In this document: piece after piece, positions 1 to 64,000 of the stretch
Layout of the letters: each line of letters begins with the position of its first letter
Position numbering within the stretch: the stretch's first letter is position 1
The notes under the pieces: model-generated
Told to the model about the DNA's origin: nothing
Databases searched by the model: none
Seen by the model: the letters and a program-made list of their open reading frames with translations, nothing else
From: Macrostomum lignano
Lineage: Eukaryota
Direction of reading: 5' to 3'
DNA: 64,000 nt
Assembly (NCBI GenBank): GCA_002269645.1
Contig: NIVC01000903.1
Span: 272,459 to 336,458 of the forward strand
Translations under genes and position numbers: made by a program

Positions 1-41
1 TAAGTAAAACACCTGTAACAGAAATAGTCGAGTAGAGAATC

Positions 42-3000
42 ATGCAGGCACTGTGGCAGCCATTTCTACCGCCAACTGCGCCACCGCAGCCGGCCACTCC
101 GAGTTCGAATGTCGCCCTCGAGTTCGGGGAGAATCCGCAGGCTCGACTGGCTGAAGCCGAGCTGTGGCGCAGGTTCCACCGGCTGGGAACGGAGATGGTG
201 GTGACTCGGGCTGGACGGTGAGACTGGGGTGTGTGATCTATTGCAGACTGGGGTGTGTGATCTATTGCAGACTGGGGTGTGGGATCTATTGCAGACTGGG
301 GTGTGTGATCTATTGCAGACTGGGGTGTGTGATCTATTGCAGACTGGGGTGTGTGATCTATTGCAGACTGGGGTGTGTGATCTATTGCAGACTGGGGTGT
401 GGGATCTATTGCAGACTGGGGTGTGTGATCTATTGCAGACTGGGGTGTGGGATCTATTGCAGACTGGGGTGTGTGATCTATTGCAGACTGGGGTGTGTGA
501 TCTATTGCAGACTGGGGTGTGTGATCTATTGCAGACTGGGGTGTGTGATCTATTGCAGACTGGGGTGTGTGATCTATTGCAGACTGGGGTGTGTGATCTA
601 TTGCAGACTGGGGTATGGGATCTATTGCAGACTGGGGTGTGTGATCTATTGCAGACTGGGGTGTGTGATCTATTGCAGACTGGGGTGTGGGATCTATTGC
701 AGACTGGGGTGTGTGATCTATTGCAGACTGGGGTGTGTGATCTATTGCAGACTGGGGTGTGGGATCTATTGCAGACTGGGGTGTGTGATCTATTGCAGAC
801 TGGGGTGTGTGATCTATTGCAGACTGGGGTGTGGGATCTATTGCAGACTGGGGTGTGTGATCTATTGCAGACTGGGGTGTGTGATCTATTGCAGACTGGG
901 GTGTGGGATCTATTGCAGACTGGGGTGTGTGATCTATTGCAGACTGGGGTGTGTGATCTATTGCAGACTGGGGTGTGGGATCTATTGCAGACTGGGGTGT
1001 GGGATCTATTGCAGACTGGGGTGTGTGATCTATTGCAGACTGGGGTGTGTGATCTATTGCAGACTGGGGTGTGTGATCTATTGCAGACTGGGGTGTGTGA
1101 TCTATTGCAGACTGGGGTGTGTGATCTATTGCAGACTGGGGTGTGTGATCTATTGCAGACTGGGGTGTGGGATCTATTGCAGACTGGGGTGTGTGATCTA
1201 TTGCAGACTGGGGTGTGTGATCTATTGCAGACTGGGGTGTGTGATCTATTGCAGACTGGGGTGTGTGATCTATTGCAGACTGGGGTGTGTGATCTATTGC
1301 AGACTGGGGTGTGTGATCTATTGCAGACTGGGGTGTGGGATCTATTGCAGACTGGGGTGTGTGATCTATTGCAGACTGGGGTGTGTGATCTATTGCAGAC
1401 TGGGGTGTGGGATCTATTGCAGACTGGGGTGTGGGATCTATTGCAGACTGGGGTGTGGGATCTATTGCAGACTGGGGTGTGGGATCTATTGCAGACTGGG
1501 GTGTGGGATCTATTGCAGACTGGGGTGTGGGATCTATTGCAGACTGGGTGTGGGATCTATTGGAAACTGGAGTGTGGGATCCGTAATCGATAATAAAGTG
1601 GGATCTATTGTAGATGGGTGTGAGATCCATTTCAGACTGGGGTATGGGATCTATTTGATACTGGGGTGTGGGATCTATTGAAGGCTGGGTGTGGGGATCT
1701 ATTGAATATTGAGTTGTGGGATCTGTTGGAGACATGGGGTGTGGGATCTGTTGGAGACATGGGGTGTGGGATCTGTTGGAGACATGGGGTGTGGGATCTA
1801 TTGGAGACTGAGACTGGGGTGTAAGATCTATTGTATGCTGGGTGTGGGATCTATTGCAGACTGGGGTGTGGGGATCTATTGCAGACTGGGTTGCGGGATC
1901 TATTGCAGACTGGGGTGTGGGATCTATTTCAGACTGGGGGGTGTAGGATCTATTGCAGACTGGGTTGTGGGGATCTATTGTATGCTGGGTGTGGGATCTA
2001 GTTTATACTGGGGGTAGGCTCTATTGGACACTGGGGTATGGGATCTATTGAGAGTGAAGTGTGGGATCTATTGCAGACTGGGTGTGGGATCTATTGGAGC
2101 AGCACCGGGTGTGGGATCTATTTGATACTGGGGTGTGGGATCTATTTGATACTGGGGTGTGGGATCTATTGGATACTGGGGTATGGGATCTATTGGAGAC
2201 TGGAGTGTGGGATCTGTAATCGATAATAGAGTGGAATCTATGGCTAATCCAGTGGGATGTATTGAAACTTACTTCGATTCTACTGCCCCAAATTGCATTT
2301 CCCATTGGCCCCTACCAGCCGGATGTTCCCGGCATTCAAGGTGTCCCTGACGCACCTGGAGCCGGACGCCAGCTACTCGGTGCTGCTCGAGGCGGCCGTC
2401 CAAGGCGACGCTGCTCGGCACCGATTCGTCGGCGGCGCCTGGACGGTATCGCCGACAACGCTGAAAAAGGCGTCACCGAGCCGCCGACCCCGTCCAGTTC
2501 GAGCGCACCCGGACAGCCCGGCTCCTGGCCGGCACTGGATGGCCAGGCCCGTGTCCTTCCACCGGCTGAAGCTGACTAATAGCGAGGAGCAGGCCGACAG
2601 GCTGGGTCACGTGAGAGACCATTGGGGGTCGCGTGATATGGGAACTGATCACGTGATTATGAAATGGCCAATAATTGGTCAATCAAGTAGAAAATGTCTC
2701 GTGATGTGGATATGAATTATTCTCGTTTACCTAAGTTAGCGCCAACCATAGCCCCAACCATAGCCTCAACCATAGCCCCAACCATAGCCCCAACCATAGC
2801 CCCAACCATAGCCCCAACCATAGCCTCAGCCATAGCCCCAACCATAGCCCCAACCATAGCCCCAACCATAGCCTCAGCCATAGCCCCAACCATAGCCCCA
2901 ATCATAGCCTCAACCATAGCCCCAACCATAGCCCCAACCATAGCCCCAACCATAGCCCCAACCATAGCCTCAACCATAGCCCCAACCATAGCCTCAGCCA

Positions 3001-4675
3001 TAGCCTCAGCCATAGCCTCAACCATAGCCCCAACCATAGCCCCAACCATAGCCTCAGCCATAGCCCCAACCATAGCCCCAACCATAGCCCCAACCATAGC
3101 CTCAGCCATAGCCCCAACCATAGCCCCAACCATAGCCCCAACCATAGCCCCAACCATAGCCTCAGCCATAGCCCCAACCATAGCCCCAATCATAGCCTCA
3201 ACCATAGCCCCAACCATAGCCCCAACCATAGCCCCAACCATAGCCCCAACCATAGCCCCAACCATAGCCTCAGCCATAGCCTCAGCCATAGCCTCAACCA
3301 TAGCCCCAACCATAGCCCCAACCATAGCCTCAGCCATAGCCCCAACCATAGCCCCAACCATAGCCCCAACCATAGCCCCAACCATAGCCTCAGCCATAGC
3401 CCCAACCATAGCCCCAATCATAGCCTCAGCCATAGCCTCAGCCATAGCCTCAGCCATAGCCCCAACTATAGCCCCAACCCCAACCCTCGCCGCTCAGCTG
3501 GCCCTGCCCAGCATGCGCCGGTATTGCCTGAAGCTTCACCTGGTCCGACTGGACAATCGGGGAGCGCCAGAGCCTCTCGGCTGGCACAGCTTCACGTTCA
3601 AGGAGACCGAGTTCATTGCCGTCACAGCCTATCAGAACGAGAAGGTTAGTGAGCATGCTCTGCGTGATGTGGCAGATGCGGACAGATTCTGTGCAAGTTT
3701 GCCCGATTTCACTTCCAGCCATTTGTCTGCCACAAATTGGACTCCGACACTAACTTTAACCGACTGAGCAGTCGGTTTGTTGGCACTGAAATACTGGCAC
3801 TGAAATACTGGCACTGAAATAGTGGCACTGAAATACTGGCACTGAAATACTGGCACTGAAATAGTGGCACTGAAATACTGGCACTGAAATAGTGGCACTG
3901 AAATACTGGCACTGAAATAGTGGCACTGAAATACTGGCACTGAAATACTGGCACTGAAATAGTGGCACTGAAATACTAGAACTGAAAAACTGGCACTGAA
4001 ATACTGGCACTGAAATACTGGCACTGAGATAGTGGCACTGAAATAGTGGCACTGAAATACTGGCACTGAGATAGTGGCACTGAAATAGTGGCACTGAAAT
4101 AGTGGCACTGAAATAGTGGCACTGAAATAGTGGCACTGAAATAGTGGCACTGAAATAGTGGCACTGAAATAGTGGCACTGAAATAGTGGCACTGAAATAG
4201 TGGCACTGAAATAGTGGCACTGAAATAGTGGCACTGAAATAGTGGCACTGAAATAGTGGCACTGAAATAGTTCCATCCTTCGCCGTTTCCTACCCACAGA
4301 TCACCCGATTAAAGATCGATCACAATCCCTTCGCAAGGGGATTCCGCAGCGATCCAACAACATCAGGCTCAGGGTAAGAATTATTAATCTCGTCTCATTA
4401 AAGGTTACTTGAATTTTCTTCAAGATGCAAATCGATTTAGGTTAATTTTAAGAACTTCAATCATTTTTCGTGAAACTCAATTTTCCCAAGCAAAGACTTT
4501 TTGCATGTTTAGGTCCTCAGTCTGAAGAAATGCTTGGCTGTTTTATAACAACTCTTTCAGAGAGAATAATGCAGAGCGTGCCAGCAGCAAGAGCGGCATG
4601 GTTGTCAGGCAAAAATTCGAACTCTCGGGAAGGTCGGCCGGGTTCACCATCGATCAGCTGCTGCGATCTGGCTGA
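42..4675 (+). CDS. T-box transcription factor, 5 exons, 267 aa, with C-terminal eh1-like motif (Tbx6/Dorsocross- or Tbx2/3-like; subfamily unresolved)
   Basis: Exons 42-217, 2319-2610, 3498-3644, 4300-4373 and 4561-4675 all have GT-AG ends and compatible phases (804 nt). In-frame stop at 33-35 precedes the ATG. T-box motifs: [78 protein letters not shown]. Protein ends FTIDQLLRSG*. Confidence 0.93.
221..2255. repeat. 24-bp minisatellite (GACTGGGGTGTGTGATCTATTGCA) in T-box intron 1
   Basis: About 55 near-perfect copies to ~1560, then degenerate copies. Explains the RLGCVIYC and CDLLQTGV ORFs. Confidence 0.97.
2741..3485. repeat. 12-bp minisatellite (CCAACCATAGCC) in T-box intron 2
   Basis: About 60 tandem copies with CCTCAG/CCCCAA variants. 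Confidence 0.97.
3781..4270. repeat. 14-bp minisatellite (TGGCACTGAAATA[C/G]) in T-box intron 3
   Basis: About 35 tandem copies. Confidence 0.97.
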
Positions 4676-5254
4676 CCCAGTTGAACTCACTACTAGCATT
4701 GTTTGAACACTGATGACACCAAAACATTTTTTATAACCCCGAAACCTCACCAATGCGACTGTGACCTGTCAAGTCTTGAACCCTAATTCACGCCATGTGG
4801 TCTCACAGCAAATGCTTTTCCATATTGGCTTGCCGGCCAAAGCACTGATAAAACGGGCCAAAACGCCCACCCGCCTTAACAAGTAGAGGTAATTTTATTA
4901 TCTTGGAATGCAACAAACTTAATAGAAATTATTCCAATATCGAAGGCTTCTGAATGTGTATGCATGAAGGATCGGGGGTGCATTGGCGGCCAATCTCAAA
5001 GGTGAGTGATTGAGTGTCCTAGTCTTATTTATCTTTGTTGCTAATTTCACACTCTCCAAAACTGGCCCCGGAGTGTGAAATGTGTGGTTGAGGCTAAGCC
5101 ACTCTTATCGCCACCTCTTATAAAGCGAACAGGGTCTTTAAATTTAACTTTGCCAATTAAAAATTAGATTATAAATGCTAGTAGCTGTGCGCAACTCTAT
5201 AGTGATTGTTTATACTCTGGAAAGGGGACGCTCTTACCTCACATGAGCTTTCAT

Positions 5255-5931
5255 GTGACCTGGCAAGGGGTAGCTCATCTCTCTTCATAGCATGAGCTGC
5301 AGTGTTCTCAGTGACCTGGCAAGGGGTAGCTCATCTCTCTTCATAGCATGAGCTGCAGTGTTCTCAGTGACCCGGCAAGGGGTAGCTCATCTCTCTTCAT
5401 GGCATGAGCTGCAGTGTTCTCAGTGACCCGGCAAGGGGTAGCTCATCTCTCTTCATAGCATGAGCTGCAGTGTTCTCAGTGACCTGGCAAGGGGTAGCTC
5501 ATCTCTCTTCATAGCATGAGCTGCAGTGTTCTCAGTGACCCGGCAAGGGGTAGCTCATCTCTCTTCATAGCATGAGCTGCAGTGTTCTCAGTGACCTGGC
5601 AAGGGGTAGCTCATCTCTCTTCATGGCATGAGCTGCAGTGTTCTCAGTGACCCGGCAAGGGGTAGCTCATCTCTCTTCATAGCATGAGCTGCAGTGTTCT
5701 CAGTGACCCGGCAAGGGGTAGCTCATCTCTCTTCATAGCATGAGCTGCAGTGTTCTCAGTGACCTGGCAAGGGGTAGCTCATCTCTCTTCATAGCATGAG
5801 CTGCAGTGTTCTCAGTGACCCGGCAAGGGGTAGCTCATCTCTCTTCATAGCATGAGCTGCAGTGTTCTCAGTGACCCGGCAAGGGGTAGCTCATCTCTCT
5901 TCATAGCATGAGCTGCAGTGTTCTCAGTGAC
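5255..5931. repeat. 56-bp tandem repeat, ~12 copies
   Basis: Unit GTGACC[T/C]GGCAAGGGGTAGCTCATCTCTCTTCATAGCATGAGCTGCAGTGTTCTCA; starts at 5255, 5311 and onward. Confidence 0.97.
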
Positions 5932-6843
5932 TATATGCAAATAAACTTATTTTAATTCTGCTATTTTAACACTAAGACAGAGTTATGAAACGTAAGAATT
6001 TGTTTTAAATTTTGCCATCGTGGAGAAGTTTATTGAGTACTTTTGGGGGGGGCTTGATGTAGTACCGTTGTGTCGGCCCGGAGAAATTGGATTGGTACAT
6101 CTAGGAAAGTGGATAAATTAGTTTCGAAAAATGGAGAAATCAGACAATAAAATGTAAATTATCTTTTTAAATTTACGTCAACCAAAAAACAAAAAAATAG
6201 AATCCGAAACTGATCAGACAATAAATTCCTTGTCAAAAATAAGTGGAGTTGCACAGAGTCTTCTGGAGAAGGCCAATGACTGGGATAGTACCACGATGAA
6301 ACTGTAGTCACCATATTAAACATCAATAATATAAAAAGCGTATTAAATTTCGGCGGGTGAGTAAAATGAGAAAAAAGCAACTAATAAGCTGAGATATGGT
6401 TGAATAACATAACAAAGTGAGGCAATTTTCTGATAAGAATAAAGCATTCAAACAACCATTGGAGACAGTCGAAAGCAGAGAATTAATATAATTTTTAGAG
6501 AAATCATTTGTAAGAGATTCAATTTAGACTACTGAGAAAAGTAGACGAATAAAAATTTGAATCGGTAATCTCTCAAATAGCCTGAAAAATGTCGCCATAA
6601 AACAAATGGCTTTATGACTGACGAAGGCAAACAAATCAGAAACCGGGTCTGCTTGCGACCTCCAATTTTAGTGTATCACATAGTTCTTGAATTGCATCAG
6701 GCTTTTCAGAACATTAAAAACATCAGCTCTATATTTAGTACATATGGACTAGATATTTAATTCAACCAAAATTCTCGATTCCCGAGTGCTCAATCATAAT
6801 TATATTGGACCTCCATCGCCAACCAATCCATCCGTACCTTGTA

Positions 6844-9588
6844 TCAGTCGAACGGGCTGACGCACTGGCAGAGCGCGTAGTTATTCTCCGATTCGGCTTT
6901 GTCGTTGAACACAACGCCTGACTTCTCCAGCACCATGCGATTCTGGTTCACGTCGTTGTCGGGATCGTCCGAGTCCCACAGCGAGCTGCTCATGTTCACG
7001 GGCAGGCCGGAGCCCAGCCACAGCCAGCCCTGGTCCGGCTCCACGCTGCCAGGCGGCTGGAAGGCGTTCAGCCAGGCGTGATCGGACCACGGATAGCCGC
7101 CCATGGTGGCAGCGTGGTCCATGTCCTGGCGGTCCACCAGCTCAGCCAGGCGGGACAGGCCTCCGAGCGACTTGCAGTGGGTCTGCATGGGAAAGTTGGC
7201 AACTTTTATTTGTTTATTTACTTTGGAGTCTGACTAAGAATTTATCACGAGACTCTTGATGCCAGGACTTATTACTCGTACTATACTCAACAACATTAAA
7301 AAGTCACCACCTGTGAGAGTGCGCAGTAAATTCCAGCTCAGTACTGACTTATGAGTGACGCAACTTGCGCCACGCGACGCAGAGTTGGGCTGGGTGAGGA
7401 GGATTGGGAAGAGTGGAGTGCGAAGATTGGATGGATTGAAGCTTCCGCTCTGTTTTCATTGTTTTTTCAAGCATGTTTTAATATCAAAATGGTTGACCAA
7501 GTGATAGACACTGGTCGAAAGACACTGCTCACTGGGGCAAAGGGTGGCGACTGTTCAATGTTGCTGAGTATAATTACCTGTTTCTGCTCAACTGCACCAT
7601 TGCAAATATTAGCTAACCTTAAACATCCATTTCTGCCACATGGAGCTGGCACCAGACAGATGCTAAACGACTACCTGATCTGCCAACCATGAGTGATCCC
7701 ATTGGGACGGACAGTTTGATATCAAATGTCAGCTGCTCGGGAAGTTAGTCAGCTGGAAATGATAAACATGTTTTAGATGACAACTCAAGGACGACTTAAG
7801 TATAACTACCTGCAGCTTTATAATTGACTCATTGTTTGTTTTGCCAACGTTTCAATCTGAATCAGCTGAATCAATCGTTTCTTGAACCGATACTCGTAAA
7901 GCAATTTGATAACAAAGCCTTTATGGCATTCGCATAGTTATATTTTCCAGAAATTTACAAGCTAAAAGATACTCTCTAGGATGTACTTTTGCAGAAATTC
8001 TATCTGCCAACAGGAGCCCCAGCAAGGCATACACTGCCCTATTTTGGTTATGAGCGCATTGAAGAACTCACAAGAGGGCTGATATGGTTTAGCTCAACTT
8101 AATAGAAGCATTATCCGACTAGCTAAAATTTCTGTCTGTTGATTTCAATGGTTAGCTGAGCTGTCAGGAGCAGAAGTACAGAGCATTCAAGAGCAAGATA
8201 TTGTATTTTCTTTCTTCATAGCTGCTCTTCAGCTTGCTCTTAACCTTGGCTGAGAATACGAGGTATTTCCTATTTGGTGAAAAATTGCCCCCTTGATAAG
8301 AGGCTGAGCAGCCCAGTTCAGAATGGAGACAAATGAGCTTTATTTAGTCAAAGCGAAATGGGCAGATCAGCTCAGTGGTAAACGCATTTGACACGGTCTT
8401 TGGTTCGATTCCGTGCTCAAACACATTCACATTGCCTTGGGCTTGTGTGCTTGTGTGTGTGGTCAAGGTCAAGAAAGTCAGGGCTGCTGTACACCCTGTG
8501 TGAGCGTGTGTTTGAGTGCTCAGGAGTCAGCGGAATGTACAGAATTGCCGTCAGCTCTGGTTGTGGGACCGATGCCGCCGAAGTCGTAGCGCCAGGGATG
8601 CCCCACAGCCCCTCCTACAAATATGATTATGATTTTATTATTATCTAGAAATTACACATCGACGCAGAGACGAACTTCACAAGCTTGAAAGTTACCAAAA
8701 TTTTTTGTTTTTCGACGATGTCAAGTTTTGAGCTTATGAACTTTCGAGCTTGTGAAACGCCCTCACCCAGGTAGTACTCTATGAAGAGGCACGGCGCCTC
8801 AGCAGATGAACTGCGCCTCTGCCTTGGAAAGCCTTGCAACCAGAGCACTGAGATCAGTGAGACAACTGCAACCAGAGCACTGAGATCAGTGAGACAACTG
8901 CAACCAGAGCACTGAGATCAGTGAGACAACTGCAACCAGAGCACTGAGATCAGTGAGACAACTGCAATTAGAGCACTGAGATCAGTGAGACAACTGCAAC
9001 CAGAGCACTGAGATCAGTGAGACAACTGCAATTAGAGCACTGAGATCAGTGAGACAACTGCAGCAATCCTATTAAAATCATTCGTTCTGAACTATCAGCA
9101 GCAATTAGTAAAGCTACTAGTTAGTTTTCACATTTGTTCACACTCACGCTGGCCTGCTCCCAGGTGAAGCTGCTCTTCTCCAGCTTGAACTTCGTGCCGA
9201 ACAAGTCGAAGCCGAAGCCCGAGCCGCACAGAGCGCCCGGCTGCACCGCGCCGCCCACGTTGCGGACGAAGACGTCGGCCGTCCGATTCGGACACGGCGT
9301 CACCGACCGGACGCGCCGGCTGAACGCGCCAAAGTTGAATCTGCGACAGCGAGCCGGAGCAGTCAGGATGGCGAAGGCCATGCAGGTGGGCAACTTGGCG
9401 CACGCGAACGAGCAGGACTTCGGATCGCTGACGCCTGACAGGTCGGGCATCGCAAAGCGAGGATCGATGCAGTCGAGCACCTGCGTGCTCACGCGGGTGA
9501 AGGTCGCCTTCTCCGAGCAGCCGGTCGATAAGTCGGCGGCAGCCTGGGAGATGCAGAGAAGCAGCTGGGCGAGAAGAGCGGCGCGCAT
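6844..9588 (-). CDS. Secreted PAN/apple + C-type lectin-like protein, copy A (2 coding exons, 259 aa)
   Basis: Exons 9588-9148 and 7182-6844, phase-0 GT-AG intron; upstream acceptor TTTTCAG at 9664. Signal-like MRAALLAQLLLCISQAAA; PAN core SCSFACAKLPTCMAFAILTAPARCRRF; CLEC motifs TWEQA/THCKSLGG..LAEL, AWL, WLW, LW..DDPDN, FND, YALCQ. Confidence 0.85.
8360..8532 (+). mobile_element. tRNA-derived SINE, family 2 (degenerate copy)
   Basis: A-box-like CAGCTCAGTGG, B-box GGTTCGATTCC (8402-8412); body GGGCTGCTGTACACCCTGTGTGAGCGTG is shared with 33824-34025. Confidence 0.55.
8836..9062. repeat. 32-bp minisatellite, ~7 copies, in the copy A intron
   Basis: Unit GCAACCAGAGCACTGAGATCAGTGAGACAACT. Confidence 0.95.
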
Positions 9589-9968
9589 GCTGGAGTGGCA
9601 GGCTGGAGCAGCGGCAGAGGCTTGGGCGGCAACCGGAGGCTGGCGAGGACCGGCGCATTTAAGCTGAAAACGCGGAATAGGAGGGGGAGAGAAGGGAGGG
9701 TAGGGCAGCGGAGAGTAAACTAGATTGGCTGCCCTCAGTTGAGCAACAAGCAGAGCAGTGCCAGCAGCCATTTCAACAAGTGGTTGCTATGGGTAACAAA
9801 AAACAAATTGCTGCGTCTGGTATCCCTCCCCCGCGCCGGCTTGTCTCTAGCTATACATTTACAATATCTAACTGCCCATCTCAGCACCTCTGTTAATTGG
9901 CGTGCACTTAGAATAGCCCAGTGAGACTTCTTTCTCTTTAAACGGTTTTTGGTTTGACATATTGAGAT

Positions 9969-10240
9969 AGATAGTGACATACCATAGATAGTGACATACC
10001 ATGGATAGTGACATACCATAGATAGTGACATACCATAGATAGTGACATACCATAGATAGTGACATACCATGGATAGTGACATAGACAATGACATACCCTG
10101 GATAGTGACATACTACAGATGGTGACATACTATATAGATAGTGACATACTACAGATGGTGACATACTATAGAAAGTGACATACCATAGCTGATAGGGACA
10201 TAAATACTGACATACGAGATAGATAGATAGATAGTAGATA
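9969..10240. repeat. 17-bp minisatellite (GATAGTGACATACCATA) followed by short (GATA)n
   Basis: About 13 copies, degenerating rightwards. Confidence 0.9.
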
Positions 10241-10954
10241 GCGAGAAAGAGCGAGCGAAGCGAGCTCTTTCGAGCTTGCTTGCCGCAGCCAATCAAGCTG
10301 AATGCACGCACACAAGATCACCGGAAACGATTAAGGTAGCTGGAAAGCCAATGGGCGCGGTAAGCGCTTTTATCCAGAGGAACTACCTGCTGGAACCAGC
10401 CATGCCGAACGAAAATCAGTCTACTCAAGTAGTGCAAAAGAGTAGCATGAGAACTTGGAGTAGCCACAGTACATCACTTTCAATAACTTTTACACATCAA
10501 ATCTAGTGAAGTGGAATCAATTACTTTTACTGTATTTAACTTCAATGTCGTTAACTTAAAAAAGTTCAATAATTTGGTTACTGTATGCAGGTCTAGTAAA
10601 GGATTTTACATTCCAGAGTATCGCTCAAAGTCGCCTTGACTGCATACATAATTCATGCCTAATTAACGACGCCTGCGAAGCCAGCCACTCAAGCGGTGCG
10701 CCTTCATTCAGTGTCTGGGAGAGGAGACGATGAAGTCGTTGAGAGAGCCTGGAAGATTGCCTCTCCTGGGTGGGACCTACAGGTAAGAAATATTGCCCGT
10801 TGGCTGCTGACTAACGCTCCTTTCATTCGTTGATTTTTATAAAAAACCTACACACATCAATCCAACCGTGACTATTGATTTAGTTCACAGATACGAGAGA
10901 GCAATGTTATACTGTAAAAGCTGAATAGATTACCTGATCATGAAATAATTTACT

Positions 10955-13231
10955 CAGGCGCGTCGCCACGGGGGGGACAGGGGGACATGCCCCCCTCCCA
11001 GTAAATGCTATGGGGGGACATGCCAATGCTTTGTCCCCCCACCCCACCTTGTGACCCGTTGTGGTAATCAATCATGTTTCTTCAGGGCGCCAAAAATATA
11101 GCGCCTTCGGCGCAAAATGAGTGCCTGCGGCGCCAAAAGGAATGCCTGAGGTGCCAAAATGAGTGCCTGCGGCGCCAAAATGAATGCCTGCGGCGCTAAA
11201 GGAATGCCTGAGGCGCCAAAATGAGTGCCTGCGGCGCCAAAAGGAATGCCTGAGGCGCCAAAATGAGTGCCTGCGGCGCCAAAATGAATGCCTGCGGCGC
11301 TAAAGGAATGCCTGAGGCGCCAAAATGAGTGCCTGCGGCTCCAAAAGGAATGCCTGAGGCGCAAATTGAGTGCCTGCGGCGTCAAAATGAATGCCTGCGG
11401 CGCCAAAATGAATGCCTGCGGCGCTAAAAGGAATGCCTGCGGCGCCAAAATGAGTGCCTGCGGCGCCAAAATAAGTGCCTGCGGCGCCAAAATGAATGCC
11501 TGCGGCGCTAAAAGGAATGCCTGCGGCGCCAAAATGAATGCCTGCGGCGCCAAAATGAGTGCCTGCGGCGCCAAAAGGAATGCCTGAGGTGCCAAAATGA
11601 GTGCCTGCGGCGCCAAAATGAATGCCTGCGGCGCTAAAGGAATGCCTGAGGCGCCAAAATGAGTGCCTGCGGCGCCAAAAGGAATGCCTGAGGCGCCAAA
11701 ATGAGTGCCTGCGGCGCCAAAATGAATGCCTGCGGCGCTAAAGGAATGCCTGAGGCGCCAAAATGAGTGCCTGCGGCGCCAAAAGGAATGCCTGAGGCGC
11801 AAATTGAGTGCCTGCGGCGTCAAAATGAATGCCTGCGGCGCCAAAATGAATGCCTGCGGCGCTAAAAGGAATGCCTGCGGCGCCAAAATGAATGCCTGCG
11901 GCGCCAAAATAAGTGCCTGCGGCGCCAAAAGGAATGCCTGAGGCGCCAAAATGAGTGCCTGCGGCGCCAAAACGAATGCCTGCGGCGCTAAAGGAATGCC
12001 TGAGGCGCCAAAATGAGTGCCTGCGGCGCCAAAAGGAATGCCTGAGGCGCAAATTGAGTGCCTGCGGCGTCAAAATGAATGCCTGCGGCGCCAAAATGAA
12101 TGCCTGCGGCGCTAAAAGGAATGCCTGCGGCGCCAAAATGAATGCCTGCGGCGCCAAAATAAGTGCCTGCGGCGCCAAAAGGAATGCCTGAGGCGCCAAA
12201 ATGAGTGCCTGCGGCGCCAAAATGAATGCCTGCGGCGCTAAAGGAATGCCTGAGGCGCCAAAATGAGTGCCTGCGGCGCCAAAAGGAATGCCTGAGGCGC
12301 AAATTGAGTGCCTGCGGCGTCAAAATGAATGCCTGCGGCGCCAAAATGAATGCCTGCGGCGCTAAAAGGAATGCCTGCGGCGCCAAAATGAATGCCTGCG
12401 GCGCCAAAATAAGTGCCTGCGGCGCCAAAAGGAATGCCTGAGGCGCCAAAATGAGTGCCTGCGGCGCCAAAATGAATGCCTGCGGCGCTAAAATGAGTGC
12501 CTGCGGCGCCAAAAGGAATGCCTGAGGTGCCAAAATGAGTGCCTGCGGCGCTAAAAGGAATGCCTGCGGCGCCAAAATGAATGCCTGCGGCGCCAAAATA
12601 AGTGCCTGCGGCGCCAAAAGGAATGCCTGAGGCGCCAAAATGAGTGCCTGCGGCGCCAAAATGAATGCCTGCGGCGCTAAAGGAATGCCTGAGGCGCCAA
12701 AATGAGTGCCTGCGGCTCCAAAAGGAATGCCTGAGGCGCAAATTGAGTGCCTGCGGCGTCAAAATGAATGCCTGCGGCGCCAAAATAAATGCCTGCGGCG
12801 CTAAAAGGAATGCCTGCGGCGCCAAAATGAATGCCTGCGGCGCCAAAATAAGTGCCTGCGGCGCCAAAAGGAATGCCTGAGGCGCCAAAATGAGTGCCTG
12901 CGGCGCCAAAATGAATGCCTGCGGCGCTAAAGGAATGCCTGAGGCGCCAAAATGAGTGCCTGCGGCGCCAAAAGGAATGCCTGAGGCGCAAATTGAGTGC
13001 CTGCGGCGTCAAAATGAATGCCTGCGGCGCCAAAATGAATGCCTGCGGCGCTAAAAGGAATGCCTGCGGCGCCAAAATGAATGCCTGCGGCGCCAAAATA
13101 AGTGCCTGCGGCGCCAAAATGAGCGCTGACAAAACCGATTCTCAAAATAATGGACATGTAGGAATTTATTCATGTACATGTTGCGTTCTTTGCTTTGTTC
13201 CCCCACCATAAAATCCATGGCAACGCCTTTG
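10955..13231. mobile_element. Non-autonomous hAT-type DNA transposon carrying an internal minisatellite
   Basis: 8-bp TSD AATTTACT at 10947-10954 and 13232-13239. Imperfect TIRs CAGGCGCGTCGCCACGG and CAAAGGCGTTGCCATGG (reverse complement of right end), 12/17 match. G/C-run subterminal sequence; no transposase. Confidence 0.82.
11085..13125. repeat. 20/21-bp CpG-rich minisatellite (GCGGCGCCAAAATGA[A/G]TGCCT) with 250-bp higher-order period
   Basis: About 97 monomers. Diagnostic variants recur at 250-bp spacing (ORF starts 11726/12226 and 12665/12915). Confidence 0.95.
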
Positions 13232-13635
13232 AATTTACTCGTGACAATGCTGCGCTTTGCGAGAAGTATTCGAATAGAAATAAAAACCCTAGCACTAACT
13301 AGCACACTGACTATTTTTGCGACATGTTTCGGCTCACGTTAGGCATTTTCCGGCTCATAAGTAATTAGAACCAGCAAACTAAGGAATGTGTCGATACATT
13401 TTAACCAAAAAGGGTCGATTTACGACGGTATATTGTACATTTAGAGAAACCAATCACACAGATCAAGAGGTTATAAATAGTGCGCGGCATATGAGAGGAG
13501 AGAAAGGAGAGATGTAAGCACGAGTAGTGTGTGCCTATGACCTTTTAGTCGTGAGTCGGACGCTCTGACCACTAGGCTACAGCCCCTACAACCTATCCAA
13601 TGCTATGCAAACCTGTCTGACATCTGCAGCGCAAT

Positions 13636-13936
13636 ATGCGAAGCGGCCGGTTCCGCGCCAGTCCACTGCAGCTTGGCTTAGTCTGCCTCTACCTAGCGGG
13701 CGCCGCCGCCACTGCCTCAGCGGCCGCCGTGGCCGCCGCCACCGCAGCCGCAGCCAGCTCCGTCACCCCTGCCGTCAAGGCGCCGGTTGTTCCGTCCCCG
13801 TCGCTCCCTGTCCGCAGCGGTGGCGACGGCGGCGGCGCGGACAAGCGATTCTTTCGCGTGATGAACTGCGCCGAACGATGCGAGAGCTTCAACATCAAGG
13901 TCTTCAAGGCCTATTGGGCGATTCACCATTCAAATA
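13636..13936 (+). pseudogene. Duplicated exon 1 of the secreted prepropeptide gene; no matching exon 2 found (probable truncated copy)
   Basis: About 99% identical to the reverse complement of 32285-31985. Acceptor TCTGCAG precedes the ATG; GTAAGT donor at 13937. Homology to the other copy stops near 14712, and the NFIQYLRDL exon was not seen downstream on +. Confidence 0.6.
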
Positions 13937-14030
13937 GTAAGTTATAGCTTGTATTGTCCTTTGTTCAGCATGTGTGAACTGTCTTTTTTGATGGTAGGCG
14001 TTGCTGAGACAATGCCCTAAAAACAGGCTA

Positions 14031-14283
14031 CTGGCATCAACCCTCAGTAGGTTACTAGCATCAACCCTCAGTAGGTTACTGGCATCAACCCTCAGTAGGT
14101 TACTAGCATCAACCCTCAGTAGGTTACTAGCATCAACCCTCAGTAGGTTACTGGCATCAACCCTCAGTAGGTTACTGGCATCAACCCTCAGTAGGTTACT
14201 GGCATCAACCCTCAGTAGGTTACTGGCATCAACCCTCAGTAGGTTACTGGCATCAACCCTCAGTAGGTTACTGGCATCAATCC
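14031..14283. repeat. 24-bp VNTR (GGCATCAACCCTCAGTAGGTTACT), ~10 copies
   Basis: Same unit as 31280-31892 in inverted orientation. Confidence 0.96.
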
Positions 14284-14461
14284 TCACCGCAGTCAAAGTA
14301 AGCTGAGCTGAAGTTCACCCAATAACCACTAGCATAGCAGGAAAATGTGACATTTCAAATTGCATTAACAAGATGGGAAGTTTTCAGTTCCTGGCAGTCA
14401 ATAGTCGACTTCTTACCTTCTGCCTTATCGATTGATTGTTTTTGACTGTTGAAAAAGCTGA

Positions 14462-14712
14462 GTTGTAGCCTAATAGTTAGAACAACCCACTCGGAACAAT
14501 TTGTGTCCTTGAGCAAGACACTTAACTCTGCATTGCTTCAGCTCACCCAGCTGTAAAATGGGTGCCAGCATTAGCTGGGGTAATTGAGGGTGTGTGTGGC
14601 GACCCCCAGTCCTTGGACTGAACAGCCGTACGCAGCCTTCAGATGCGCCGCGCAATAGCTGCGGCTGAGCTGTCGGTTGCACATCTGCCATTAGGGCAGG
14701 TGTAATCAGTAA
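14462..14712 (+). mobile_element. tRNA-derived SINE family 1, internally deleted copy
   Basis: Matches 32335-32631 (TGTGTCCTTGAGCAAGACACTTAAC...CACCCAGCTGTAAAATGGGTGCC...) but lacks most of the tRNA head, including the B-box. Confidence 0.8.
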
Positions 14713-15479
14713 CGACTCAAATGACTGCAATGCAACGGAGAGGCGACTGTTGAGTCACGATTGTCACGTGAGTTGCAGAATTGTAAAAAGTTGTCCAAGA
14801 GGCATTGTGTTAGCGCTTAAATTTCTACTTACGCAAGCAGACTAAATAGAGTTGTTATAAATGCGAACTGCGATTCTAATTCATAAAGTGATGCAACTCA
14901 ACGATTCTACAGCGACTCCAGCACGCCTCAGATGCGACTCTGCGGCCCCAGAGTCATTTTTGATTCACAGACAATAAAATACCAAGTATCCTTGGTTAGA
15001 TTCCATTTGGCGAAAATTTGGCCGGGGGAGGCGTTCTCCCTCACGCCCCATGGACCAGCCCGCGAAGCATGGGCACTTGAATTGGAAGGATTTTCAGAAA
15101 TGAGCTGGAGGTTGGTAAGGAGTGTATATTGTGTAAGGTGTATAGAGTGTAAGGAAAATCGAGTGTAGTGCCCTTCCACATCCGTTGTGCATGTCCCAAG
15201 GCATAGTTTGTACATGTTTAATGATCAGAAAGTCGGAACCGCTGTACAACTAGTGTGAGCGTGTCCCTGCGTACGTACCCGTGCTTCGGGGTCAGTAGAA
15301 TGGCTACGGTTCGACTGTCGCTTTGACTTGTTTCAGCGCTCAGAGCCCACTGCGAACTACGAGTAGCTAACAAACTAAGGTCAACAAGTGTCACTCCCAT
15401 GTTTAGGCTTCTCCCATGCAAAGATAAGCTCATATCGGAACGAAAGTACAAAATTGAAACGACACAGGGCGCGCCTCAA

Positions 15480-15570
15480 GGCGTTGACGAAGCGCCTGGT
15501 TTGCGCCTGTTCTTTGTAGGTCGTCTGCAGTATCAGCATCAACACCTTCTGTGCAAAAACATTTGTCAAC
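15480..15570 (-). mobile_element. Possible degenerate 3' fragment of a non-LTR retrotransposon ORF
   Basis: Translates KVLMLILQTTYKEQAQTRRFVNAL, resembling the fragment at 30450-30625 (QEMLL.TLQASYRRF). Family assignment is from recollection of LINE C-termini and is unverified. Confidence 0.3.
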
Positions 15571-16172
15571 AAAAATTTCCTTGGATCGTCTCCAAGCTTT
15601 TAAATCTAAAAAACCAAGCTCTAGGTCGGTCAATAGGACTGTGTTTTGTCCAGACCCTCCCGTCCTTCAGCCACTTCTCTGTTTAGTAACTTCGCCAATT
15701 CTACTTTCTAATTGCTCGAACTGGCAAGATTTGCTTCAAGCAACTCGAAGCGCAACTGCATTAGACTGATGGCAGCCATCTGCCATCGGCTGAATGCCCG
15801 CAGCCGCAGCTGTCTGTGGCCAGCACCAGCGGCACCCTGCCACTCACTCTGAGAAAACCCACTGTGGCTGCAGAGCAGCCATCAAAGAAACAGCACCCGT
15901 TTTTACACAGCCCATTACACCTTTTCACGTTCAATTTCGATCAAAGTCCAGTTCTAAAAAAACTAGCGGAAATTCAATTCAGACTGAGGATAATTTTGTC
16001 TATGGCTAAACCTTACTTCGGTTAGAATGCTTTGAGTTGGGGTTAGACTGGGCCCAAGTCTTACTTTAGACTTAGCTGCAGGGGGCGTCCGGCGGATGCA
16101 GCGAGGAGGCGGAGGAGACCGCCCATTCCGCTAGCCCCTGGCGACCAACGACTTCCGTTGAAGTGGTGTCGC

Positions 16173-19100
16173 TCAGGGGGACCCGTCGGTCTCGCCTGCA
16201 GCGCGGTCCTCCTCACCGACGGTGGGGAAGAAATCAGCTCGTCCGGTGTCCCTGAGGTACCGGGCGAGCAGTGGGATGCTCTCGGGCCTGCAAACGTCGG
16301 AGAGAACCGGGTTTGGCCCGAGGTGAGTAAGCCTGGCCCTGGTGAAAACCGGGCAGTGGCAGATAAAATGCTCGGCGTTTTCACTGCCTGAGCGGCAGAA
16401 GGGGCACCGCTCCTCGGGTACTTGGCCCTGAAGGAAGCGGTGGCGAGAGAAGCAGCCATGCCCGGAGAGGGCCATGCTAACTGCTCTGAGGTCTCTGCGG
16501 TTGAGCCTGAGGAGGGCTCTACGCAGGAGAGGAGAGGGACAGGGGACGGCAGCACGGGATTGCCTACAATTCCGGGTGTCGTGCCACCTGCGGAGATGCT
16601 CGGAGTCAGCCCAGCGCTTAACGCGGGAATTGATCACCGAGGCGGGGATGGGGGCACCCGGGCCCGGCCCCAATAGCGCGCCGGCGGAGCCAGCCTTGGC
16701 CAGCAGGTCAGCGCGCTCGTTGCCGAGGAAGCCGGCGTGGCCCGGGATCCATCTGAGCTCCACCTGGTTGCCTAGCGCAAGCCCGTTGAGCTGGGTGTTG
16801 CAGTCCAGGACGGACCTGGAGCTGGCGGTGCTGCGGCAGAGGGCCGAAGGGCTGCTTGGCTGTCAGAGTGAAAAATAAATTTCCGGCCGCTAAGCTGCCT
16901 TCGGCGCAGCTCTGCCGCGCAGGAGCTGATGGCAAGCACCTCGCTCTGAAAAACACTGGAGTTGAGCCCAGTGTGCTGGGAGTAGCTCCACACCACTTCT
17001 CCCTTGAAGAAGACGCAAGCTCCGAAGCCTGAAAGACCATGCCTCATAGAGCCGTCAGTGTAACAGTGGACTTCAGAGTCGCTCCAGCTGTCACTCGCCT
17101 CGTGTCGAGGCTGAATGGTGACCTTATACCTTTGGCTCAGGAGAAGGGCGGCTGGGATCGAGTCCGTGAGGATGTTGAGCCCGCCACACTCCTCGAGAGC
17201 CTTGAGGCAGAGGTCAGAGTGCGGGATAAGCGACCGCTTCTTAAAGGCCCGCACTTTCTTGAAGGCCACCCCAGCATCCAGAAGACGCCGGGTGCTCTTC
17301 GCCGCCTCTCCTTTGATATAAATATCCAAAGGAGGGGCGCAGAGGAAGGCATTCATGCCTTCAAAAGGAGTAGAGGGTGGAGCGCCCATAGTCATGCGGC
17401 AGGCTCTGCCCTGGATTTTGTAGAGAGCGTCGAGGTTGCTCTTGACGCTCAGGCCGCTAGCCCACACGAGGCTGGCGTAACTGATCGAGGGGCGGATGAT
17501 GGCAGTGTAAATCCACCACAGCTTCCTGGGGGTGAGCCCCCAGGTGGTGCCCACGGCGCGCCTGATCTGAGCCAGTACAGCCAGGGCTTTTTTGGCTTTA
17601 GTTTGAATGTGCGGAGTCCAGTTAAGCCTGTGGTCCAGAGTGAGGCCCAGGCAGCGGACCTGCTTCTCCATGGAAATATTCTTTCCATAGAGGGTGAGGG
17701 GCTTAATGGTCCAGAGCAGTTTGTTGGTAAACATGACTGCTGTGGTTTTCGACTCTGAGAGTCTAAGGCCACATTGGTCTGCCCAACGCTCCGCTCGTCC
17801 CAGAAAGCCCTGCAGAAGGTCTCTGATGGTATCAACCGAGGGGCCCGCGCATATCGCGGTCACATCATCGGCATAGCCCACCTTGAGAATGGGGTCGTGG
17901 AGATCACTGCAAAGCAACTCATCCATGACCATGTTCCAGAGAACGGGGGTGAGAACGCCGCCCTGGGGGCCCCCTTTCAGGACAGGCACCGAAAGAGAGC
18001 TGCCGCTCAGGTGGGCCACAACAGTGCGGTTTCGGATCATGAACATGATCCACCGGACAAGGTGAGGGTGCGTGGCCCTGGATTCCAGGGCTCTGCAAAA
18101 GGCCTCGAAGATGACGTTGTCGAAGGCCCCCTCAATGTCCAGGAAAAGCGAGAGGGCAAAGCCGCTGCCAAGAACGGCCCTCTCCAGGAAGTCAACAATG
18201 ACATGGAGAGCACTCTCGGTTGACCTGCCCGCGCGGAAGGCGTGCTGGTTCTGCGAGAGTGGGAAGCGCTTCAGCTCGACCGAAAGTAGGCGCCAAAGCA
18301 CCAGTCTCTCGAGGAGCTTGAGGCAGAAAGAAGTGAGGCTGATAGGCCTGAAGGCCTTCACCGATTGGTAGTCGCTCTTTCCAGGCTTGGGGATAAAGAC
18401 CACCCGGGCCTCTCTCCATGCAACTGGTACATAGCCCAGCTCCATACAAGCTCGAAGGAGACGACAGAGCAGGTCCAGGAAGCGGTGGTTTTTCACCGCC
18501 TCGTGCAAGAACGCTGGGTAGATGCCGTCGGGCCCAGGCGCCTTGAACGGGTTAAAGGACCTTGCCGCTCTAATAATGCGGTCTTTGGTGATCATAGACT
18601 TTGCTAGGCCTTGCCCTCCCACTGTGTGGTCGGGCGGGCCCTGCTGAGTCGGAGATTTAGGGAAAAAACTGTTGAGCATGAGCTCTAGAGTCTCTTCCGA
18701 ACTCTCTGTGACCGAGCCGTCAGGTCTCTTCACAACAGAGAGTTTAGAAAAACGGTCATTAGTGAGTGCCTTAACCACGCGGGCTACGGGGCGAGAGCCC
18801 TCAAGCCCTTCGCAATATTGGCGCCACTTGGCCGTCTTGGCCCTTCTGACTTGGCCCTTAAACTCGTGGATCGCACGGGTATAGGCCTCTCTGTCAGATG
18901 GGTCTTTGGTTTTGAGCGCTCGCCTTTGGAGGGTCCTGGCTCGGCGCCGAAGGGCCCCGAGCTCTGGGTTCCACCAGGGAGCAGATTTCTTGCCTTTATA
19001 GGCCTTTAGGGGGCAGGCTGCTTCAAAGGCAGTGGTGATCGCCCCGCCCAGGGAGGAGGCGAGATCGTCCACCACCTGGCAGTCAGAGAGGTCACTGGGG

Positions 19101-19875
19101 GGTCAAGATCCCGAAGGCCGCGGCTCAGCTTCGAGCCAAAGGCGGCCCAATCGGTGTTTCTGACGTTCCGACTCCAAGTGACCTTAGGCTTTTGCTTGGT
19201 CGGCCCAATGCAAAAGCGGATAAAGCGGTGGTCCGAGAGCGAGTCCTCGTCCCACACTCGCCAGCCCGTAACTGCGGAAAGCAGTCCGGGTGAGGCGATG
19301 GTGGTGTCGATGACTTCGGCCCACCGCCCATTATTGAACGTTGGTGCATTGCCCACGTTACAGAAGTTGAGGTTAGTGCTGCTGACATAGGCCAGCAGCT
19401 CCTCGCCTCTGCTATTGATGTTCTTGCTGCCCCAATGCAGGTGGTGTGCGTTCACATCCCCTGCAATGAGCAGCTCGAACCGATGGGACGCAGCATAGTC
19501 AGTAAGGTTGACTAACGCGTCGCAGACAACTGGGGCATCGCCCGGGAAATAGGCAGAAGCTACCAGCACAGGTTTATTGGGAATGAGGTTATTGATTTGA
19601 ACAACACAGATGTCCCCAGTCGAGAGATCAGGTCTCATCCATGCCTCAAAAGCTTTTGCAGCAAAGACCAGAGATCTTGGGCGAGGCTGAGAGCCCGCCA
19701 TGCAAAAACAGTGGTAGCCAGATGGCACATTATTTGGCTTACCTTTAGTCATCCAGGGCTCCTGTACGAAGACCAGGCCCGGAAGCTGTTGCTCTGCCGT
19801 GCGCATCAGGTTGACCGACGCCGCCACGCAGTGCTGGGTGTTGATCTGCAGACACCAGGTAGTCGTTGGCATCAT
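16173..19875 (-). CDS. LINE ORF2 polyprotein (APE endonuclease, reverse transcriptase, RNase H, C-terminal CCHC), with two 1-nt frameshifts in this assembly
   Basis: EN: LQINTQH, VQEP, GDVNAH, IDTTI, SDHRFI. RT: KAPGPDG, RPISL, DIEGAFD, PQGGVLTP, YADD. RNase H: YTDGS, VFQSEV, SDSQAAL, WIPGHAGFLGNERAD. CPFC-x8-H-x4-C. Adding 1 nt at G6 19097-19102 and at CC 16844-16845 restores a single frame of ~1230 aa. Confidence 0.92.
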
Positions 19876-21392
19876 TGCAGATCGGATGTTGCAGCCGCCA
19901 GGAGTTCCTCCTCCTCCTCGGCGCTCACCGGCTTCGGGTCGGGGTCGCCGGTGTCCATGGGCTCTTCTTCAGCAAAAGGCCCCCGATTGGCCGGAAGGCA
20001 GTAGGCAGCGTTCGCCGCCCTTTGCCCACCATCCATGGGGTCCTCCGCCTCAGATTGGCCCAATGCCCTGGAGCAGCCAGCCGCCTGGGCAGGCGGGTCC
20101 GTCTCCAGTCGGCCCTGCCCCGAGGGGTTGGGCCCAGCTGGGACGTCCCCACCCTCCCTGGACGAACTGGTGCGCCTAGGCGTCCCGGCGACCTCTCGCC
20201 TCAGCTGGGAGATTTTGGCGGTACGGACTGCCTCAGCTGCACGCTGGTACAGGCCGCGCCGCTTGGTGCTACGCGCCGGGCGTCGGTCGCCTCCGCCCTC
20301 AGCAGCGCGCTCAGCTTTGCCCGCGCGGCCGTGCTGCCGGGCAGGGCGGTTTGCTTTGGCAGTCTGAGCAGAGGCTTGCGCCTCGGCCCCGGCCGCCTCC
20401 GCATCCCGCCCGCCCTGCTCACTGCCACGGGGAGGGTCGGCCTCGTAGGAGCGGATGCGCAGCTTCCAAAGGCCGACGTTGATGAAGCTGCCGTGTGGAT
20501 AACGCCTCATCCAGGCGTCCGACAGCCCCAGGATGGCTGTGAAGCCAGTGCCGTCGGTGCGCTTAAGGGTGTCATGCACCACTAGGCCCGCGGCGGGAAG
20601 CTCCCGGTTGACTGCTAGCAGTCCTTTCCGGAGCTCGTCAGCAGAGGTAACAACGCTCCTGGCCGGGACCCAGATTCGATGCCTCTTGGTCCGGGGGCGC
20701 TCGTCCTCTCTGCAGAAGGCTAGGTTGAGGTCCCAGCTCTGCTCGGGCAGCAGCTCAAGGAGCCGCCGACCCGAGTCAGCATCACTGGGCCAAATGAGAA
20801 GGCACGAGTCCCTCGTCGCATTCGAATGAATGTTCAGAGGCGTGCCCTTCAGAGTTTGCTTCCACAGGAGGCCATCAACGGCACTTCTCACCTGCTTCAG
20901 CTGATCGGGAGACAGGCGCGCGTCCTTTCCCAGGATGACAACCGCCGGTTGCCTCTTTGCCGCATCAGCGTAGGAGGCCCGGGGGTCAGTGGAGCTTTCT
21001 TCAGGTGGGCTGTCCACCCTCCCGGCTGCATCGGCCTCCCTATCCTGGGCAGGGGCTTCCGTGGGCTCGAGGCCCTCTTCCGCCACCGCCCCAGACTGGG
21101 AAGCTTCCGCTGCCGCGGGCCGTTGGCCCCTGGCACCGGTTTGGCTTCCGCCCTCCTTGGCCCGCCTCGCCTTGTTAAGTCGACGGCGGGCAGCTCCAGA
21201 GGTGGTGCTGCGTTTCTTAGCAGCTGGAGTAGCAGGTGTCTTCTCGGAGGCACCGCTCAGAGTTGGCTCCACGGGTCTCGCCGAGGCGTCCCCGATGGTA
21301 GCAGGTGGTATGGCCGAGGAGTCCACGGCCCCAGCCGAGGCCGGAGGCACTGTGTCATCCACAGCCGGTTTGTTACTTCGGTTAGAAGCCAT
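19872..21392 (-). CDS. LINE ORF1 (nucleic-acid chaperone-like, ~506 aa)
   Basis: Open from ATG 21392 (MASNRSNK). Low-complexity basic N- and C-termini flank a globular core (RQPAVVIL...KLRIRSY). No CCHC knuckles. The stop overlaps the ORF2 start (ATGA). Confidence 0.82.
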   Translation of the reverse strand: MASNRSNKPAVDDTVPPASAGAVDSSAIPPATIGDASARPVEPTLSGASEKTPATPAAKKRSTTSGAARRRLNKARRAKEGGSQTGARGQRPAAAEASQSGAVAEEGLEPTEAPAQDREADAAGRVDSPPEESSTDPRASYADAAKRQPAVVILGKDARLSPDQLKQVRSAVDGLLWKQTLKGTPLNIHSNATRDSCLLIWPSDADSGRRLLELLPEQSWDLNLAFCREDERPRTKRHRIWVPARSVVTSADELRKGLLAVNRELPAAGLVVHDTLKRTDGTGFTAILGLSDAWMRRYPHGSFINVGLWKLRIRSYEADPPRGSEQGGRDAEAAGAEAQASAQTAKANRPARQHGRAGKAERAAEGGGDRRPARSTKRRGLYQRAAEAVRTAKISQLRREVAGTPRRTSSSREGGDVPAGPNPSGQGRLETDPPAQAAGCSRALGQSEAEDPMDGGQRAANAAYCLPANRGPFAEEEPMDTGDPDPKPVSAEEEEELLAAATSDLQ

Positions 21393-21959
21393 TGGCTGGA
21401 AGTAAAAAGGTGGGACTTCCTGCAGAACACAGGCAAAGAGCCGCAAGGCCGCAACCCCAAACCAAGCGGCAGGCCCCCAAAAAGCAAAATACCACCCTGC
21501 GGGGGACCCAAAAGCGCAAGGGGAACCGTTAGCGACCAGACTACTCCCTGGCCAAGCGTCCATCAGCACGGAGTTACACTGGGACATTAGAGGGTGCGTT
21601 TATGGTCACACCAGGACCCGGCGCCAACGAATCAGCTCGGCAGGGCCCAAGGGGGCCTGCCTTAACACCCACGGGACGAGTACCCTTCGAAGTGCGCCTT
21701 GCAAGGTGAAAATCAGGAGACAGAGTCTCTTGAGCTATCAGCCCGCCAGGGGAGGCAGGTGTGAGCATCGCTGGCTGGGATAAAGGCCATACCAGTCTCA
21801 TACTGCACAGATAGTTCACCACGCCATTACGTGCAGGACCCGGGGTCCTGGGGGCAACAGCCCCGGCTGGGCCCAAGTCTAAATTGTCTGAATTGAATTT
21901 CCGCTAGTTTTTTAGAACTGGACTTTGATCAAAATTGAACGTGAAAAGGTGTAGTGAAT

Positions 21960-22543
21960 CTATGGCTGCTCTGCAGCCAGCAGATTTTCAGAGTGAATGC
22001 TGTGGCTTCTTGTGGGTACGCTCGTAGATGCAGATGTCTATGGCTGCTCTGCAGCCAGCGGATTTTCAGAGTGAATGCTGTGGCTGCTTGTGGGTACGCT
22101 CGTAGATGCAGATGTCTATGGCTGCTCTGCAGCCAGCGGATTTTCAGAGTGAATGCTGTGGCTGCTTGTGGGTACGCTCGTAGATGCAGATGTCTATGGC
22201 TGCTCTGCAGCCAGCGGATTTTCAGAGTGAATGCTGTGGCTGCTTGTGGGTACGCTCGTAGATGCAGATGTCTATGGCTGCTCTGCAGCCAGCGGATTTT
22301 CAGAGTGAATGCTGTGGCTTCTTGTGGGTACGCTCGTAGATGCAGATGTCTATGGCTGCTCTGCAGCCAGCGGATTTTCAGAGTGAATGCTGTGGCTGCT
22401 TGTGGGTACGCTCGTAGATGCAGATGTCTATGGCTGCTCTGCAGCCAGCGGATTTTCAGAGTGAATGCTGTGGCTGCTTGTGGGTACGCTCGTAGATGCA
22501 GATGTCTATGGCTGCTCTGCAGCCAACGGGTTTTCTCAGAGTG
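21960..22543. repeat. 78-bp tandem repeat, ~7.5 copies
   Basis: Unit TCTATGGCTGCTCTGCAGCCAGCGGATTTTCAGAGTGAATGCTGTGGCTGCTTGTGGGTACGCTCGTAGATGCAGATG. Confidence 0.97.
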
Positions 22544-23041
22544 AGTGCTCAGGCTTGAGGGGCAGAAGTGGTTTTAAAGCAGAGAGTATCGCTAATTTTA
22601 CAGCTAATTGCAGTATAGTTTTACTATAATAAATGCACTTCTTTGAATACTTTCCCTGAATAACTCGCTCTCATCATAGTCACCGTCTCTACAACAGGAT
22701 TTGAAGATTTGAAAATTAACCGCACTGATTCAGTGAAGTGTTTTAGCAGTACTCGAAGAGGGCCGAGGGTTACACGGGTTTCCCTCATGAGAAAAAAGAG
22801 TAAAAGACAATGGCGAGGCGACGGAGCTGATGCATCATACATTTTCTTTCCTTTCCATGGAAACAATTGTTCTTAAACTGCAAACCCTTCACGCTGCCTG
22901 ACAGCCAATCCATCAACTGACTCCTGCCTTTCACTCCTCCTTCGTCTCTCCTTTTGAATTTTTCAGCTTAAATGCGCCGGTCCTCGCCAGCCTCCGGTTG
23001 CCGCCCAAGCCTCTGCCGCTGCCCCAGCCTGCCACTCCAGC

Positions 23042-24322
23042 ATGCGCGCCGCCCTTCTCGCCCAGCTGCTTCTCTGCATCTCCCGGGCTGCCGCCGACTT
23101 ATCGACCGGCTGCTCGGAGAAGGTGACCTTCACCCGCGTGAGCACGCAGGTGCTCGACTGCATCGATCCTCGCTTTGCGATGCCCGACCTGTCAGGCGTC
23201 AGCGATCCGAAGTCCTGCTCGTTCGCGTGCGCCAAGTTGCCCACCTGCATGGCCTTCGCCATCCTGACTGCTCCGGCTCGCTGTCGCAGATTCAACTTTG
23301 GCGCGTTCAGCCGGCGCGTCCGGTCGGTGACGCCGTGTCCGAATCGGACGGCCGACGTCTTCGTCCGCAACGTGGGCGGCGCGGTGCAGCCGGGCGCTCT
23401 GTGCGGCTCGGGCTTCGGCTTCGACTTGTTCGGCACGAAGTTCAAGCTGGAGAAGAGCAGCTTCACCTGGGAGCAGGCCAACGTGAGTGCTTTGTTTCTC
23501 AAGCTACACACTGGATAGGCTGGCAGAGTGAAATATCATTATGTACTTTAATTACAATCTAAATCCAACCGCTTCCTCACAAAAAGCGGGAGTTTCACTG
23601 GTGATGTTAGTGGCTAACGCTCTCTCTCCTCTGTTCTGTTCTTTCATTAAAAGAGCGACTGTAACTTTAGGAGAAAATTCAATCATATCTCTAGACAAGG
23701 GTTAATGCCTTAACACTTGATTGTTAAAGTTGCAGGTAATTGTAATTAAGTCGCCCTTGAGTTATGTCAGCCCAAAAACATGATTGTTATTTCCTCCTGG
23801 CTAACTTCCGAGCAGCTGACATTCGATTTCAAACTGTATGTCTACAATGGTAGATCCGGTAGTGGTTCCGCATCTTGTTGGTGCCGGCTCTATGTTTCAG
23901 AAACAAGTGTTCAAGATTAGCTAATATTTGCAATAGTAAAGCTGAACTGTAGACTTGTAATTAGTAATAACTTTCCCATGCAGACCCACTGCGAGTCGCT
24001 CGGAGGCCTGTCCCGCCTGGCTGAGCTGGTGGACCGCCAGGACATGGACCACGCTGCCATCATGGGCGGCTATCCGTGGTCCGATCACGCTTGGCTGAAC
24101 GCCTTCCAGCCGCCTGGCAGCGTGGAGCCGGACCAGGGCTGGCTGTGGCTGGGCTCCGGCCTGCCCGTGAACATGAGCAGCTCGCTGTGGGACTCGGACG
24201 ATCCCGACAACGACGTGAACCAGAATCGCATGGTGCTGGAGAAGTCAGGCGTTGTGTTCAACGACAAAGCCGAATCGGAGAATAACTACGCGCTCTGCCA
24301 GTGCGTCAGCCCGTTCGACTGA
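23042..24322 (+). CDS. Secreted PAN/apple + C-type lectin-like protein, copy B (2 coding exons, 259 aa)
   Basis: Exons 23042-23482 and 23984-24322; 501-bp GT-AG phase-0 intron; upstream acceptor at ~22967. Differs from copy A by 5 amino acids. Confidence 0.87.
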
Positions 24323-25814
24323 TCCAAGGTACGTCGAACGGTTTTATCAGAGGCCACCACAGACTGAAGGTAAACCGTGACCACCTCGGAACACTCTGAG
24401 CTCACGCTGAGCTGCAACTAAAACTGAACTACAATTCTCTGTGACACGTCCATAAATAGCAAGAGCAATACAAGCTAATCATGACCACAGATACTAAAAT
24501 AACTAGATGGCCACTCAGGCACATATATACTTAGTAAAACAGCTTTCTACTTTCAGTTCAGTAGCAAAGAAGAATACATAAGCTATTTTATGAAAATAAA
24601 GGCAGCTGAAATGACTTTGATAAGTTTAGAAGCCCAAGCTTGCAGGCGTAAACAACTTGCTAATTGGTTCCGCTATAATGTACATTAGCCAGTCCACTGA
24701 AATGTACACGGCAATTTAAGGCTGGAATTCCGAGAAAGGCAATAAAAATTGGGGCGGTGCGGGTGGTAGTGTGGAAAGGCGCGGTTGGAGGGTTTAAGCT
24801 GTGGGGGTAGAGCCAATAAATGAGTTGGCTTTAAAAATATTGTACATTTAAATACTTCTGTTTAACTTGCTAACTTGCTAACTTGTTTAGCTTGCGTGAA
24901 AGTAGCTTACACGCAAATGTGCTCTGAGTTTGCAATCCCATCTAGTTATTCTAGTATCTGTGATCATGACAAGATGTCATTGAAATGTGAAATACTTTTG
25001 TCTATGGTCGAAAAGTAGGTCCCGAGGTTTCGGAATTTTGGCTCTCTATGTGAGCTCGGTACTCTTTGGTGTTGACATTTATTTTCTACTTAAACAAAGA
25101 AACGTGCAACTCTCCCAAAAGACTGTTTATGGTTAGACTCCTGCCATGCCACTAAATCAAGTTCTATCTTTATTTATACTTGCTTATGCTCTCTTTATAT
25201 CTCTTTCATTCTTGAAACTCAACATTTATCCGGCTAAAGCTAGAACTTCGAAAGTTTAATTTTTTCTAAGAAATCTCACGTACCCAAGAAGAAAGAAAGC
25301 TATTCTGCTCTAATTTTTCGCTTGCCTGCATTCCGAACAATGCGCGTATTTTGCTTTGTTTATCCAGTCTTATCTGTTTGGTCTTGGCTTGAGTAATTGT
25401 CTTTTAACTTGTCTCTAACTTGCTTTGCAGCTCTTGTCGACACTTACATACTACTTCTGCTGCTAAACTCTCGGGTCTCCCGTGACTCTCGTGCCCGAAA
25501 CTCTAATACTCAAATACAACTGAAGCATCTTTTCTGCATAGAACTGTAGTGTTCTATTGTTAGCAATAGCAAGTAGACTCGCAAGTGCTTTTAGGCAACC
25601 GGGCTTTTTGTATCTCGACTCTTTTGTTGCCTTTCTCAAAGTTCTAGCATTCAGGAGCCTGCTTCCACTTAGAGGAAGGATTAGGGATCTGCTGATGGGT
25701 TAGTTTTGGTGCAAGGGAAGCCTCAAGTTTGCTGCCTCAAACAAGCGGTGGAAGCCACTCCCAGCCTGATGGGCGGAGGCTGAGCCACACTGTTTTGCAG
25801 TCTTCGCTCTAAGA

Positions 25815-26885
25815 CACTCACTCAAGCCAGTCAGTCACTCAAGCCAGTCAGTCAGTCACTCACTCAAGCCAGTCAGTCACTCACTCAAGCCAGTCACTCA
25901 CTCACTCAAGCCAGTCAGTCACTCACTCAAGCCAGTCAGTCACTCACTCAAGCCAGTCAGTCACTCACTCAAGCCAGTCAGTCACTCACTCAAGCCAGTC
26001 AGTCACTCACTCAAGCCAGTCAGTCACTCACTCAAGCCAGTCAGTCACTCACTCACTTAAGCCAGTCAGTCACTCACTCAAGCCAGTCAGTCAGTCACTC
26101 ACTCAAGCCAGTCAGTCACTCACTCAAGCCAGTCACTCACTCACTCAAGCCAGTCAGTCACTCACTCAAGCCAGTCAGTCACTCACTCAAGCCAGTCAGT
26201 CACTCACTCAAGCCAGTCAGTCACTCACTCAAGCCAGTCAGTCACTCACTCAAGCCAGTCAGTCACTCACTCACTTAAGCCAGTCAGTCACTCACTCAAG
26301 CCAGTCAGTCAGTCACTCACTCAAGCCAGTCAGTCACTCACTCAAGCCAGTCAGTCAGTCACTCACTCAAGCCAGTCAGTCACTCACTCAAGCCAGTCAG
26401 TCAGTCACTCACTCAAGCCAGTCAGTCACTCACTTAAGCCAGTCAGTCACTCACTCACTTAAGCCAGTCAGTCACTCACTCAAGCCAGTCAGTCACTCAC
26501 TCAAGCCAGTCAGTCACTCACTCACTCAAGCCAATCAGTCACTCACTCAAACCAGTCACTCACTCACTCAAGCCAGTCACTCACTCACTCAAGCCAGTCA
26601 GTCACTCACTCAAGCCAGTCAGTCACTCACTCAAACCAGTCACTCACTCACTCAAGCCAGTCACTCACTCATTCAAGCCAGTCACTCACTCACTCAAGCC
26701 AGTCAGTCACTCACTCAAGCCAGTCAGTCACTCACTCAAGCCAGTCAGTCACTCACTCAAGCCAGTCAGTCACTCACTCAAGCCAGTCAGTCACTCACTC
26801 AAACCAGTCACTCACTCACTCAAGCCAGTCACTCACTCACTCAAAAAGCCAGATAGTCAGTCAGTCAGTCAGTCACTCACTCACA
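25815..26885. repeat. Compound CAGT/CACT minisatellite (~21-bp unit CACTCAAGCCAGTCAGTCACT)
   Basis: Unit length varies in 4-nt steps; the array ends in (CAGT)n. Confidence 0.95.
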
Positions 26886-27469
26886 GTCACTTCACAACGT
26901 ATGCGGATGGGTAAGAAGCGGTGGTCATGTGGAAGCTTTAGAACATTTACTAACACTTTTCTTCTACTATAAGTAGGTAGAAACGCGCACAAGTCAAACT
27001 TTTTAACAGACACAAATGCTACAAATTAGTATCGAATCTTGTCTTTCTAGTAGACTAAACTTGCCAAACTTGTGATCAACTCTGTGCATCAGCAATAGCA
27101 TAGCAGCTTCATTTTACATTTCCAGTTTCTATTTTTGCGCTAATCATCAAAGAATTCTGGGTGGAAAAATAGATCACCAGAAGGTTCGAAAGCAGTTGTA
27201 GCTGCTTTTTCTTTTTGCCTCTGCAGACTCCTAGTAGCAGCCTGAAGTCGAGTTTTTTAGGGCTCACGTAAATTCAAGTAAGGAGAGCATGAGGAAACTG
27301 TCAGCGGAAAAAGAGGTGTTAGCGTTCGGCTTTAAAACTGCGAAACCGACAGAACTATACCCAAAAATTACTCTTCGACTGTAAAACCGAAATTCAAAAT
27401 TGAGACTGATAGTTTTATGTACTTCGATAAATTCCCACCATAGTGTTTCTACAGGCGCTAAAGACTCTC

Positions 27470-28235
27470 TTGGTGTGTCTGAAGGCGCTTATTGGGGTGT
27501 CTAAAGGTGCTAATTGGTGTGTCTAAAGGCGCTTATTGGGGTGTCTAAAGGTGCTAATTGGTGTGTCTGAAGGCGCTTATTGGGGTGTCTAAAGGTGCTA
27601 ATTGGTGTGTCTGAAGGCGCTTATTGGGGTGTCTAAAGGTGCTAATTGGTGTGTCTGAAGGCGCTTATTGGGGTGTCTAAAGGTGCTAATTGGTGTGTCT
27701 AAAGGCGCTTATTGGGGTGTCTAAAGGTGCTAATTGGTGTGTCTAAAGGCGCTTATTGGGGTGTCTAAAGGTGCTAATTGGTTTGTCTAAAAGGGCTTAT
27801 TGGGGTGTCTAAAGGCGCCCTCTTGATGTGTCTAAAGGCGCGCTCTTGGTGTGTCTAAAGGCACCCTGGTGTCTAGAGGCGCTTTTTGGGGTGTCTAAAG
27901 GTGCTAATTGGTGTGTCTAAAGGCGCTTTTTGGGGTGTCTAAAGGTGCTAATTGGTGTGTATAAAGGCGCTTATTGGGGTGTCTAAAGGCGCCCTCTTGA
28001 TGTGTCTAAAGGCGCGCTCTTGGTGTGTCTAAAGGCACCCTGGTGTCTAGAGGCGCTTTTTGGGGTGTCTAAAGGTGCTAATTGGTGTGTCTAAAGGCGC
28101 TTTTTGGGGTGTCTAAAGGTGCTAATTGGTGTGTATAAAGGCGCTTATTGGGGTGTCTAAAGGCGCCCTCTTGATGTGTCTAAAGGCGCGCTCTTGGTGT
28201 GTCTAAAGGCACCCTGGTGTCTAGAGGCGCTTCTA
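27470..28235. repeat. 22-bp (44-bp dimer) minisatellite grading into a 174-bp higher-order repeat
   Basis: Core GGTGTCTAAAGG. The GGCGCCCTC variant recurs at 27814, 27988 and 28162. Confidence 0.93.
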
Positions 28236-29075
28236 TATATTCTGGCCTAATGGGATTAGCAAACACCGAAAACGTAGAAAAAAATCCTATTAATATTGTT
28301 GCAGAACACATTGGATCCATCTGTCCGGTCTGTACCAAGCTCTCTGAACTGCCAAATTTAGCATATTCAGCAGCGAGCCATTAAAATTAGCCAGCCTCTT
28401 TCTCGGGTTTGTCCAATAGCGCCAATATTAACTGCTAGTGGTTGCCATTCAGCTGCATACCCAGCCTCAAATCTGCATCATTTCGCATGCAAATTGGCTC
28501 GCGACCACGGGGGAAAATGCTATTGCAGAGCCGTCTGGAACCTCCGCTGTGCAGAGAGGCGCTCTGTTCTAATTTTAGAGCCTGTAGAAATGCTAAAAAA
28601 ATTCTGAATCAATTTTTTCTCTCCCAACTCTCGATTTTCAGTGCATTCATATTGCTATTAGCGGTGAATCGAATATTTAGCGCCTTGAAGACTGCAGCTG
28701 GTGATTTTTTAGGTCTTTTCTCCGGCGCGCGCTGCCAGCTGCTGCCGGGTCTTCCAGTGCAGGAAGTGGCTAATTTGTGTTCCTGATGAACTCTGCCTGA
28801 CTGATACAGTAATAAGCCGAATTTTCTATCTGTTTTTTTTTTACTAGATTACGAATCATTCACTCACAGGTAAAGGTCAACTGCCGCTAAACACTGCAGT
28901 CAGCTATTTTTGCGATGGCTCAGTATTTCCGGTTCTATGGTGGATATCATGTATTTTCATTTGCTCAGAGTTGTTTGAGTTGACACGCAAAAGTTTTGAG
29001 TTCGAGCCGGAGAGCCTATAGGATTAATAAACTCATTAAAGTTCGGCTTGATCTGTTTGAAAGGGAGAAGCCTCA

Positions 29076-32000
29076 TCATCCCATCAAGTAGTCCGTGCCG
29101 CAGGTGGCGTACCGGCAAATCCAGTGTTGGGCACTTCCGTTACCGAGTAACTTGCAAATGGTAACGCAAGTTACTTTTTCGTAAAGCGTTCCTTACGCAA
29201 GTTACTTTTTTATTTTAGTAACGGAGTAACGGTAAGTTACTCAAATTTCGGAAGTCCGTTACAGTTACTTTGCAACAATCGCAATATTTAAATTAAAAAC
29301 TGAAATGCTTAGCTAGTACGCCGGTTGTCACATGTTTTTGCATTTTTCATTCATAAATTCAAAATTAAGTGAATAGTATCATATGGTATTGCGTTTAATT
29401 AATGAAGAAATACTTGAAACATGTATTACTTTGTTAATATTGGTAAAATATTTTCGCCTTTCATTGAGGCTTTTCATATTACCAATTCCAGAATCAGAAT
29501 CGGTTCGGATCTTCCAAGAAAAACAGCAGTATAACTATTTAATTCTGTTGAATGTTTGACTGCCTTAACAACCTCACATAGCACAATTTTTCACTTTCTT
29601 CTTAGCGATTTTCATTCAATAATAAAAACTTTATAGCACGTATCTCCCTCTAGTTATGGAGACAAAAAGTTATACTTCACAAATTGGTTCTGATTCTGGA
29701 ACCAGAACTAGCTATATGAAAAGGCCCATTTTCGTTACTAAAAATTTTCAAGTTTGATTCAAACAAACAACCAAAGAAAGAAATTCATCTGTAGCCTCCA
29801 CAAGTCCCTCCACTGGCACTGCAGTACACTACACCATTTTATACAGTTCTATTTATTTTACTCTATTGAATTATTGATATTCGTTTATTTTATCATTTAT
29901 AATTTTAATTATTGATTGCCATTGCCCATTGGTCCTTCTATTTGCCTCACATCGTGTCGCCAATTCCTGTCTCTGTCTGTTAATCGGTTAATCCCAATGC
30001 CCAATGGCAAATTTCGGTAACAACAATGTGAAAAAATGTGCAATGTGAAAAAAGCAGAAAATTTTGTTAATAACATGGGTAACGGAAGTGAGTAACGGAC
30101 AGTAACTTAAAAGTTACCAGGTTTTTGTCTAAAGTTACTAGGCTAACGTAAGTTACTTTTTAAAAATTGGTAACTTAAGTTACAGTAACGCAAGTTACTT
30201 TTTTTAAGTAACTTGCCCAACACTGGGCAAATCTCGTAGTCGCGAACGGCCTTGTCCAGCACGCGTTTGAAGGAGCCCAGCTCGTCCTTGTGCAGAGTTG
30301 ACCAGACCACCAGGTCGCGTAGGTACTGGATGAAGTTCACTTGAAGTGGATTGAGGAAATTTGAATAAATTATTCAAGTGGTGTTCCATTCTTAGCACTA
30401 ACAACCACAGCAACGAAGCTACTCTGTCAGAACTTAAAAAAATAGTGTCACATGGTGCGCCTCTGGATTTGCGCGCGATTTGGGCGTGTAAAGTAGCGCA
30501 CGACGAAGCGCCGGTAGGATGCCTGCAGCGTCAGTCAGCAGCATCTCCTGCGTCAGCTACAGGCAGAACGACTCGGCGCGGATGATGTGGCCTGCCAGCT
30601 TGAGTCTCCGACGGTGCAAAAGGTCGCTTGGACGGGCCAAATTTAACTAATAACTGTAACTATTAGCACTTAGGCCTTCCAATAATTAACCATATGCAGC
30701 ATTAAACATCCTGTATAATTTTGTGGGGACCGGAAACAGGCAAAAGTACTCTGTGTTTTCTAGACTGACTTTTAGCAGAGTACATTGCATCAGATGGGCT
30801 TTTAGCTCAGGACAGTTTCCAACAAACAGAAATAGTAATAAAAATTGATTACACCTGTCCCAATGGGCAGATGTGCAACCGACAGCTCAGCCGCAGCTAT
30901 TGCGCTGCGCATCTGAAGGCAGCTGCGTACGGCTGCTCAGTCCAAGGACTGGGGGGTCGCCACACAGACACTCAATTACCCGAGCTAATGCTGGCACCCA
31001 TTTTACAGCTGGGTGCACTGAAGCAATGCAGAGTTAAGCGTCTTGCTCAAGGACACAAATTGTTCCGAGTGGGTTGTTCTAACTATTAGGCTACAACTCC
31101 TCAGCTTTTTCAACAGTCAAAAACAATCCATCGATAAGGCAGAAGGTGAGAAGTCGACTATTGACTGCCAGGAACTGAAAATTTCTTATCTTGTTAATGC
31201 AATTTGAAATGTCACATTTTCCTGCTATGCTAGTGGTTATTGGGTGAACTTCAGCTCAGCTTACTTTGACTGCGGTGAGGATTGATGCTAGTAACCTACT
31301 GAGGGTTGATGCTAGTAACCTACTGAGGGTTGATGCTAGTAACCTACTGAGGGTTGATGCTAGTAACCTACTGAGGGTTGATGCCAGTAACCTACTGAGG
31401 GTTGATGCTAGTAACCTACTGAGGGTTGATGCCAGTAACCTACTGAGGGTTGATGCCAGTAACCTACTGAGGGTTGATGCCAGTAACCTACTGAGGGTTG
31501 ATGCCAGTAACCTACTGAGGGTTGATGCCAGTAACCTACTGAGGGTTGATGCCAGTAACCTACTGAGGGTTGATGCCAGTAACCTACTGAGGGTTGATGC
31601 CAGTAACCTACTGAGGGTTGATGCTAGTAACCTACTGAGGGTTGATGCCAGTAACCTACTGAGGGTTGATGCCAGTAACCTACTGAGGGTTGATGCTAGT
31701 AACCTACTGAGGGTTGATGCCAGTAACCTACTGAGGGTTGATGCCAGTAACCTACTGAGGGTTGATGCCAGTAACCTACTGAGGGTTGATGCTAGTAACC
31801 TACTGAGGGTTGATGCTAGTAACCTACTGAGGGTTGATGCTAGTAACCTACTGAGGGTTGATGCTAGTAACCTACTGAGGGTTGATGCCAGTAGCCTGTT
31901 TTTAGGGCATTGTCTCAGCAACGCCTACCATAAAAAAGACAGTTCACACATGCTGAACAAAGGACAATACAAGCCATAACTCACTATTTGAATGGTGAAT

Positions 32001-32285
32001 CGCCCAGTAGGCCTTGAAGACCTTGATGTTGAAGCTCTCGCATCGTTCGGCGCAGTTCATCACGCGAAAGAATCGCTTGTCCGCGCCGCTGCCGTCGCCA
32101 CCGCTGCGGACAGGGAGCGACGGGGACGGAACAACCGGCGCCTTGACGGCAGGGGTGACGGAGCTGGCTGCGGCTGCGGCGGCGGCGGCCACGGCGGCCG
32201 CTGAGGCAGTGGCGGCGGCGCCCGCTAGGTAGAGGCAGACTAAGCCAAGCTGCAGTGGACTGGCGCGGAACCGGCCGCTTCGCAT
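29076..32285 (-). CDS. Secreted prepropeptide-like protein of unknown family (~150 aa); last exon interrupted by a hAT MITE
   Basis: Exon 1 32285-31985 (phase 1, GTGAGT donor); exon 2 from 30339 (AAG acceptor). Removing 29122-30233 gives ...HHSNMNFIQYLRDLVVWSTLHKDELGSFKRVLDKAVRDYEICRYATCGTDYLMG*. Hydrophobic leader, Ala/Pro/Ser linker, KR site, then a 4-Cys domain. Confidence 0.68.
29122..30225. mobile_element. Non-autonomous hAT element (MITE), 1104 bp
   Basis: Perfect 12-bp TIR CAGTGTTGGGCA / TGCCCAACACTG. 8-bp TSD GGCAAATC at 29114-29121 and 30226-30233. Many subterminal AGTAAC/GTTACT motifs; AT-rich noncoding interior. Confidence 0.93.
30450..30625 (-). mobile_element. Degenerate 3' fragment of a non-LTR retrotransposon ORF (intronic)
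   Basis: Translates SDLLHRRRLKLAGHIIRAESFC* and QEMLL.TLQASYRR. RRL..AGH..R resembles RTE/CR1-type RT C-termini; stops and indels are present. Confidence 0.45.
30846..31098 (-). mobile_element. tRNA-derived SINE family 1, internally deleted copy (duplicate of 14462-14712)
   Basis: Carries the same head deletion as the 14462 copy, in inverted orientation. Confidence 0.8.
31280..31892. repeat. 24-bp VNTR, ~25 copies
   Basis: Reverse complement of the 14031-14283 unit. Confidence 0.96.
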
Positions 32286-32334
32286 ATTGCGCTGCAGATG
32301 TCAGACAGGTTTGCATAGCATTGGATAGGTTGTA

Positions 32335-32631
32335 GGGGCTGTAGCCTAGTGGTCAGAGCGTCCGACTCACGACTGACAGGTCGGGGGTTCGATTCTCGAC
32401 TCACTCGGGACAGTTTGTGTCCTTGAGCAAGACACTTAACTCTGTATTGCTTCAGCTCACCCAGCTGTCAAATGGGTGCCAGCATTAGCTGGGGTAATTG
32501 AGGGTGTGTATGGCGACCCCCCAGTCCTTGGACTGAACAGCCGTACGCAGCCTTCAGATGCGCCGCGCAATAGCTGCGGCTGAGCTGTCAGTTGCACATC
32601 TGTCCATTGGGACAGGTGTAATCAATTTTTT
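32335..32631 (+). mobile_element. tRNA-derived SINE family 1, full-length
   Basis: GGGGCTGTAGCCTAGTGG (A-box) and GGTTCGATTCT (B-box, 32386-32396); no acceptor-stem closure. Central TGTGTCCTTGAGCAAGACACTTAAC is reminiscent of conserved SINE core domains (MetaSINE-like, unverified). The body is repeated twice elsewhere in the window. Confidence 0.85.
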
Positions 32632-33451
32632 CAATAGATAAGTCAGTTACACACTAACGAAAGCGTGAACATTTACCATTGCCTTTCACAGTTAAATTGC
32701 ACTAAGCGCTTAGGTGTGAGGATTGGTACAAACCTGACCCCACCGGTCAGGAATGCAGATATTTGATAGGCACGTTTGATAGGCGAGTTAAAGCTAGAAA
32801 TTTTCACTCAACAGTTTGAGTCTGACAAAAGGCATTCTCACCTGATTCTAATTAGCTCTTCTCGGTTCCTCCTGGGTCCAAAAATGTCGAATTTCTCCTT
32901 CGATTTGCAAGCTTCCGCTCAGAGTCTGCTAGGCCTCTCTTATCCCGTCTCCTAGTAGCAGCAATGACAGCAGCAGGTCAGAACTCCCCATCTCTGGCTG
33001 AAGAAATTGGCACGCATCGGCGCCGGCTGCAACCCCTCCCCCCAACCAGGTTGGCCAATGGACACAGGGCGGGCCGAGGCCGGGCACTAGGGATGCAGTA
33101 GTTAGTAGACTGTCAGCGAATACGTGGGCGAGAGACGTAATCCCCATAATCCCCTTCGACTTGCGGAGCGCATGAACTGTACTGTAGGAGAAATTGTTTC
33201 GAAGAATCGGAAAAACAAGCGCAAAGGCCGAGCGCGACGCCAAAATCGCTACTATCCTACAGACAAGGAATCGACAGAAGTATAAACGTGGGAAACAAAG
33301 AAAGAATATTACAAGCGTGGGCGGAGCATACCTGCTGATGGGACGATGCTGGAATGTTCTGAACGAAACGTCATCTGATTTTTTTGGGGGGAAAACTGCA
33401 GTAGAAGAACTCTATACTCAATTTTCTTAGAAATAAGCTGGAGGCTCTACT

Positions 33452-33791
33452 TGTATATACAGAGCAGTCTACGGGGGAGGTGCACTGATGGGGAAGGGAT
33501 GACAAAAGCGGCTGACCAATCAGAGGCCCGCTACAGAGCAGACGGGGGGTCAGCGCAAGGGCCGGGGCAGAGGGTCCGGCCACCCCCGAAGCCAGGGTGC
33601 AGAGGCATACACCCCAAAACCCTGGCCCAAGGCGCCGGCAGGGCAGCAAACGGAGGAGAGGGGCTAATCCATGGATTGAATAAAACCATCCTTGGGCCAA
33701 ACCTCGCCCTTTAGAGGTCTAGGTGTGAAAGGGCCTCGGACTGCAGGACCACCGACACAGAACGGAAGGCTGTCTGTCTCTCCTTGCTACA
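33452..33791 (+). mobile_element. Possible solo LTR
   Basis: TGTA...TACA ends, CCAATCA box and AATAAA ~110 nt from the 3' end. Flanks CTACT/CTAAG do not form a clean TSD. Confidence 0.3.
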
Positions 33792-33823
33792 CTAAGCCAG
33801 TAGAGTTAGCAATACACAGAGTA

Positions 33824-34025
33824 GGGGGCAGAGCAGCTCAGCGGTGAACGCGTCTGACTCGTGCGCCACGACACAACTGGTTCGATTCCAGTTCATTTGC
33901 GGCACTGGAGTGTACATGCCTGACGATTAGAAACCCAGGGCCGCTGTACAGCCTGTGTGAGCGTGCGTGTGAGTGCGTGCCTGCGTACAGTATTGGCGCG
34001 CTTCTGTGTGTGCTCAGCAGTCAGC
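33824..34025 (+). mobile_element. tRNA-derived SINE, family 2
   Basis: GGGGGCAGAGCAGCTCAGCGG (A-box) and GGTTCGATTCC (B-box, 33879-33889); related copy at 8360. Confidence 0.6.
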
Positions 34026-35214
34026 CAAATATAACCAAATGGTCCCGTCAACTTTTTAAACTTCCTGGTTTCAATTAAATCTTTAAAGCACAGCGCAGAC
34101 TCGATTCAAACTCAGTCGAGCTTCAGACAGCCCATGGAAGACGCGGCTGACACTTCTGCTGCCCATTAATTGTCACGATCTCTAAGGAGCAAAGAATCAG
34201 TCGATGTAAGCGTTCGGGTTAATCACTCACTTTCGATCTTAATTTCGAAAAAAATATAATAGAAGACTAATCCTTAATTAATAATTTTAAGATTTCTGGA
34301 GCTCTGTTTTACTGACCAAGTCAAAATCGAATTGGGCATCAACTCTGAAACTTCCAAATCGAGTTTACATACGACCCCTGAGAATGAGGCCGGATATTGA
34401 AAAAATGAATGTTTTTATGTTCTTTTCAATCTGTTTTATACGAATAAAATCTAAATGGATCGAACCTTGCGGCCAACAGAGCATATTAATATTGAATACA
34501 CCAGAAAAAAGACAACCTCAAAGTGTACTCAGCAAGCATTCTTCCCAAGAAGAAGCCACATCGAGCCTTAAGCGTCCAAATCGCTGTTGAGAACTGCTGG
34601 CAGAATTCGGCACAGTTCACTGGCTTATCACCGAGGCATAAAGCCAGTGGAGAGCCGGGAAGGTATGGCGAGAGGTGCAAGAATGGCTAATCATTTCTAG
34701 GTAATAAGCACCTTCCCAACCCACCCTCAGCTCAGCTTCAGCGCGTTTTTTGTCAGCTTAGGCCCAGGTGGCGATATTTAGCTGGTAGCTATTTTTACCG
34801 CCAAGTCTTTCGTTTACCATTTCACACTTTCTCTCTCCACCAGCGATATCCTCCCACGCAGCATGAGAACACTAGCTGCCAACCAGCCCGCAGCAGCACT
34901 TGAAGATGTCCAGCGAGCCCCAGGCTTCAACCACTCTGCAGTTCTCGGCAAGAAGGGAAAAGAGGAGGAGGTGCGCTGTTTAAACAGTTTCGCTCGACAA
35001 TTCCGCCTTGAAGCCGGCTTCAGTGCCCGCTCCTCTTGGCATTCAGTCTAATTTTAGCATTCAGCTCCGCCGCTTTGGCTCGATAAATTTATTAAAGAAA
35101 CAGCGCAAAAGTACTTTTACATGTGAGGCTGGCAATGTTTAGCTGAATGCTGGGAGCAAAGCATTGGCAATTTGTCTATTGGATTGAAATCCTCAGTGCG
35201 ATTTAGCCTTACGG

Positions 35215-36440
35215 TTTTGAATTCCTCTGCATAGTTGTAGATTCGACATCCTGGTTGTACATCTGACATTCTGATTGTAGATTTGACATTCTAATTGCAG
35301 ATTTGACATCTTGGCTGGTTGTAGATTTGCATCCTGGTTGCAGATTTGACATCCTGATTGTAAATTTGACATCATGGTTGTATATTTTACATCCAAGTTG
35401 TAGATTTGACATCCTGGTTAGATTTTACTTCCTGGTTGTAGATTTTAAATCCGAGTTGTAGATTTGGCATCCTGGTTGTAGATTTGACATCCTGGTTGTA
35501 GATTTGACATCCTGGTTGTAGATTTGACATCCTGGTTGTAGATTTGACATCCTGGTTGTAGATTTGACATCCTGGTTGTAGATTTGACATCCTGGTTGTA
35601 GATTTGACATCCTGGTTGTAGATTTGACATCCTGGTTGTAGATTTGACATCCTGGTTGTAGATTTGACATCCTGGTTGTAGATTTGACATCCTGGTTGTA
35701 GATTTGACATCCTGGTTGTAGATTTGACATCCTGGTTGTAGATTTGACAACATGGTTGTAGATTTGACATCCTGGTTGTAGATTTGACATCCTGGTTGTA
35801 GATTTGACATCTTGGTTGTAGATTTGACATCCTGGTTGTAGATTTGGCATCCTGGTTGTAGATTTGACATCCTGGTTGTCGATTTGACATCCTGGTTGTA
35901 GATTTGACATCCTGGTTGTAGATTTGACATCCTGGTTGTAGATTTGACATCTTGGTTGTAGATTTGACATCCTGGTTGTAGATTTGACATCCTGGTTGTA
36001 GATTTGACATCCTGGTTGTAGATTTGACATCCTGGTTGTAGATTTGACATCCTGGTTGTAGATTTGACATCCTGGTTGTAGATTTGACATCCTGGTTGTA
36101 GATTTGACATCCTGGTTGTAGATTTGACATCCTGGTTGTAGATTTGACATCCTGGTTGTAGATTTGACATCCTGGTTGTAGATTTGACATCCTGGTTGTA
36201 GATTTGACATCTTGGTTGTAGATTTGACATCCTGGTTGTAGATTTGACATCCTGGTTGTAGATTTGACATCCTGGTTGTAGATTTGACATCCTGGTTGTA
36301 GATTTGACATCCTGGTTGTAGATTTGACATCCTGGTTGTAGATTTGACATCCTGGTTGTAGATTTGACATCCTGGTTGTAGATTTGACATCCTGGTTGTA
36401 CATCTGACCTTCTGGTTGAAAATTTGACATCCCAGATGCA
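35215..36440. repeat. 20-bp minisatellite (GATTTGACATCCTGGTTGTA)
   Basis: About 60 copies, homogeneous in the centre and degenerate at the edges. Confidence 0.97.
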
Positions 36441-36605
36441 ATTTCGGTATCCCATGGCATCCTGTTTATTTTTAATGGCACTATGATTAAGCTGCGAAAC
36501 TGCTCTGCTTCGCCTACTCTTTGTCAGTAGGCAGCTAAGCGTGAGCATCGTTTTGCAGTTAAAAACCTGCATTAAATCAGTTCACTGGGGGCAAAAGGAA
36601 GCCAT

Positions 36606-36960
36606 GCTAGTGAGCACATTGTGAAGGTGGCAGAGGTGACAATGCAGGCTAGTGATGACATTGGGAAGGTGGCAGAGGTGACAATGGAGGCTAGTGAGAA
36701 CATTGGGTAGGTTGCAGAGGGGACAATAGAGGCTAGTGAGAACATTGGGTAGGTTGCAGAGGGGACAATGGAGGCTAGTGAGAACATTGGGTAGGTTGCA
36801 GAGGGGACAATTGAGGCTAGTGAGAACATTGGGTAGGTTTCAGAGGGGACAATAGAGGCTAGTGAGAACATTGGGTAGGTTGCAGAGGGGACAATTGAGG
36901 CTAGTGAGAACATTGGGTAGGTTGCAGAGGGGACAATTGAGGCTTAGTGAGAACATTGGG
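36606..36960. repeat. 42-bp tandem repeat, ~8 copies
   Basis: Unit GAGGCTAGTGAGAACATTGGGTAGGTTGCAGAGGGGACAATN. Confidence 0.93.
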
Positions 36961-37611
36961 GCTTTAATAACGGCAACAACAGCTAAGCTGTCAGACTCTA
37001 GCCAGAATGGGAAGATCGCAACCAAGTCGCATAAGCAAATATAAATCTAAATTTTAGAGCAGTTAGTAGCGTCATTATTTTGGATAAAAATCGTTGCTAC
37101 ACGCATTGCAAGCGGCGTCAATTAAAATTTCCTTTGATGGTTTTGAAACGCTAATGATGCCGCCTTATCGCTAGCCCCAACCCCCTACTCATGAATTGAT
37201 TTGTCTCAAAGTTTGGTAAGCCTTGTTGTGGCAGAAATATTAATTTGAAAACTCAGCTTCCGGGCTGGACTGACTTTGGCCTCTCAGTTCAACTTGTATC
37301 GCTTATGAAAATCTCCGTGGGAACTCAAGAAACTCTCCAGATTTATATCAATATGACCGATATTCGCAAGTGTATTACAAGTACTTAAGTACAAGCTCTT
37401 ACATTTGTCGTTCTTGGTTTTCTCAAGCTCTGAAGTCTCGCTATTTTGTGTCCCTGAAATAGGGGACAGACGTGCCAGAAGCTACTTCACTGTAGCTAAG
37501 ACAAGGAAAGATTCAGCATTCAGCCTTGTGCATTTGCCAATATATGCCTGGCAGCACACCAGCACGACTTTTTATTTGAGAGGTTAGTTAAGTAACAGGT
37601 CCTCTGCCGGA

Positions 37612-37932
37612 GGACATGTGTCCTTTGTCGAATGGCATGTGTCGCTTGCCGAATCTCATGCATGCTTGCCGAATGGCATGTGTCCTTTGCCGAATCTCAT
37701 GTGTCGCTTGCCGAATCTCATGTATCGCTTGCCGAATCTCATGTATCTCTTGCCGAATGGCATGTATCGCTTGCCGAATGGCATGTATCGCTTGCCGAAT
37801 GGCATGTGTCCCTTGCCGAATCTGAATCTCATGTGTCGCTTGCCAAATGGTATGTATCGCTTGCCGAATGGCGTGTGTCGCTTGCCGAATCTCATGTATC
37901 GCTTGCCGAATGGCATGTGTCGCTTGCCGAAC
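37612..37932. repeat. 21-bp minisatellite (CTTGCCGAATGGCATGTGTCG), ~15 copies
   Basis: GGCATG/CTCATG variants alternate. Confidence 0.93.
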
Positions 37933-38364
37933 CGCATTCGACTCCCTCTGTGGTCCAGCCACACCAGTTCAGCCATCTCCGCAGCCACTCTTTTTTGCAT
38001 TTGTTGAGTCACCACAGATTTGACGGAGTTGTCACGGTCTAAAAGAAAAAAATTTGAATTTTTCCAATAAAAATGCCTTGATTAAGCTGCGCTGTAGCAG
38101 AAATACGATAGCAATTACCCGCCAGAATGTCCTCCGCCTCGGAGCAACCAGCCATCAGAGCTGACAAGTACAGAAAACACAGAAGCAGCGGCCTCATTTC
38201 CGTGTGTAAGTTTTTTATTTTTTGATTTCGAATGCCACCTGCCTAGTAAGTGTTTATTGAGCTTCCGGCTGGACATTGGGGGAATGGGTCTGTGAGGGGC
38301 CATTTATATGTGTGCCTGCCCGCTCTGGATTGGCCAGCAGCTGATTCTAAGGCAGATGCAGAGA

Positions 38365-39480
<1,116 letters not shown>

Positions 39481-39488
39481 CTCTTACG

Positions 39489-42400
39489 ACTGTCTGTGTG
39501 TTTAGCGGGACCTGAGTTATGTTAATGCGTTACGTGGACCACGCAATTCCGGTTAAAAAATAGAGTCTGTTTTGACAACGCGAAAGGCTAGCTAGGGTTA
39601 TCTTTTTGTTAACTTGACGGAATAGCCAGTTCGTGGAAACTGTGGTGGTTCACTAACTACGTTTTGGGGACCGGGTTAGGTGGACCGCAAAAAAACAGTT
39701 GGTTTAGTTAGACCTCTTTCGTTGTAGAAAATTTATTGCTTTAAACTGTTCTTTTGAACTAATTAAAACAGAAATTCTCAAAAGAACAGATAAAAGGGTT
39801 ACGACGTCATTTAATGAAAATATCCCAAGTTCAAACCAATTTATTTAGCATTATTAATCGGGTTAATCGGGTTAAACAAATGTACGATCGCATTAGTTAG
39901 TTGCGTCGCGTGAATACAAGAAGGTGAATGAAAATAAAGCATTTTAAAAATAAATACCGAATCATATCAAATACTAACTGTAAACTCATTAAAACTAATT
40001 TAGGTCAAAATGTATGCTTCAAATACATGTTAACAAACGTAAGATTCCATTAGTTAATAAAGGTCATCCGAGTACGAGCCTACAAGAAGTTGAAGGGCAT
40101 TTTTAATAACGACAAAAGTTACTAAAACTGAAATTAAATTTATTTGACTACATCAGTCCTATTATACTGAATGAGTTGGTGAGCAATCATATGCTAAGCC
40201 AATCATTTTACCGACTTTCATCTTTTCGTTCACGCAGATGATGGCTTAATCTTCTTATTTTTTCTACGAAATATTCTCCTGGACCTTCCCTGCCTCCGTG
40301 GTCCGGGACCGCTTCTGTTATTGATCTGTCATTGCCTCTCTCACGAAGTTCAGCTTACTCAGCCATCGAATCCGCTTTCGTCAGCTCAGCTCTATGATGA
40401 ACCTTTCTATATTTCTCGTCAATTAGTGGTTTGAATCTTCTTTTAAAGTTCGTTTTAACCTTCATCTCGGTGAAACGCAGTCAGTCTCGTCGAGATCAGG
40501 CGAACAAAATCAACCACAGGCTCCTACAAAGGTAGAAAATAAAATTAACTGACAATCAAACAGACACAGAAATCTGTTCCAGTTGTGTCTGTAGGTTATG
40601 TGGACCACCTGAGAGCCAGAGCCTCAAACAGACAGAGAAATCTGTTCGAGTTGTGTCTGTAGGTTAGATGGACCAGCTATTCTACAGCACTTCTAGGCGA
40701 TAATCTGAGCCAGGAATCTCCAAGAGCCTCTCGTTACACATCCAGATGTTCTGCCTTGATGCTGGACTAGCTCACTTTCTAGGAATCTGTTCTGATTGCA
40801 TTCTAACAAACTGAAGCATTCTCGGCACTAAACTTTCTCGGCGGCTCTGAGAGCCAGAGCCTCAAACAGACAGAGAAATCTGTTCGAGTTGTGTCTGTAG
40901 GTTAGGTGGACCAGCTATTCTACAGCACTTCTAGGCGATAATCTGAGCCAGGAATCTCCGAGAGCCTTTCGTTACACATCCAGATGTTCTGCCTTGATGC
41001 TGGACTAGCTCACTTTCTAGGAATCTGTTCTGATTACATTCTAACAAACTGAAGAATTCTCGGCACTAAACTTTCTCAGCGGCTCTGAGATCCAGAGCCT
41101 CAAACAGACAGAAATCTGTTCGAGTTGTGTCTGTAGGTTAGGTGGACCAGCTACTCCACAGCACTTCTAGGCGATAATCTGAGCCAGGAGTCTTCGAGAG
41201 ACTTTCGTTACACATCCAGATGTTCTGCCTTGATGCTGGACTAGCTCACTTTCTAGGAATCTGTTCTGATTGCATTCTAACAAACTGAAGCATTTTCTGC
41301 ACTAAACTTTCTCGGCGGCTCTGAGAGCCAGAGCCTAAACAGACAGAGAAATCTGCTCGAGTTGTGTCTGTAGGTTAGGTGGACCACCTTCTGAGAAACA
41401 AAGCCTCAAACAGACTGAGAGAGCTGCTTCAGTTCTGTCTGTAGGTTATGTGGACCATTTAAGAGCCAGAGCCTCAAACAGACAGAGAAATCTGTTCGAG
41501 TTGTGTCTGTAGGTTAGGTGGACCAGCTATTCTACAGCACTTCTAGACGATAATCCGAGCCAGGAATCTCCGAGAGCCTCTCGTTACACATCCAGATGTT
41601 CTGCCTTGATGCTGGACTAGCTCACTTTCTAGGAATCTGTTCTGATTGCATTCTAACAAACTGAAGCATTTTCTGCACTAAACTTTCTCGGTGGCTCTAA
41701 GAGCCAGAGCCTAAACAGACAGAGAAATCTGCTTGAGGAGTTGTGTCTGTAGGTTAGGTGGACCACCTTCTGAGAGACAAAGCCTCAAACAGACTGAGAG
41801 AGCTGCTTCAGTTCTGTTTGTAGGTTATGTGGACCATTTAAGAGCCAGAGCCTCAAACAGACAGAGAAATCTGTTCGAGTTGTGTCTGTATGTTAGGTGG
41901 ACCAGCTATTCTACAGCACTTCTAGGCGATAATCTGAGCCAGGAATCTCCGAGAGCCTCTCGTTACACATCCAGATGTTCTGCCTTGATGCTGGACTAGC
42001 TCACTTTCTAGGAATCTGTTCTGATTGCATTCTAACAAACTGAAGCATTCTCGGCACTAAACTTTCTCAGCGGCTCTGAGAGCCAGAGCCTCAAACAGAC
42101 AGAGAAATCTGTTCGAGTTGTGTCTGTAGGTTAGGTGGACCAGCTACTCCACAGCACTTCTAGGCGATAATCTGAGCCAGGAATCTCCGAGAGCCTCTCG
42201 TTACACATCCAGATGTTCTGCCTTGATGCTGGACTAGCTCACTTTCTAGGAATCTGTTCTGATTGCATTCTAACAAACTGAAGCATTCTCGGCACTAAAC
42301 TTTCTCAGCGGCTCTGAGATCCAGAGCCTCAAACAGACAGAAATCTGTTCGAGTTGTGTCTGTAGGTTAGATGGACCAGCTATTCTACAGCACTTCTAGG

Positions 42401-45400
42401 CGATAATCTGAGCCAGGAATCTCCAAGAGCCTCTCGTTACACATCCAGATGTTCTGCCTTGATGCTGGACTAGCTCACTTTCTAGGAATCTGTTCTGATT
42501 GCATTCTAACAAACTGAAGCATTCTCGGCACTAAACTTTCTCGGCGGCTCTGAGAGACAGAGCCTCAAACAGACAGAGAAATCTGTTCGAGTTGTGTCTG
42601 TAGGTTAGGTGGACCAGCTATTCTACAGCACTTCTAGGCGATAATCTGAGCCAGGAATCTCCGAGAGCCTTTCGTTACACATCCAGATGTTCTGCCTTGA
42701 TGCTGGACTAGCTCACTTTCTAGGAATCTGTTCTGATTACATTCTAACAAACTGAAGCATTCTCGGCACTAAACTTTCTCAGCGGCTCTGAGATCCAGAG
42801 CCTCAAACAGACAGAAATCTGTTCGAGTTGTGTCTGTAGGTTAGATGGACCAGCTACTCCACAGCACTTCTAGGCGATAATCTGAGCCAGGAGTCTTCGA
42901 GAGACTTTCGTTACACATCCAGATGTTCTGCCTTGATGCTGGACTAGCTCACTTTCTAGGAATCTGTTCTGATTGCATTCTAACAAACTGAAGCATTTTC
43001 TGCACTAAACTTTCTCGGCGGCTCTAAGAGCCAGAGCCTAAACAGACAGAGAAATCTGCTCGAGTTGTGTCTGTAGGTTAGGTGGACCACCTTCTGAGAG
43101 ACAAAGCCTCAAACAGACTGAGAGAGCTGCTTCAGTTCTGTCTGTAGGTTATGTGGACCATTTAAGAGCCAGAGCCTCAAACAGACAGAGAAATCTGTTC
43201 GAGTTGTGTCTTTAGGTTAGGTGGACCAGCTATTCTACAGCACTTCTAGGCGATAATCCGAGCCAGGAATCTCCGAGAGCCTCTCGTTACACATCCAGAT
43301 GTTCTGCCTTGATGCTGGACTAGCTCACTTTCTAGGAATCTGTTCTGATTGCATTCTAACAAACTGAAGCATTTTCTGCACTAAACTTTCTCGGTGGCTC
43401 TAAGAGCCAGAGCCTAAACAGACAGAGAAATCTGCTCGAGTTGTGTCTGTAGGTTAGGTGGACCACCTTCTGAGAGACAAAGCCTCAAACAGACTGAGAG
43501 AGCTGCTTCAGTTCTGTTTGTAGGTTATGTGGACCATTTAAGAGCCAGAGCCTCAAACAGACAGAGAAATCTGTTCGAGTTGTGTCTGTATGTTAGGTGG
43601 ACCAGCTATTCTACAGCACTTCTAGGCGATAATCCGAGCCAGGAATCTCCGAGAGCCTCTCGTTACACATCCAGATGTTCTGCCTTGATGCTGGACTAGC
43701 TCACTTTCTAAGAATCTGTTCTGATTGCATTCTAACAAACTGAAGCATTTTCTGCACTAAACTTTCTCGGTGGCTCTAAGAGCCAGAGCCTAAACAGACA
43801 GAGAAATCTGCTCGAGTTGTGTCTGTAGGTTAGGTGGACCACCTTCTGAGAGACAAAGCCTCAAACAGACTGAGAGAGCTGTTTCAGTTCTGTTTGTAGG
43901 TTATGTGGACCATTTAAGAGCCAGAGCCTCAAACAGACAGAGAAATCTGTTCGAGTTGTGTCTGTAGGTTAGATGGACCAGCTATTCTACAGCACTTCTA
44001 GGCGATAATCTGAGCCAGGAATCTCCAAGAGCCTCTCGTTACACATCCAGATGTTCTGCCTTGATGCTGGACTAGCTCACTTTCTAGGAATCTGTTCTGA
44101 TTGCATTCTAACAAACTGAAGCATTCTCGGCACTAAACTTTCTCGGCGGCTCTGAGAGCCAGAGCCTCAAACAGACAGAGAAATCTGTTCGAGTTGTGTC
44201 TGTAGGTTAGGTGGACCAGCTATTCTACAGCACTTCTAGGCGATAATCTGAGCCAGGAATCTCCGAGAGCCTCTCGTTACACATCCAGATGTTCTGCCTT
44301 GATGCTGGACTAGCTCACTTTCTAGGAATCTGTTCTGATTACATTCTAACAAACTGAAGCATTTTCTGCACTAAACTTTCTCGGCGGCTCTAAGAGCCAG
44401 AGCCTAAACAGACAGAGAAATCTGCTCGAGTTGTGTCTGTAGGTTAGGTGGACCACCTTCTGAGAAACAAAGCCTCAAACAGACTGAGAGAGCTGCTTCA
44501 GTTCTGTCTGTAGGTTATGTGGACCATTTAAGAGCCAGAGCCTCAAACAGACAGAAATCTGTTCGAGTTGTGTCTGTAGGTTAGGTGGACCAGCTATTCT
44601 ACAGCACTTCTAGGCGATAATCCGAGCCAGGAATCTCCGAGAGCCTCTCGTTACACATCCAGATGTTCTGCCTTGATGCTGGACTAGCTCACTTTCTAAG
44701 AATCTGTTCTGATTGCATTCTAACAAACTGAAGCATTTTCTGCACTAAACTTTCTCGGTGGCTCTAAGAGCCAGAGCCTAAACAGACAGAGAAATCTGCT
44801 CGAGTTGTGTCTGTAGGTTAGGTGGACCACCTTCTGAGAGACAAAGCCTCAAACAGACTGAGAGAGCTGCTTCAGTTCTGTCTGTAGGTTATGTGGACCA
44901 TTTAAGAGCCAGAGCCTCAAACAGACAGAAATCTGTTCGAGTTGTGTCTGTAGGTTAGGTGGACCAGCTACTCCACAGCACTTCTAGGCGATAATCTGAG
45001 CCAGGAGTCTTCGAGAGCCTCTCGTTACACATCCAGATGTTCTGCCTTGATGCTGGACTAGCTCACGTTCTAGGAATCTGTTCTGATTGCATTCTAACAA
45101 ACTGAAGCATTTTCTGCACTAAACTTTCTCGGCGGCTCTAAGAGCCAGAGCCTAAACAGACAGAGAAATCTGCTCGAGTTGTGTCTGTAGGTTAGGTGGA
45201 CCACCTTCTGAGAGACAAAGCCTCAAACAGACTGAGAGAGCTGCTTCAGTTCTGTCTGTAGGTTATGTGGACCATTTAAGAGCCAGAGCCTCAAACAGAC
45301 AGAGAAATCTGTTCGAGTTGTGTCTGTAGGTTAGGTGGACCAGCTATTCTACAGCACTTCTAGACGATAATCCGAGCCAGGAATCTCCGAGAGCCTCTCG

Positions 45401-48400
45401 TTACACATCCAGATGTTCTGCCTTGATGCTGGACTAGCTCACTTTCTAGGAATCTGTTCTGATTGCATTCTAACAAACTGAAGCATTTTCTGCACTAAAC
45501 TTTCTCGGTGGCTCTAAGAGCCAGAGCCTAAACAGACAGAGAAATCTGCTCGAGTTGTGTCTGTAGGTTAGGTGGACCACCTTCTGAGAGACAAAGCCTC
45601 AAACAGACTGAGAGAGCTGCTTCAGTTCTGTCTGTAGGTTATGTGGACCATTTAAGAGCCAGAGCCTCAAACAGACAGAGAAATCTGTTCGAGTTGTGTC
45701 TTTAGGTTAGGTGGACCAGCTATTCTACAGCACTTCTAGGCGATAATCTGAGCCAGGAATCTCCAAGAGCCTCTCGTTACACATCCAGATGTTCTGCCTT
45801 GATGCTGGACTAGCTCACTTTCTAGGAATCTGTTCTGATTGCATTCTAACAAACTGAAGCATTCTCGGCACTAAATTTTCTCGGCGGCTCTGAGAGCCAG
45901 AGCCTCAAACAGACAGAGAAATCTGTTCGAGTTGTGTCTGTAGGTTAGGTGGACCAGCTATTCTACAGCACTTCTAGGCGATAATCTGAGCCAGGAATCT
46001 CCGAGAGCCTCTCGTTACACATCCAGATGTTCTGCCTTGATGCTGGACTAGCTTACTTTCTAGGAATCTGTTCTGATTACATTCTAACAAACTGAAGCAT
46101 TCTCGGCACTAAACTTTCTCGGCGGCTCTGAGAGCCAGAGCCTCAAACAGACAGAAATCTGTTCGAGTTGTGTCTGTAGGTTAGGTGGACCAGCTACTCC
46201 ACAGCACTTCTAGGCGATAATCTGAGCCAGGAGTCTTCGAGAGACTTTCGTTACACATCCAGATGTTCTGCCTTGATGCTGGACTAGCTCACTTTCTAGG
46301 AATCTGTTCTGATTGCATTGTAACAAACTGAAGCATTTTCTGCACTAAACTTTCTCGGCGGCTCTAAGAGCCAGAGCCTAAACAGACAGAGAAATCTGCT
46401 CGAGTTGTGTCTGTAGGTTAGGTGGACCACCTTCTGAGAGACAAAGCCTCAAACAGACTGAGAGAGCTGCTTCAGTTCTGTCTGTAGGTTATGTGGACCA
46501 TTTAAGAGCCAGAGCCTCAAACAGACAGAGAAATCTGTTCGAGTTGTGTCTGTAGGTTAGGTGGACCAGCTATTCTACAGCACTTCTAGGCGATAATCTG
46601 AGCCAGGAATCTCCGAGAGCCTCTCGTTACACATCCAGATGTTCTGCCTTGATGCTGGACTAGCTCACTTTCTAGGAATCTGTTCTGATTGCATTCTAAC
46701 AAACTGAAGCATTCTCGGCACTAAACTTTCTCGGCGGCTCTGAGAGCCAGAGCCTAAACAGACAGAGAAATCTGTTCGAGTTGTGTCTGTAGGTTAGGTG
46801 GACCAGCTACTCCACAGCACTTCTAGGCGATAATCTGAGCCAGGAATCTCCGAGAGCCTCTCGTTACACATCCAGATGTTCTGCCTTGATGCTGGACTAG
46901 CTCACTTTCTAGGAATCTGTTCTGATTGCATTCTAACAAACTGAAGCATTCTCGGCACTAAACTTTCTCGGCGGCTCTGAGAGCCAGAGCCTTAAACAGA
47001 CAGAAATCTGTTCGAGTTGTGTCTGTAGGTTAGATGGACCAGCTATTCTACAGCACTTCTAGGCGATAATCTGAGCCAGGAATCTCCGAGAGCCTCTCGT
47101 TACACATCCAGATGTTCTGCCTTGATGCTGGACTAGCTCACTTTCTAGGAATCTGTTCTGATTGCATTCTAACAAACTGAAGCATTCTCGGCACTAAACT
47201 TTCTCGGCGGCTCTGAGAGCCAGAGCCTCAAACAGACAGAGAAATCTGTTCGAGTTGTGTCTGTAGGTTAGGTGGACCAGCTATTCTACAGCACTTCTAG
47301 GCGATAATCTGAGCCAGGAATCTCCGAGAGCCTCTCGTTACACATCCAGATGTTCTGCCTTGATGCTGGACTAGCTCACTTTCTAAGAATCTGTTCTGAT
47401 TGCATTCTAACAAACTGAAGCATTTTCTGCACTAAACTTTCTCGGCGGCTCTAAGAGCCAGAGCCTAAACAGACAGAGAAATCTGCTCGAGTTGTGTCTG
47501 TAGGTTAGGTGGACCACCTTCTGAGAGACAAAGCCTCAAACAGACTGAGAGAGCTGCTTCAGTTCTGTCTGTAGGTTATGTGGACCATTTAAGAGCCAGA
47601 GCCTCAAACAGACAGAGAAATCTGTTCGAGTTGTGTCTGTAGGTTAGGTGGACCAGCTATTCTACAGCACTTCTAGGCGATAATCCGAGCCAGGAATCTC
47701 TAAGAGCCTCTCGTTACGCATCCAGATGTTCTGCCTTGATGCTGGACTAGCTCACTTTCTAGGAATCTGTTCTGATTGCATTCTAACAAACTGAAGCATT
47801 CTCGGCACTAAACTTTCTCGGCGGCTCTAAGAGCCAGAGCCTCAAACAGACAGAGAAATCTGTTCGAGTTGTGTCTGTAAGTTAGATGGACCAGCTATTC
47901 TACAGCACTTCTAGGCGATAATCTGAGCCAGGAATCTCCGAGAGCCTCTCGTTACACATCCAGATGTTCTGCCTTGATGCTGGACTAGCTCACATTCTAG
48001 GAATCTGTTCTGATTGCATTCTAACAAACTGAAGCATTCTCGGCAACAAAAAATTCTCGGCGGCTCTGAGAGCCAGAGCCTCAAACAGACAGAGAAATCT
48101 GTTCGAGTTGAGTCTGTAGGTTAGGTGGACCAGCTACTCCACAGCACTTCTAGGCGATAATCTGAGCCAGGAATCTCCGAGAGCCTCTCGTTACACATCC
48201 AGATGTTCTGCCTTGATGCTGGACTAGCTCACTTTCTAGGAATCTGTTCTGATTGCATTCTAACAAACTGAAGCATTCTCGGCACTAAACTTTCTCGGCG
48301 GCTCTGAGAGCCAGAGCCTCAAACAGACAGAGAAATCTGTTCGAGTTGTGTCTGTAGGTTAGGTGGACCAGCTACTCCACAGCACTTCTAGGCGATAATC

Positions 48401-51200
48401 TGAGCCAGGAATCTTCAAGAGACTTTCGTTACACATCCAGATGTTCTGCCTTGATGCTGGACTAGCTCACTTTCTAGGAATCTGTTCTGATTGCATTCTA
48501 ACAAACTGAAGCATTCTCGGCACTAAATTTTCTCGGCGGTTCTGAGAGCCAGAGCTTCAAACAGACAGAGAAATCTGTTCGAGTTGTGTCTGTAGGTTAG
48601 GTGGACCAGCTATTCTACAGCACTTCTAGGCGATAATCCGAGCCAGGAATCTCCGAGAGCCTCTCGTTACACATCCAGATGTTCTGCCTTGATGCTGGAC
48701 TAGCTCACTTTCTAAGAATCTGTTCTGATTGCATTCTAACAAACTGAAGCATTCTCGGCACTAAATTTTCTCGGCGGCTCTGAGAGCCAGAGCCTCAAAC
48801 AGACAGAAATCTGTTCGAGTTGTGTCTGTAGGTTAGGTGGACCAGCTATTCTACAGCACTTCTAGGCGATAATCCGAGCCAGGAGTCTCCGAGAGCCTCT
48901 CGTTACACATCCAGATGTTCTGCCTTGATGCTGGACTAGCTCACTTTCTAGGAATCTGTTCTGATTGCATTCTAACAAACTGAAGCATTTTCTGCACTAA
49001 ACTTTCTCGGCGGCTCTGAGAGCCAGAGCCCTAAACAGACAGAGAAATCTGTTCGAGTTGTGTCTGTAGGTTAGGTGGACCACCTTCTGAGAGACAAAGC
49101 CTCAAACAGACTGAGAGAGCTGCTTCAGTTCTGTCTGTAGGTTATGTGGACCACCTAATAGCCAGAGCTCTAAACAGACAGAGAAATCTGTTCGAGTTGT
49201 GTCTGTAGGTTAGGTGGACCAGCTATTCTATAGCACTTCTAGGCGATAATCTGAGCCAGGAATCTCCGAGAGCCTCTCGTTACACATCCAGATGTTCTGC
49301 CTTGATGCTGGACTAGCTCACTTTCTAGGAATATGTTCTGATTGCATTCTAACAAACTGAAGCATTCTCGGCACTAAACTTTCTCAGCGGCTCTGAGAGC
49401 CAGAGCCTCAAACAGACAGAGAAATCTGTTCGAGTTGTGTCTGTAGGTTAGGTGGACCAGCTTCTCTACAGCAATTGAGTTGCAGGCCTTGCAGCTAGCT
49501 ACTTTGAGATCATCAAACGAAACTCACTTTTCTGGACTCGGTGTCGACGGATTTGCGAGCAGACTGATGATTTTCACCAGGCGATGCGGCTTCTTCGATT
49601 TCGCAGTGGCTTTTTGCGACGGTGTTTTTTTAGTTTTTATTTTAGGCTTGGCGTCCTTTTTTGCGGGTCATCATATCTTGGTTGTAGATTACAGTTTTTG
49701 GCACAATAAATTTATATATGGATGAAACTTGGAGTAATGATTAACATTAGACCTATTAAGTATAAAAAACCGTTCTAATTTATACAATTGCAATCCTTTA
49801 GAGTTGTATAGTATGGATTATAAGTACTTTCTTTTAAACTGTCTGTGTCTGGTCTCACTACGCCATGGTTTACGTGGACCACCCGCTTAGACATTATATA
49901 TCCCTCTCTCCACTGTCTTACCTTCAGAACGCTTGCGGGTTTCCTATTGGCTGCGGTCGGTCCCATTGTTGGGGTGGATCTATCCTCCTAAGTGTTAACC
50001 AGCCAATTATAGAAAGGGAGGTCTGTCTGTCTGTCTGTTCCAACCCTATACTCCTGCACATGTGTTTACGTGGACCAAACAGACAGTGAGTGTTAGGCTG
50101 ACTGTTAATGCGTTCTTAGTTTTACTGGGACCGCAATCAAGTCGACCTTTTGCTAGAGAGTCAGAGACCCAATCGCTAGCTAAAAGGCCCTTCTTAATTG
50201 CGTCCTCTTGATCAAATCTTTTGCATGTACATGTATGAATTGTCCTTTTCAATTAGGTAAATTGCATCTTCAACTTTGCACTTGAAAGGCTGCAGCTTAG
50301 GATCTTCTTCTTCCAACATTGGAGGAGGATAGAACAGGATATCCCATAGTGTTTAGGATAGAATTGGCAAGCACTTAATTCATGAAGTTGCTATTTTCTT
50401 CTTGTGTAATGGTAGAGCCTCAGAAATTCGCATTTACACAGTGTGGCTATCAAGGACCACTGGGAGTTCTTGAGAAGTCATTGAAGAATACTATTTAGGC
50501 TTCACTTAAATATCTTTCTTGTCTCGGAGTCTTTATCGTTTGATCTGGTTAGCGAATTGGATTTCTTTACGTTGGTGTCTTACTCTGTGAGTCTGTGCTC
50601 AGAGTACGATACCGAAATTGCTGGAACTGAGCTAATTAAATGGAGTTTAAAGTTTACTGTATCAAATTCATTTCGCATACGAGGTTTCAGAATTTAACCT
50701 GCGTACCTACTTGAATGTCAAAGATGTTGAACGCATATTGTTTTAAAGCCAGTGGCGGTCATAATATGATGTTAACATAGCCATTTGTTCGTAAGGTAAT
50801 GATCTGTAAAAAATTCAGTTTTGCATCGAATCTATGCTTAATAACTGCTATACACAAACAGACACAAACAGACACAAACAGACACAAACAGACGATTTTC
50901 GAAAAATTTTCTAAAATTTTTCGGTTTACGTGGACCAGACTCGCTCAGTTTAGGTAGACCAGGCTGGAGGTCCAGCTAAACTGAAATGCAAATAACTTTG
51001 GAAAAAACCATGCTAGACATCCCAAAATTGCTTAAGCCTTTCTTGACCCGCCTGACATTAATGTGAGATCCTCAACAACGTCTTAACCCCACCAGAGACA
51101 AAATTATTTGGTGGTCCACCTAAGTGGTCTACCTACACCGGGTGGTCCAGCTAACGAGGCTACTAAACTTCCAAAAAGTCCACGTAAACACACAGACAGT
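39489..51200. mobile_element. Inverted-repeat-bounded module (possible non-autonomous Helentron/HINE-like or TIR element) containing a satellite
   Basis: Termini ACTGTCTGTGTGTTTAGCGGGAC (39489-39511) and its reverse complement ACTGTCTGTGTGTTTACGTGGAC (51178-51200), 20/23 identical. Recurrent GTGGACC motif. Both ends abut (CAGA)n. No clear TSD or transposase. Confidence 0.5.
40556..49475. repeat. 8.9-kb satellite array: ~238-bp monomer plus ~70- and ~68-bp truncated variants, with higher-order structure
   Basis: Monomer starts at 40613, 40851 and 41089. About 30 long monomers and ~12 short pairs. 376-bp and ~1.7-kb periodicities. Confidence 0.97.
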
Positions 51201-51203
51201 AGA

Positions 51204-51502
<299 letters not shown>

Positions 51503-52207
51503 CTAAGGCAGTTGTTGCATGCATTATTAGAAAAGGAAAGTCGCGCAATTATAGGTCATGCAGAGAAAGTATGTTTGAATGTAGAGTTGAATTTTATTTC
51601 CTATTTTTTTTTGTTACTACTTAAAGTAGAGAATAATCTACTTGGAATGACAAAAATAGTCTGCAGTATTTCGCCCCTTATTTGCTCTCGCATTTTTTAG
51701 CTGCTACCCGCAATAAAGGAGATTGGAGAAGACCACAAGGCTACAAAATGGCTACTTGGGTCTGCTGTTTCTCTTTTTGAAAGACGCAACAGCTGCAGGA
51801 TCGTGACTTGAGCTATTTGTACCGATGATGATGATGGGGTTCGGAGTCTGGAGCATCAATCTGCAATTACCTGTTAGATTCTGATGGTTAAAATCCGCCA
51901 GAAGTTGTGTGTGACAGCGGCTGTCTATGCCTAATTAGTTTACCTGAGACAATTTTAGGCTGACTGAGGCGTTTTATATTTATTAATTAGGTTATTATTG
52001 ATATTTCGGGTGAATTGGCCTCATTACGCATAAACTGAAGCTAGTTTTAGTACGAGTATCCAGGGTCTGAGCCAGCTGTAACTGTAGGCGTCAGCTTTGC
52101 GGACTTTCTGAAACATTTGTACGGTCGTACAGCTTGGCTTTTTTATCGATTTTTTAAATGTAGTTTTTGTTGTCAGACACAGGTTAAAGGAAGTAAGAAA
52201 CAAATGG

Positions 52208-52735
52208 AGAGGGAAGAGTGAGAGAGGGATTGGGAGACGGAAGAAAGGAAGAAGGAGAGGTAGAGGGAGAAGGAGAGGCAGAGGCAGAGGGAGAGGAAGG
52301 GGGAGAAGGAGAGGCAGAGGCAGAGGGAGATGGAGAGGGAGAGGGAGAGGGAAAGGGAGAGGGACAGGAAGGAGAGGGAGAGGGAGAGGGAAGGGAGAGC
52401 TAGAGGGAGAGGGAGAGGTAGAGGGAGAGGGAGAGGGAGAGGGAGAGGGAGAGGTAGAGGCAGAGGCAGAGGGAGATGGAGAGGGAGAGGGAGAGGAAAG
52501 GGAGAGGGACAGGAAGGAGAGGGAGAGGGAGAGGGAAGGGAGAGCTAGAGGGAGAGGGAGAGGTAGAGGGAGAGGGAGAGGGAGAGGGAGAGGGAGAGGT
52601 AGAGGCAGAGGCAGAGGGAGATGGAGAGGGAGAGGGAGAGGGAAAGGGAGAGGGACAGGAAGGAGAGGGAGAGGGAGAGGGAGAGGGAGAGGGAGAGGGA
52701 GAGGGAGAGGGAGAGGGAGAGGGAGAGGGAGGGAT
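52208..52735. repeat. Homopurine (GAGAGG)n-like tract
   Basis: About 530 bp almost entirely G/A, with internal duplicated blocks. Confidence 0.95.
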
Positions 52736-53335
52736 AGCGAGTTCTAGCGAGAACAGGTGAGAGAGGGCGTGAGGGAAACGATGAGCGTGCAAGAGGGAGA
52801 GCGAGATAAACAGGTGAATCCTCCCTTCCGAACTAAGACAGAACAGAAACCTTTGGCTTGAGCTTAGAAAACCGGGTCATATCTTCCAGCCGCAGTCCAT
52901 ATGAGGCTAATACAGTAAGGCATAGGCTTGCGTGAGCAGATAAGCACAGAGGGAGGGCAGTTTAGGGACGCAGTTGTCCCACAACAGGAGCACTATAACT
53001 AGAAGAGGGAGGAGCCCACACCGCCGAGGCAAAGGGGGATTATTGGAGAAACAGGGCAGAGGTGGGCGGCCCTGGGGAGGAGAAGGGGAGCCTCTTTTTG
53101 CTTTGTGGCCGAAGATGAAGGCTCTGCTCAGCTTCCGCAGCGTGGCAGGGATTCCCGATTGGCTTCATCTGGAGACGCGCGCCCCTCTCTCCGCTAGTGG
53201 AGGGGGATGAGGCCAGGGGCTTACTCTGAGACAAAAACGGACTTGGCTCAGCATTCCGCAGTCCTTTGCCCTTTTCTCTCTCTCTCTCTCCCATCTTAGC
53301 TTGCCTTCTCCTCTCCCCTAGCTGAGGGGCGGACA

Positions 53336-56300
53336 ATGGACACAATCAGCAGCTGGCTGACCTGCTGCCCGGTGCTGCACATCGGCGGCGGCGGTGGCGA
53401 CGACGGCGGCATCGGCGGCTCCTCCGCCAAGGCCGATCAGGAAGATTTTGTACCACTGAAAAATGCCGAGAGCAAGCCGCCAGGTGAGATGCGGACTGCT
53501 GCTGAGATGGCGGTGGCTGTTTGAAATGTTGAGATTCTCTTTGATGGATTCAAAGATTCCCCGAGGCGAATATGAGATGGGGAAAACTAAGGGTGAGATT
53601 TTGGTGATGAGATTCTATTGATGAGATTTTAGGATGAGATTCTAGAGGCGTGGGAGATTCTAGAGATGATGAGACTCTAGGGGTAGTGAGCTGCTAGGAT
53701 ATTATTCTAGTGTGAGATCCTAGAGTGAGATTCTAGTGTGACATTCTAGGGTTAAGATTCTGGGGGTGAGATTCAAGGGCAAGACTCTAGGGGTGGTGCG
53801 ACTCTAGCGTGGGGAGATTCTAGGGGTGGTGAGACTCTAGGGGTGAGACTCTAGGGTGGTGAGACTCTAGGGGTGAGACTCTAGGGTGGTGAGACTCTAG
53901 GGGTGAGACTCTAGGGGTGAGACTCTAGGGTGGTGAGACTCTTGAGATGGTGAGACTCTTGGGTGGTGAAACTCCTGGGTGGTGAGACTCTAGGGTGGTG
54001 AGACTCTAGGGGGTGAGACTTTCGGGGTAGTGAGACTATAGGGGGGTGAGACTCTAGGGTGAGACTCTAGGGTGAGACTCTATGGTGGCGAGACTCTTGG
54101 TGGTGAGTTTTCACTGACTACACGACTGCAGACAAATCTTCTGACACTGGCAAGATGACTTCCATGCTTCGATTCACCCTAAGAAACTTTTAATTAACGA
54201 TATAATTTCAATTTGCAGAGTGCAGCTCGATTACAGTGATTAATAATGCCGGTAGCGAGACAAAAATCCGATGCACTGGATTTAAAATTTAATCAAACAT
54301 AGTTTTTTTTGTCTCTAGGTGGGCGCTGCAGCCACTGGTTTGTTAAGTCCAGCTCGTCGAGTCTCGACATTTGGCATTGAGTATTCATCGAAAGGAGGTC
54401 AATGAGTCAAACAGCAGCGCAAATCATCGCTTCGTTTCAGACGCAACCCCCACACCAGGCCGGTCGAAATCTGCAGCCGCGGCTGCCGGCTCCACTGTTG
54501 ACGAGAACGGCCGGATGACTGATGGCGGGCGCGGCTGCGTCGGCAACTACGGAGCAACGTCGACAGCCGACCAGAGGGAGCCGCAGACCCGTGCGTGTTT
54601 GGCCTCTGATATTTGCAGTTTTTTAATTTTGCACTTTTAATAAGGACCAAGTGGCGCTATCTAGTGGCGCTATCTAGTGGCGCTATCTAGTGACGCTATC
54701 TAGTGGCGCTATCTAGTGGCGCTATCTAGTGGCGCTACCTGGGGCTCTCTAAAGGAACCATCTGTAGGGACTCCGTCACGAGTTATCCAACCCTCTCTCT
54801 GCCTCCGTCTTCCCCCAAACAGCTCCGGTCGTCAGAGCTCCAAAGTCAAACAACTCAACCGCCGCAACCCCGGCGGCTGCAACGCCGACGACAACCGTCC
54901 AGTCGGTGTCGGACAAGTTCGAGGACCGCGGCCTCGGCCAGCTGCACTTCGTGCTGCAGTTCATCCCGGGCAAGGCCACTCTGTACATCCGCATCATCAA
55001 GGGCGAATGCCTGGCCGCTCAGGACTCCAACGGGCTGTCCGACCCGTACGTGAAGGTGCACCTGCTGCCGGACACGGGCAAGCGGACCAAGCTGCGCACC
55101 CGGACTTGCCAACGAACTCTGAATCCCATCTGGGATGAGGAATTCTGTTACAGCGGGGTCAGCCGAGGCGATATGGAAACTAAAATGCTGAGGTGAGGAC
55201 AGGTTGAGAGCAGGGACTGACAGGTTGAGAGCAGGGACTGACAGGTTGAGAGCAGGGACTGACAGGTTGAGAGCAGGGACTGACAGGTTGAGAGCAGGGA
55301 CTGACAGGTTGAGAGCAGGGACTGACAGGTTGAGAGCAGGGACTGACAGGTTGAGAGCAGGGACTGACAGATTGAGAGCAGGGACTGACAGATTGAGAGC
55401 AGGGACTGACAGGTTGAGAGCAGGGACTGACAGGTTGAGAACAGGTGCTGACAGGTTGAGAACAGGTGCTGACAGGTTGAGAGCATGGACTGATAGGTTG
55501 AGAGCATGGACTGATAGGCTGAGAGCATGGATTACGCTAAGGTCGAGGGCAGAGGCTTCGGCTAATACTAAAGTCGAGTTAACCGGACAGCTAATCCGAT
55601 ATAATTTTGACAAACAAGACGTCAGTTTTCGAACTGCACGGCAGTAAATTCACTGCTTCCTGCTTCTAATCTTCTTTTTCAATACCCTGGGCATATTTTA
55701 TTGCTGCATCAGAACACGTCTGTACTGACACAAACCCCGAGTCACTAGCAAAACTGATAAGCTATGCTAATTTATTTCATTCGAATGAAACACACCTTCG
55801 GTCACCTGGATTCGAAACTTAATTCAGGCTCTCAGTTCTCGACGAGGACACCATCGGATTCGACTGGATGGGCGAGATCCTGCTGCCTCTCGGCCACCTG
55901 CTGCACGGCCGCAAAGAGTACTACGAAATCCCACTGCAGCCTAAGAACTTTGTGAGGCTTGGAGTGGGGGACTGACTCAAGCCCAATCCCGAGACTGACT
56001 CAAAGCCAATCATGAGACTGACTCAAACCCAATCATGAAACTGACTCAAACCCAATCATGAGACTGACTCAAACCCAATCATGAGACTGACTCAAAGCCA
56101 ATCATGAGACTGACTCAAGCCCAATCATGAGACTGACTCAAGCCCAATCATGAGACTGACTCAAGCCCAATCATGAGACTGACTCAAGCCCAATCATGAG
56201 ACTGACTCAAGCCCAATCATGAGACTGACTCAAGCCCAATCATGAGACTGAATCAAGCCCAATCATGAGACTGACTCAAGCCCAATCATGAGACTGACTC

Positions 56301-59300
56301 AAGCCCAATCATGAGACTGACTCAAGCCCAATCATGAGACTGACTCAAGCCCAATCATGAGACTGACTCAAGCCCAATCATGAGACTGACTCAAGCCCAA
56401 TCATGAGACTGAATCAAGCCCAATCATGAGACTGACTCAAGCCCAATCATGAGACTGACTCAAGCCCAATCATGAGACTGACTCAAGCCCAATCATGAGA
56501 CTGACTCAAGCCCAATCATGAGACTGACTCAAGCCCAATCGTGAGACTGACTCAAGCCCAATCATGAGACTGAATCAAGCCCAATCATGAGACTGACTCA
56601 AACCCAATCGTGAGACTGACTCAAGCCCAATCATGAGACTGACTCAAGCCCAATCATGAGACTGATGAGACTGACTCAAGCCCAATCATGAGACTGATGA
56701 GACTGACTCAAGCCCAATCATGAGACTGATGAGACTGACTCAAACCCAATCGTGAGACTGACTCAAGCCCAATCATGAGACTGATGAGACTGACTCAAGC
56801 CCAATCATGAGACTGACTCAAGCCCAATCATGAGACTGACTCAAGCCCAATCATGAGACTGACTCAAGCCCAATCATGAGACTGACTCAAGCCCAATCAT
56901 GAGACTGACTCAAGCCCAATCATGAGACTGACTCAAGCCCAATCGTGAGACTGACTCAAGCCCAATCATGAGACTGACTCAAGCCCAATCATGAGACTGA
57001 CTCAAACCCAATCATGAGACTGACTCAAAGCCAATCATGAGACTGACTCAAACCCAATCGTGAGACTGACTCAAACCCAATCGTGAGACTGACTCAAACC
57101 CAATCGTGAGACTGACTCAAGCCCAATCGTGAGACTCATGAGACTGACTCAAGCCCAATCATGAGACTGACTCAAGCCCAATCATCGGGGAACCATCACT
57201 GGCAGGAACTGGACCGCAGCCTGAAGCTGGAGCAAGAGGACCGCGGCAAGATCATGATCGGGCTGTGTTACGCGCCGGCGAAGAGCGAGCTGACGGTGCG
57301 GGTCATCCAGTGCGTGAACCTCATCGCCATGGACGCCAATGGCTACAGCGATCCGTTCGTTAAGCTGTGAGCTGCTCTTGCTGGGCGAGTCGCTGAGTTC
57401 GATCGATTTATTAATACTGACTTTACTGACCTAAAAAATTGCTTATAAAAACTTCGATCCCACAGAAACCTGAAGCCAGGCCAGGATAATTTCAAAAAGT
57501 ACAAAACTGAAGTTAAGAAGCGAACTCTTAATCCTGAGTATAACGAGGTACGCTGTGGAATTATCCCTGGATTATCCAAACTGTACTATTTTAGTCTCTA
57601 AATATCATTCTTCACAGATTTATATTGTATTATTCACTTATAATATTTTAGTATATTAGCTATGGGATTTTATACTGTATTGTCTATCCTACACTGAACT
57701 GTCTATCCTACACTGGATTGTCTATCCTACACAACTGTCTATCCTACACAACTGTCTATCCTACACTGGATTGTCTATCCTACACAACTGTCTATCCTAC
57801 ACAACTGTCTATCCTACACTGGATTGTCTATCCTACACAACTGTCTATCCTACACAACTGTCTATCCTACACAACTGTCTATCCTACACTGAACTGTCTA
57901 TCCTACACAACTGTCTATCCTACACAACTGTCTATCCTACACAACTGTCTATCCTACACTGAACTGTCTATCCTACACAACTGTCTATCCTACACAACTG
58001 TCTATCCTACACTGAACTGTCTATCCTACACAACTGTCTATCCTACACAACTGTCTATCCTACACAACTGTCTATCCTACACTGAACTGTCTATCCTACA
58101 CAACTGTCTATCCTACACTGAACTGTCTATCCTACACAACTGTCTATCCTACACTGAACTGTCTATCCTACACAACTGTCTATCCTACACTGAACTGTCT
58201 ATCCTACACTGAACTGTCTATCCTACACTGAACTGTCTATCCTACACAACTGTCTATCCTACACTGAACTGTCTATCCTACACTGAACTGTCTATCCTAC
58301 ACTGAACTGTCTATCCTACACTGGATTGTCTATCCTACACAACTGTCTATCCTACACAACTGTCTATCCTACACTGGATTGTCTATCCTACACAACTGTC
58401 TATCCTACACAACTGTCTATCCTACACTGAACTGTCTATCCTACACTGAACTGTCTATCCTACACTGAACTGTCTATCCTACACTGAACTGTCTATCCTA
58501 CACTGAACTGTCTATCCTACACTGAACTGTCTATCCTACACTGAACTGTCTATCCTACACTGGATTGTCTATCCTACACTGGATTGTCTATCCTACACTG
58601 TATTGTCTATCCTACACAGAATTATATTCTATTGTGTGTTCCATCCGCCCTCGTGCACTCTTACAGTTATATTTTAACAGTATTCATAGCTGCTGACTGA
58701 TTACTCTAGCAACAGTCTACAAAATACTCTAGCAACAGTCTACAAAATACTCTACAAACATGACACTACGAGTAACAATCTCCAATAGCAGCCGCCAACC
58801 CCGCCCTCTCGCACAGGAGTTCCACTACATCCTGAGCCAGCAGGAACTGCAAGAGAAAACACTCGAAATCACAGTGTGGGACAAGGACTTCGGCACTAAG
58901 AACGACTTTATGGGTGAGCGTGGGGCTCCCGGCTGCCTCCGAGACATCCGGCTTCGAGCCGGCGTTTTTTTATTCGATAACACTTCTTCTGCTCCTGGAA
59001 GCGGAAAAATCGTCTATTGCCAGCCAGGGACTGAGCGAGATGGATCAGGGGATGGGAGGGGAGTTCTTAGAGCAGAATTTCATCGCATGACCAAATCCAG
59101 CAGCTAGCAGCAGTCTCGCTTTGTTGCCAAGTCTGCGCGACGAGTATCAGATAACTGCTGCTTCTGCTCGGCAATTCTTCACCTTTCGCTTATCGAATTC
59201 CGTTTCTAGCCGTAGCTATCTAGCTTCTGACAGGTGCATAAAATAGAGTATAATAGAATAGAATAGAATAGAATAGAATAGAGTAGAATAGAATAGAATA

Positions 59301-59797
59301 GAATAGAATAGAATAGAGTAGAATAGAATAGAATAGAATAGAATAGAATAGAATAGAATAGAATAGAATAGAATAGAACAGAACAGAATAGAATAGAATA
59401 GAATAGAGTAGAATAGAATAGAATAGATAAGAATAGAATAGAATAGAATAGATTAGATTAGATTAGATTAGATAAGAATCGAATAGACACCCCTCCTAGC
59501 TGAGGAAGTTCAGTACTGCAATTTACCAAGAAATTCAAACCTACTTCAATAATTAAATTAAGAACATCAAAGCAAAGAGTTAAATGAACGGTGCTAAAGG
59601 CCTCAGTATCATCTTGCCTATATTGAAATTCAAAACCAGCAAGCAGTATTGAACCCCGCTTTTGTCACCCAGGCGCCCTGGTGATCGGCAATCGGTGCAG
59701 CGGAGATCGCTGGAGCCACTGGGAGGTGATGATGAAGCAGCCGTACCAGCGTCACGATCGGTGGCACTCTCTGTGCCCTGAGCTGCTATTGGACTGA
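53336..59797 (+). CDS. Rph3a/Doc2: Double C2-domain protein of the rabphilin/Doc2 family, 8 exons, 418 aa (N-terminus may extend upstream)
   Basis: Exons 53336-53483, 54441-54590, 54823-55192, 55828-55951, 57206-57366, 57466-57547, 58817-58913 and 59673-59797, all GT-AG and phase-consistent (1257 nt). C2A: AQDSNGLSDPYVKVHLLP, RTLNPIWDEEF, VLDEDTIGFDWMG. C2B: AMDANGYSDPFVKL, KKRTLNPEYNEEF, VWDKDFGTKNDFMG, RWH.L. All five Ca2+-ligand Asp residues are present in both domains; no TM segment. Confidence 0.9.
53590..54110. repeat. Degenerate ~13-16-bp repeat (GAGACTCTAGGGTGGT) in C2 gene intron 1
   Basis: Recurrent GAGA[C/T]TCTAG core. Confidence 0.85.
54652..54737. repeat. 13-bp repeat (GTGGCGCTATCTA) x~6.5 in intron 2
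   Basis: Direct tandem copies. Confidence 0.92.
55198..55530. repeat. 21-bp minisatellite (GACAGGTTGAGAGCAGGGACT) in intron 3
   Basis: About 16 copies starting ~5 nt after the donor GT. Confidence 0.96.
55972..57185. repeat. 23-bp minisatellite (GACTGACTCAAGCCCAATCATGA) in intron 4
   Basis: About 52 copies filling nearly the whole intron. Confidence 0.97.
57690..58615. repeat. 17/19-bp minisatellite (CTGTCTATCCTACAC[AA/TGAA/TGGA]) in intron 6
   Basis: About 50 copies of mixed length. Confidence 0.96.
59250..59485. repeat. (AATAG)n microsatellite in intron 7
   Basis: Pentanucleotide run shifting to (GATTA)n. Confidence 0.96.
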
Positions 59798-60159
59798 CAC
59801 TGGACTGGGCCAGGGAGTGCTAAAAGCGAGCCGTCGATTGGGTATCGGAGCTTTTCAGTTTGTCATGGTCTGGGACTCCCTCCTGATCGGACGCAGCTTT
59901 GACTCCTGTTATATCCTGTTGTGAGCACCCCCTTTGATCGCAGCCCATGCAAAACCGCTTAGAATCGTTGTTGTAAATTTGCACTCAATTGACTCAATTA
60001 CTAAATAGAGGATAGGAATTTATTTTTGGCTTGATTATACTAATAATATATCGTTTATCAAGGAGAACTAGAGAGAGATTTAAAAATCTGAGCAGCAAAT
60101 TCTTTATGCCCTTTGTAAGAAAAAGATTTCCGAATGTCAAAATAGTGGGCAACCACAGG

Positions 60160-60525
60160 GTGTGACTGACCTCAGCCAATCAAATCTGTCGGTCTATTAG
60201 TATTGAAATATCGGCAACACTCCTTACTATCCCTCCACCCCAGCACGTGACTGACCTCAGCCAATCAAATCTGTCGGTCTATTAGTATTGAAATATCGGC
60301 AACACTCCTTACTACCCCTCCACCCCATCATGTGACTGACCTCAGCCAATCAAATCTGTCGGTCTATTAGTATTGAAATATCGGCAACACTCCTTACTAC
60401 CCCTCCACCCCATCATGTGACTGACCTCAGCCAATCAAATCTGTCGGTCTATTAGTATTGAAATATCAGAAACGCTCCTTACTACCCCTCCACCCCCCAC
60501 GTGACTGATCTCAGCCAATCAAATT
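60160..60525. repeat. 85-bp tandem repeat, ~4.3 copies
   Basis: TGACTGACCTCAGCCAATC starts at 60163, 60248, 60333, 60418 and 60502. Confidence 0.94.
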
Positions 60526-61109
60526 ATTTGCTCCGTTAGTAATAAAATTACTTTATATTTTAGATTGCAGTTCTTGTCTGAGTGATTCAGTCAGTTCAAA
60601 CTAGCTCAGCCAGATAAAGCGCTATATGTATTGAATATAAATATTCGTTAAAATACTTCCATTGGACTCTATTTTTATGTCATGGGAACATGCCGCATTG
60701 GAGCATATAATTTTACTCAATATTTCCCACTTGCAACACTATGCTCATATTGTTGTATCATTGTATTACTAAGAGTCTCGTGAGTGGTCGGTTAGAGTAA
60801 CATTGAAATTCATCAGCGACTCAAATCTATTTCACTTAGTAAAAGCCCCTCGAATTGCTGTAATCACAGTTTTTTCAGCAGGTATCGTCAGCTTAACTTT
60901 CTGTTGTGAGTTGTGAGTTCTGTCATAATTAGTAAAAAAACAAATGACCGTTCTGCATCACCGGCTTGCAAACGTATGAATAACAACAGCAGTCAGTTCG
61001 ATGTTTTATTCAATGTACTCGTAAAAATTTCTGCATTTTTTGTTTTTTTGTCTAATCTGAGAGTCAATTTCTAAACTATAATTTCTAAGTTTGTTTTTGG
61101 CTCACCCTG

Positions 61110-61305
61110 TCAATAGCACTCCTTCTGTCACTCTGTCTGACTCAATAGCACTCCTTCTGTCACTCTGTCTGACTCAATAGCACTCCTTCTGTCACTCTGT
61201 CTGACTCAATAGCACTCCTTCTGTCACTCTGTCTGACTCAATAGCACTCCTTCTGTCACTCTGTCTGACTCAATAGCACTCCTTCTGTCACTCTGTCTGA
61301 CTCAG
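61110..61305. repeat. 32-bp tandem repeat x6
   Basis: Unit TCAATAGCACTCCTTCTGTCACTCTGTCTGAC. Confidence 0.95.
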
Positions 61306-61789
61306 TAGCTACTAGTACTTAATGTTCCAGATATTTATCACCATGTTGCTCATGCTCCAATACAGAAGAATAAGATACTCATATTTTCATGTCAGCGAGT
61401 CTTCAGACCCCTCAGATGGTGGCAAAAATTGCCAAGCCGAGCTTCTAAACCACTGGCTTTCAGGGGGGGGGGGTTGAGTGCGGCCATCTCGCCCAACTGT
61501 TTGCTCAATGCGGAACTCGCCCTGACTGGTGGGGGCGGGGGGCAGATGGCGTCCAGTTTTTGTCTGGAAGAGAAAATTCAAACTGATGAAGCGTTGCAGC
61601 TGGATGCAGACAGCGGAATACGGCCAGCGCCCAGCCTCTCAGAACCCCCACAACTACCCCACTTCCGTTCAATTCTATTCGATTTCCGAGAAACATCGGC
61701 GCTTAAAATGCTTGCAAACACTGTTTCCGAGTGAATTTTCTGCTCCTAGCATGGCCTGCCCAGTCTCTTGTGGGCACTGGTACTCGTAA

Positions 61790-62200
61790 ACTCATGGGCT
61801 CACTCGTGAACTCACTCATAAACTCACTCATGGGCTCACTCGTGAACTCACTCATAAACTCACTCATGAACTCACTCATGAACTCACTCATGAACTCACT
61901 CATGAACTCACTCATGAACTCACTCATGAACTCACTCATGAGCTCACTCATGAACTCACCCATGAACTCACTCATGAACTCACTCATGAGCTCACTCATG
62001 AACTCACTCATGAACTCACTCATGAGCTCACTCATGAACTCACTCATAAACTCACTCATGAGCTCACTCGTGAACTCACACATAAACTCACTCATGAACT
62101 CCTCATATACTCACCCATGAACTCGCTCATGAACTCGCTCATGAACTCACTCATGAACTCACTCATGAACTCACTCATGAACTCACTCATGAACTCACTG
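61790..62200. repeat. 12-bp minisatellite (AACTCACTCATG)
   Basis: About 33 copies. Confidence 0.95.
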
Positions 62201-62844
62201 ATGACGCACAATTCAAACCGAAAATTTTTATTATTCCTGGTCACCTGTGTACTCATCACCTCACTCTCCAGCAATCTAACCATTTAGTTTCTGGCAGAAG
62301 TACTTTTATTGTTTCAACGTGGCCTACTGGCATTCAGATTGTCTGAACGTTTCTGTTTTTTTTCTCAGCTCTCACACCGGCCGCGCCACACCGGCTCTGC
62401 GGGGGAGCCCATGGCAACAGCCAGCTAATTTGCCCTATTAACCGAACCAATGAAAGCCCTTGCAATCACTCTCAACCAGACCCATGTGGGTCGCATTGGT
62501 AATTGCAGCATTATGATGTCGCTGAAGTGTGGGATCTAAGCTACCAGTATAGACTGTACAGCTAGGCAAACTGTGTGCTAAGCCAGCTGCTGGTGGTCGC
62601 ATCTTTAGCCGACAGTGAGAGCGTTGGAAGTGGGAAAAGAGATGCCTGCTTTGTTGGGAAACTCAACTAGAAAAAGTAGGCAAAAATGTGTTTCAAAAAT
62701 TGAGTAGAAAAAATTTACGTGAATGCAATGAAAGAACATTCTGCATCGATGTGTTGAAATGCTGCAAGCCGTACTGTGAATTTTAACTGCATGAAATATT
62801 GTGGAATATCCACATCATAAATCAACTTTCAATTCCCTTTCTCA

Positions 62845-64000
62845 ACCCCAGATCCCTATCCCAGATCCCTATCCCAGATCCCTATCCCAGATCCCTATCC
62901 CAGATCCCTATCCCAGATCCCTATCCCAGATCCCTATCCCAGATCCCTATCCCAGATCCCTATCCCAGATCCCTATCCCAGATCCCTATCCCAGATCCCT
63001 ATCCCAGATCCCAATCCCAAATCCCAATCCCAGATCCCTATCCCAGATCCCTATCCCAGATCCCTATCTCAGATCCCTATCCCAGATCCCTATCTCAGAT
63101 CCCCATCCCAGATCCCTATCTCAGATCCCCATCCCAGATCCCTATCCCAGATCCCCATCCCAGATCCCTATCCCAGATCCCCATCCCAGATCCCTATCCC
63201 AGATCCCTATCCCAGATCCCTATCTCAGATCCCCATCCCAGATCCTATCTCAGATCCCCATCCCAGATCCCTATCCCAGATCCCCATCCCAGATCCCTAT
63301 CCCAGATCCCTATCCCAGATCCCTATCTCAGATCCCCATCCCAGATCCCTATCTCAGATCCCCATCCCAGATCCCTATCTCAGATCCCCATCCCAGATCC
63401 CTATCCCAGATCTCCATCCCAGATCTATTCCTAGATCCACATCCCAGATCCACATCCCAGATCCACATCCCAGATCCATTCCTAGATCCACATTCCAGAT
63501 CCACATCCCAGATCCACATCCCAGATCCATTCCTAGATCCACATTCCAGATCCCTATCTCAGATCCCCATCCCAGATCCCTATCCCAGATCCCCATCCCG
63601 GATCCACATCCCAGATCCACATCCCAGATCCATTCCTAGATCCCCATCCCAGATCCCTATCTCAGATCCCCATCCCAGATCCCTATCCCAGATCTCCATC
63701 CCAGATCTATTCCTAGATCCACATCCCAGATCCCCATCCCAGATCCCCATCCCAGATCCACATCCCAGATCCACATCCCAGATCCATTCCTAGATCCCCA
63801 TCCCAGATCCCTATCTCAGATCCCCATCCCAGATCCCTATCCCAGATCTCCATCCCAGATCTATTCCTAGACCCACATCCCAGATCCCCATCCCAGATCC
63901 CTATCCCAGATCCCCATCCCGGATCCACATCCCAGATCCACATCCCAGATCCATTCCTAGATCCACATTCCAGATCCACATCCCAGATCCACATCCCAGA
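62845..64000. repeat. 13-bp minisatellite (CCCAGATCCCTAT) running off the window end
   Basis: Homogeneous at the left; CCAC/CATTCCTAG variants with higher-order blocks at the right. Confidence 0.96.

Follow-up and report, generated by a model that had tools for sequence, protein, structure and literature searches.

The minus-strand locus at positions 29076-32285 of our window (the whole 64,000-nt stretch of Macrostomum lignano DNA analyzed here) raises two questions: what protein it specifies, and whether this copy can still make that protein. The original prediction, made from the letters of the sequence, had placed here a novel secreted prepropeptide hidden by an intron and a transposon, and had guessed, rightly, that the host was a flatworm. 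In our reading, which we consider likely, the locus is g3, a transposon-broken copy of Mlig014117, and the intact copies of this gene encode a lineage-restricted secretory precursor.

The gene consists of two exons separated by a phase-1 GT-AG intron, and its coding sequence is cut by a transposon (Table 1). The intron splits a Met codon as A/TG, with the acceptor ttcaag lying directly before 30339. Taking out the element together with one target-site duplicate yields an open reading frame ending in ...DYEICRYATCGTDYLMG*, with the stop codon at 29076-29078 and a coding sequence of 453 nt (150 aa). A mechanical listing of the open reading frames at the locus shows nothing but disconnected stretches, 113 aa and 65 aa long, so that, as had been claimed, the gene is missed there; the predicted gene model, intron join and transposon excision proved correct base for base. 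The joined 150-aa product is identical to PAA75106.1 ('hypothetical protein BOX15_Mlig014117g3', Macrostomum lignano; UniProt A0A267FMU7), whose annotated range is exactly 29076-32285 of the window, and this transcript-derived public annotation joins the same exons. The protein sequence is therefore public already, and the claim of novelty holds in that the protein is uncharacterized and matches no named family, but not for the sequence itself. The identifiers Mlig014117 and Mlig020079, the latter denoting a paralogue group described below, are absent from the main texts and the examined supplements of the M. lignano literature. Neither the exon-1 ORF of 113 aa nor a retrotransposon ORF was on record when looked up as an exact match.

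Table 1. Features of the Mlig014117g3 locus and of its partial duplicate, in window coordinates.
Feature	Position	Strand	Remark
Exon 1	32285-31985	-	ATG at 32285; coding to 31985, then donor A/GTGAGT
Predicted signal peptide including start codon, residues 1-27 (MRSGRFRASPLQLGLVCLYLAGAAATA)	32205..32285	-	Approximate cleavage point
Ala/Pro/Ser/Gly-rich pro-segment, residues 28-69	32079..32204	-	pLDDT <50 in full-length model
Lys-Arg codons AAG CGA, residues 70-71, candidate proprotein-convertase site	32073..32078	-	Direct sequence reading
Mature domain, exon-1 part: FFRVMNCAERCESFNIKVFKAYWAIHHSN and first base of Met codon	31985..32072	-	C-x3-C pair; kept in paralogue
Intron 1, 1645 bp, phase 1, GTGAGT...CAAG	30340..31984	-	Same splice sites in sister copies
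Exon 2 to insertion point (MNFIQYL...RDYEIC)	30226..30339	-	Last 8 nt (30226-30233) are one GATTTGCC copy
Non-autonomous hAT-like element, 1104 bp, within coding sequence	29122..30225	.	TIRs, target duplication, empty sister sites
Severed 3′ CDS end, 38 nt (..RYATCGTDYLMG and TGA)	29076..29113	-	Contiguous with exon 2 in sister copies
Shortened inverted duplicate: exon 1 and 5′ intron part, without exon 2	13539..14708	+	98.5% nucleotide identity

The inserted element is hAT-like by its 8-bp target-site duplication (GATTTGCC, at 30226-30233 and 29114-29121 on the minus strand) and its 12-bp terminal inverted repeats (CAGTGTTGGGCA / TGCCCAACACTG), and it was seen once: no further copy was found in the window or in six loci examined (~140 kb in total). 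It is 33% GC, its longest stop-free stretch spans 65 aa, and GTAACTT/AAGTTAC motifs cluster in both of its ~120-bp subterminal regions. With non-autonomous, MITE-like hAT insertions it shares the 8-bp duplication, short inverted repeats beginning with CAG, an AT-rich non-coding body, subterminal motif repeats and sister copies in which the site is unoccupied, whereas it is longer than classic MITEs (1104 bp) and known from a single copy. The insertion falls inside the last 13 codons and, among the three copies of the gene, in that of the window alone.

In two sister copies, located on other contigs, the site is empty and carries a single GATTTGCC, and the two-exon ORF is intact. Both are collinear with the window from 38.8 to 22.3 kb at 92-98% identity, and no more than 3-4 of the 453 coding positions differ between the three copies, which indicates that the insertion is recent; variants specific to g3 lie at coding positions 159, 196 and 279. 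M. lignano is described as a neopolyploid with a redundant assembly (PMC10733133, PMC5730564). At this locus of a recently polyploid genome, a gene present in three near-identical copies has lost one of them to a transposon. No tandem family members were found near any of the six loci examined.

Can the window copy nevertheless give the annotated product? None of the nine boundaries at which the insert could be excised in frame gives GT..AG or GC..AG ends. As the insert is not removable by GT..AG splicing, the window copy is the disrupted one of the three, it cannot give the 150-aa product, and the sister copies are the source of the intact protein; here the original prediction, which had derived the protein from this locus, does not stand. 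If transcribed, the window copy would run into the transposon, and conceptual read-through meets a stop after 165 aa (...EICPVLGKLLKKSNLRYCNLSYQFLKSNLR), with loss of the fourth Cys and the conserved tail: the severed 3′ end holds this Cys, a conserved TDYL motif and the terminal Gly. That g3 is still functional, its transposon being removed by non-canonical splicing or somatic excision to give the 150 aa as annotated, seems to us improbable. The GenBank product is annotated across the insert, and the copy has a single non-synonymous difference from the sister coding sequences, but near-identity is what a recent insertion would leave in any case, and the annotation most likely has another source. 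GenBank models were built from de novo transcripts mapped by BLAT (at least 80% identity, near-best placements kept) and from RNA-seq assemblies (PMC5730564). Because transcripts were placed on every near-best locus at this identity, a g1 or g2 transcript would map to g3 with a gap, and the 150-aa model at the window locus most likely derives from transcripts of the intact copies mapped there. Most likely g3 is being lost following genome duplication. Users of the annotation should note that PAA75106.1 shows an intact protein where the coding sequence is interrupted. In what follows, the intact protein sequence is that of the public intact copies.

The conserved features of the gene emerge from the Mlig020079 paralogue group, which is 57% identical to Mlig014117 in the mature part. 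A phase-1 intron lies in the same Met codon, and the KR, the four Cys and the terminal Gly are all kept, so that a homologue carrying both the KR and the four Cys does exist. The pro-segments of the two groups do not align, and KR is separated from MNC by 3 residues in Mlig020079 vs 4 in Mlig014117; the C termini read ...DYLGPG* and ...DYLMG*, respectively. Over the 77 codons of the mature domain, dN was 0.35 and dS 1.23 (ratio 0.29), and by this measure the paralogue group is under purifying selection. It would be possible to regard the joined ORF as having arisen by chance from repeats and GC-rich sequence, given that homologues are confined to one species, that the N-terminal half is Ala-rich and of low complexity and that the locus is filled with repeats. 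The reading as a non-gene is, however, effectively refuted already: the public annotation derives from transcripts, there are three Mlig014117 copies and three paralogue copies, with intact ORFs in the paralogue and in the two sisters, the position and phase of the intron are conserved, dN/dS is 0.29 at a dS of 1.23, and the fold is confidently predicted. The identity to the GenBank protein, the empty sister sites, the shared paralogue features and the dN/dS ratio together place the gene beyond chance.

Searches for relatives elsewhere returned little. Against 1.84 billion protein representatives, the only real phmmer matches were the protein itself and the one paralogue group; two others (P0003, P0004) are internally repetitive, span 38-40 residues at 26% identity without Cys, and were set aside as repeat-inflated chance. 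No Pfam family matched at E<=10. The sole match of the sequence profile in the PDB, a Sec7/cytohesin protein (E 0.05, 17 bits), was judged chance. A scan of JGI metagenomes gave 114 pattern matches, 0 of them confirmed, and a word-indexed search, queried with the mature piece of 67 aa and with a profile of two sequences, gave no match, in an index that apparently lacks PAA75106.1 itself. By these sequence searches the gene has so far been found only in Macrostomum lignano.

Structure prediction sharpened the picture of the mature domain. AlphaFold2, working from just two distinct sequences, modeled it at a pLDDT of 83 and a pTM of 0.70, with helices at 7-10, 14-26, 32-45, 47-50 and 53-72. In the full-length model residues 1-75 had a pLDDT <50 and residues 78-145 one of 75-81; a helical domain that begins right after the KR, behind a disordered pro-segment, is confidently predicted. 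Its four Cys form C-x3-C and C-x4-C pairs 55 residues apart. The layout of leader, low-complexity pro-segment, KR and four-Cys helical domain that had been proposed is thus kept in the paralogue and agrees with the model. When the pLDDT-83 model was compared with the PDB in Foldseek, the best E was 5.2 and the matches included no saposin; over the PDB and BFVD together no match fell below E 2.8, and the predicted fold is so far without a structural counterpart. No match to a known family turned up in Pfam, PDB or BFVD, in keeping with the earlier statement that the family could not be named, while the likeness to saposins suggested at the same time found no support in Pfam or Foldseek. An internal KR (SFKRV) in the mature domain of Mlig014117 is absent from the paralogue, and additional cleavage may occur there.

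How might the intact product be made? The leader has three Arg in its n-region and, in a heuristic reading of the sequence, small residues at -3/-1; its hydrophobic core LGLVCLYLAGAAATA has a Kyte-Doolittle mean of 1.87 over 15 aa, and that of the paralogue 2.77. In the intact copies this leader would take the protein into the ER. Two disulfides would pair the N-terminal C-x3-C with the C-terminal C-x4-C, as suggested by the motif and the helix layout, and would clamp the first short helix onto the end of the last one. A subtilisin-like proprotein convertase would cut after Lys-Arg to release a folded protein of ~9.4 kDa, the terminal Gly of which may become an amide. Secretion would follow, the protein serving as a signal outside the cell or as a gland product; the roles named in the original prediction were those of a possible hormone, pheromone, seminal or defence peptide. 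Judging from the sequence, convertase cleavage of the intact product is probable and C-terminal amidation, with the terminal Gly as candidate donor, is possible.

Two other fates of the protein deserve weighing against this secretory precursor. The protein could be secreted or anchored in the membrane without convertase processing: either the leader would be a signal anchor, or the pro-form would itself be the final protein, such as a structural protein or a secretory protein of glands, with KR and Gly being incidental. Such a protein would be in keeping with the long Ala-rich stretch that follows the leader (residues 10-40 are drawn as a single long helix in the full-length AlphaFold model) and with the lineage-restricted secreted gland proteins that are common in Macrostomum (background in PMC5977470, PMC7336406). 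We regard it as unlikely, however, since both paralogues place KR 3-4 residues ahead of the conserved domain even though their pro-segments cannot otherwise be aligned, since confident structure starts just past it, and since Gly is terminal in both proteins. Far less probable still is a mitochondrial intermembrane-space protein with a presequence rich in Arg, Ala and Ser, a hydrophobic sorting segment and oxidized Cys-motif helices like those of twin-Cx3C/Cx9C proteins. Acidic residues are absent from the first ~60 aa of Mlig014117 and the first ~40 aa of the paralogue, and the C-x3-C ... C-x4-C pairs do sit on helices, yet the uninterrupted hydrophobic cores of both leaders better fit ER signal peptides than amphipathic presequences, the two Cys pairs lie 55 residues from each other rather than 9-16, and there is no Pfam match to the Tim10/DDP or CHCH families. 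Typical Mia40 substrates, moreover, lack presequences.

The secretory precursor that we favor resembles in its general layout convertase-processed prohormones such as CHH/ITP: a putative leader is followed by a spacer that evolves fast, a KR immediately precedes the conserved region, the predicted product is helical, disulfide-stabilized and ~80 aa long, and in both paralogues the C terminus is a Gly. No sequence or fold likeness to any family of such prohormones was found in Pfam or the PDB. The CHH/ITP arthropod neurohormones are folded and amidated proteins of ~72 aa with six Cys, whereas the Mlig014117 protein has four, and no likeness to CHH/ITP/MIH was found as a Crust_neurohorm match in Pfam or as a sequence or fold match in the PDB. 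The bolder proposal that Mlig014117 and Mlig020079 form a new family of folded, disulfide-clamped and C-terminally amidated protein hormones specific to macrostomid flatworms, a functional analogue of CHH/ITP with a fold unmatched in the PDB, we put forward as doubtful. Saposin-like proteins are likewise small, secreted, all-helical and disulfide-bonded, as predicted here, but they have six Cys in three disulfides, and the Mlig014117 protein has four in terminal pairs and no Pfam SapB match at E<=10. With twin-Cx3C/Cx9C proteins (Tim9/10, Cox17) and Cys-stabilized alpha-helical hairpins it shares two Cys pairs, spaced by roughly one turn of helix, on helices capable of antiparallel packing, and the geometry of the clamp is in principle that of helix-hairpin proteins; it differs from twin-Cx3C/Cx9C proteins in the 55-residue spacing, the two extra helices between the pairs, the C-x4-C form of the second pair, the hydrophobic leader and KR, and the lack of a Pfam match. 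A cationic antimicrobial peptide is not favored, as the pI values of the mature domains, 8.4 and 7.9, are close to neutral, and nothing pointed to a toxin acting on humans, animals or crop plants.

Duplicates hit by transposons are commonplace, as are secreted orphan proteins, and a flatworm genomicist would find little surprise at this locus. Should the intact copies encode a processed, amidated and folded signal, M. lignano would have a hormone-like ligand specific to its lineage, the function of which is directly testable since this animal is amenable to transgenesis and RNAi.

Repeats are abundant at the window locus. Intron 1 carries a 24-bp minisatellite at 31276-31897 and, at 30840-31074, a SINE-like repeat. 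The exon 1 of the shortened inverted duplicate (13636-13936) differs by two amino acids and has GTAAGT as its donor, and the homology stops at SINE-like copies on either side.

The minus strand of 28800-32600 was read with scripted boundaries, and the locus was reproduced exactly as described in the original prediction. Exon 1 (301 nt) starts with the ATG at 32285 (-) and ends with ...CAT TCA AAT A, followed by a GTGAGT donor. An intron of 1645 nt ends in the acceptor ...ccacttcaag, after which the frame resumes with TG AAC TTC at 30339 (-); the intron thus interrupts a Met codon after its first base (A|TG), in phase 1. Exon 2 ends at 30226, where the reading frame passes into an AT-rich element of 1104 bp (29122-30225). 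Removal of the element with one GATTTGCC gives ...GAC TAC GAG ATT TGC C joined to GG TAC GCC ACC TGC GGC ACG GAC TAC TTG ATG GGA TGA, and a joined coding sequence of 453 nt (150 aa); the mechanical ORF list has no more than unconnected fragments of it, one of 113 aa and one of 65 aa.

Pfam gave no match to the intron-spliced product, and a word-indexed protein search returned nothing. The latter negative is weak evidence here, since even a 100% identical 67-aa query missed PAA75106.1, yet this protein is present in the HMMER library and in the exact-sequence look-up. An exhaustive phmmer search with the same 67-aa piece, which lies ahead of the transposon, against 1.84 billion protein representatives gave two real matches: a 150-aa protein (100% identical) and a 151-aa protein (56% identical). 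Cluster look-up identified the first as PAA75106.1, 'hypothetical protein BOX15_Mlig014117g3' of Macrostomum lignano (UniProt A0A267FMU7), whose sister entries g1 and g2 show a one-residue difference in the pro-segment; the second represents the group BOX15_Mlig020079 g1-g3. The annotated PAA75106.1 gene is a 3210-bp range on NIVC01000903.1, base-identical to 29076-32285. Thus, both the guessed flatworm origin and the hand-built gene model were right, and the sequence, predicted as novel, was already in the public databases, where it is uncharacterised.

The sister genes lie on NIVC01002529.1 (L002) and NIVC01000461.1 (L003), in regions collinear with ~38.8-22.3 kb of the window at 92-98% identity, and match the window copy in donor and acceptor. 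Both read ...GAGATTTGCCGGTACGCC... unbroken, with a single GATTTGCC and without the inverted repeat. This is a textbook empty site, and the window carries the insertion. A copy of GATTTGCC stands at either end of the inserted sequence, which itself starts with CAGTGTTGGGCA and ends with TGCCCAACACTG. Its 8-bp target duplication, its short terminal inverted repeats opening with CAG, the GTAACTT/AAGTTAC motifs clustered within the subterminal ~120 bp at both ends, and the lack of any ORF >65 aa point to a non-autonomous element with hAT hallmarks. The insertion is recent, as only 3-4 of 453 CDS positions distinguish the three Mlig014117 copies. M. lignano is described as a neopolyploid, and its DV1 assembly as redundant (PMC10733133, PMC5730564), a setting that fits the knock-out of one of three near-identical copies.

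If transcribed and read through, the window copy would encode 165 aa ending ...EICPVLGKLLKKSNLRYCNLSYQFLKSNLR; neither the fourth Cys nor the conserved tail at the C-terminus would be part of this product. The locus, proposed as the source of the 150-aa protein, is almost certainly a transposon-disrupted copy, the intact product being made by its sisters. In the PAA75106.1 model the 150-aa product is nevertheless intact, with a 1112-bp 'intron' that has non-canonical ends and actually consists of the transposon and its target duplication; none of the nine boundaries that the 8-bp duplicate allows has GT..AG ends. The assembly was annotated from de novo transcripts mapped by BLAT, at ≥80% identity and 95% coverage with near-best hits kept, and from RNA-seq assemblies (PMC5730564). 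With these thresholds and near-best retention, a g1 or g2 transcript would map to the window with the transposon as a gap. Multi-mapping of transcripts onto near-identical copies is therefore the simplest explanation of the GenBank product, which is likely an artefact. The transcript-derived annotation also implies a cDNA joining both exons, as predicted.

At its three loci (L004-L006) the paralogue Mlig020079 has one phase 1 intron of 278-793 bp, which splits the homologous Met codon (...CAT A|GTGAGC ... CAG|TG AAC TTC). The pro-segments of Mlig014117 and Mlig020079 are unalignable; the mature parts are 57% identical. KR and all four Cys are kept, and MNC..RCE, VFKAYW, MNF, LRDLVV, YE.CRY.TC.TDYL and the final Gly are among the invariant elements, with four residues between KR and MNC in one group and three in the other. 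Over 77 mature-domain codons, the Nei-Gojobori method gave dN 0.35 and dS 1.23 (ratio 0.29). Together with the transcript-derived annotation, these features speak for a real gene under constraint.

AlphaFold2, run on the mature domains with a two-sequence alignment, gave a mean pLDDT of 83 and pTM of 0.70, with helices at 7-10, 14-26, 32-45, 47-50 and 53-72. In the full-length model pLDDT is <50 at residues 1-75 and 75-81 at residues 78-145, so that the predicted folded unit starts immediately behind KR (residues 70-71). Cys 7 and 11 are modelled in the first short helix and Cys 67 and 72 at the end of the last, a layout that naturally suggests a 7-72/11-67 disulfide clamp. No significant Foldseek match came from PDB (best E 5.2) or BFVD (best E 2.8), and Pfam and PDB searches revealed no known family. 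The sole PDB sequence-profile match, to Sec7 domains (E 0.05), was treated as chance. Saposin, CHH/ITP and twin-Cx3C membership each failed on the defining feature tested, and the suggested saposin likeness was not borne out. The mature domains have a mass of about 9.4 kDa and, with pI of 8.4 and 7.9, are not strongly cationic.

The original prediction was thus confirmed as an observation and largely right on anatomy: leader, disordered spacer, conserved KR, conserved 4-Cys helical domain and terminal Gly. The precursor would be imported into the ER, where two disulfides may form; a proprotein convertase would cut after KR, the terminal Gly might be amidated, and a small folded protein would be secreted to act outside the cell. 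That the intact copies encode such a secreted and processed protein is reasonably probable. Relatives outside M. lignano were not found in the 1.84 billion representatives, the word-indexed collection or a JGI metagenome scan, libraries that probably lack proteins from the genomes and transcriptomes of other Macrostomum species, so that species-restricted here means no more than 'not found'. The literature searched gave no expression or functional record for the Mlig014117 and Mlig020079 gene IDs. The family has no name and is lineage-restricted, its precursor layout is a familiar one, and unless it proves to have a signalling role its interest is modest.

Repeats and other coding features of the window
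Feature	Position	Strand	Remarks
24-bp minisatellite	31276-31897		in intron; 25.9 copies
~235-bp SINE-like repeat	30840-31074		in intron
SINE-like repeat, second copy	32399-32630		114 bp upstream of ATG
Non-LTR retrotransposon	16173-21587	-	long open frames; Pfam Exo_endo_phos_2 (endonuclease), RVT_1 (reverse transcriptase), weak RNase H
T-box domain coding pieces	2293-2715, ~3400-3767	+	Pfam T-box, E 2e-19
Cys-rich ORF	9121-9771	-	N-terminal hydrophobic leader
Cys-rich ORF, near-identical copy	23042-23518	+	N-terminal hydrophobic leader
Minisatellite arrays (examples)	164-1681, 2717-4297, 11068-13132, 21954-22544, 35387-36572, 38243-39481, 51108-51624, 62799-63793

The intronic and upstream SINE-like copies, both present in the sister loci too, and a third at 14485-14708 are 92-95% identical to one another; ARAGORN found no tRNA genes in the whole window. 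The intronic minisatellite has ~26 copies in the window and L002, ~12 in L003 (array at 6390-6675) and ~11 in a truncated duplicate (array at 14025-14286), a variation that is the source of much of the gene-length difference between copies. This inverted duplicate (13539-14708, +) comprises exon 1 and the ~770 bp of intron that follow it (98% identical), with two amino-acid changes and a GTAAGT donor kept, and no exon 2 lies anywhere downstream. Its homology ends inside SINE-like copies on both sides, which suggests a repeat-mediated rearrangement. The retrotransposon, whose 571-aa upstream ORF has no Pfam match, sits between the duplicate and the main locus. The Cys-rich ORF has no Pfam match either; of its two copies, the one at 23 kb is inside the stretch that is collinear with the sister loci, and the one at 9 kb is part of the rearranged partial duplicate that also includes 13539-14708. 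The T-box pieces, separated by a coding-looking tandem repeat, probably represent two exons of one T-box transcription factor gene whose intron contains a minisatellite. Very many long minisatellite arrays throughout the window create spurious long ORFs on both strands, and their abundance fits the 15% tandem-repeat content reported for the M. lignano genome.
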